A stretch of DNA of 32,000 bases from Aeropyrum pernix K1 (GTDB taxonomy: Archaea; Thermoproteota; Thermoprotei_A; Sulfolobales; Acidilobaceae). The stretch lies in assembly GCF_000011125.1 (NCBI RefSeq), contig NC_000854.2, positions 1,620,001 to 1,652,000 on the forward strand, read 5' to 3'. The notes below the pieces were generated by a model. The model was not told the DNA's origin, did not search any database, and saw nothing but the letters and a program-made list of their open reading frames with translations. Shown here in pieces: positions 1 to 32,000 of this stretch (the first letter of the stretch is position 1; every line of letters starts with the position of its first letter). The translations under genes were made by a program, and so were the position numbers.

Positions 1-145
1 CGCCTACACGGTACACCCACTCCCTTATCGAGCTGGAGAGGCTAGGCCTACCAGGCTTGGGGCTACAGTTCCCCGCGATTTCCTCTAACAGGGAGGTCCT
101 GTCCTTCGCACTGGCTATTGCCTTCTGCAGGAAGCTATCTCTCAC
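1..145 (-). CDS. trpC: Partial CDS (N-terminus only; runs off the left edge), probable indole-3-glycerol-phosphate synthase
   Basis: Not in the ORF track because it is truncated. GTG at 145-143 overlaps the trpF stop as GTGA. The frame stays open to base 1 and reads VRDSFLQKAIASAKDRTSLLEEIAGNCSPKPGRPSLSSSIREWVYRVG. This resembles the TrpC N-terminal helix and RPS(F/L) segment, and the gene sits last in the trpA-B-F operon. Confidence 0.4.
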   Translation of the reverse strand, partial: MRDSFLQKAIASAKDRTSLLEEIAGNCSPKPGRPSLSSSIREWVYRVG

Positions 146-789
146 GAACTACACCTCTTAGCGCCCATGATAAGCTCTGCGGATAAGAGTGGGTCTTTAA
201 CGCCGGGCACTCCTGTCTCAACGCCTCTACTCACATCTATCAGTGAAACCCCTGTTTCCACAGCCTTGCATGCGTCTCTTGGAGTTAATCCTCCGGCTAG
301 CCCCACTCGGTGGCTGCATCTGGACGCTTTTGCTGCCTCGTTGAGAGGGATTCTGTCTCTCAAACCCTTAGTAGTGTCGAGTAGGATGTACTCTGGCTCC
401 ACTCCCTCTTTGTTTAGCTCATTTATGTAGCCACAGGGCTCCTGAGGCTTCCAAGCGGAGCCAGTGTACTCGACCACGACTGCCAGGGTGACTCCTAGAG
501 GGTCTAATGTAGCCTGGAGGCTGGCAGCCGATGAGGGGAGAAGGGGCTCGTGGTACTGTAGTACGTCGAAGCCGTCTGCGGCTGCGGCTGCATAGCTGGG
601 CGAAGACCCGTGGACTACTAGGACGGTCTTGCTCTTCTCGATTTGAGAAGCCATGATTCTGGCCGCCTCCAGGGGAACACTCCTCGGGCCTCCCAGGAGG
701 CTGTGCACGAACCCGATGTAGTCAACCAGCCCGTCGAGCTGCAGTGCAGACTCTAGCTTTTTGACCCCGCATATCTTCACTTTCACCAC
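142..789 (-). CDS. trpF: Phosphoribosylanthranilate isomerase
   Basis: 215 aa. N-terminus VKVKICGV is typical of PRAI (KICG motif). GTG start overlaps the trpB stop (GTGGTGA). Operon context. Confidence 0.85.
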   Translation of the reverse strand: MVKVKICGVKKLESALQLDGLVDYIGFVHSLLGGPRSVPLEAARIMASQIEKSKTVLVVHGSSPSYAAAAADGFDVLQYHEPLLPSSAASLQATLDPLGVTLAVVVEYTGSAWKPQEPCGYINELNKEGVEPEYILLDTTKGLRDRIPLNEAAKASRCSHRVGLAGGLTPRDACKAVETGVSLIDVSRGVETGVPGVKDPLLSAELIMGAKRCSS

Positions 790-2066
790 ATAGAAGCACC
801 TCTTATCTCTAAAGCCTTCTGAAGGGCGTCCAGATCTAGGAGGCCGTGGCCGCTAAGGTTAAACGCGACTACAGAACCATCAGGCAGTTTTCTAGCGATT
901 CTGGCAGCCAACGCGACGGCATGGCTGCTCTCAGGGGCTGGGACCACCCCCTCACTCCGCGCCATAAGCAGTATTGACGCGAGAGCCTCCTCTTGGGGTA
1001 TTGCTTCCGCCTCAACCAGGCCGAGACGGCGTAGGATGCTGAGGCTCGGGGACACCCCGTGGTAGCGGAGGCCCGCTGCGTGGCTGGGAGGTGGAGTGTA
1101 GCGGTGTCCTAGAGTGTACATCTTCGCTAGGGGGAGGATGAGGCTGGAGTCTAGGCCGTCGTACCTGTACTCGCCTCTTGTGAGCTTCGGCGCGGCGGTG
1201 CTCTCAGCCGCTATGAACCTTGTCTTCTCAAAGCCTTCGCCCCTGAGCCGGGCCCCTATCATGGGGTATGTGAAGCCTCCAAAGTTGCTGCCCCCTCCCA
1301 CACACGCTACAACAACGTCAGGCTCCTCGGGGAGCTGATCCAGAGCCTCTAAGCCTATGACGGTCTGGTGCATAAGGACTGCCTCCAGCACGCTCCCAGG
1401 TAGGTAGCGTCGGTCCCCTGATTCCAGGGTGTACTCCACAGCCTCTGCTATAGCAAGGCCAAGGCTACCCGGGTGGGTGCTACCATACTCCTCCAAGGCC
1501 TCCCTGCCTGTGTCAGTAAGCTTGCTCGGGCTAGAGATCACTCTAGCGCCCTGGGCCTCCATGAGAAGTCTCCTCTGGATCTTCGACTTGAAGCTGCTGG
1601 CAGTCATGAACACTGTAGCCTTCAAACCCATTAATGCTGCGGCAGTGGAGGCCGCTAACCCCCATTGGCCTGCTCCAGTTTCTGTCACAATCTCTTTAGC
1701 TCCGTCTAGCTTAGCGTAATAGGCCTGGGCTATGGCCGTGTTAATCTTGTGGCTCCCCGTAGGTAGAACGGCCTCACTCTTATAATATATCCGAACCCTA
1801 CCTTTCACCCCGAGGACCTTCTCCAGCCCTTCGGCCCTGATGAGAGGGGTAGGCCTGCCAATCCTGGCTAGTGCCTTCCTCACCTCGCCGGGAATGTCAA
1901 CCCACCTCGCCAGGATGTACTCATCCTCTATCAACCTAGACGGCAGGATCCTCGAGAGGAGAGCGATCCTACTCTCCTCCCGCAACCCCTCGGGATCCCT
2001 TAAAGGAGGCAGCGGCTCCGGCAGGTCGGCGGCAATATTATACCATCTAAGGGGAACTGACACCAT
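783..2066 (-). CDS. trpB: Tryptophan synthase beta chain, TrpB2 (TrpEb_2) type
   Basis: 427 aa. Long N-terminus WYNIAADLPEPLPPLRDPEG, then GRPTPL, PTGSHKINTA (PLP lysine), TETGAGQWG, GGGSNFGG and NLSGHGLLDL. This closely matches remembered Sulfolobus TrpB2 sequences rather than the TrpB1 FGGxYVPE type. Confidence 0.95.
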   Translation of the reverse strand: MVSVPLRWYNIAADLPEPLPPLRDPEGLREESRIALLSRILPSRLIEDEYILARWVDIPGEVRKALARIGRPTPLIRAEGLEKVLGVKGRVRIYYKSEAVLPTGSHKINTAIAQAYYAKLDGAKEIVTETGAGQWGLAASTAAALMGLKATVFMTASSFKSKIQRRLLMEAQGARVISSPSKLTDTGREALEEYGSTHPGSLGLAIAEAVEYTLESGDRRYLPGSVLEAVLMHQTVIGLEALDQLPEEPDVVVACVGGGSNFGGFTYPMIGARLRGEGFEKTRFIAAESTAAPKLTRGEYRYDGLDSSLILPLAKMYTLGHRYTPPPSHAAGLRYHGVSPSLSILRRLGLVEAEAIPQEEALASILLMARSEGVVPAPESSHAVALAARIARKLPDGSVVAFNLSGHGLLDLDALQKALEIRGASMW

Positions 2067-2071
2067 CTCCT

Positions 2072-2830
2072 CTAGCCACCTCTCTCACTTATGGCTGCGC
2101 GTATGCTACAGGCTAAGTGGCGAGCCTCCCCTAGCCTGCCGGACGAGACTAGGCGTGCAACTTCTGATCCCACAACGACGGCGTCTGCACCCGCCTCTAG
2201 GACCCTTAGAGCGTCTTCAGGGCTTTTGATGCTGAAGCCGGCTAGCATGTACACCTGCCCAACTATCTTCCTAGCAGTCTTCACGTTGCGCAGAAAGGCT
2301 AGTGGCAGCTTCACCCCTGTAGCTGGCTGAAGGCCCAGGTATATGAGGAGAGGGTCCAGTCTCCTATACCTGTCTAGCCAGCGGTGTGGGAATTTGGGTG
2401 AGGCGAAGAGACTCGGTTCCATGCCGAGCCGCCTAGACTCCTCAACGTACCATTCCACATGGCCAGGCAGCTCGAAGGGGAGGTCCGGAGGGAGAACGCT
2501 TAATGCCCCTTTTCTGGAAGCTTCCCTCAGTACTTCGCTGAAGCTCCACGGCTGTTCGGTGGCGTAGGCCATCACTATATATGGGACTCCGGCCTCTTGA
2601 GAAGCCTCCTCGGCTAGGCTGAGGGTTTTTGGCCCTGAGTAGCCGGACTCGACTGCTTTGAGGTGTGTGAGCCTTATGGTAGGCCCGTCGTAGAGCGGCT
2701 TGGGCGTGGGTATTCCTAGCTCCAGATAGTCTACACAACCTTTCAGGGTCGAGGCGATCTCGAGGAACGTGTCGGGGCTAGGCCAGGCTATTGTGAGGTA
2801 CACTGAAAAGCCGGGCCTAGCTATAGCCAT
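2072..2830 (-). CDS. trpA: Tryptophan synthase alpha chain
   Basis: 252 aa. [17 protein letters not shown] matches the TrpA ELGxPFSDPxADGPxIQ motif. C-terminal GFSI...VVVGS segment. GGTGA Shine-Dalgarno box 10 nt upstream of the ATG. Confidence 0.9.
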
Positions 2831-2981
2831 TGGCTCTTCATCACCGGTCCAGCCTCCTCCAGGGGCTCGTTGAATTGGGAACTCGTCACTTTTAAGCTAT
2901 AGCCTATTGGAGATCGGTTGAAAGAGCTTAAATACAGGTCGAGGCTGCTAGTTGTAGAATTGTGGTGAGAGAAATGAGCCA
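2831..2981. promoter_or_regulatory. Bidirectional trp promoter/leader region
   Basis: 151-bp divergent intergenic region. TATA-like AGCTTAAAAG (minus sense, about 2889-2901) and AGCTTAAATA (plus sense, 2925-2934). Shine-Dalgarno boxes GGAGGAGG/GGTGA on the trpA side and GGTGA at 2964-2968 on the trpD side. Repeated elements are described in the findings. Confidence 0.5.
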
Positions 2982-4019
2982 ATGGTAAATAGTTTTGAAA
3001 AGTCTCGCTTCCTCCTTGTTAAAAAGCTCCTTGAAGGCGAGCCTCTGACCCCTGGGGAGGCCGCTCAACTTGCCCAAGCCATGCTCGACCCCTCCTTCGA
3101 CAACTCCCTCAAAGCAGCCGCCTTAGCGGCATTGAGGGTTAGAGGCGAGCAGCCTGGCGAGGTTGTAGGGTTTGCAAGGGCTCTTAGGGATAGAGCTGTT
3201 AGAGTTGAGTACGGTGGCGAGGTACTCTTGGATACCGCTGGCACCGGAGGCGACGGACTGAGCACACTCAACGCCAGCACTGCTGCTGCGCTGGTAGCGG
3301 CGAGCCTAGGGGTGCCGACAGCTAAGCACGGGAACAGGAGTTTCTCAAGCAAGAGCGGAAGCGCCGATGTAATGGAGATGCTGGGCTACAATATAAATCA
3401 TAGGGCTGATAGGGCTGTCAGAATGCTTTCTACACTGGGTTTCACCTTCCTCTATGCCCCGAACTATCACCCTGCTATGAAGGCTGTGGTGCCTGTAAGG
3501 AGAAAGCTCGCTACGCGAACGATATTTAACCTAGTGGGCCCGTTAGCAAACCCTGCCTTCAACAACGTTCAGGTGATAGGTGTTGCTAGGAGGAGCCTAA
3601 TGCCAGTTATTGCAAGTGCAGCATCGCTCCTAGGCTATGATGCAGTCCTTGTCGTTCATGGAGACCCCGGGATGGATGAGGTAAGTGTTACGGGAGAGAC
3701 CAAAATCCTGGAGGTTAGGAGGGGTAGGATAGAAGAGTATAGTATTACGCCCGAAGACCTGGGCCTGCCTATAACAGGTTTGAAGGAGCTTAGAGTCGCA
3801 AACGCTGTTGAGAGTGCAGAGAGGGTTAGGAGAGCCCTCTCCGGTAGGGGCAGGAGGAGTGATGAGGCTTTTATAGCTGCTAACGCTGCGGCAGCTCTCT
3901 ATGTCGCAGGGTTTGAGAAAGACTTGAAGGGTGCTGCAGAGGCTGCAGTACAGGCTATAAGAGAGGGCAGGCCTGCGGCACTGCTGGAGAAGGCTGTCAA
4001 GGCCTCCCTGGGGATGTGA
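2982..4019 (+). CDS. trpD: Anthranilate phosphoribosyltransferase
   Basis: 345 aa. DTAGTGGDG (GTGGD motif), KHGNRSFSSKSGSADV, NLVGPLANP. Confidence 0.95.
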   Translation: MVNSFEKSRFLLVKKLLEGEPLTPGEAAQLAQAMLDPSFDNSLKAAALAALRVRGEQPGEVVGFARALRDRAVRVEYGGEVLLDTAGTGGDGLSTLNASTAAALVAASLGVPTAKHGNRSFSSKSGSADVMEMLGYNINHRADRAVRMLSTLGFTFLYAPNYHPAMKAVVPVRRKLATRTIFNLVGPLANPAFNNVQVIGVARRSLMPVIASAASLLGYDAVLVVHGDPGMDEVSVTGETKILEVRRGRIEEYSITPEDLGLPITGLKELRVANAVESAERVRRALSGRGRRSDEAFIAANAAAALYVAGFEKDLKGAAEAAVQAIREGRPAALLEKAVKASLGM

Positions 4020-4022
4020 GAT

Positions 4023-5339
4023 TTGCCTTCACCCCCAGAGCCTCCCCTCCACTGGAGGGACTGTAGGCTAGAGCCTATCCTAGGATTTCCTAGGCCTAGG
4101 GAGCTAGCCAAGTCACTTGAAGTCCAGGGGGAGGAGTGGATAGCACTCCTTGAGAGTGGGGGAGGCCTACAGCATAGGAGCAGGTACTCTTTCCTAGCGT
4201 GGGGCAGGAGAAAGTCGAGTGAAACAGACGCTATCAGGGCGTATGAGGAACTCGAGCGCTTAGCGGACGATAAGTGCAGGGCGCTGCCTTGCCGCAGCCC
4301 CACGTTCTTTCTGGTATCCTATGAGGCTGTTGTCGGTGAGGAGCCGTGGCTATCGCGGCTGGTTGGTAGGCATGAGTGGCCAGGTATGACAGCCTTCTCC
4401 CCTGAATATGTTGTAGTCTACGATCACGCAGGGGGAAGGGTGTCGGTTTGCCCAGGTGACACCCCCCTTCCGGCGCCGGCGAGTAGGAAAGAGAGTTTCT
4501 CGGCGGAAGGCCCTACCTATGAGACCTCCAGGAAAGGGTTCGAAGCTATGGTCGCTGACGCGTTGGAGAGGATCAGGGCTGGAGAGGCTTTCCAGGTAGT
4601 GTTATCCAGGGTTGAGAGGTATAGGGTCTGGGGGAGCCTGTTTAGCGCGTATGAGAGGCTCGCCGATGCCAACCCTAGTCCCTACCTATACTACGCTAGG
4701 CTGGGCGGCAGGGTTATCATAGGGAGTAGCCCGGAGCTCCTGGTCAAGCTGGAGGCGGGCAGAGTTGAGACTCACCCGATAGCTGGTACCAGGCCTCGCG
4801 GCTCAACGCCCATTGAGGACATCGAGTTAGAAGTAGAGTTGTTGAACGACGAGAAGGAGAGGGCAGAGCATGTGATGCTTGTTGACCTGGCTAGGAACGA
4901 TATAACCCGTGTATCGATCCCTGGAACCGTACAGGTAACAAGCTTCATGGATATCGAGAGATACGAGACTGTAATGCATATAGTAAGCAGGGTTGAAGGA
5001 GTGACAAGGCCCAGCACCACATTCGTCGAAGCCCTTAAAGCCCTCCACCCTGCAGGCACGGTTAGCGGAGCGCCAAAGCCTAGGGCCATGGAAATTATAG
5101 CCGAACTAGAGGAAGAGGCCAGGGGCCCCTACGCAGGAGCCATAGGAGTAGCGGGTTCTAGCGCGGGCGAGGCGGCCATAGTGCTGAGGAGCGCCTGGCT
5201 CCTAGATGACGGGGAGACCTTGGAAGCTAGAGCTGGCGCCGGGATAGTCTATGATAGCAAGCCCGAGAGAGAGTACATGGAGACTGTCCAGAAACTCGGA
5301 AGCCTAAAGAGGGCTCTGGGGGTGGATATGTGTGGCTGA
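4023..5339 (+). CDS. trpE: Anthranilate synthase component I
   Basis: 438 aa. TTG start 3 nt after the trpD stop. SSPELLV, IAGTRPRG, EKERAEHVMLVDLARND, HPAGTVSGAPKPRAMEII, RGPYAGAIG. Confidence 0.95.
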   Translation: MPSPPEPPLHWRDCRLEPILGFPRPRELAKSLEVQGEEWIALLESGGGLQHRSRYSFLAWGRRKSSETDAIRAYEELERLADDKCRALPCRSPTFFLVSYEAVVGEEPWLSRLVGRHEWPGMTAFSPEYVVVYDHAGGRVSVCPGDTPLPAPASRKESFSAEGPTYETSRKGFEAMVADALERIRAGEAFQVVLSRVERYRVWGSLFSAYERLADANPSPYLYYARLGGRVIIGSSPELLVKLEAGRVETHPIAGTRPRGSTPIEDIELEVELLNDEKERAEHVMLVDLARNDITRVSIPGTVQVTSFMDIERYETVMHIVSRVEGVTRPSTTFVEALKALHPAGTVSGAPKPRAMEIIAELEEEARGPYAGAIGVAGSSAGEAAIVLRSAWLLDDGETLEARAGAGIVYDSKPEREYMETVQKLGSLKRALGVDMCG

Positions 5340-5922
5340 CACGAAGGTGCTGGTCATAGACAACTACGATAGCTTCGTTTACAACATTGTAGATGTGCTG
5401 GCGAGGCTCGGAGCCGAGAGTATAGTGCTTAGAAATGATGAGGTGTCACCTAAAATCGCCAGGAGGCTGAAACCGGATAGAATTGTGATAAGCCCCGGAC
5501 CCGGGAACCCGTTAAACCCTCGTGATTCCGGCAGAGCGCCTGATATAGTGAGGGAGATGGCGAGGAACACTCCCGTCCTGGGCATCTGCCTCGGCCACCA
5601 AATCATCGGGCTCCTATATGGCGCGAAGGTAGAGAGGGCTCCCAAACCAATGCATGGGAAGACTAGTCCTGTGGAACACTACGGTCACAAGCTATACAGA
5701 GGAGTCCCTAGGGTGTTCCAGGCTATGCGCTACCACAGCCTAGCAGTATACGACCCTCCCGAGGAACTACAAGTCGATAGCGTCAGTTTGGACGACAAGG
5801 TAATCATGGGTATAAGCCACGCCGAGTTACCTGTCTACGGAGTCCAATTCCACCCCGAAAGCATAGGCACCCCCCACGGAGAGGTCATAGTGAGAAACTT
5901 CCTAGACGATCCCTGGCCGTGA
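5332..5922 (+). CDS. trpG: Anthranilate synthase component II (glutamine amidotransferase)
   Basis: 196 aa. GTG start overlaps the trpE end by 8 nt. VIDNYDSFVYNIV, ISPGPGNP, GICLGHQ (catalytic Cys), VQFHPES. Confidence 0.95.
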   Translation: MADTKVLVIDNYDSFVYNIVDVLARLGAESIVLRNDEVSPKIARRLKPDRIVISPGPGNPLNPRDSGRAPDIVREMARNTPVLGICLGHQIIGLLYGAKVERAPKPMHGKTSPVEHYGHKLYRGVPRVFQAMRYHSLAVYDPPEELQVDSVSLDDKVIMGISHAELPVYGVQFHPESIGTPHGEVIVRNFLDDPWP

Positions 5923-6055
5923 GCCCCATAAACGGCTCCACCGCCTGCCAACGTTGAAAAAACCTTGGGATAATGATCGCTTTAGCCCCATAGGGTTATG
6001 GAGGATTTGAAACTGAGCTAAGCTCCCATATTCAAGTGGCTTGTTTCCGGGTGTG

Positions 6056-6070
6056 CCAAAATAAAAAGGT
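6056..6070 (-). terminator. T-rich tract downstream of aioA (archaeal oligo-T terminator candidate)
   Basis: The minus strand reads ACCTTTTTATTTTGG, 22-36 nt after the aioA stop at 6092. Confidence 0.3.
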
Positions 6071-6091
6071 TGGGAAACTATTTATGTTCAT

Positions 6092-9000
6092 CTAGCGAAC
6101 GGCAAATCTTATGTCCTTGAACGTAACTTTCTTTATAATCGTCTCGTCAGCCCTGCCTATCTTCCTCAGATTTGCTAGGGTGAGCTTGTAGTCGGGGTTC
6201 TGTGCTGCCGGGTCAACGCTTGGCGTCGTTACAGCGTTTGCACCTACCGCTTTCGGATGGGCCATTATGAGGAATATCGTGCCCGGCGCTACCACCCTCG
6301 TTACCCATACCATGGCTGTCGTGGAACCATAGTCGTTATAGATTACAACTATGTCGCCGTTCTCAAGACCTTCCTTCGCAGCGTCCTCCGGGTTGACCTG
6401 GACGATGTTCATCGGGTGTCTAGCCATAATTTCTACGACGTTGGGGTCTGCATAGCCTGTCTGCCATATAGCGTTGTACCTACCGTTGACAACCCAGTAC
6501 TTATAGCCCTTCCTTATCAGCTCGTCCACATACGGCGGGTACTTATCCCATACTGCTGGCCACGGTTTTAGGTGGCCTGGGACGTAGCTTCTAACAGTCT
6601 CGTTGGAAGGTACGACTTCGATCCTCCTGACTATGGTGCCGTCTGGCTTCACAACAACCACTTCCTCCCGGTAGGTGTCGTTTAGGGCGGGCTCCATGAT
6701 GTTTACCACTCCTCTGACCTCGATTGTGCCGTCTGGCTTCACGTCTAGCTTAGTTATCGGCAGTACGGTGCCGATGGTCCTGAGCTTCCTCAGTATGTTC
6801 AGGTCGAGCTTCTTGAACTCCGGCGTCCAGTACTGGACCTCCCAGTGGACTCCCAGCCTTGCATAGGCTTCGTCGGCGTTGGCTATGTAGGTTTTGAAGA
6901 TCTCGTTCTCAACCTCAACCGTCGGATCCCTAGCGTTGGCTTCCATGGCGTCCCATATAGGCTTAAAGGCCTTTCTGAACCTCTCTGCGACTGGGTCGCC
7001 ACCTCTACCCTCTTCTTCGTATAGCTCGACTATCCTCTTAGCTACGTTCGCGAGTATCCACCAGTCGGGCTTAGCCTCTCCCGGCGGGTCGAGCCAGGCG
7101 TCTGCTATCCTGAACCTCCTCTCGTGAACCCCCATTCTGACGTCGGGCCACTCTCCATTGTTGAACGCTGCAGGGAGTACTACGTGGGCGTCTTCAACCA
7201 TGAAGGTCGGGTAGATGTCCTCGACTATGACGAAGAGGCCTCCAGTCTCTTCAAGGGCCTGGAGCACCTTCTCGGCATACTCCCTGGAGGACGGCGGGGT
7301 CGTTATCACCGGCTCCAGAGCATTGGGGTCGTAGTTGGGCTCCGACTCTTTCCCTCCCACGTTGGCGTAGGCTTCGGCGAACACATACCTTGTTACCCTC
7401 CATGCCCTATCTCCCACGACTGCCTTGAGCCTCTGGGAGTTAGGCGCGAGCCTGTAGTTGTCCATGTCAATGACCCAGAGAACCTTACCCTCACCGTTAG
7501 CCAGCCTGAAATCAGTTGTTGGCATGTAGAAGTCGGCTCTCGGGTATTTCGTGTTATAGTACTCGTCGTAGAGGCTCTTGTCCGGATAAGCTATGTGATG
7601 CCTCTCATCGGTCCATGGCGGTGGTGGGGGCGCTGGGCTGGCGAAGCCCTCCTGGTGCCCTCCCTGCCTCTGGCAGCCACATCCCGGGAGACCTCTCGTT
7701 GCTCCAGCTATCATGCATAGGTCGAATAGGCTGTAGATGGATCTGTAGTTCTGGTTCCATATTATCCCCTTCTCGTACATTAACCATACTCTCTTGGGGT
7801 ATCCTCCCTCCTTCCTCTCGGCTATCCATTTGGCGGCTAGTTCTATCTTGTCCCTCGGCACTCCTGTTATGCTCTCGGCCTCGGCGAGGACCTCATCCAA
7901 CGTCTCCTCGCCGACCTGTAGCGCCTCCGAAACATACTTCTGGAAGCCCTCCTCATCCCATTTGAACCCCCAGCCGGCAGCTGATCTATAGTGGTTGACA
8001 AACTCCTCCACAACATCACCGTATCTCTCGTAAATGACTCTGGCTATCGCGTTCGCGAGCACTATGTCAGTGCCCGGCTTCACCTGAAGGTGCAACACCC
8101 TGTCCTTACCCGCGGCAGCTTCAGCTGCTTCAACAGTCTCCGTCCTCCTCGGATCAACAATTATTATCCTACTATCTATCACGGGCTCTCCGGGGTTAAA
8201 CCACCTCTGCTTCTCAGCCTTGGTGGCGCCCCTTAGATTGTCGAGGACGTGTTTCACGAACATGACAGTCGCAGTGGAGTAGGGATTATTACCCCACAGT
8301 ATTATCGTGTCGGCAAGCCTGAGGTCGTGGTAGGAGGTATTCATGGCGCCGGGTCCTGCATCGCCTGCCGCAGGGTTCTCGGGCCCGAAGAAGGGCCGGT
8401 TATGTATTCTGGCGAATGCTGTTCTCACGCCGTAGAAGAAGAACAGGCCGACGACTGTGTTGAAGATCATACCGCCACCGCCGCCGCCACCGTGGTCCAT
8501 ACGGTGGGCGAAGACTGCGTGCCCTTCCTTACCCCACCCTGGCCTCTCTATCCCCCACTTGTCGATAACTCCCTTGACAACCCTTGCAACAAGGTCTATA
8601 GCATACTCCCAGGAAACGGGCTCTAGCCTCCCACCGAACCTGACCAGGGGCTTAGTGAGCCTCCTCTCCCCAGCGATGTTCCAGGGGCTCCATATCCTCT
8701 CTGCCTGGGTACCGCCTCTCACCGAGTGGTTGCCCCAGTTTATGGGGCACTCGGGGCTCGGAACCTGCGCGACGTAAACCTCCCTCCAGCCTCCTGTCCC
8801 TCTACCCCTCTCCCAGGTTCTCCTTATCGTCTTGACTACCATAGCCTCGGATATCCAGGGCTCACCCTCCTCGGCGCTGAGGCCTGTGTGCTCCTTTGTG
8901 AAGTCGGGCTGCTTTACCAGGTTCCTCCCGTAAGCCTCGTCGACTATCTTATACTCTATACCGTGTCCACCTGGCTCCGGGGACCCCTCAGCACCGGCGG

Positions 9001-9115
9001 GCCATACGTACACATCGTAGCCGCAGCCCACGTTGCAGAACTGGCACATAGTTGTGTAGTGCTGGGCCCCCTTTGGGGGTAGAGGTACTCTCCCCATCCT
9101 CGGGTAGACCATCAC
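6092..9115 (-). CDS. aioA: Arsenite oxidase-type molybdopterin oxidoreductase, large subunit
   Basis: 1007 aa with a collinear match to remembered Alcaligenes faecalis AioA. Matching segments: [28 protein letters not shown] (C-x2-C-x3-C, 3Fe-4S type), [91 protein letters not shown]. No signal peptide of its own. GTGATG start overlaps the aioB stop. Confidence 0.9.
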   Translation of the reverse strand: [1007 protein letters not shown]

Positions 9116-9744
9116 GCCTTCACCCCCTGCAGGTTGTCGTAACGGCCGTACACTAGGGCCGTGAAACCGACTGCAAAAATGTCGCCCGAGGCCTCGTCAT
9201 ACTCAAGGATAACCTGTGGTAGATATTCGGTCGCGTGGCCTACCACAGGCTGTCCACCCCTAGACGGGTCGAACTGGGAGAAGTGTAGGGGGCAAATCAA
9301 TGTCTTTGTGTTACCGTCGAATATGAGGAAACCGCCCATGTGGGTGCATAGCATGCTGAAAGCTACAATATCCTTGTCAGGCCCGACACCGTTGACAGCC
9401 TCCTCCCCAAGCTTTATAACTACAATCCTATGGCCAATGTACTCCTTGAAAACAGGCTGCCCCTCCCTGAGCTCGCTAACGTTTGCAATCTTAACCTTGG
9501 GATACTTTTTCTCCACAAGCTGAACCTGAGTTTGGGTCTCAGTGACAGTAGCAGTCTCAGTCGCGGTGGCCGTGACAGTCTGCGTCGGCCCAGGCTTCAC
9601 AACCTCCTTTTCCCTCGGGAATGCAGTGCTCCCTACAACAGCTCCCACTATGAATGCAGCGGCGCCAGCACCAGCAGCGGCAAGAAATTCTCTCCTGGTT
9701 ATACGTAGACCCTTATCTTCCCCACCATTATCACTCCTGGACAC
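9112..9744 (-). CDS. aioB: Arsenite oxidase-type Rieske [2Fe-2S] small subunit with Tat signal/anchor
   Basis: 210 aa. Twin-arginine motif ITRREFLAAAGAGAAAF. Thr/Val/Ala/Glu-rich linker. Rieske boxes CTHMGG and CPLHFSQF. GTG start preceded by AAGGAGGGTGA. Confidence 0.85.
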   Translation of the reverse strand: MSRSDNGGEDKGLRITRREFLAAAGAGAAAFIVGAVVGSTAFPREKEVVKPGPTQTVTATATETATVTETQTQVQLVEKKYPKVKIANVSELREGQPVFKEYIGHRIVVIKLGEEAVNGVGPDKDIVAFSMLCTHMGGFLIFDGNTKTLICPLHFSQFDPSRGGQPVVGHATEYLPQVILEYDEASGDIFAVGFTALVYGRYDNLQGVKA

Positions 9745-9847
9745 TTATAAGTCACCCTCCTTAAGGGGGGAAGTCATTAAACTCAAATAATCGGGGAATT
9801 AGTAGATATTTCTTGTTAAAATGTTAGTATTGATAAAACAGAATTTC

Positions 9848-9988
9848 ATATGAGATAATATGAGAAAAATACAAATATAAGGCAACAATTATTAGGGGAA
9901 AACAGCTGAGGTGAGCATATTAACTATATTAACAGCATATTAACTATATTAACTAGGCTGTCTAGGAGCCATTTATGGAACCATTTAT
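9848..9988. repeat. Cluster of short phased AT-rich direct repeats in the lrp-TRASH/aioB intergenic region
   Basis: ATATGAGA occurs twice (9848-9855, 9858-9865). A perfect tandem 20-mer AGCATATTAACTATATTAAC occurs twice (9914-9933, 9934-9953), which equals four copies of YATATTAAC. CCATTTAT occurs twice (9969-9976, 9981-9988). Confidence 0.85.
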
Positions 9989-10098
9989 CTTTTGGGGACC
10001 CCGTCTACTGTAATTGTTACCGTTCTGACCTTCAATACACTGGCTTCAGGAAATAGACACAGAAGGTGTAAACATCCTACACAGTGTTGAAACCATGT

Positions 10099-10731
10099 TC
10101 AACCCTTAAGCCTACCTTTGTCTAAATTTAGTTTGAAATAGGCTTCAGCGCATCTCTCGTTGTGAAACACGAGGATCCTACCGTCGTCCAGCACAACAGT
10201 ATATGGCCTACCGACTATAATGCTCTGGCAGAAGGAGCATTTAGCTTGAACTTTTGTAAGTGGTTTCTCAGGTACCCAGGGCTCGTCTCCAACTTCCCTG
10301 TCGATGAATATTGTGTTTTCAACCTGGAAGCCTGCCTTCTCAATTCTTCTTACAATCTCGTCAACACCTCCAGGATCTAGAGTTCTTGCTAGCACTGCCC
10401 CGAAACCTCGCTTAGACGAGTAGAAGATCCTTTCTATCTCGCTGGATTTGACGGCGGAGATGTCTGTATTGCCGTCCTCGCCCTCTGGAGCCTGGAATAG
10501 TATTAGGTAGGTTAGGGCTCCGAGGACCTCGGGGTCTATTGAAGCCTTACAGCCTTTAATGACGCCCAGCGCCTTTAACCTCCTTATTCTTTTCCTCACG
10601 TTTGGAACGCTGACCCCTACGGCTTGGGATATTTTGTTAATGGCTGTGGTACAGTCATTGGCAAGTATTCTCAAAATCTCAATGTCGATTGCATCGATCC
10701 CCCGTGATCTTAGGCTCAATATGTCACCCAC
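10099..10731 (-). CDS. Lrp/AsnC-family transcriptional regulator fused to a C-terminal TRASH-like C2HC domain
   Basis: 210 aa. N-terminal HTH_AsnC pattern IDIEILRILANDCTTAINKISQAVGVSVPNVRKRIRRLKALGVIKG. Central RAM-like domain. C-terminus CSFC-x21-H-x3-C-AEAYF fits the TRASH/L24e-type pattern. An alternative TTG start at 10719 has GGTGA 4 nt upstream. Confidence 0.8.
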   Translation of the reverse strand: MGDILSLRSRGIDAIDIEILRILANDCTTAINKISQAVGVSVPNVRKRIRRLKALGVIKGCKASIDPEVLGALTYLILFQAPEGEDGNTDISAVKSSEIERIFYSSKRGFGAVLARTLDPGGVDEIVRRIEKAGFQVENTIFIDREVGDEPWVPEKPLTKVQAKCSFCQSIIVGRPYTVVLDDGRILVFHNERCAEAYFKLNLDKGRLKG

Positions 10732-10772
10732 TAATGGCTAGTGTTCAACTATCCTGTTAAAGCGGCAACTCG

Positions 10773-11426
10773 TCACACAAAACTTCCGAGTCTCAAGCTC
10801 GTAGAGCCCTGTATTCTCTTGGCTAGGACGTATGAGTTGTGGTGGAGAAGGAGGAGTGACCCTGCCGCTATGGGGATCCAAAACTTGGTTAGTACGAGGA
10901 CGAAGCTTATGGCTCCGAGGCCAAGGCCAGCTGCGGATAGTGCCACTGGTAAGATGCCTATGCAGCAGGAGGAGGCGGATATTAATGGTATAGCTGTGGA
11001 TACAATTGTTCTAAAAAGTGTTAGTTTCCCTCTCTCTAACCCTGCCCTATAAGCTTCCCCTAGTTCGACCCTGCAGTCGCAGTCCTGGGAGTTTAGATAC
11101 TGTATTAGGGTGATGTTGAGGGATAAGAACATACCGACTATGATTCCAAGCAGCAGGAGAGGCGTGTCAAGGACTATGATGACCCTTCCAAGGGAGACTG
11201 CTAAGGCTGGCAGGCTGGGGGCTATAAGGCTTGGAAACACTGAGATAGAGGCCTCAACAGAGCTGCCGAGTCTGAACATTCCAGACGCTGGAAGAAACAG
11301 TGTCAGGAACCCGGCGAATATCATTAGGAATCGTATTCTCCATTTGGGGAGTGATAATATGAAGCGAGATTTTCTATAGGGGTCTATTGTATAGTTTATC
11401 AACGATGTTCCAGGACTGAATCTCAT
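10773..11426 (-). CDS. Polytopic membrane protein with CDC loop motif and intramembrane SCC-x4-P motif (function unknown)
   Basis: 217 aa with about 5 hydrophobic segments. Loop NSQDCDCRVE. TM segment LISASSCCIGILPVALSAAGLGLG. ATG preceded by GGAGGGTGAT, which overlaps the upstream gene's stop (translational coupling). Confidence 0.6.
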   Translation of the reverse strand: MRFSPGTSLINYTIDPYRKSRFILSLPKWRIRFLMIFAGFLTLFLPASGMFRLGSSVEASISVFPSLIAPSLPALAVSLGRVIIVLDTPLLLLGIIVGMFLSLNITLIQYLNSQDCDCRVELGEAYRAGLERGKLTLFRTIVSTAIPLISASSCCIGILPVALSAAGLGLGAISFVLVLTKFWIPIAAGSLLLLHHNSYVLAKRIQGSTSLRLGSFV

Positions 11427-11432
11427 GCTTAA

Positions 11433-12098
11433 TCACCCTCCTTGGACACTTTTTATGACAGACTCTAGCTCGCCAAGGCTAGGCGTTGTACCAGCGTAGA
11501 GAACGTTGCTGGACTTATCCATGATTACAATATAGTCAATACTTCTGACATTGAACTTTTCCACTAAGCTGCCGTCATCCATAACCATGATCCACGAAGG
11601 GTCACCATAGTTGGCTATAAATTTACGGAACATCTCCGGCGTGTCTGGTGGTGGGTAGCCTGGCTTGTTTAGACCTAGAGCCTTCAGCGCTTCTGCTGTC
11701 CAAAAGTCAATAGCAATGACGCTTATTTCCCTGTATTTTTCGGTGAGCCTGTCTAATAAATCAGCCATATATACGCACGAGGGGCACCAGGCTGCCATAA
11801 ACCAGAGGATAACAACATCGCCTCCAACATTATTAAGGCTGATTACTTCCCCGTCGATAGTTGTCAGTGAAAACGAAGCCTCTCGCTCCAGCACCTCCTC
11901 CGAATGCCCGGCGGCTCGAGGGATAGCTATGGTGTATGCTGTATATCCAGCTACTAGCAGGAGAACTATAGCGGCGGTAACAATAACAGCTTGCCTGGCG
12001 CCCATACGTGATACGCCTTCACGCCTGTAATTTCGCGTGTCTAAACAGGCTACTCCAAAACTCTGCAATAGGTAGCTGCTGCTCGGAGCTGGAAGCAT
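11433..12098 (-). CDS. Membrane-anchored thioredoxin-fold thiol:disulfide oxidoreductase (TlpA/ResA-like)
   Basis: WFMAAWCPSCVYM carries a WCxxC active site. A single N-terminal TM (AVIVTAAIVLLLVAGY) precedes the Trx domain. An alternative ATG at 12005 (MGARQ...) would give a shorter cytoplasmic tail. Confidence 0.8.
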   Translation of the reverse strand: MLPAPSSSYLLQSFGVACLDTRNYRREGVSRMGARQAVIVTAAIVLLLVAGYTAYTIAIPRAAGHSEEVLEREASFSLTTIDGEVISLNNVGGDVVILWFMAAWCPSCVYMADLLDRLTEKYREISVIAIDFWTAEALKALGLNKPGYPPPDTPEMFRKFIANYGDPSWIMVMDDGSLVEKFNVRSIDYIVIMDKSSNVLYAGTTPSLGELESVIKSVQGG

Positions 12099-12421
12099 GC
12101 GTTAGCTCGAAGACCGTGTTCCCTCCACGGCTAACCTTGATAGACCAGATAAAAACTTGACTCATCTTGACACGCCTAATTATATAGTTGACGGTAGGCT
12201 GGATATTCCTACTGTGAAAAAGAGGATACTGTGGATGAGTGATGCGCGTTAAATGTAAGGCCTGTATTTAACTCTTACCGGAAATAGGCTTCTTTGGATC
12301 TCAGCATAGTAAGAAAATGAAACAAGGCTTAGAGGCTTTAGTGTAGAGGCATAGGGCTAGAATTGACAATGCTTCTAACGTTGCATTAGAATCATTATCA
12401 TTGTCTGTCGGGAGAGGCTTG

Positions 12422-12820
12422 CTACACTGGTAACGACTGTACGCTAAGCACTCCGCTCAGGCTCCTCAACTTTTTAACGATAGTTCTCCAGTCGTCTTTA
12501 CCTCCTACTACGGCTATTGTTATACAGTAGGGGCCTTGAAGTATCTGGTGGTAGAGTGCTATGAGCTCCTCACTATACGAGTGTATGAGCCCCACTATGT
12601 TCTTGTCAACATATGGACTCGACTTGTGGTCGCTGAGTACCACGATGAGCCGGTAGCTGCCTGAGGACTTGTTATCCTCATCTTCCAGGAACGTTTGGAG
12701 AGCCGTCTTTATGAGGTCACTTCTGCTTTTGAAGCCGTACTCCTCTACGGCCCTGTCAACCTTCCTCACTAAATGGTCTGGCAGGCTTACGCTGACTACT
12801 GTTACCACTTCTCTCACCAA
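12422..12820 (-). CDS. NikR-like ribbon-helix-helix regulator with C-terminal ACT-like metal-binding domain
   Basis: 132 aa. RHH signature VSVSLPDHLVRKVDRAVEEYGFKSRSDLIKTALQTFL. The C-terminal half aligns to remembered E. coli NikR, with His/His/Cys at positions equivalent to H76, H87 and C95 but Ile at H89. TTG/GTG start with a likely leaderless transcript. Confidence 0.7.
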   Translation of the reverse strand: MVREVVTVVSVSLPDHLVRKVDRAVEEYGFKSRSDLIKTALQTFLEDEDNKSSGSYRLIVVLSDHKSSPYVDKNIVGLIHSYSEELIALYHQILQGPYCITIAVVGGKDDWRTIVKKLRSLSGVLSVQSLPV

Positions 12821-12864
12821 TTAATAAATAGTCATTAGTAAGTTAATAAATCTTCATTAAGTAC
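12821..12864. repeat. Imperfect 22-bp tandem repeat filling most of the nikR-like/ATPase divergent promoter
   Basis: TTAATAAATAGTCATTAGTAAG (12821-12842) followed by TTAATAAATCTTCATTAAGTAC (12843-12864). The minus sense contains TTTATTAA (TATA-like) in each unit. Confidence 0.7.
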
Positions 12865-12892
12865 TTGCAAAATTTAATATCCTATAAACCCC

Positions 12893-14758
12893 ATGTTTAC
12901 TAAATGTTGGGTGTATACGGCAATGGTGGAGAAGGGCCGTAAGCATGAAGAGGTAGAGGAGGCTCATGGGGATTACGGCCATGTTGAGAAGGAGATTTTC
13001 ATGGTAAACGGATTGCTAAGCGTGCTTGGCCTCATGCTATTGTTCCTAGGCATCCAGGAGGTCTCCATAGCTTCTCTATGGGTAATAACCCTTATACTAT
13101 CAATAGCGGCTGTCCGAGAGCTGGTTCTGGAGAGGAGGCTCACAGTCGAGCTCCTAATGGCTATAGTGGGCTTCATACTTGCATACCACGGGATAGTGTT
13201 TGAAGGACTCATAATAATGCTGCTCTACAGCTTCGCCGAGACTCTTGAGGCGCAGGTAGAGAAGCTGGCTCTCCGCAGGCTCGAAGAGGCTAAGAGGCTG
13301 ATACCGAAGAGGGTCAGGGTCGTCCGGGACGGGTCTATAGAAGAGGTGGATGCCTCGCAGGTAAAGCCTGGAGATGTTGTTCTAGTCAGGAAAGGCGAGG
13401 CGGTTCCAGTTGATGGAGTTCTCCTAGATACCGGAGTATTCGACCTCAGGCTCATTACGGGGGAGAGCGAGCCGGTTACTGTGGAAGGAGGGAGGGCTAT
13501 AGAGAGTGGTGCGATAAACGTTGGCCAGCCTGTTAAGGTTAAGGCTGTGAAGAGCCCTCTTGAGTCGACCATACAGAGGATAGTCTCCAGCGCTCTCGAG
13601 CTTCTTAGGGAGAAGGGGGCCACTCAGAGGCTTATAGATAGGCTTGCTCCCTACATGATAGTAATCGTCATAGGAGCGTTTATAGCGGCTTACATAACCC
13701 TTGGGCCGGAGAAAAGCGTAGTCCTACTACTAGCAGGATGTCCAAGCGCGTTTATAATAGCTAGCTCGGCAGCGACAAGCTACTCTATAGCAACCCTGGC
13801 GACAAGAGGCATAGTAGCAAGAGGAGGTAGAAGTCTAGAGGCTGCGGGCAAGATAAAGGCGGTAGTCCTGGATAAAACGGGCACAATTACAATGGGCACG
13901 CTGAAGCCTTCAAGAGTCGTGGTACTAAGAGGGGCGGCGAGCCAGGACGGACTTCTCAACCTGGTAGCTGCAGCAGCTTCAACCAGCCTACACCCCTTGA
14001 GCATAGCAATAGCGAGGCGTTGGAGGCCTATGGGTAATGTGGAGAAGGTGGAGGAAGTTCCTGGACGGGGACTGAGGGCTGTCGTCTCAGGTAGGACGCT
14101 CCTACTAGGGTCGGAGAGGTTCTTAGAGGAGGAGGTGGGATACAGGCCGGAGAACCCCTGTGTAGATGAGGTTCCAGTGTTCGCCCACGTGGACGGGACA
14201 ACCTTGGCTATCTGTATGAGTGAGGAAGTGGACGAGAAGACCAAAGCAGCCATAAATGAGATGAAGAGGATGGGGCTAAATCTTGTGCTAGCGAGCGGTG
14301 ATAGGAGGAATAAGGTGGAGAAGATTGCCAGAGAGCTCGGTATCGATGAATACCATGCCGAGCTCAAGCCCGAAGACAAGCTAGAGATAGTCAGTAAGGT
14401 AAGGGAGAAATATGATCCCGTCTCCATGATAGGTGATGGAGTCAACGACCTCGAAGCTCTAGCGGCGAGTGATCTGGGGGTTGCCGTGGGCAACATTGAT
14501 GCTGTAAGAAACCTTGCTGACGCAGTCCTTGTTAACGGAGTTGCAGACGCCCCGAGGCTCTACAGGATGGGCAGGTCATACCTGGCAGGCCTGAAGGCAG
14601 GCCTCGTGGCAGCTACCATAGTAAAGCTCGCGGTGATCATACTGGGTATTGGCGGTTCAATACCACTGTGGCTCGTGGCACTACTGGGCGACGACGGAAG
14701 CACTATCATAGGCAGTGTAGCCGCTGTAGCCGTGATACTCCTCACGTATAGGGGCTGA
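12893..14758 (+). CDS. P1B-type heavy-metal-transporting ATPase without an HMA domain and with an atypical CPS transmembrane motif
   Basis: 621 aa. DKTGTITMG phosphorylation site, TGESEPV, SLHPLS (HP motif), GDGVNDLEALAASDLGVAVG. TM motif LLLAGCPSAF where CPC/CPH/SPC is usual. C-terminal TM has LLGDDGSTII. Short His/Glu-rich N-terminus (KHEEVEEAHGDYGHVEKE). The start could instead be at a downstream Met. Confidence 0.9.
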   Translation: MFTKCWVYTAMVEKGRKHEEVEEAHGDYGHVEKEIFMVNGLLSVLGLMLLFLGIQEVSIASLWVITLILSIAAVRELVLERRLTVELLMAIVGFILAYHGIVFEGLIIMLLYSFAETLEAQVEKLALRRLEEAKRLIPKRVRVVRDGSIEEVDASQVKPGDVVLVRKGEAVPVDGVLLDTGVFDLRLITGESEPVTVEGGRAIESGAINVGQPVKVKAVKSPLESTIQRIVSSALELLREKGATQRLIDRLAPYMIVIVIGAFIAAYITLGPEKSVVLLLAGCPSAFIIASSAATSYSIATLATRGIVARGGRSLEAAGKIKAVVLDKTGTITMGTLKPSRVVVLRGAASQDGLLNLVAAAASTSLHPLSIAIARRWRPMGNVEKVEEVPGRGLRAVVSGRTLLLGSERFLEEEVGYRPENPCVDEVPVFAHVDGTTLAICMSEEVDEKTKAAINEMKRMGLNLVLASGDRRNKVEKIARELGIDEYHAELKPEDKLEIVSKVREKYDPVSMIGDGVNDLEALAASDLGVAVGNIDAVRNLADAVLVNGVADAPRLYRMGRSYLAGLKAGLVAATIVKLAVIILGIGGSIPLWLVALLGDDGSTIIGSVAAVAVILLTYRG

Positions 14759-14988
14759 GAGTAGAGAATAGTTGTATACCATGCGTTGAAGAGGCTTTAG
14801 CAGGGGGAATTTACCCTTATTGATTAACTAACTCCATTCATAATAGTCGCTATTACCACATATCAAGCAATCTTAGACCGTTCTCGAATGCCTTGATATA
14901 ATTGCATGGCTGTTTATGGCGTCTAGGGCTGGAGATTAATGATAGGTTTAGGCGATCTTTTATGTCTACCCACAAGCTAAACTATGTT

Positions 14989-16161
14989 CTATCCCGGTGC
15001 CTCAACACCCTGTACGCATTCCGGCCATCCAACGGTGGTAGCTCGCTCTAGAATTTCGATTGAGAGGGCTGGATGAATCTCCGCCCACATTCCATGATCC
15101 GTGTCGAAGACGTAGACCCCGGTTACCCTCAACAGGTCGCCGGGACACACTCCGCCGCCTAGCAGACCGAGGACCTCGAAGTAGTCTCCGGGGACTACCT
15201 CTATGTGTAGCCCCCCTTTCCGGAGAAGTATGTTGCCTAGTCCAAGCAACCATCTTTCTTTAGGATCAATGTCAAATACGTAGTCACCATCCCCTGCGAA
15301 GCTCGGAATGTTTGATACCCTACCTTCGACCGTGAGGCACGTGTCCACTATCCTAAGCCTCTCCGGTGTGTGGGTTTCGGCGAACACGTTTTCGGCTGGA
15401 GGGCATTCTCCAGGCTCCAGTTGCGCCCATCTACCGTCGGTATAGTTCGTTGGGTTGAAGGGATTGAGAGCCGCTTTTGAGTTGAAAAGCAGTGCACTAC
15501 CGCCTAATAATACTCCGGCAGCTAGAAGGAATACGCCCAGAAGAGGGATGGCTCTCGAGTAGGCCTTGCCGATCAGGATCTTATCATGGAGGTAGAGTAG
15601 GGCCACAACCGCGACCGAGGCGACTAACGCTGGCACTGAGAGTAGCGAGTAGGTCGCCAGCCAGTAGAGGATTAGGGCTGAGCCTGCTAGAAAAGCCCCT
15701 GCCGAGTCGCCCCTGCTAGCGGACTTGAAGGCTGTGTAAGCGAAGGGTGCTGTGAAAACCCCATAGATAGCTAGGGAGGCGTGTATACCGTCATCTCCAT
15801 AATACAGGACTGCCACGGTTAGCGCCAGCAGCTGCTCAACACCGGCCAGGACAACGGCGGCAGTGGCAGGCCCGCCTCCCCGAGATAAAACCCCTGCTGC
15901 ATACACGCCGATGGGACGTAGTAAGAGGCTTACGAGGGCTACTACGGGGAAGACTGCCTTTGAGAGAACCAGGAGGGGGAGGGCTAGTGTATGGGCGGCC
16001 AAGATATATAGTGCCGCGTCCCTCGGCCTGTACGCCATAACCGCATAATACTCTACCGCGAATGTAAGGCCGTACCCGCTTGCCAGGGATGGTGCGTTTG
16101 TCATAGTTGAAATGGATAGTGAAGAGAGGGCTGTGAAGAGGGCGTCACGCTTACTCGGCAT
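14989..16161 (-). CDS. Hypothetical polytopic membrane protein with a C-terminal soluble Cys-containing domain
   Basis: Long ORF with at least 7 hydrophobic segments followed by a soluble domain of about 150 aa. I prefer ATG 16161 (MPSKRD...) because GGAGGTG lies about 13 nt upstream. The track's TTG start is at 16185. Confidence 0.6.
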   Translation of the reverse strand: MPSKRDALFTALSSLSISTMTNAPSLASGYGLTFAVEYYAVMAYRPRDAALYILAAHTLALPLLVLSKAVFPVVALVSLLLRPIGVYAAGVLSRGGGPATAAVVLAGVEQLLALTVAVLYYGDDGIHASLAIYGVFTAPFAYTAFKSASRGDSAGAFLAGSALILYWLATYSLLSVPALVASVAVVALLYLHDKILIGKAYSRAIPLLGVFLLAAGVLLGGSALLFNSKAALNPFNPTNYTDGRWAQLEPGECPPAENVFAETHTPERLRIVDTCLTVEGRVSNIPSFAGDGDYVFDIDPKERWLLGLGNILLRKGGLHIEVVPGDYFEVLGLLGGGVCPGDLLRVTGVYVFDTDHGMWAEIHPALSIEILERATTVGWPECVQGVEAPG

Positions 16162-16274
16162 TATATGGCAGACACCTCCAGGCAACTATTGTTTACCGGG
16201 TTTGAAAGAAGCGATTACCTTGGAGAGCGGTATATACCAGAAAGCTGTTTCCCGGATCTGCAAAATCTTCTCAA

Positions 16275-17468
16275 TCACCCAGCGAAACTCTCTAGGAAGT
16301 TTAGTGTCAGTGCCACTGACTTCTTAAAAGATTCCCGGTTTTCATGGCCCAACCCGAGTCTGATGGTGCCCGGTAGTTTGAAGCACTCTCCAGGGTTCAC
16401 TAGTATACTGTGGGTTTGGTAGAGCTTGTATGCGAAGCTCAGCGTGTCACCCACGGTAGTTTCGACTAGGGCGTAGGCACCGGCGTCCGGACGCCACAGC
16501 TTGGCCGTTCTAAACCTGGTCGTGAGGTCCTCGAGGATTTCCAGGTTGGAGAGGACTATCCTCCTTCCCCTCTCGGCGAGCTTTTTCCAGACTCCTTTCT
16601 CTAGGATCTGCTCGGCTATGTGCTCGCTGGGCTTGGGTGGAGAGATTGTTGTGTAGTCTTTTACCATCCACATTCTATCCCTAAGCCTCCTCGAGGTTGC
16701 TGCTGCCCATCCTATCCTCAGTCCTGGGAGGCCGTAGACTTTCGATAGCCCTGAGACCGATATCGCGTGGGCCCCCTGCTCTAGGGCTGGTTCTAGGACT
16801 GTCGGTGCTGGCTCTGTAGAGTGCTCTAGGCCCCTGTACAGCTCGTCGAACACTAGTATGGAGCCTGTTCTCGCGGCTTCCGCCGCTATCTCGCCCAGAG
16901 CCTTGGGGCCGGCGACAGAGCCGGTGGGATTGTTTGGGTTGGTTATGAAGACAGCCCTGGGCTTCTCTCTCTTTATCAATTCCGCGTAGAGGCCTGGGTC
17001 TAGCTTCCATCGGTGCTCCCGCTTACGCCACGCCTCCAGTATTCTTGCCCCTCTCATCCTGAGGAGACCGTGTATCTGCATGTAATTGGGCATGTCGAAT
17101 AAAACCCTGTCCCCGGGGGCTACTAGGGATATAACCGAGAGTAAGTTCGCCTCGGCGGAGCCAGTGGTTATTATCACTTGTTCGCTATCCACAAGCCCCC
17201 TGTAGTATACGCTCGCCACACTCTCTCTAAGCCCCGGCTCGCCGAGGGTCCACCCGTACCCGAGCACAGCACTCCGGACGTCAAGGTCTACTCCCAGCTC
17301 GGTGAGCATCTCCGCTGCAGGAGGCTCTACACCGCTCTCGCTAAGGAGATATTTAGCACTGTTCTCGAGGGTACTCTGCCACCTCTCCAGGCAGAAGACG
17401 GGCAGGCCGGGGGCAGCCTCCCCCTCTGTGAGGAACTCCCTGTCTAAAGGATTTGCAGGGTTATCCAC
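16275..17468 (-). CDS. Class I/II PLP-dependent aminotransferase
   Basis: 397 aa. NPNNPTG, DELY, SGLSKVYGLPGLRIGW (PLP lysine), and a C-terminal RLGLG-type segment. Confidence 0.85.
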   Translation of the reverse strand: MDNPANPLDREFLTEGEAAPGLPVFCLERWQSTLENSAKYLLSESGVEPPAAEMLTELGVDLDVRSAVLGYGWTLGEPGLRESVASVYYRGLVDSEQVIITTGSAEANLLSVISLVAPGDRVLFDMPNYMQIHGLLRMRGARILEAWRKREHRWKLDPGLYAELIKREKPRAVFITNPNNPTGSVAGPKALGEIAAEAARTGSILVFDELYRGLEHSTEPAPTVLEPALEQGAHAISVSGLSKVYGLPGLRIGWAAATSRRLRDRMWMVKDYTTISPPKPSEHIAEQILEKGVWKKLAERGRRIVLSNLEILEDLTTRFRTAKLWRPDAGAYALVETTVGDTLSFAYKLYQTHSILVNPGECFKLPGTIRLGLGHENRESFKKSVALTLNFLESFAG

Positions 17469-17527
17469 GAGACGGACACCACATCAGTTTAGATAAGGGC
17501 TTCGCCTTAATAGACGGTCACAGTAAA

Positions 17528-18424
17528 ATGGTATTCCACCCGATAGATATGTACGGGTGTTCTGGCTTAGCCGGCGGTACACAGGGAGGAGGCGCAGCGG
17601 GTGTACCGAATGATGTTAAATTACGCTGGTACAGGATAAGGCCCCCTCTAGTCAAGAGGAGCGGCATAACCGGGTGGGCTATAAACTTTGCGGTAGGGTG
17701 TACCCACGCATGTCCCTTCTGTTATGTCGACGCCATAAACAGGAGGTATCCCCGGAGGGGGCTTGAGGACCTCATAACTTCTACAGGCTGGGGAGGCTAT
17801 CTAGCGGTTCCCACTAACATCTTGGAGGCGATAAAGGAGACGCCGTGGTGGAGGTGGCGGGGTAGGGAGGTTTTCATGAGCAGCGCACACGACCCCTACC
17901 TGCCAGCATTGGCTCGGTGGGCCCGGGAGATTCTTAGGAGGGCGCTCCCAGCCGGGCTCAGAATAATACTGCACACTAGGAGTATCCTCTACAAGCGCGA
18001 TCTAAGGATGTTCGAGCAGTATAGAGATAGGATTAGGATCCACGCCTCCGTGGCTACAATGAGCAGGCTTCACAGGATAATCGAGCCAAGAGCCCCTCCT
18101 CCCCGTGTAAGGGTTAGAGTTCTGGCCGAGGCTTCCTCGAGAGGCTTGTCTACAGGAGCCTCCATATCACCTATACTCCCTCCAAACAAGTACAACCCCG
18201 ACGTGTACAATGACCTCCTTGCAGTAGCAGAGGCTCTAGCAGAGGCGGGGGTCGAGGTTGTATACGGGGAGAGCCTCCACAAGAGGGGTGATAACGTGAT
18301 GAGGCTCTCAAGCCTTCTGGGCACGGATTTGAACCTGAGAGGGTGGGACAGGCATGCCGAGAAGCTCTTCTACAGGGCTATCGGAGAGTACGGATTAAGG
18401 GGAGTATGGATTCCCGAGTGGTAG
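17528..18424 (+). CDS. Radical SAM protein, SplB/DNA-photolyase-like (COG1533-like)
   Basis: NFAVGCTHACPFCYV carries the C-x3-C-x2-C radical SAM motif. The track start at 17453 overlaps the divergent aminotransferase start, so the first ATG at 17528 is preferred. Confidence 0.65.
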   Translation: MVFHPIDMYGCSGLAGGTQGGGAAGVPNDVKLRWYRIRPPLVKRSGITGWAINFAVGCTHACPFCYVDAINRRYPRRGLEDLITSTGWGGYLAVPTNILEAIKETPWWRWRGREVFMSSAHDPYLPALARWAREILRRALPAGLRIILHTRSILYKRDLRMFEQYRDRIRIHASVATMSRLHRIIEPRAPPPRVRVRVLAEASSRGLSTGASISPILPPNKYNPDVYNDLLAVAEALAEAGVEVVYGESLHKRGDNVMRLSSLLGTDLNLRGWDRHAEKLFYRAIGEYGLRGVWIPEW

Positions 18425-18432
18425 CCGGCTTC

Positions 18433-19284
18433 TCAGGCCTCCTTCACCCCGTTTATGGCCAGTGTGTAGCCAGCCGCCAGCAGGAATAGCGTTAGGACGG
18501 CTAGATAAGCTATCGACATTACCGGATCTTCCAGCGGCTTCCCCACAAGGTAGTATCTCACAAGGTCGGCCGCATGAGTGATCGGGTTTACCTGGGCTAC
18601 TGTTTTGAGCCAGTTCGGCATGAGGTCTATAGGGAAGAGGGCGCTAGAGCTGAACATGAGTGGTAGGTTGATGAGGTTAGCCAGGGCGAAGAGGACCTCC
18701 TGGTGGGTTATGTTGAAGGCCATGCCTGTGAATAGGGATGAGAGGCCTAGGCTCATGAGCATGAGCACCAGCCACGCCATTACGAGGTCAATTATGGTTA
18801 TACCGGGCTTGAGATGAAGCCCTAGGGGATAGGCTATAGCGAGGAGTATGAGGCTCAGCACGGTTATCCTGAACAGCGTGCCCAGGACCTTGGAGGCGAA
18901 TATGCTGAACCTGGGTATGGGGGAGGCGAGAAGCCTGGTTAGATAGCCTATCCTCCTGTCGAAGACGACCCCCACAGCCCCGAACATGCTCTGGAAGAGG
19001 CTGAACACTGCAAGCATACCTGTTGCAACGTATGTAAAGTAGTCTTGCGTCCCAAAAACGCTCTCGAGCCTCCAGGCCATAACAGTCCTGAGAGCCTCGG
19101 CCACCGCCGGATTTAGACTGGGATCGCTTGTTTGGACGAGGTTGTACAGGTTGAAGCTCTTCCCGAAAAGGGCTATCCAGAAGATGGGTGTGATTATGCT
19201 GACTAGGAGGACCGACCTCCGATTAACCCACTTGATTATTTCCCTCTTCGTTAGGATGAGGGTGGATACGATGATCTCCGCCAT
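18433..19284 (-). CDS. ABC-2 type exporter permease
   Basis: 283 aa with about 6 TM segments. Lies 1 nt downstream of an ABC ATPase. General ABC-2 (DrrB-like) appearance. Confidence 0.75.
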   Translation of the reverse strand: MAEIIVSTLILTKREIIKWVNRRSVLLVSIITPIFWIALFGKSFNLYNLVQTSDPSLNPAVAEALRTVMAWRLESVFGTQDYFTYVATGMLAVFSLFQSMFGAVGVVFDRRIGYLTRLLASPIPRFSIFASKVLGTLFRITVLSLILLAIAYPLGLHLKPGITIIDLVMAWLVLMLMSLGLSSLFTGMAFNITHQEVLFALANLINLPLMFSSSALFPIDLMPNWLKTVAQVNPITHAADLVRYYLVGKPLEDPVMSIAYLAVLTLFLLAAGYTLAINGVKEA

Positions 19285-19285
19285 T

Positions 19286-20287
19286 TCACCTCACCCCCCT
19301 GATCATCCTCCTGTACCTGAATGGGTCCAGGGGCTCTTCGCTCCCTCCTAGGGTTCTGCCTGTGAGTTCTATGAAGACGTCTTCGAGCGTCGCCCTGGTT
19401 ATGCTGATGGCCTTCACAGGAAAGCCGTTTAGAGCCCTGGCAAGCTCTGGCAACAGAGTGTCAGCCCGGTCTACCCTAACCGCAACCTTGCCCTCCACAA
19501 CGCTGGGTTCAAGGCCTAGTTTCTCTTTCAGTGCGAGTACGAGGGGCTCTGTGTATTCCGGATCCTTCAGCTCGATATAGACTGTCTCTCCCTTAACTCT
19601 AGCCTTCAGCTCTTCTGGAGTGCCCTCGGCAACGATTCTCCCCCTATCTATGATCGCCACCCTGTCTGAGAGCATCTCAGCCTCCTCCATGTAGTGTGTG
19701 GTTAGTAGTATGGTCACGGCGCTCCTTTTGAGGTCCTCGATATACCTCCACAGGCTTCTCCTCGAGTGGACGTCGAGGCCCAGGGTGGGCTCGTCCAGGA
19801 AGAGGACCTTAGGGCTGTGGACGAGGCTCATTGCTATCTCAAGCTTTCTCCTCATACCACCGCTGTATGTAGCCACCCTCCTGTGAGCCGCCTCCATAAG
19901 GTCGAGATAATCGAGGACCTCCCTAGTCCTCTCCCTTGCCTCGCTCGATGGCAGGCCGTAGAGCCTCGCCTGTATATACACGTTGTCCCAGCCGCTCATC
20001 TCATCATCAGCTGTCAGGTCCTGAGGGACTAGGCCTATGACCCTCCTAACATTTCCCGGCTCCCTCACTATACTGTAGCCAGCTATCCAAGCCTCGCCGC
20101 TTGTCGGCCTCAGGAGGGTACTCAGCATCTTTATAGTGGTAGTCTTGCCTGCGCCGTTAGGGCCTAGGAGGGAGAACAGCTCTCCCCTGGCTATCCTAAA
20201 GCTCACTCCGTCAACCGCCCTGAAGCCGCCATAATCTTTCACAAGCTCCTCAGCCACTACCATAGCTTCGCTTTCCAACGCGTTCAC
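19286..20287 (-). CDS. ABC transporter ATP-binding protein (DrrA-like)
   Basis: GPNGAGKTT (Walker A), SGGMRRKLEIA (signature), LFLDEPTLGLD (Walker B), and a C-terminal accessory domain. The real start may be the internal ATG (MVVAEEL...). Confidence 0.9.
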   Translation of the reverse strand: MNALESEAMVVAEELVKDYGGFRAVDGVSFRIARGELFSLLGPNGAGKTTTIKMLSTLLRPTSGEAWIAGYSIVREPGNVRRVIGLVPQDLTADDEMSGWDNVYIQARLYGLPSSEARERTREVLDYLDLMEAAHRRVATYSGGMRRKLEIAMSLVHSPKVLFLDEPTLGLDVHSRRSLWRYIEDLKRSAVTILLTTHYMEEAEMLSDRVAIIDRGRIVAEGTPEELKARVKGETVYIELKDPEYTEPLVLALKEKLGLEPSVVEGKVAVRVDRADTLLPELARALNGFPVKAISITRATLEDVFIELTGRTLGGSEEPLDPFRYRRMIRGVR

Positions 20288-20462
20288 CTTACTCTAAACC
20301 ATAACGAGTATTTCTAAAGTATATATATCTAAACCCAAGATAATATCTTTGGCTGTATGCTGGCTAACACGAGGACCTCGCCCGGGGCGGACCATATATT
20401 AGTAAGCCTGCTTACATGTAACTATAAGCTGGTTCAACGCAATCCCCTGATGGTGGCAAGTC

Positions 20463-21254
20463 GTGAGGAGGATTGGCCTGGAAGCTCTGGAACGCGTCCT
20501 CTACCCGGTCATACCTGTTGTGGTTACCGCAGAACACCAGGGCCGTGTAGGTGGTATGCTTGCTGCATGGTGGATGCAAGCCTCCTTCACACCCCCTATC
20601 CTGGCGGTGGCTATCGCTCCCGAGAGGTATACGTACAAGCTTGTACGTGAGAGCGGGGTATTCGCTTTCAACCTTCTAGACTTCAAGCTCGTAGATAAGG
20701 CTCCATTCCTAGGCGACGTGTCTGAGAGGCTACTGCCGGGTAAGATAAGGGAGGCTGGGTTAAACATTGTGAGAGGCGAGGTCCTAGGGGCTCCCCTGAT
20801 AGCTGAGGCTTCCGCTGCTGTTGAGCTTGAGCTTGTTGATGTCGTTGAGGCGGGTGACCACGACGTATTCCTAGGTGAGGCGAAGGCTGTTTACACCGTC
20901 GACGACTTCCGCGGGGGGATGTGGAGCCTGGAAACCTATAGGCCGCTGATGTATCTTGGCAGGACGAGGAGGCCCGGCCCGGTGTACAGGGTATACCTCA
21001 CTCCCCGGGGGTGGGAGAGAAGGGAGATCGAGTTCGCGGGCGGCAAGCTTAAACCACTGGCCGAGAAGAGGGTACGCCTGATCAGCAGGGTAGAGGAGGC
21101 TGTTAAGGCCAGTTCGAGCAGGGAGGAGGCTGTGGACGCCGTAAGAAGAATTCTCTCCGAGGAAGGCCTGGATCCAAGTGACGCGGAGTATCTCGTTGAG
21201 GACGCCCTCCGGAGGGCTAAGAGTTACCGGAGAAGGGGGCAGAGCAGCTCTTAG
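20463..21254 (+). CDS. Flavin reductase-like (FMN-binding split-barrel) protein with a charged C-terminal extension of about 100 aa
   Basis: The N-terminal ~160 aa (VVVTAEHQGRVGGMLAAWWMQASFTPPILAVAI...FAFNLL...GDHDVFLGE) fits the flavin reductase domain pattern. The remainder is Arg/Glu-rich and helical-looking. Confidence 0.7.
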   Translation: MRRIGLEALERVLYPVIPVVVTAEHQGRVGGMLAAWWMQASFTPPILAVAIAPERYTYKLVRESGVFAFNLLDFKLVDKAPFLGDVSERLLPGKIREAGLNIVRGEVLGAPLIAEASAAVELELVDVVEAGDHDVFLGEAKAVYTVDDFRGGMWSLETYRPLMYLGRTRRPGPVYRVYLTPRGWERREIEFAGGKLKPLAEKRVRLISRVEEAVKASSSREEAVDAVRRILSEEGLDPSDAEYLVEDALRRAKSYRRRGQSSS

Positions 21255-21522
21255 GAGTCTTTGGCAGCTTTATTCTGAGGCTCTCTTGCATCGGAAAGTC
21301 TAGCTATGTAACTGTTCCCCCTTTACTCCGTCCGATTTCTATGCTTTATCCCGATCGTGGGGGTCGCGATTGTCCAATTTTTAGCCGCATATTGCGGTAG
21401 CTAACTTGGTTTAAACCTTTCGTTGTAAGCTTGCAAATGTGTGTTTATGGTGGGCGGGTATTAGCGCCGTCCAACACCATATATGCCTTGGTGTATGGGG
21501 AGTGGGCGTCTCAGTGAGGCTA

Positions 21523-22656
21523 ATGTACATGAGGGATGCCGACCCCCACCTCTTCAACCTACCAGCGGTGCTAGCTCATGCGTTCTCCTCAGGGGAGCTA
21601 GACTGGTTTGAACCGCTACTCATGGTTATGGAAGGGTTTAGCAGGCCCTTCACCTACATGGGCTATTATCAGGATGTCGACAGGGAGGTAGACCTTTCAA
21701 GCATGGAGAAGTATGGCGTGGAGCTTGTTAGGAGGTGGAAGCTAGGTTATGGAAACATTTTCATGGACCGTGTAACAGGCGCCTGGGCTCTAGCGATGCC
21801 ATCCCCCCTTTACCAGGAGTTCTTTAAAACCGCCAACGAAGCCTTCGACATACTTGTCGGCAGGGTGTTTCTCGATACAGTTAGGAAGCTTGGAGTGGAG
21901 AACTCGTACTACGCTCCTCCCAACGACATTAGGGTTAGGATAGACGAGAGTAGGAGCAAGAAGCTGTGCGGCACGGGAGTAGATATAGCCGGCGTGGGCG
22001 GTGATAGGAGCGCACTCTACTTCAACGCGTTTACGAACCTCCGCCACCCCGATCCCGAGCTGCCCTTCAAGGTCCTCAAGATACCCCGGGAGAAGATAAT
22101 AGAGAAGGGGTTCACGGATCCTAGGGAGTACTTTGCTTCTATAGAGGTTGACGGGGGCAGGCCTCCAAAGCCTGGTGAGTTCCGCGATATTCTGGTGGAG
22201 ACAGTCAGAGAGGTTATGGGTGTTGAGGTCGTGGAGGCAGGGCTTTCAAAGGAGGAGAAGATTATATGGGATAGGTATAAGGAGATGCTAACGTCCAGCA
22301 GGTTCAAGATGAGGAGGTCCACGAGACTGTTTAAAGCGTCAATGCCGCCCGGTACCCGATACGGCTTTGCCCAGATAAAGTACCGGAAGCTGGTGCAGGC
22401 TTCTGTAGCCGTTGACAGCGAGGGCATTATAAGAGCCGCCATGATCACCGGGGACTTCCAGCTGATACCGGCAGATGCTGACGAGGAGATAGTTAAGGCT
22501 ATACTTGGCTTTAAGCACAGCCAGTATGGCGAGGCTGCTGATAGGGTGAGGAGGCTTGTGGATGAGAGGGGGATTATGATAATAGGGGCTAGCGCAGAGG
22601 AGTTTATCAAGCCTGTTTTCTTAGCCGCGGAAAAAGCTTTGGAAGGAGGGGAGTAG
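21523..22656 (+). CDS. Lipoate-protein ligase A family (BPL_LplA_LipB) protein, divergent
   Basis: YMGYYQDVDREVDLSSMEKYGVELVRRWKLGYGNIFMD and SKKLCGTG align with remembered Thermoplasma/E. coli LplA segments (IIGYFQ...RRxxGGGAVxHD; KxSGSA). The start is ambiguous: GTG 21439 in the track versus ATG 21523. Confidence 0.5.
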   Translation: MYMRDADPHLFNLPAVLAHAFSSGELDWFEPLLMVMEGFSRPFTYMGYYQDVDREVDLSSMEKYGVELVRRWKLGYGNIFMDRVTGAWALAMPSPLYQEFFKTANEAFDILVGRVFLDTVRKLGVENSYYAPPNDIRVRIDESRSKKLCGTGVDIAGVGGDRSALYFNAFTNLRHPDPELPFKVLKIPREKIIEKGFTDPREYFASIEVDGGRPPKPGEFRDILVETVREVMGVEVVEAGLSKEEKIIWDRYKEMLTSSRFKMRRSTRLFKASMPPGTRYGFAQIKYRKLVQASVAVDSEGIIRAAMITGDFQLIPADADEEIVKAILGFKHSQYGEAADRVRRLVDERGIMIIGASAEEFIKPVFLAAEKALEGGE

Positions 22657-22672
22657 GGGTAACCCTACGGGT

Positions 22673-23947
22673 CTACCTTGACCATACTCCCTTTTTAGTG
22701 TCAACCGCGTTCTCGGTTTTCGCCACTATAGTAGTCCCCACGAGGTCTCCTGTAACGTTCACCATTGTCCTGCCCATGTCTAGGATGACGTCTATACCCG
22801 CTATGAGGCCATAGGCTAGAGCTACTGTGGGGTCGGTGAGAGAGAGGCCTAGGGCCTCGAGGACTATGGCTAGCATTATCAATCCCGCCCCGGGGACGCC
22901 GGCGGTGCCTATGGATGCTAGTGTTGCCGCCAGGATTATCGAGAGCTGCTGGCCTATGGATAGGTCTATCCCGAGGGTGTTTGCTATGAAAAGGGCTGCT
23001 ACCGCCTGGTACATGGCCGTGCCGTCCATGTTTATTGTGGCGCCGAGGGGGAGTGTGAAGCTGAATATCCTCCTGTCTATTGCCAGCTCCTCCTCCGCAA
23101 CCTTCATCGTCACCGGGAGGGTGCCGCTGCTGCTCCTTGTTACGAAGGCCGTCGCCATCGCCTCCAGCGCTCCCTTGAAGAATTTCAACGGGCTGAAGCC
23201 GAAGAGCCTGAGTATCAGCGAGTAGACCCCCAGGACGTGTATGGCTAGGCCTATGTAGAGGGTGATCACGACAACGGCTAGAGGACCTAGGACGCCTGGG
23301 CCGGCTGTGGCCACGACATAGCCTATCAGGGCGAAGACGCCTATGGGAGCGTACTCCAGCACGCCCCTAACGATCTTGTACATGGACTCGGCGAGACCGT
23401 CGAACACCCTGTAGACAGTCTCGCCGCCGCTCCTTAGCCTGTCGTCCCGCGAGGACCTCAGCAGCGCTACAGCCACTCCCAGGACTATGGCGAAGAAGAT
23501 TATCTGCAGCACGTTACCCTCGGCCAGAGCCTTGAATGGGTTCGTGGGCACAATGTTTAGGAGGACCTCGCTAATGGGAGGGGGAGGCTTGACCTGTATC
23601 TCCTTCGCCTCCCCAGCCAGCTCCAGCCCGCGGCCAGGCTGGATTATGTTGGCCACAATGAGCCCGATAGTTATGGCGAAAGCTGTAGTGAACAAGTAGT
23701 AGACGAATATCTTGACGCCAACCCTGCCCAGGAGGCTGGCTGAGATACTCGCGGCACCTACTGCGAGGCTGAAGAACACTATGGGGGCCACTAGCATCTT
23801 CAGAAGCCTTATAAACAGGTCGCCCAAGGGCTTGAGATCGACCATCACTCCCCCGATAACGATACCAGCAATTATCCCGAGTACGAACCCAACAGCTATC
23901 TTGTATAGAACCGGAATCTCTATGTAACGCCTAAACACTGTTGACAA
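22673..23947 (-). CDS. Dicarboxylate/amino acid:cation symporter (DAACS, GltP/GltPh family)
   Basis: 424 aa. [12 protein letters not shown] (HP1 SSSxTLP-type), NMDGTAMYQ, and a GVPGAG-containing HP2. TTG start. Confidence 0.9.
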
Positions 23948-23983
23948 GAAAACCCACCCCCGACCTCCGGGCTTAAGAAGCCA

Positions 23984-24016
23984 GTCATATATATTGTTCC
24001 GGTCATATATATTGTT
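23984..24016. repeat. Two copies of the 15-mer GTCATATATATTGTT with an 18-bp period in a divergent promoter
   Basis: Copies at 23984-23998 and 24002-24016. Each contains a TATA-like ATATATAT. The repeat lies between the symporter gene (minus) and the MBL gene (plus). Confidence 0.75.
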
Positions 24017-24099
24017 ATTGCAAAGAGGGAGTTTAAACTCGCCCCAGCGACTCCTCTATATTTCTTCGGCCATGCCGTTACCAGGGGTGTTGAGGATGG

Positions 24100-25146
24100 G
24101 TGTTTGGCGGGATGCCATTTAGGGTCGAGGCTTGGATCCCCATAGGTGATCTCGGGAGCGTCAATGTCTACGCCTTCACAGACGGAGCGTCAACAGTCCT
24201 AGTGGACTCTGGAATGTTCTCGGGGAAGAGCGTCTACACGCTTTTGAAGGGGCTTAGGAGGGTTGGAGTGGACCCTCGCTCGGTGGAGAGGATTGTAGTT
24301 ACCCACTACCATGTAGACCATCTCACGGGGGCTGCTATTTTATGTGAGGCTCTGGGGGCGGAGCTTATGCTTGCGCGGGGCGACCTAGAGCTCCTCCTAC
24401 GCGTTGGGGTGGAAGAGTATTTCCGAAGGGCCCTAGAGTTGCTAGCCCTAGCCGGGACTCCCAGGGAGGTTCTCGAGGAGATAAAGAGGTACTCGCCCGC
24501 CGTCAGGGTGGCTGAGGCTTATGGTGCTGTGGCAGAGCTGGGCCCAAAGCCTTTGGGGGAGGGTGATATCATTGAGATGCCGGGTCACGGGGATTATCTT
24601 GTGCTGGAGACTCCTGGCCACACGCCAGGCCACATAGTCCTGGTCTCTCATGGAAAGAGGGAGGTTCTGTTAGGCGATACTGTGCTCCCAGACATAACGC
24701 CGCACGTGTCCCTGCACAGCATAGATTCCGACCCCCTGGGGAACTACATGTCTAGCCTTTCCAGGATAGCGACTGAGACGGCTGGCTACCTTGGGCTCCC
24801 GGGCCACGGCAACCCTATGAAGGATGTGGCAGCTAGGGCTAGGCAGCTTACGAGGCACCACGTGGAGAGGCTTGAAGAGATTGTATACATACTTAGCAGG
24901 TTGGCTGGCGCGACCGCCTTCGAGGTCGCACAAAGAGTCGGGTGGAGCGTGGCTGGGGGTTGGAGAGGCCTTCCTCCTCTTGGCAAGTATCTCGCCCTCG
25001 GCGAGACTCTTTCACACCTAAGGAGGCTAGAGGTCCTGGGAGTTGTTGAGAGGCTCGAGGTTGAGGGGAAGTTGCGGTGGAGGCTGGCTGTGAACCCCCT
25101 TGATGCCGCCAGCCTTATAAAAGAGAGTTTTAGAGAGAGCGGTTAG
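24100..25146 (+). CDS. Metallo-beta-lactamase-fold hydrolase with a C-terminal winged-helix-like domain
   Basis: THYHVDHLTG (HxHxDH), TPGHTPGH, GDTV and LPGHG motifs. The start may be ATG 24112 (MPFRV...). Confidence 0.85.
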   Translation: MFGGMPFRVEAWIPIGDLGSVNVYAFTDGASTVLVDSGMFSGKSVYTLLKGLRRVGVDPRSVERIVVTHYHVDHLTGAAILCEALGAELMLARGDLELLLRVGVEEYFRRALELLALAGTPREVLEEIKRYSPAVRVAEAYGAVAELGPKPLGEGDIIEMPGHGDYLVLETPGHTPGHIVLVSHGKREVLLGDTVLPDITPHVSLHSIDSDPLGNYMSSLSRIATETAGYLGLPGHGNPMKDVAARARQLTRHHVERLEEIVYILSRLAGATAFEVAQRVGWSVAGGWRGLPPLGKYLALGETLSHLRRLEVLGVVERLEVEGKLRWRLAVNPLDAASLIKESFRESG

Positions 25147-25286
25147 AGCGTTAAGACGCTGCCTGGCCGTCGATGCTTAACCTGCTATAAACGTGCATCA
25201 GGGGTAGAGTCTGCATCAATCAGAACCATTGGTTGCCGGTGAGGACCTCAAAGGGAGACGACTCGCCTGCGACCACCTGTGTCTGC

Positions 25287-26201
25287 TCACTCTTTAATGT
25301 AGGGGCGGCCTAGCCAGGCTGGCATCCTCGGCTTCCTGAGGGCTACTAGGGTGACTGCAGCCAGTGTTGCTATGTAGGGGATGGTGTTGACCAGGTTGCT
25401 TGCTGCTGTCGCCTCAAGGCTTATGTTGAGGTATATTGCGAGCGCCTCTGAGAAGCCAAACACGTAGCCGCCCAGCAGGGCCGCCAGGGGGTTCCAGCCG
25501 CTGAACGCCACGTTGGCGAGGGCGATGAAGCCCCGGCCCGCCGTCATGTTCTTAGCGAACACCCCCTGGTAGTCTATGCTGAGGTACGCCCCCGCTAGTC
25601 CCGCCATGAGCCCGGCGAACCCCGCTGCAGCTACCTGGTAGAGAGCCACGTTAACCCCCATAGCCTCCGCGCTCCTAGGATCCTCACCACAGGACCTCAG
25701 CCTCAGCCCAGCTATGGTCCTGTATAGGAAGAGCCAAACGATAACCCCGGCGGCGAGGGATAATGGCACCATGGGGCTTATCCTGACACCAGCTATCACG
25801 AAGCCTGGCATGGGCTCTACAGGGGGGCTGTTCGAGAAAGTACCCCATAGCATGTAGGTTCCAACCACTGTGGCTCCCGCCGAGAAGATGTTCAACCCTA
25901 CACCCGTAACTATCTGATCACCCTTAAGATACACACTCACAACGCCGTGGAGAACGCCTATAGACAGCCCCAAGAGAGCCCCCAAAAGGTAGCCTGCCAG
26001 AGGGCCCCAGCCCGTTAGGATGTAAACGGCCACAGCTGCCCACGCAGACGCAAGCATTATGCCCTCAAGCCCTATGTTCACAATCCCAGCCCTCTCAGAC
26101 GCTATCTCACCTATAGACGCTAGTGTTATAGGGACCATGGCTGATGCCGCGAGCAGGGCCAGACTAGTTAAGTCCTCTAGAACAACCTCCACCAGCGCCA
26201 A
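25287..26201 (-). CDS. ABC transporter permease (BMP/nucleoside-sugar type, second permease)
   Basis: 304 aa polytopic protein. Last gene of the SBP-ATPase-permease-permease operon. Confidence 0.8.
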   Translation of the reverse strand: MALVEVVLEDLTSLALLAASAMVPITLASIGEIASERAGIVNIGLEGIMLASAWAAVAVYILTGWGPLAGYLLGALLGLSIGVLHGVVSVYLKGDQIVTGVGLNIFSAGATVVGTYMLWGTFSNSPPVEPMPGFVIAGVRISPMVPLSLAAGVIVWLFLYRTIAGLRLRSCGEDPRSAEAMGVNVALYQVAAAGFAGLMAGLAGAYLSIDYQGVFAKNMTAGRGFIALANVAFSGWNPLAALLGGYVFGFSEALAIYLNISLEATAASNLVNTIPYIATLAAVTLVALRKPRMPAWLGRPYIKE

Positions 26202-26208
26202 CAGGCCC

Positions 26209-27339
26209 TCACCCCAGCCTTCCAGCTATAGAGCTGAGCCTCCGCGGTATGCCTGTGTATCTTAGGCCCGAGAGCGCTGCCACGGTGAATATAATCGCGC
26301 CGTTGACAACATCCGCAAGCTCAGCCGGAATCCGGGCAGTGACCTGTATCCTCTCGCTCCCAGACGCCAGGTCTCCCACGAAGAGGCTAGCAGCTACTAT
26401 GCCCAGAGGGTTATTCCTGCCGATAAGGGCTACCCCAATGCCCTCGAAGCCGTAGCCGAAGAGGCCTGAGAGGGTCGAATCTATCCTATAGCTGTGGCCC
26501 AATATTAGGAGGGCGCCGCCCAAGCCCGCCAGGACTCCCGCGGCGGCCATGGAGGCAAGCTTAACTCTACCGACAGCTACACCCCTGCTGGCCGCCGCAT
26601 ACTCGTTTGCTCCCGCAAACCGGTACCTGAGGCCGGGCACCGTCTTATATATAACTGTCCAGGCGGCCAGCGCCGTGGCAAGCGAGACGAAAACTATCAT
26701 GGGGAACCCTGACCTAAGATGCTCCTGGAGTGGCGGCGGCAGGAGCTCGCTTGGTATCCAGGGAATCCTAGCCTCCAGAGGCACCTCGAGGGTCAGGTGA
26801 GAGTACACGGGGTCCGCCAGATACTCGACGACAATGTACCTGAGGCTCCAGAACGCAATCCAGTTGAGCATTATTGTGCTGAGGACCTCGTTAATGTTCA
26901 GCTTCACCCTGAGGAGGCCGGCGAACAGCCCCATGAGGCCCCCTGCAACAGCAGCAGCCACCAATGCGGGGAGAGGGGTGTAGGGGAGTGTGAGGGCGGC
27001 CACTAGCGCGGCCGCCGCCCCCGCATACAGCTGCCCCTCCGCGCCTATATTGAAGAAACCCATCCTCAGGGGGATCGCGAACGCGAGGGCAGTCATAACC
27101 AGGATAGAGGACCTCACCAGAAATATCTCCGGATAGTAGATGAAGCTTAGGAGAATGTCGGCCACACCCCTCAGGGGGTCCGCTCCCCCGAGGGCGAGTA
27201 CGATAGCCCCCGCTACCAAGCCCAGGCCGACCGCCGCTAGAGTTAAGCTGAGGTCTCCCAGGCTTATGGCAACTGGTAGTCTAGGCACCCATGAGCACCC
27301 CCAGCTTCTCAGGAGTAGCCTGACTCCTTTCGAGAACAC
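26209..27339 (-). CDS. ABC transporter permease (BMP/nucleoside-sugar type, first permease)
   Basis: Polytopic protein. The track start overlaps the ATPase by 59 nt. GTG at 27288 (VPRLPVAISL...) would give an 8-nt overlap and is a plausible true start. Confidence 0.8.
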   Translation of the reverse strand: MFSKGVRLLLRSWGCSWVPRLPVAISLGDLSLTLAAVGLGLVAGAIVLALGGADPLRGVADILLSFIYYPEIFLVRSSILVMTALAFAIPLRMGFFNIGAEGQLYAGAAAALVAALTLPYTPLPALVAAAVAGGLMGLFAGLLRVKLNINEVLSTIMLNWIAFWSLRYIVVEYLADPVYSHLTLEVPLEARIPWIPSELLPPPLQEHLRSGFPMIVFVSLATALAAWTVIYKTVPGLRYRFAGANEYAAASRGVAVGRVKLASMAAAGVLAGLGGALLILGHSYRIDSTLSGLFGYGFEGIGVALIGRNNPLGIVAASLFVGDLASGSERIQVTARIPAELADVVNGAIIFTVAALSGLRYTGIPRRLSSIAGRLG

Positions 27340-28777
27340 CTGTGACTCGTCCTCCAGACATCACGTATATCCTGTCGCTCAGCTCTAGGATCTCGTCCAG
27401 GTCTGTTGACACAAGCAGTATTCCGGCTCCCTGCCTCGCAAGCTCCGAGAGGAGGTTGCGGACGAAGGATGTTGTGGCGATGTCTAACCCCTGTGTCGGG
27501 TTAACCGCCACCAGTAGCTTGAACCCCCTGAGGACCTCGGACCCCACAATAACTTTCTGCTGGTTACCGCCGCTCAGCCTGCCCACGGGAGTCCATGGGC
27601 TCCTAGCCACCAGCCTAAACCTCTCGACGAGCCTCCTAAAGAGGTCCTCTAGCCTGCTCCTCCTCAAGAGGAGGGTTTTGGAGGCTGTGTAGTAGAGGAA
27701 TGCGATGTTTTCAGCCACACTATAGTCCATTGCGAGGACCTTCCCCCTGTCACCAGCTATATAGCCGCCTCCGGCCCTGTAGAAGTCGAGGCTACCCTCG
27801 ATTCTCCTCCCCTGAACCTCTATGCTACCCCTAACCGGCCTGCGGAGGCCTATTATAGCGTCTACTAGCTCTTCCTGTCCATTACCCGCAACGCCAGCGA
27901 TCCCCACGATCTCGCCTTCCCTAACCTCTAAGCTTACCTCCCTAACCCGCTCGACACCATCAACAACTACGCTAACCCCCCTTACGCTTAGAAGCTCGCG
28001 CCCCACCTTGCCCGGAGGCCTAGGGGTCGGTGGGGGAAGGGTGCCGACCATTAGCCTCGCCAGCTCTTCCTCACTCGTTCTCCCGACATCCTCAATAACC
28101 GCCGAGACCCTACCCCTTCTGAGGACTGTAACCCTATCAGCTACCCTCACGACCTCGCCCAGCTTGTGAGTGATGTAGACCACGCTGACCCCCATGTCCT
28201 TGAGCAGCCTCAGGGTTGAGAACAGTTTCTCCGCCTCGAGGGGTGTAAGGTTGCTGGTGGGCTCATCAAGTATGAGAACCTTCGCGCCTCCACTCAAGGC
28301 TTTTATAATCTCGACACGCTGTCTCGCACCCATGGGGAGATCCGCGACGGTCTTTGCTAGGTCAATCTCGAGCCCAAGCCTCTCAGCAGTCTCTAACGTC
28401 CTCCTCCGTGCCTCACTCCTCCCAAGGCCTAGGCTGGAGAGGTATATCGCTATATTCTCCTCAACCGTCATACTCTCGACTAGCCTGAACTGCTGGTAAA
28501 CCATGGCTATGCCATTCCTTATAGCATCCCACGGGCCCCTCCAGGAGACCTTCCGGCCCCAAACATAAATCTCCCCCATTGTGGGCTTGATCTCGCCGTA
28601 GAGTATCCTCATCAACGTGGTCTTGCCCGCCCCGTTCTCGCCGAGAAGAGCGTGGACCTCACCAGCCCTAAGGGTAAAGTCGACGTTGTCTAGAGCCTTT
28701 ACGCCGTCCGGGTAAACCTTTACTATGCCTCTCATAGCAACGGCGTGGCCAGCGTTACCAGAAGCGTTTTCACCCAT
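27281..28777 (-). CDS. ABC transporter ATP-binding protein with two fused nucleotide-binding domains
   Basis: 498 aa. GENGAGKTT, ILDEPTS, LSGGNQQK, and a degenerate second Walker A typical of sugar/nucleoside importers. Confidence 0.9.
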   Translation of the reverse strand: MGENASGNAGHAVAMRGIVKVYPDGVKALDNVDFTLRAGEVHALLGENGAGKTTLMRILYGEIKPTMGEIYVWGRKVSWRGPWDAIRNGIAMVYQQFRLVESMTVEENIAIYLSSLGLGRSEARRRTLETAERLGLEIDLAKTVADLPMGARQRVEIIKALSGGAKVLILDEPTSNLTPLEAEKLFSTLRLLKDMGVSVVYITHKLGEVVRVADRVTVLRRGRVSAVIEDVGRTSEEELARLMVGTLPPPTPRPPGKVGRELLSVRGVSVVVDGVERVREVSLEVREGEIVGIAGVAGNGQEELVDAIIGLRRPVRGSIEVQGRRIEGSLDFYRAGGGYIAGDRGKVLAMDYSVAENIAFLYYTASKTLLLRRSRLEDLFRRLVERFRLVARSPWTPVGRLSGGNQQKVIVGSEVLRGFKLLVAVNPTQGLDIATTSFVRNLLSELARQGAGILLVSTDLDEILELSDRIYVMSGGRVTGVLERSQATPEKLGVLMGA

Positions 28778-28888
28778 AACGTAGCCACCCGTAAAGGTCT
28801 CAATCCTTGGTGCCCTGTCTCACCCAACATTATTTTGGATAACATTGCCCCAGCTCCGGCCAACAAGTACTCATAGCTTCCGGTTGCG

Positions 28889-28919
28889 ATAAAAAGAGTG
28901 TGAGCGGCTGGCCGCACTC
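28889..28919 (-). terminator. GC hairpin followed by T5 just after the substrate-binding protein gene
   Basis: The minus strand reads GAGTGCGGCCAGCCGCTCAC ACTCTTTTTAT starting 4 nt after the SBP stop. Core stem GCGG/CCGC with a 4-nt loop plus flanking pairs. T5 at 28891-28895. Confidence 0.3.
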
Positions 28920-28922
28920 GGC

Positions 28923-30335
28923 CTAAGACTCAAGAGCCGCCTCAAGGTTTCCGGCCTTTAGCTCCTCTATTATACTGTCGTAGGTGTCGTGGTCTTGCGG
29001 TGTTACGAACTTTATCTCTCCACTGATAATCTTCTGCTTCAGCTCTTCCACGAGCCTCCAACCATCGTTACTAATCCACTTCTCCCTCTGGGACATAACT
29101 ATCTCAACCACCTTCTCCGGCGTTAAGCCCTCAGGAAGCTGGCCGGTCTCTGCCGCTATCTCTGCGAAGTACCTTATGATCTCCTCGTCACTTAGCCCCA
29201 GGCCGCCCTCCTTGAGGCCCAGGCTTACGATGCCGCCCCTGAACCTTCCTTCTACAACATCCTTTATTGCAGTATAGACCGCCACGTCAACCCTCTTCAA
29301 ACCACTAATGATTATAGTTTGAGGGTCGTACCACTCCTGGCTAGCGTCCTGGCCTATGCTGAAGGCTATAACCCCTCTCGCTGCCGCCTCTTTGACCGCG
29401 TTGAACATACCCACGTGAGTGAGCCCGGCTACCCCGTAGAAGACCCTAACTCCCTGCTGGAGCATCTGCTCCGCTGTAGTCTTGCCTAGCGTTGGATCGT
29501 CGAACCTGCCTGTATACGTCCACACCATCTCGACGTCTGTACCCATGGCCTGGTTATAATACTGGACTCCGTAGAGGTAGCCGATGTGGAATCTCCAGAG
29601 CGGAGGTATGTCCATCCCCGCCACAGCCCCCGCTTTAGCCTCCTCGCCCGTCGCCTTAGAGATGTTGTTGGCTATGTCGGCCGCGATAATGCCAACAAGG
29701 CTTGCCACCTCCTGCTCCCTGAAAAGGTAGCTTGCCACGTTATCGTATCTCTCCCTGGTGGCGGCGTCTATCAAAGCGTACTTCTGCTCCGGATATCTAG
29801 GCGCTACCTTTTCGAGCGGCTCCTGCCACAGGAAGCCTACGAGAACGATTAGATCGTACTCGCCACTCCTACTCGCAGCATCTAGTACACTCTCCATGAC
29901 TGCCAGGCTCTGGGGCGTCTGGAAAACCACGTCCACGCCGAGCTCCTCAGCAGCCCTATCAGCTCCAAGCGCAGCCATGTCGTTGAAGCTGAGATCGCCC
30001 CTTCCGCCGACGTCAAACAATACCAACACGCTAATAGGCCTAGCCTGCTCGGTAGTCGCCACGGAAGTCGTAGTCTCGTAAGCGGCTGGCGTTGTGGTCT
30101 CCTCGCCTGTAGCCTGGGGCGGTGTAGTTGTACCAGTGGCCTCTCCTCCTACAGGCGCCTCCCCTCCCCCTCTAGATGTTATGACGAAAGCTGCAGCAGC
30201 TAGGATCAACAGAACAAAAACAGCACCGACAGCAATGAGGAGCCTTGAGTTGCTGGCTATCGCCAAGGCTCTCAATCCACATTGGCATGCGGGGCATATG
30301 GGGCCTAAAATAGTGGGAGGGAGGATATTTAACAT
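28923..30335 (-). CDS. BMP-family (Med/PnrA-like) ABC substrate-binding protein, membrane-anchored with a Thr-rich linker
   Basis: 470 aa. N-terminal TM, linker GTTTPPQATGEETTTPAAYETTTSVATTEQ, then VLFDVGGRGDLSFND typical of BMP lipoprotein-family binding proteins. Confidence 0.85.
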   Translation of the reverse strand: MLNILPPTILGPICPACQCGLRALAIASNSRLLIAVGAVFVLLILAAAAFVITSRGGGEAPVGGEATGTTTPPQATGEETTTPAAYETTTSVATTEQARPISVLVLFDVGGRGDLSFNDMAALGADRAAEELGVDVVFQTPQSLAVMESVLDAASRSGEYDLIVLVGFLWQEPLEKVAPRYPEQKYALIDAATRERYDNVASYLFREQEVASLVGIIAADIANNISKATGEEAKAGAVAGMDIPPLWRFHIGYLYGVQYYNQAMGTDVEMVWTYTGRFDDPTLGKTTAEQMLQQGVRVFYGVAGLTHVGMFNAVKEAAARGVIAFSIGQDASQEWYDPQTIIISGLKRVDVAVYTAIKDVVEGRFRGGIVSLGLKEGGLGLSDEEIIRYFAEIAAETGQLPEGLTPEKVVEIVMSQREKWISNDGWRLVEELKQKIISGEIKFVTPQDHDTYDSIIEELKAGNLEAALES

Positions 30336-30462
30336 GGAACGCCAAACCTATTTGCAACTACTAATGAAAAAGGAGTTGCACAGGAATCAAAGTTTCTCCC
30401 CGGCACTCCATAACTTCTCATAACTCCTACGGCACTACCACTGGAGATCTGAGCCGCGACCT

Positions 30463-30720
30463 CTATACAGCCAGCCGTATTCTCACATAGTAGACTTTCT
30501 CGCCGTCTCTCCGACCCGCCTCGAGGACCTCGAAACCCATATCCTCTGCTATTCTCTGGACAGCCAGCCACGTGTCTGGATCCCTCATCACCACCTCATA
30601 GACCTCGCCTGGCCTCGCAAGCTGGGCTACGTAGGTTTCGAACGCCTCGATCTTGGGCATCCCGCACTTGTCCTCGATCTTTCTGAAGTCTATGATCCTT
30701 ATGTCGAACTCTTCAGTCAG
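30463..30720 (-). CDS. tusA: TusA/SirA-like sulfur carrier protein (5' end extended beyond the only ATG)
   Basis: The track ORF (30463-30660) aligns to the TusA fold after the active site. The in-frame upstream codons read LTEEFDIRIIDFRKIEDKCG-MPKIEAF, which supplies the TusA LDxxGxxCPxP-type Cys (here CGMP). There is no ATG/GTG/TTG upstream. CTG at 30720-30718 overlaps the rhodanese stop as CTGA. Confidence 0.55.
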   Translation of the reverse strand: MTEEFDIRIIDFRKIEDKCGMPKIEAFETYVAQLARPGEVYEVVMRDPDTWLAVQRIAEDMGFEVLEAGRRDGEKVYYVRIRLAV

Positions 30721-31586
30721 GGTTCGTCCCCCTTCTTAACGGGAGCCCTGACCATGTTGCCCCACTCGCTCCAAGACCCGTCATACACTGCGACGTTGGG
30801 ATAGCCCAGCAGCTCTTTGAGAACGAACCATGTGTGTGAGGCTCTCTCGCCTATGCGGCAGTACACTATAACCTCCTTATCCGGTGTTACACCTCTATCC
30901 TCGTAGAGGCTCCTCAGCTCCTCAGGCGATTTGAAGCTCCCGTCATCTCTCACTGCCTGTTTCCAGGGTATGTTTAGGGCCCCGGGTATGTGGCCTCCCC
31001 TCTGGGCCTGCTCCTCAGGATACTCTGGCGGTGCCGTAATATCTCCCCGGTACTCCTCGGGGCTCCTAACGTCAACTAGCACCGTGTTGGGATCGTTCAA
31101 CTTACGAAGGATGTCAAGGAAGAAAACGCGGTATCTGCTGTCGACCGTAACTACTCTATATCTACTCTCCCTCTCGGCACGCGGCGGCTCTCTGGTAGCG
31201 GGTCTTGACATCGGCTTCCCAAGGGCTATCCACTTACTCCTACCCCCGTCTAGGAGGCTTACCCTCTGGTGCCCGTACATCTTGAAGACCCAGTAGGCGA
31301 AAGCCGCGAACCAGTTGTTGTAGTCCCCATAGAGTATGACGTGGTCCCCATTCTCTACGCCAAGCCTCGACATCAGCCTCTCGAAGCCCTCTGGGTCGAT
31401 AATGTCTCTCTCCGGGTATTTGTTGAGATCCCTCTTCCAGTCTATGAGGAGTGCTCCGGGAATGTGACCTATGAAGTAAGCTGTAGCCGGGTCGTAGTCG
31501 ACCTCGATAACCTTGACATCACTCCTCTTGATATTGGCCTCGAGCCACTCAATACTAACCAGGGGGCCCGGATAGTCGGCTCCCAA
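30717..31586 (-). CDS. Two-domain rhodanese (thiosulfate sulfurtransferase type)
   Basis: 289 aa. Tandem rhodanese domains with the active-site loop CRIGERASH (CRxGxR type). TTG start with GGTGA 6 nt upstream. Confidence 0.9.
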   Translation of the reverse strand: MGADYPGPLVSIEWLEANIKRSDVKVIEVDYDPATAYFIGHIPGALLIDWKRDLNKYPERDIIDPEGFERLMSRLGVENGDHVILYGDYNNWFAAFAYWVFKMYGHQRVSLLDGGRSKWIALGKPMSRPATREPPRAERESRYRVVTVDSRYRVFFLDILRKLNDPNTVLVDVRSPEEYRGDITAPPEYPEEQAQRGGHIPGALNIPWKQAVRDDGSFKSPEELRSLYEDRGVTPDKEVIVYCRIGERASHTWFVLKELLGYPNVAVYDGSWSEWGNMVRAPVKKGDEP

Positions 31587-31799
31587 CTTTATTCACCATT
31601 AACACTGTTAAAGAGCTGGGTGTATATCGATTCTAAGGAGTTTTGGAAAAATCAAAACTCTCCCGGCCACTTTTGAGCAGGAGAGGCTGCTTAAAGTAGC
31701 TGCTTAAAATAAACCGCACTTGCAGAATAACTGCTATGTTTGGCCAGCTACCTATATACCACTCTTGCGCCACTCTTCGATTTTATCCGCGGTCTCGAC

Positions 31800-32000
31800 C
31801 TACTGTCCGTGGGGTGAAGGTGCTGGGAGCTTGGCCACGGCGTCCACGTCTATTATGCCTCTGTATGCTTCCCTGTATATCGGGCTCTCCAGAATCCTCT
31901 TGATATACCTCCTCCTATCGTACTTCTCGCCCGGGTTGAACCCTTTTATCCTTAGGTTCTTGGCCTTAGCGAAGCGCTTCTGCACGTTATCCCTGTAGAT
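31800..32000 (-). CDS. Partial CDS (C-terminus only), unknown product
   Basis: The frame is open from the right edge (IYRDNVQKRFAKAKNLRIKGFNPGEKYDRRRYIKRILESPIYREAYRGIIDVDAVAKLPAPSPHGQ*). The composition looks coding. No family recognised. Confidence 0.4.
   Translation of the reverse strand: MYRDNVQKRFAKAKNLRIKGFNPGEKYDRRRYIKRILESPIYREAYRGIIDVDAVAKLPAPSPHGQ

Follow-up and report, generated by a model that had tools for sequence, protein, structure and literature searches.

A conserved mini-uORF that places a Trp codon on the start codon of trp operons in Aeropyrum pernix and other Thermoprotei: a possible Trp-tRNA sensor

Known control of archaeal trp genes is transcriptional and is exerted by TrpY and Tar; the Crenarchaeota are almost entirely without homologues of either, and 'a third regulator or mechanism' has been proposed for them (PMC6737238). 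TrpY of Methanothermobacter and Tar (TK0271) of Thermococcus resemble the system described here in that they control archaeal trp operons, TrpY from within a divergent intergenic region. Their operators are the TGTACA TRP boxes for TrpY and TGGACA-N8-TGTCCA for Tar. In bacteria, trpL-type attenuation (E. coli and the actinobacterial trpE leaders) uses a short 5' ORF that is driven by a Shine-Dalgarno (SD) sequence and contains Trp codons; classical trp leaders have two or more. TRAP, a bacterial protein, represses trpG, trpP and ycbK of Bacillus subtilis through a trp-specific element over the SD and start codon, which makes initiation responsive to Trp. In prfB/RF2 (+1) and hungry-codon frameshifting, a short SD-initiated ORF leads to a codon that reports the sensed molecule, and the useful product is encoded one nucleotide out of frame. 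We know of no amino-acid-sensing programmed frameshift in Archaea, and no description of an archaeal trp leader or uORF was found in the literature searched. Termination-reinitiation coupling at overlapping genes has been shown in Haloferax and E. coli (PMC6728339).

The window analysed here, a stretch of 32 kb from A. pernix K1, contains two divergent trp operons, trpA-B-F and trpD-E-G (Table 1). The ATGs of trpA and trpD are each the earliest possible start downstream of an in-frame stop, and the TrpA and TrpD N-termini align with those of homologues. No tRNA genes were found in the 32-kb window. The initial annotation had described a mini-uORF with a Trp codon across each of the two first-cistron starts, and direct reading confirmed every coordinate that it gave for the uORFs, the ATGs and the shared 10-mer. 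The trpD-side uORF overlaps trpD, whose ATG is at 2982-2984 (+), by 7 nt, and the trpA-side uORF overlaps trpA, whose ATG is at 2830-2828 (-), by 10 nt. The 10-mer GAGCCAATGG sits in equal register on both start codons (2976-2985 on the plus strand and 2836-2827 on the minus strand). These are its only exact copies in the 32 kb, and the pair was also scored as an inverted repeat (I3). When the longest-ORF starts of 27 ORFs in the window were compared with each other (351 pairs), trpA/trpD was the only pair to share 10 consecutive identical nucleotides across the start codon; the runner-up identity was 7 nt, in three pairs. Two further copies of the CCAATGG core in the window, at 25232(-) and 1668(-), lie away from gene starts and are no more frequent than chance predicts.

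Table 1. Features of the divergent trp locus in the A. pernix K1 window.
Feature	Position	Strand	Details
trpF	142-789	-	NCBIfam
trpB, TrpB2-type	783-2066	-	NCBIfam
trpA (tryptophan synthase alpha)	2072-2830	-	First cistron of trpA-B-F; NF009621, 302 bits; 100% identical to A. pernix K1
trpA-side mini-uORF (MKSQWL, stop)	2821-2841	-	ATG 2841-2839, AAG, AGC, CAA, TGG 2829-2827, CTA, TAG 2823-2821
CCAATGG core, trpA side	2827-2833	-	trpA ATG 2830-2828, TGG 2829-2827
Extended box, trpA side	2836-2827	-
SD region, trpA side	2842-2860	-	GGAGGAGG 2860-2853; GGTG 2845-2842 directly abutting uORF ATG
Putative TATA box CTTAAAA, trpABF	2890-2896	-	Tentative assignment
Partial third box copy AGCTATAGCC-T-ATTGG	2895-2910	+	Duplicates 2819-2833 plus one inserted T
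Putative TATA box CTTAAATAC, trpDEG	2927-2935	+	TATA block kept in six divergent loci
SD GGTG(A), trpD-side uORF	2964-2967	+	6 nt to uORF ATG, 14 nt to trpD ATG
trpD-side mini-uORF (MSQW, stop)	2974-2988	+	ATG 2974-2976, AGC, CAA, TGG 2983-2985, TAA 2986-2988
Extended box G[AC]GCCAATGG, trpD side	2976-2985	+
CCAATGG core, trpD side	2979-2985	+	Gln codon CAA, trpD ATG and uORF TGG 2983-2985
trpD (anthranilate phosphoribosyltransferase)	2982-4019	+	First cistron of trpD-E-G; TIGR01245, 425 bits; 100% identical to A. pernix K1
trpE	4023-5339	+	NCBIfam
trpG	5332-5922	+	NCBIfam

The same architecture was found at 22 trp-operon starts in 16 loci, which include Aeropyrum-like, Pyrodictium and Stetteria lineages and extend to Caldivirga; the 22 instances share descent, and we judge the effectively independent lineages to be roughly 6-8. 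TrpA is 40-55% identical among the 16 loci, and the arrangement of box, uORF start, TGG and close stop is kept across deeply diverged Thermoprotei. In this comparative test, which the initial annotation had proposed, loss of the box or of the uORF frame at orthologous loci, one of its stated grounds for refutation, was clearly not seen. No close relative was retrieved: protein searches returned no A. camini sequence, and a genome scan with TrpD gave only three distant relatives at 35-42% identity, with neither A. pernix itself nor an A. camini locus among them. CCAATGG occupies positions -3 to +4 at all 22 starts, flanked by G at -6 in 20 and by G at -4 in 18. An in-frame uORF start (ATG, GTG or TTG) is present at -8, -11, -14 or -20 in 21 of the 22, a single in-frame TGG in 21/22, and a uORF stop at +5 or +8 in 19/22; L012 retains CCAATGG without a uORF start. 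Most uORFs have 4-9 codons and overlap the first cistron by 7-10 nt, and two, at trpA of L006 and L026, have 15-17 codons and end 40-46 nt past the ATG (overlap up to 49 nt in L026). The trpD-side sequence ATGAGCCAATGG recurs on the trpD side of L006, L021, L024, L025 and L026, and orthologues of the trpA-side uORF (start at -11, CAA TGG, stop at +8) are present in Stetteria, Pyrodictium delaneyi, L009-L011, L021, L023 and L025. The uORF start moves solely in whole-codon steps and differs between the close relatives L011, L009 and L010 (ATG, GTG or TTG), and the early stop is preserved through differing codon pairs (TTG AGC, CTG AGC, TTA AGC, CTA GCN, ATA GCT and GTG ANN).

An inverted pair of boxes flanks a control region of 131-153 bp in six loci, genomes with a single trp operon have one box each, and boxes are missing where the trp genes are dispersed, as for trpD and trpA of Pyrolobus fumarii, which have TTG starts. 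In L006, L026, L021 and L025 the box ATG opens a leader ORF of 52, 47, 32 and 28 codons, respectively; these leader ORFs are non-conserved, and each ends in a TGA that forms GTGA or ATGA with the start of trpD. The box ATG serves as a working start in every case. Gene callers mis-start trpA at an upstream in-frame GTG or ATG in many of these genomes (258-276-aa calls, and a 263-aa call in Stetteria). At other gene starts of the same loci the full pattern was found in none of 100, and inspection of the hisG start of L023 revealed no His-codon uORF, and thus nothing to suggest that amino-acid uORFs form a general system.

Coincidence, or a start-codon context generic to the genome, might be invoked on two grounds: a 10-mer inverted repeat within ~170 bp has a chance probability of about 0.03 by an order-of-magnitude estimate, and 20% of control genes have an NTG at -8/-11, to which the SD sequence GGTG gives rise. 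Against these stand conservation in 16 loci at the TrpA divergence given above, the lack of the pattern in all 100 controls and the sole 10-nt run among 351 start pairs. This explanation is effectively refuted, and we assign it a negligible probability.

The main start is ATG in 22/22 cases, compared with 37% ATG among 84 other called genes, and G follows at +4 in 22/22, compared with 43% of 100 control starts. While G at +4 is fixed, the second residue of TrpA may be A, E, G, V or also D, an indication that selection acts on the nucleotide and thereby on UGG. CCA at -3 to -1 was seen in 0/100 control gene starts. The junctions used for generic coupling within the trp loci are ATGA or GTGA, and the uORF junction is never of this kind: UGG is read first. 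The initial annotation had taken the Trp codon as a hallmark of trp attenuation. The codon is indeed present, but it was over-weighted, for any uORF in frame across AUGG reads UGG; better arguments than the Trp codon itself are that ATG with G at +4 is invariant and that the simpler ATGA overlap is avoided.

The placement of SD sequences provides a second line of evidence, one that the initial annotation had missed. Across 100 control genes, GGTG most often stands 6-8 nt before the start codon (44/100), and a gap of 13-17 nt does not occur. At most boxes the uORF start follows GGTG at 4-9 nt, close to that peak, and the trp gene ATG follows it at 11-20 nt, and on the trpA side of A. pernix GGAGGAGG is 11 nt from the uORF ATG, the same as the control peak for GAGG. 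The first-cistron ATG of the trp operons has no SD of its own. Since this spacing suits the uORF start and not the trp gene ATG, ribosomes would load on the uORF. In an alignment of the six divergent regions, sizeable conserved blocks were limited to the TATA boxes, the two start-codon boxes and the TGGTG SD, with a TATA block 40-49 nt upstream of the uORF ATG in 6/6 loci. From the usual archaeal TATA-to-start distance, transcription of trpDEG probably starts near 2955-2962, which would leave the uORF within a 5' leader of ~12-19 nt; that of trpABF may start near 2866, judging from the TATA position.

These features could also belong to a constitutive device in which the uORF only delivers ribosomes to an SD-less cistron by termination-reinitiation and sets a fixed low rate, with no sensing of Trp and with UGG present only because G comes after AUG. 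As in coupled genes, the upstream stop is within a few nucleotides of an SD-less start (at +5/+8 in 19/22, with trpA of L006 and of L026 and also L012 as the exceptions), and the overlaps of 7 or 10 nt are of the 3n+1 type, the geometry reported for archaeal coupling (PMC6728339). ATGA/GTGA coupling operates downstream in the same loci, from leader ORF to trpD, the main ATG lacks its own SD, and there is one Trp codon only. On the other hand, the upstream ORF here has 4-9 codons and is non-functional as a peptide, the overlap runs through UGG rather than through the canonical ATGA, and in two lineages the uORF ends 40-46 nt downstream of the start, an arrangement that such a device leaves unexplained. 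It likewise does not account for the restriction to trp starts (0/100 controls), for the non-use of ATGA, the simplest and most efficient overlap, or for the invariant ATG with G at +4 and CCA at -3 to -1, and it would make synthesis of the trp enzymes dependent on Trp-tRNA. We regard this explanation as rather doubtful.

Whether the box acts at the level of RNA or DNA had been left open in the initial annotation. The translational reading that it had listed is favoured over a DNA box by the variation of the uORF start codon, its whole-codon shifts and the SD spacing. A DNA operator, in which the inverted CCAATGG boxes and a third partial copy repress both promoters by roadblock or looping, would draw on the palindromic core, on the inverted copies that flank the region in six loci and on the transcriptional nature of known archaeal trp control (TrpY and Tar; PMC6737238). 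The partial third copy in the intergenic region, also unremarked in the initial annotation, overlaps the putative trpA BRE/TATA, was matched by 5/500 shuffles, and has counterparts in partial box duplicates in L021, L024 and L006 (combined p about 0.01, Fisher over six shuffle fractions). It showed no conservation in the six-locus alignment of relatives, and the other partial duplicates are at non-equivalent positions; a three-site operator was dropped on these grounds. TrpY and Tar differ from the present arrangement in being DNA-binding proteins whose sites are missing here: both strands of 2780-3040 are free of these motifs. Moreover, an operator needs neither a single-nucleotide register with the start in 22/22 cases, nor an upstream start that steps by codons and varies among ATG, GTG and TTG, nor an SD for the uORF, a stop at +5/+8 or ATGA/GTGA leader ORFs. 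The box spacing is variable, and single-operon genomes have one box only. An operator therefore seems very improbable.

A bacterial-type attenuator or riboswitch was ruled out. The leaders share no conserved RNA fold: structures differ for each sequence, with MFE z-scores of -2.8 to +1.2 and folding energies at 85 C of 0 to -9 kcal/mol. An Rfam search at E<=10 returned sub-threshold noise only, with no T-box or riboswitch match, and no T5+ runs are present in about the first 190 nt; the initial annotation was right that a terminator/antiterminator is absent. A 9-bp stem around the trpA AUG, UGAAGAGCC with GGCUUUUCA, is unconserved beyond L024 and was judged a coding by-product. The trp uORFs and trpL-type attenuators both have a short SD-driven 5' ORF with a Trp codon, at which the position of the ribosome would report the charging of Trp-tRNA. 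However, attenuators have tandem Trp codons and here there is one; their leader ORF is separate, whereas here the Trp codon overlaps the start of the structural gene; the terminator and antiterminator hairpins, the T-run and the conserved fold have no equivalent here; the output would be translational rather than transcriptional; and the host is an archaeal hyperthermophile, in which RNA hairpins are nearly unstable.

We propose that a translated mini-uORF forms the gateway to each trp unit and acts as a Trp-tRNA sensor, a reading of the sequence that we rate at even chances. Translation of the uORF is highly probable, and a response to Trp is slightly favoured; one-nucleotide re-phasing at a hungry UGG is put forward tentatively. 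In this proposal, ribosomes would be loaded at the uORF start by GGTG at normal spacing or, in Caldivirga, probably at the 5' terminus of an mRNA that has no leader. Every uORF includes C CAA UGG, usually with a stop 0-1 codon later, and the start of the first cistron (trpA, trpD or a leader ORF coupled to trpD through ATGA/GTGA) is made of the A of CAA and the UG of UGG, so that each ribosome making trp enzymes would first meet a single Trp codon on the gene's start. With ample Trp-tRNA, UGG would be decoded, termination would follow just past the ATG, and a fraction of ribosomes would re-initiate to give basal expression. With scarce Trp-tRNA, the ribosome would pause with its P site occupied by CAA and its A site vacant over UGG, and could then be re-phased by one nucleotide onto AUG, leading to induction. 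Re-phasing might proceed by a -1 slip, or by drop-off of the short peptidyl-tRNA and restart in place.

The sign of the response distinguishes this proposal from others made for the same codon. Start-site occlusion and termination-reinitiation, both suggested in the initial annotation as means of sensing Trp, have the wrong sign for a biosynthetic operon, as they predict less enzyme when Trp-tRNA is scarce: either occlusion or plain coupling would silence the operon when Trp runs short, and the correct sign is obtained from re-phasing only. Backward re-initiation is also implausible in L006 and L026 trpA, because their uORFs run for 15-17 codons. As to the route, the -1 slip from a hungry UGG that had been envisaged has a poor P-site step: re-pairing from CAA to CCA in the invariant C CAA UGG holds at positions 1 and 3 only, and a sequence selected for slippage would more likely read C CCA or A AAA. 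The locus shares with prfB/RF2 and hungry-codon frameshifting the short SD-initiated ORF and the product one nucleotide out of frame; UGG, the invariant and sole Trp codon of the uORF, could serve as the reporting codon. The distance from the SD to the P-site codon of the trp uORFs, 9-18 nt, partly coincides with the SD spacing that promotes -1 shifts in dnaX. Unlike in RF2, the shift here would be -1, and the trp frame begins with its own ATG, so its product could also arise by re-initiation; because the downstream frame has its own AUG, a restart is as plausible as a slip. Strong conservation of the early stop fits termination-reinitiation better than frameshifting, and the single Trp codon, with UGG partly forced by AUG and G, is a further counterpoint. 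Starvation sensing at the start codon by hungry-UGG re-phasing, whether by -1 frameshift (MKSQ-MAIAR.../MSQ-MVNSF...) or by drop-off and restart, is a rather doubtful version of the proposal.

Part of the box is beyond the reach of both the encoded peptide and the re-phasing model. G at -6, G at -4 and CC at -3 and -2 are conserved as nucleotides although the residues vary (S, R, C, L and P), and these positions could mark where a trans-acting factor binds. On the mRNA, the 10-nt box G[AC]GCCAAUGG, which covers both start codons, might then be recognised by a Trp-responsive RNA-binding protein (a TRAP analogue), by TrpRS or by tRNA-Trp, high Trp would block initiation, and the uORF would be a ribosome-delivery device only. 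There is a precedent in Bacillus, where TRAP blocks the regions around the starts of trpG and trpP. Binding of this kind gives the correct regulatory sign at no extra cost, and the core is a near-palindrome, CCA-A-UGG, which holds both the anticodon sequence of tRNA-Trp and the codon. A linear site of 8-10 nt is short, however, no RNA structure presents it, the genes next to the operons include no conserved candidate for such a protein, and the conserved early stop is not explained by a site alone. The likeness to TRAP control, a trp-specific element over the SD and start, does not extend to its target: 6-7 irregular (G/U)AG triplets occur in 81 nt on each side, compared with 9-11 spaced by 2-3 nt, there is no TRAP gene, no T-box or other Rfam match, and the element here has coding-frame properties. 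We consider a trans-acting factor unlikely.

The analysis establishes directly how these starts are organised, that the arrangement is conserved and confined to the starts of trp operons, and where the SD lies. Together these results offer a candidate for the trp control of Crenarchaeota that is defined by sequence, spans ~15-30 nt and is kept from Aeropyrum/Pyrodictiaceae to Caldivirga; for annotation, it is of practical use in genomes with extended trpA calls. If the uORF is true to the proposal, it would be a rare documented regulatory uORF in Archaea. If it senses Trp-tRNA, it would bring attenuation-like logic to Archaea without RNA secondary structure, which would be sensible at 90-100 C, where hairpins melt. 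Re-phasing, if it occurs, would make the element a structure-free, temperature-proof analogue of attenuation, in which scarcity of Trp-tRNA switches ribosomes into the trp frame, and Archaea would gain their first described example of a recoding or restart switch that senses an amino acid, one that is ancestral to much of the Thermoprotei.

The trpD and trpA products encoded in the window are 100% identical to A. pernix K1 proteins, and a 151-bp spacer separates the two divergent trp transcription units. The trpB gene is of the TrpB2 type, scoring 669 bits against TIGR01415 vs 179 bits, under the cut-off, against the canonical TrpB1 model TIGR00263. Direct reading of the sequence confirmed the initial annotation's description of a shared box on both first start codons and of a mini upstream ORF (uORF) at each, whose Trp codon lies on the gene's start. 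GAGCCAATGG has only two exact copies within 32 kb, and the gene ATGs at 2982 (trpD) and 2830 (trpA) each combine the final A of CAA with the TG from TGG. A 10-nt shared run through the start codon is seen in trpA/trpD alone of the window's 351 ORF-start pairs; the runner-up shares 7 nt. A further CCAATGG, in the 25147-25286 intergenic region, opens a 14-codon ORF (ATG GTT CTG ...) without the uORF or SD arrangement and is at chance frequency for a 7-mer. Directly downstream of trpG are a 1007-aa molybdopterin oxidoreductase with an N-terminal Rieske-type 3Fe-4S domain and a 210-aa Rieske subunit; the pair looks like an arsenite oxidase and is followed by a 210-aa AsnC-type HTH regulator.

Features of the A. 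pernix window and of trp loci (L numbers) from relatives
Feature	Locus	Position	Strand	Codons or remark
trpF	window	142-789	minus	
trpB	window	783-2066	minus	TrpB2-type
trpA	window	2072-2830	minus	
trpD	window	2982-4019	plus	
trpE	window	4023-5339	plus	
trpG	window	5332-5922	plus	
GAGCCAATGG	window	2976-2985	plus	
GAGCCAATGG	window	2836-2827	minus	
trpD-side uORF	window	2974-2988	plus	ATG AGC CAA TGG TAA
trpA-side uORF	window	2841-2821	minus	ATG AAG AGC CAA TGG CTA TAG
Further CCAATGG	window	25226-25232	minus	
Molybdopterin oxidoreductase	window	6092-9744	minus	
Rieske subunit	window	10099-10731	minus	
trpA uORF	Stetteria hydrogenophila			ATG GAG CGC CAA TGG CTT TGA
trpA uORF	Pyrodictium delaneyi			ATG TCC TGC CAA TGG AGT TAA
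trpA uORF	L009			GTG AAG CGC CAA TGG AGT TGA
trpA uORF	L010			TTG GAG CGC CAA TGG CTT TGA
trpA uORF	L011			ATG AAG CGC CAA TGG AGC TGA
trpA uORF	L013			ATG CGC CAA TGG TGA
trpA uORF	L023 ('Aeropyrum sp.' MAG)			ATG CAG CTC CAA TGG GTT TGA
trpA uORF	L021, L025			ATG GAG AGC CAA TGG AGC TAG
trpA uORF	L024			ATG GAG AGC CAA TGG TGA
trpA uORF	L027			GTG AAC TCG CCC CAA TGG CCC TAA
trpA uORF	L028 (Caldivirga maquilingensis)			ATG AGG GAC GGT AAG CTC CAA TGG GTA TAA
trpA uORF	L006, L026			ATG CGG/CAG CGC CAA TGG ..., 15-17 codons
trpD-side uORF	L021, L024, L025			ATG AGC CAA TGG GCA TAG
trpD-side uORF	L006, L026			ATG ATG AGC CAA TGG GGT/AGA TAG
trpD-side box-ATG ORF	L006	4846-5004		52 codons
trpD-side box-ATG ORF	L026	3851-3708	minus	47 codons
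trpD-side box-ATG ORF	L021	3960-3862	minus	32 codons
trpD-side box-ATG ORF	L025	3867-3781	minus	28 codons
trpA control region	L028	2953-3010		TATA box 2953-2962; uORF ATG 2981
Retained TTCCAATGG	L012	2470-2510		at trpA start
Solitary trpD, trpA	Pyrolobus fumarii	L008 6001; L022 4001		TTG starts
Partial duplicate	window	2895-2910		vs 2819-2833
Partial duplicate	L021	4050-4059		vs 3949-3958
Partial duplicate	L024	~2853-2865		vs 2741-2755
Partial duplicate	L006			intergenic region
Mis-started trpA call	L004	2913		vs 2940
Mis-started trpA calls	TrpA protein entries			P0123, P0127, P0129, P0131, P0134, P0139, P0157, P0160-P0162, P0167

The comparison proposed in the initial annotation was carried out with relatives showing 40-59% identity in TrpA or TrpD, gathered by protein look-ups and one metagenome scan; protein searches gave no A. 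camini sequence, and a genome search with TrpD returned only three distant relatives. Box and uORF are kept at orthologous trp-operon starts, and the element was found at every such start in this clade, with one partial exception. CCAATGG is invariant over 22 instances, which share ancestry and by our judgement represent about 6-8 effectively independent lineages. Counted from the A of the first cistron's ATG as +1, G stands at -6 in 20 and at -4 in 18 of the 22, and T, the first base of the stop, at +8 in 19. The exception, L012, has the core without the uORF start: no start codon lies in the TGG frame, and an upstream ATG at -18 shares its frame with trpA. This AT-richer relative, its TrpA 44% identical, retains TTCCAATGG at the trpA start and may carry a decayed or remodelled form of the element. 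The box was not found in the AT-rich, more distant loci L014-L020 and is absent from genomes with scattered trp genes. One such is Pyrolobus fumarii, whose solitary trpD and trpA lie in unrelated neighbourhoods, start with TTG and have no box; operon loss in this species was accompanied by uORF loss. The same loci supplied 100 other gene starts, automatic calls that a sharp SD peak argues are mostly correct, and none of them had CCA at -3 to -1 or the full pattern (0/100 each).

The true trpA start is the ATG of CCAATGG. Automatic calling often places it at an upstream in-frame GTG or ATG within the SD region, adding 5-30 spurious residues that end in ...P-M. Eleven over-extended TrpA database calls (258-276 aa) share ...P-M-(E/A)-L across the true start, from which CCA ATG G follows for additional genomes as well.

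The uORF varies in the manner of a translated frame. Its start alternates between ATG, GTG and TTG among close relatives and is shifted by whole codons only, to -8, -11, -14 or -20. The early stop is preserved through different codon pairs of the gene frame (TTG AGC, CTG AGC, TTA AGC, CTA GCN, ATA GCT and GTG ANN), and by our estimate only about one fifth of the synonymous choices would give a stop. The GGTG-to-start gap peaks at 6-8 nt in 44 of 100 control genes; at most trp boxes GGTG is spaced 4-9 nt from the uORF start, its gap to the gene's ATG being 11-20 nt, and in A. pernix trpA the distance between GGAGGAGG and the uORF ATG is 11 nt, at which GAGG is optimal in the controls. Because this spacing fits the uORF start and not the gene's ATG, the loading signal serves the uORF and leaves the gene's ATG without one. 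In Caldivirga maquilingensis, the uORF ATG follows the centre of the TATA box CTTAAAAATA by about 24 nt. With transcription starts taken from TATA positions, the uORF probably opens a leaderless mRNA and is probably translated from it, a different loading mode with the same target; the trpA ATG, 20 nt beyond the uORF ATG, has no SD.

The box ATG always serves as a start. It opens trpD directly in A. pernix and L024, and in L006, L026, L021 and L025 it opens leader ORFs with no sequence conservation past MGIA/MEIA, each with a TGA that forms an ATGA or GTGA overlap with the true trpD start. An alignment of the six divergent control regions shows sizeable conserved blocks only at the two TATA boxes, the TGGTG SD and the two boxes. 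In this architecture ribosomes would load on a mini-uORF and would have to decode, or fail to decode, a single Trp codon set on the first cistron's start codon; the evidence, all of it comparative, makes translation of the uORF and its gating of the operon highly probable. A role of the boxes as DNA-binding sites is very improbable: an operator needs no single-nucleotide register with the start codon, and codon-phased indels, a stop close by, an SD serving the upstream start and open, coupled leader ORFs would be equally unnecessary for it.

An Rfam search gave no match, no RNA fold was shared or significant (folding energies of 0 to -9 kcal/mol at 85 C), and motif searches found no oligo-T and no TrpY TRP boxes, Tar site or TRAP-like triplet array. 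With neither a shared fold nor oligo-T, the earlier statement that terminator and antiterminator are lacking holds. In the A. pernix trpA transcript the box segment UGAAGAGCC can form a stem around the AUG together with GGCUUUUCA of codons 7-9 (window 2795-2838, minus strand; folding energy -26.9 kcal/mol at 37 C, -1.4 kcal/mol at 85 C); similar pairing was seen elsewhere only in L024 and is probably a by-product of coding. According to PMC6737238, Crenarchaeota are almost entirely without Tar and TrpY homologues and could rely on a third mechanism.

In four of the six divergent loci, the segment just after the AUGG of one box has a partial duplicate in the intergenic region (AGCTATAGCC, GGGCATAGCC, TGGGCATAG, GGGTTAGC). 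Shuffle tests gave 5/500, 9/500, 46/500 and 91/500, and our Fisher combination over all six loci gave p ~0.01. The copy in L021 and L024 sits at the presumed trpA 5' leader and would complement the trpD-side mRNA start region; the duplicates do not occupy equivalent positions in the different loci.

The main start is ATG in 22/22 instances vs 37% of 84 other called genes, and G follows at +4 in 22/22 vs 43% of controls; since residue 2 varies across G-initial codon families, selection on the nucleotide is indicated. ATGA, the simplest coupling overlap, is present elsewhere in the same loci and never at the uORF junction, and the element is confined to trp operons in the loci examined. These four points argue that the Trp codon is meaningful and not a mere by-product of AUG plus G, and we lean towards a Trp-responsive element. 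Constitutive coupling alone is unlikely; the conserved early stop fits coupling better than it fits re-phasing, the shift of a stalled ribosome considered below. Conservation of G-6, G-4 and CC across variable amino acids leaves room for an RNA-binding factor acting in trans, and a site for such a factor is a still less probable reading.

The translational reading of the initial annotation gained from the frame-like conservation, but two of its proposed routes, simple occlusion and termination-reinitiation, imply that a shortage of Trp-tRNA would lower trp enzyme output. For the trpA uORFs of L006 and L026, whose stop is too far downstream, backward re-initiation is implausible. Re-phasing is the only reading that gives induction upon starvation. 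When Trp-tRNA is scarce, the ribosome would stall at UGG in the A site, its P site occupied by CAA, and would be shifted by one nucleotide onto the AUG, either by a -1 slip or by drop-off of the tetra- or pentapeptidyl-tRNA and restart in place. The invariant 1-nt register speaks for it, as does the SD, which precedes the P-site codon by 9-18 nt, a range overlapped by the SD distances that stimulate -1 shifts in bacterial dnaX. Re-pairing from CAA to CCA would be poor, and as the mechanism re-phasing is doubtful, though conceivable.

In its working the element comes closest to a leader-peptide attenuator, since the 5' mini-ORF of the trp operon has a cognate codon that would report charging, but it differs in the defining structure, having neither alternative hairpins nor a terminator and a uORF that overlaps the gene. 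Its geometry is that of termination-reinitiation coupling, and its logic is possibly that of RF2-type recoding sensors. The element would belong with uORF or leader-codon sensing. A literature search found no such element described in Archaea. Should re-phasing prove real, the element could be regarded as categorically new.

Follow-up and report, generated by a model that had tools for sequence, protein, structure and literature searches.

Copper-responsive regulators that join an Lrp-type HTH to a TRASH domain, CopR and CopT, have been described in Saccharolobus solfataricus, Thermococcus onnurineus and Pyrococcus furiosus (PMC7830388; Ettema 2003 and 2006, cited therein). CopR senses copper through its TRASH domain, and in Sulfolobus TRASH proteins handle both copper and mercury (PMC7830388, PMC3466566), the mer genes of this genus encoding an ArsR-type MerR, the TRASH protein MerH and MerA. 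Published surveys of archaeal mer operons report no transport genes (PMC3466566) and only ArsR-type regulators. For bacterial arsenite oxidase, AioXSR and the ArsR/SmtB protein AioF are described as regulators (PMC7533571).

Here, a 32,000-nucleotide stretch of the Aeropyrum pernix K1 genome (hereafter the window) was analyzed around a gene encoding an Lrp/AsnC regulator with RAM-like and TRASH-like domains. A sequence-only reading had proposed it as the regulator of archaeal arsenite oxidase, or else as a Cu/Cd sensor for the neighbouring thiol and ATPase genes. The former proposal, if true, would have identified the archaeal arsenite oxidase regulator; the comparative data argue against it, which should spare an experimental detour. 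The value left lies in a rare and well-delimited Lrp-TRASH subfamily that carries a three-Cys site plus two extra invariant Cys, and that is consistently linked to a pair of genes for a thioredoxin (trx) and a membrane protein (mem), with linkage to MerA as well among its closest relatives. The features of the locus and the gene orders of related loci are collected in Table 1.

Table 1. Features of the window, with positions counted from its first nucleotide, and gene orders at loci carrying relatives of the regulator
Feature	Position	Strand	Remarks
aioB (9112-9744) and aioA (6092-9115)	6092..9744	-	TIGR02694 and TIGR02693 above cut-off
Spacer, regulator gene to aioB	9745..10098	.	354 nt, AT-rich, 34.5% GC
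Lrp/AsnC-RAM-TRASH-like regulator gene	10099..10731	-	210 aa from GTG; 206 aa if TTG at 10719
C-terminal L24e/TRASH-fold domain (predicted), C165-x2-C168-x21-H190-x3-C194	10126..10242	-	3 invariant Cys, position 190 variable
Conserved linker W152-x-P-E-K-P157, ahead of C-terminal domain	10261..10278	-	Family alignment
RAM-like beta-alpha-beta-beta-alpha-beta domain (predicted), ~aa 66-146	10294..10536	-	Profile alignment, AF2, Foldseek
AsnC-type winged HTH, aa 12-59	10555..10698	-	Pfam HTH_AsnC-type
Polytopic membrane protein (mem), 217 aa	10773..11426	-	CDC and SSCC motifs; 41 nt upstream of regulator gene
Membrane-anchored TlpA/ResA-like thioredoxin (trx)	11433..12098	-	WCPSC motif; 6 nt upstream of mem gene
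NikR-like regulator (12422-12820, -), divergent from P1B heavy-metal ATPase (12893-14758, +)	12422..14758	.	Separate metal module
Related locus L002			Gene order identical to window
Related locus L005			mem and trx adjoin regulator
Related loci L011/L025			Lrp->YHS->trx->mem
Related locus L017			Lrp->mem->MerA
Related locus L053			Lrp divergent from trx->mem->MerA; regulator 47% identical to window protein

Domain organization of the regulator

The alternative TTG start is preceded by GGTGA, and the shorter form is the one annotated in A. pernix (P0001). The N-terminus of the protein matched Pfam HTH_AsnC-type models above cut-off (PF13404 over residues 12-53, E 6.9e-12; PF13412, E 1.8e-11), as expected of an Lrp/AsnC (FFRP) HTH. 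No match to PF01037, the Pfam model for RAM, was found in the regulator. Nevertheless, the family profile aligned with full-length Lrp structures up to position 146 (2w29, E 1.7e-13), the AF2 model contains a beta-alpha-beta-beta-alpha-beta unit in this region, and Foldseek searches with this model retrieved full-length Lrp/AsnC structures (2cyy, 1.9e-8). Profile and model thus agree in predicting the RAM effector and oligomerisation domain of Lrp/AsnC proteins despite the absent Pfam match. The linker that follows is family-specific, W152 being kept in all members but one (R in P0026) and P154 being invariant family-wide.

The C-terminal motif reads C165-S-F-C168-x21-H190-N-E-R-C194. When this domain was modelled alone by AF2, a pLDDT of 81 was obtained, with the core above 90, and the best 50 Foldseek matches of the model in the PDB were all eL24, L24e or Rlp24 (rmsd 1.3-1.7 A over 40 residues, probability 1.0). 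In sequence, CxxC and F-x4-C are in register with the N-terminal zinc-ribbon of eL24/L24e, which belongs to the TRASH clan together with Arc_trans_TRASH, YHS and zf-FCS. A treble-clef/L24e-like fold, as in the TRASH clan, is therefore predicted from the model. At the sequence level, matches to L24e (E 0.0024) and zf-FCS (0.04) were both under cut-off, and Pfam Arc_trans_TRASH gave no match above threshold for the window protein; the same model was weakly matched by 10 of 13 C-terminal domains of the family (best 3.3e-4). Unlike ribosomal eL24/L24e, the domain is fused to a transcription-factor core.

Comparison with a canonical Lrp-TRASH protein, P0028, which has PF08394, located the difference. 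Both proteins align from the HTH to the first CxxC (28% identity, E 1e-21), and P0028 reads FYLCCPTC where the window protein has LVFHNERC. The four-Cys TRASH motif C-x2-C-x19-22-C-x3-C is hence incomplete: the spacing x21 fits, the third Cys is His190, and three of the four canonical Cys are retained. The sequence-only reading had already described an Lrp HTH, a RAM and a TRASH/L24e-like module, as well as a C-S-F-C-x21-H-x3-C motif with His at the usual third Cys. The first description is borne out by the HTH match, the alignments with Lrp structures and the eL24-like fold, the second by the comparison with P0028, and the parallel that it drew with CopR/CopT-type regulators holds as well (PMC7830388). 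Judged from its sequence, this is a genuine and unusual archaeal regulator gene of metal-sensing type, its function being predicted.

Invariant cysteines and delimitation of a small subfamily

Residues C165, C168 and C194 are invariant in ca. 24 homologues, down to 32% identity, and the C-terminal Cys motif is therefore not a chance feature. By contrast, position 190 is occupied by H, N, T or S among family members, so that H190 is not a conserved ligand. Of the metal site of three thiols plus a His envisaged earlier, the thiols stand and the His is weakened; the H/N/T/S alternation at the fourth ligand position provides a natural series for studying how metal selectivity is tuned in TRASH domains. 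Every full-length member has two further invariant Cys, C27 within the HTH and C61 in a 'GC' linker just after it; both are missing from the canonical outgroup P0028 and hence family-specific.

The family is tiny, with ca. 15 clusters among 5.8 billion proteins. Canonical Lrp-TRASH proteins scored 114 bits and family members at least 216 bits; this difference of over 100 bits sets the family apart as a separate subfamily. Among named genomes, its carriers are A. pernix and uncultured Desulfurococcales/Acidilobaceae MAGs. Relatives were found with a degenerate DNA pattern for C-x-[FY]-C-x3-I-x-G-x-P-Y-x-V, which misses PYVL or PYVI members; it gave 22 genome matches, of which 4 were real (all Desulfurococcales/Acidilobaceae), and 39 metagenome matches, 7 of them real. 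A scan of genome contigs with an alignment of the RAM and C-terminal domains gave no confirmed relatives, the patterns being too specific.

These sequence comparisons place the regulator in a small crenarchaeal offshoot of the CopR/CopT-like Lrp-TRASH metalloregulators. It shares with CopR and CopT the AsnC-type HTH, the Lrp-like core and the C-terminal TRASH-type Cys domain, in the same order and with a degenerate motif. Unlike them, it has the third canonical Cys replaced, and its family has C27, C61 and the WxPEKP linker; no copA or copM lies beside the regulator, CopZ/YHS being adjoined by T-type relatives alone, and the partners of the family are a thioredoxin, a membrane protein and MerA.

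The trx-mem-lrp unit and its counterparts in related genomes

The regulator gene closes a compact and compositionally uniform trx-mem-lrp unit. The intergenic gaps within it are 6 and 41 nt, as against 354 nt between lrp and aioB; GC3 is 49-52% for trx, mem and lrp and 58-68% for aioBA, and GC content is 47.7-48.8% over the three genes, aioA having 56.2%. Gene trx, whose product gave subthreshold matches to Pfam AhpC-TSA/Thioredoxin and to NCBIfam ResA/TlpA, is probably the first gene of a trx-mem-lrp operon. The product of mem was assigned to no Pfam or NCBIfam family. A profile HMM built from the mem proteins of loci L005, L011, L017 and L053 recognised the L002 orthologue over its full length (9.4e-11) and the L035 protein (1.5e-4), and matched the window protein weakly (E 2.1e-3). 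The L002 orthologue is 59% identical to the window mem and provides its link to the family; pairwise BLAST of the window mem against the L005 and L017 proteins was not significant (E 0.2), so homology is established solely through profiles and this orthologue. By these comparisons, the window mem is a divergent member of the membrane family found in MerA operons of relatives. A database search with the mem alignment retrieved three proteins, none of them with a name.

The trx, mem and regulator families recur together in Desulfurococcales and Acidilobaceae, trx orthologues adjoining family regulators in L002, L005, L011/L025 and L053. Among outside clades, the two closest ones (47% identity) encode MerA in the same operon as their regulator. 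The L017 enzyme scored 576 bits with TIGR02053 (cut-off 454) and shows a CVNFGC active site and a C-terminal PCCLI. Linkage to merA is operonic or divergent in L017 and L053 and loose in L072, where MerA is 5.8 kb off; L072 belongs to the T-type clade, whose regulators adjoin CopZ (zf_CopZ + HMA) and YHS/TRASH proteins. The window contains no merA, copZ, copM or YHS genes, and the MerA of Aeropyrum is reported to be encoded elsewhere in its genome (PMC8261052). Distant members (32-37% identity) adjoin MoxR-VWA or TatC amid housekeeping genes (IlvD, Opp), so that the family as a whole is not tied to metal genes.

A candidate sensor of thiophilic metals

The explanation that we prefer, with about even confidence, is that the protein is a CopR-like variant of the Lrp-TRASH regulators. 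Its ligand would be a thiophilic metal, with Hg(II) favoured over Cu(I), and its target the trx-mem module. The regulator would bind DNA as an Lrp-type oligomer at the promoter of its own operon, and an ion preferring three-coordinate sulfur (most likely Hg(II), possibly Cu(I) or Ag(I)) would bind the three-Cys site of the TRASH-like domain. Binding would alter the oligomer and thereby switch transcription, a process in which C27 and C61 may join; by analogy, an oligomeric Lrp scaffold switched allosterically by a soft metal at the C-terminal domain is what would be expected of CopR and CopT too. The output would be a membrane-anchored TlpA-like thioredoxin and a Cys-pair membrane protein, acting as a MerP/MerT-like capture-and-import pair, or as a thiol-reducing pair, that feeds MerA. 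The place beside aioBA would be a lineage-specific juxtaposition. A point against this explanation comes from eukaryotic eL24, where Cys ligands are lost too and the fold exists without a metal site; the Cys of the regulator could also simply hold a structural zinc. Further points against it are that the window lacks merA, copZ and YHS genes, that its mem matches the family HMM weakly, that distant family members have housekeeping neighbours, and that the promoter regions yielded no common operator motif.

Parallels with mer systems are several. As in the Sulfolobus mer genes, relatives at L017 and L053 occur with MerA and a TRASH-type domain is predicted to serve a thiophilic metal; the three Cys recall the three-Cys Hg site of bacterial MerR, and the combination of a Cys-pair membrane protein with a CxxC extracytoplasmic protein resembles the division of labour between MerT and MerP. 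Unlike the ArsR-type and MerR-type regulators of these systems, however, the protein has an Lrp-type fold; its extracytoplasmic partner has a thioredoxin fold instead of the HMA fold of MerP, and the membrane protein of ca. 215 residues falls above threshold in no MerT, MerC or MerF family, the best match being to MerT for one member (L005, E 0.012). As published surveys list only ArsR-type regulators and no transport genes for archaeal mer operons, the present loci provide concrete candidates for how Archaea sense and take up mercury.

A bolder form of this explanation, possible but doubtful in our view, would make the family an undescribed type of archaeal Hg(II) (soft-metal) sensor, combining Lrp, a degenerate three-Cys TRASH domain and a HTH Cys pair, that controls the trx/215-aa mem pair for mercury uptake towards MerA, and that in Aeropyrum might also sense As(III) and modulate aioBA. 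If the Hg(II)-sensor reading were true, no mer module combining a regulator with a transporter would have been described in Archaea before this one.

Alternative explanations

That the protein is a copper-specific orthologue of CopR/CopT, sensing Cu(I) and governing a cop-type regulon of chaperones and exporters, is unlikely, even if its architecture is as in CopR (PMC7830388). The CopZ and YHS/TRASH neighbours of the T-type clade, and a 49-aa CopM-like YHS protein encoded immediately downstream of the regulator in L025 and L011, are in line with a role in copper handling. So is the TlpA-type thioredoxin of the unit, since proteins of this class serve copper-site assembly in bacteria. However, copA and copM are not adjacent, the subfamily is well separated in score from canonical Lrp-TRASH proteins, and its nearest relatives sit in MerA operons. 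The P1B ATPase found 2.2 kb from the regulator scores as a Cd/Zn-type enzyme, passing the cut-off of TIGR01512 but not that of the Cu model TIGR01511, and is paired with the NikR-like gene; it has its own divergent regulator and does not appear to be the target. The earlier suggestion of a Cu/Cd sensor for thiol and ATPase genes is thus kept in part: a soft-metal sensor and thiol genes are favoured, with Hg or Cu in place of Cd, and trx-mem in place of the ATPase.

Quite unlikely is a thiol/disulfide redox sensor, in which five invariant Cys would govern an extracytoplasmic reducing pathway made of a DsbD/CcdA-like conduit and a TlpA-like thioredoxin. It would give a use to the two family-specific Cys in or beside the HTH and to the conserved partners, a CxxC thioredoxin-fold protein and a Cys-pair membrane protein, and MerA-like enzymes are themselves flavoprotein disulfide reductases. 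Yet the neighbouring MerA proteins score above the equivalog cut-off for MerA and have its diagnostic pair of Cys at the C-terminus, and family members repeatedly adjoin dedicated metal chaperones (YHS, CopZ/HMA). The presumed sensing domain, moreover, is of metal-binding TRASH ancestry.

The proposal of the sequence-only reading, an As(III)-responsive regulator of the adjacent aioBA in Aeropyrum with As(III) bound at the three TRASH-like Cys in an ArsR-like S3 site, appears improbable. Several points favour it. The regulator gene lies directly upstream of aioBA, on the same strand, in two Aeropyrum strains, and the identity of aioB and aioA is confirmed by TIGR02694 (140 bits, cut-off 96) and TIGR02693 (583 bits, cut-off 359). 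As had been stated, the window holds no AioX/AioS/AioR-type genes: no AioX, histidine kinase, response regulator, sigma-54 activator or ArsR/SmtB fold was found among its ORFs of at least 100 aa, nor in the regulator. The long spacer could hold regulatory sites, and a set of three invariant Cys would be chemically apt for As(III). Moreover, reviews describe no archaeal aio regulator (PMC7533571).

Genomic context, however, speaks against it. Synteny with aioBA, whose absence from other archaea had been named beforehand as a ground for abandoning the proposal, was confined to Aeropyrum among ca. 10 independent genomic contexts: in tblastn searches of 20 context loci with AioA and AioB the second Aeropyrum strain alone matched, and neither gene was found in the ca. 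9 non-Aeropyrum contexts within flanks of up to 10 kb, some contigs being much shorter. To approach synteny starting from aio, metagenomes were scanned with AioA, which gave no match; the test from that side therefore rests on the absence of the family from named genomes. As the family is limited to A. pernix and a few MAGs, other aio-bearing archaea are without it, and it cannot be a general archaeal aio regulator. In addition, the gene is packed with trx and mem and resembles them, not aioBA, in GC; its closest relatives are in MerA operons, and His190 is not conserved. Nor does it resemble the described aio regulators except in its aioBA-adjacent position and, hypothetically, in thiol-based As(III) sensing like that of AioF/ArsR: neither a periplasmic binding protein or histidine kinase nor a sigma-54 activator or ArsR fold is present, and its aio association is not conserved beyond Aeropyrum. 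On these sequence comparisons, the identification of the protein as the missing archaeal arsenite oxidase regulator is not supported.

Least probable of all is an ordinary Lrp-type regulator with any effector being a metabolite bound at the RAM and with a C-terminal module serving as structural zinc ribbon or as oligomerisation or protein-contact domain, which would fit the presence of a RAM domain, the housekeeping neighbourhoods of distant members, the tolerance of the eL24 fold to ligand loss and the variable fourth ligand position, but not the strict conservation of three Cys while the fourth position drifts, as befits a three-coordinate sensing site, nor the repeated clustering of the clades closest to the query with thiophilic-metal genes.

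The lrp-aioB spacer

Shared palindromic operators were sought in 11 promoter regions and upstream of aioB; none was common to more than two lineages, and none was present in the aioB spacer, in what was a low-power test. Four phased copies of GTTAATAT in the spacer were considered as a binding array and rejected, being the product of a strain-specific 20-nt tandem duplication (9914-9953) that is missing from the other A. pernix strain. An SD-like GGAGGGTGA precedes the GTG start of aioB.

Architecture and conservation of the regulator

Translated from its GTG start, the Lrp-type regulator has 210 residues; translation from the alternative TTG at position 10719, which follows a GGTGA, gives 206 residues, the length with which the protein is annotated in Aeropyrum pernix. 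An AsnC-type HTH was detected at residues 12–53 (Pfam, E 6.9e-12). The Pfam RAM model gave no match in the protein; the family profile matches full-length Lrp crystal structures through position 146 (2w29, E 1.7e-13), the AlphaFold model contains the beta-alpha-beta-beta-alpha-beta unit, and all Foldseek matches were Lrp/AsnC proteins. The final 65 residues carry C165-x2-C168-x21-H190-x3-C194, with spacing and residues exactly as given by the sequence-only reading. Searched by sequence alone, this region matched L24e (0.002) and zf-FCS (0.04) below threshold, as did Arc_trans_TRASH in 10 of 13 relatives (best E 3.3e-4). A domain-only model built from 13 homologues reached pLDDT 81 (core >90), and its 50 best PDB matches were all eL24, L24e or Rlp24 (1.3–1.7 Å over 40 residues). 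Because of the quality of this model and these matches, assignment of the modelled domain to the L24e/TRASH fold is sound.

An exhaustive HMMER search of 1.84 billion representative proteins with a RAM plus C-terminal profile returned 14 proteins at E < 1e-3, and when 5.8 billion clusters were searched by profile, 15 belonged to the family, each scoring at least 216 bits. The next score falls sharply to 114 bits, that of the canonical Lrp-TRASH protein P0028 (PF08394 on record), whose alignment with the regulator begins at the HTH and reaches the first CxxC, and which has Cys in place of His190. By score, the family is a distinct subfamily. Five Cys are invariant in about 24 complete members, at identities down to 32%: C165, C168 and C194 of the TRASH-like domain, and two that the canonical outgroup lacks, namely C27 within the HTH and C61, part of the 'GC' that directly follows it. 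In the WxPEKP linker, P154 is invariant and W152 is kept in all members but one. Position 190 varies: the Aeropyrum and distant groups have H, the closest outside clades have N or S, and one further clade has T. The proposed site, earlier described as three thiols plus a His, is therefore better called three-Cys with a free fourth position. Stand-alone proteins of 77–94 aa with the three-Cys domain (C-x2-C...[HA]-x3-C), present twice in P0012, P0014 and P0015 and once in P0016, may be chaperone-like relatives.

Genomic contexts of the family

About ten independent contexts, mostly from MAGs and short contigs, were compared (Table); the DNA pattern used for finding loci overlooks some members.

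Table. Features of the window and of loci encoding family members (L-numbers; coordinates of the latter refer to each locus)
Feature	Position	Strand	Remarks
trx, membrane-anchored TlpA/ResA-like thioredoxin	11433-12098	-	first of three
mem, 217-aa membrane protein	10773-11426	-	second of three; CDC and SSCC motifs
lrp, regulator	10099-10731	-	210 aa, GTG start
NikR-like regulator	12422-12820	-	divergent from P1B ATPase gene
P1B ATPase	12893-14758	+	passes Cd-type model TIGR01512
Low-GC block	9745-12900		regulator, mem, trx and NikR-like genes
Tandem duplication, 20 nt	9914-9953		lrp-aioB spacer
Inverted repeat	12364-12400		15-nt arms, 7-nt spacer
Direct repeat, 17 nt	12821-12859		72-nt NikR-like/ATPase spacer
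trp operon	142-5922		beyond aioA
L035, second Aeropyrum strain			block as in window, aioBA included
L002 (78% identity)			NikR-like/trx/mem/Lrp order as in window; contig stops just past regulator gene
L005			regulator flanked by mem and trx
L011/L025 (48%)			Lrp→YHS (49 aa, E 3.6e-20)→trx→mem
L017, Acidilobaceae MAG (47%)	1727-4545		Lrp→mem→MerA
L053 (47%)	2-3222		Lrp divergent from trx→mem→MerA
T-type clade: L006, L041, L042, L058, L064, L072 (38-40%)			on the flanks, CopZ and two proteins of YHS/TRASH type
98-aa ORF of L006	1145-1441		between two YHS/TRASH genes
Three distant groups (32-37%)			adjoin MoxR-VWA or TatC; otherwise housekeeping
L029-L033, distant	about 8001-11226

In the window, trx, mem and lrp follow each other on one strand with gaps of 6 nt (trx-mem) and 41 nt (mem-lrp). 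Their GC content is 47.7–48.8% (GC3 49–52%), that of aioA 56.2% (GC3 68%). The membrane proteins of L005 and L017 each match those of L011 and L053 at 1e-15 to 1e-21, and an HMM from these four recovered the L002 orthologue over its full length (9.4e-11), that of L035 (1.5e-4) and the window protein (2e-3); the membrane proteins form one family. Loci L017 and L053 are compact putative archaeal mer operons, consisting of an Lrp-TRASH-like regulator, a Cys-pair membrane protein, MerA and, in some cases, a TlpA-like thioredoxin. The L017 MerA (576 bits; cut-off 454) shows the active site CVNFGC and, at the C-terminus, a PCCLI pair; in L072, of the T-type clade, MerA lies 5.8 kb away. Genes for thioredoxin, the Cys-pair membrane protein, YHS/TRASH chaperones, CopZ and MerA, a thiol-based, soft-metal set, are what is conserved around the clades nearest the regulator. 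Among the mer operon surveys consulted, PMC3466566 lists neither transporters nor Lrp-type regulators for archaea, and PMC8261052 does not mention Lrp or AsnC, so the Lrp-trx-mem-MerA arrangement appears undescribed in that literature.

The 98-aa ORF of L006, with orthologues in L041, L064 and L072, adjoins T-type regulators and carries 'SCC' at its N-terminus and a 'TCYAC' motif; it had no family match and could encode a metal-binding protein of HMA-like type. The distant members (L029-L033, L026, L028 and L034; 32–37% identity) all have His at position 190, with a co-directional MoxR AAA+/VWA pair downstream or TatC beside.

Proposed function of the regulator

Because of these soft-metal neighbours, and because the TRASH domain of CopR senses copper (PMC7830388), Sulfolobus mercury resistance employs a TRASH protein (PMC3466566) and Aeropyrum reportedly encodes MerA (PMC8261052), the best-supported mechanism, of middling probability, is a CopR-like sensor of a thiophilic ion. 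As a CopR-like Lrp oligomer, the regulator would bind, through its three-Cys domain and perhaps C27/C61, an ion preferring three-coordinate sulfur, most likely Hg(II) and possibly Cu(I), and binding would switch transcription of its own trx-mem-lrp operon. That the regulator binds DNA and a metal is inferred, as are the promoter it targets and whether it activates or represses. No shared operator motif was found in a low-power comparison of 11 promoter regions and the region upstream of aioB.

The proposed mode of action is analogous to that of CopR/CopT. The regulator differs from these in lacking the four-Cys TRASH motif and in lying outside any cop cluster, and a copper-specific CopR orthologue is unlikely. 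The thioredoxin gene might instead point to a thiol/disulfide redox sensor for a DsbD/TlpA-like pathway; with CopZ and MerA also among the neighbours of family members, we hold this to be rather improbable.

The sequence-only reading had proposed a regulator of the adjacent arsenite oxidase genes. These are bona fide (aioB and aioA passed TIGR02694 and TIGR02693 above cut-off) and, as that reading stated, lie downstream of the regulator gene on the same strand; the spacer measures 354 nt at 34.5% GC. Domain searches of ORFs of 100 aa or more likewise found no AioX, AioS or AioR-like genes within the window. However, tblastn with AioA and AioB over 20 family-member loci gave matches in L035 alone, so that among these loci aioBA accompanies the family in Aeropyrum only; such lack of synteny in other archaea tells against the proposal on that reading's own terms. 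An As(III) sensor for aioBA confined to Aeropyrum is improbable. Among named genomes the family occurs in A. pernix only, otherwise in Desulfurococcales/Acidilobaceae MAGs and hot-spring metagenomes, and it is therefore too narrowly distributed for a general archaeal Aio regulator. A plain Lrp protein with a structural zinc ribbon is the least probable reading. The regulator is unrelated to AioXSR and AioF, to bacterial MerR and to the ArsR-type archaeal MerR. The aio link being unsupported, the value of the family, with the soft-metal sensor as preferred reading, lies in the concrete candidates it offers for how archaea may sense and take up mercury.

Sequence features and strain variation

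The low-GC block (45–49% against a window mean of 54.5% and 56% for aioA) suggests, by this difference, a separately acquired cassette. Positions 5982–20483 are 94–95% identical to the A. pernix draft (L035). Synteny ends directly past aioA (about 5982), where the window has the trp operon and L035 has TAXI/TRAP transporter genes; the aio/metal block thus stands at a strain-variable junction. The duplication in the lrp-aioB spacer is perfect, so that GTTAATAT occurs four times on the minus strand in about 10-bp phase. Since L035 has a single copy of the 20-nt unit, the duplication is polymorphic between strains, in a spacer that is putatively regulatory.

Directly past the stop codon of the NikR-like gene, and about 270 nt before trx begins, lies the inverted repeat TGACAATGCTTCTAA / TTAGAATCATTATCA, which is partly deleted in L035. 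The NikR-like/ATPase pair is kept in L035, and the NikR-like gene in L002. The ATPase lacks an HMA domain; its N-terminus is rich in His, and its transmembrane motif 'GCPSAF' is unusual. The spacer between the two genes holds the direct repeat TTAATAAATAGTCATTA / TTAATAAATCTTCATTA.
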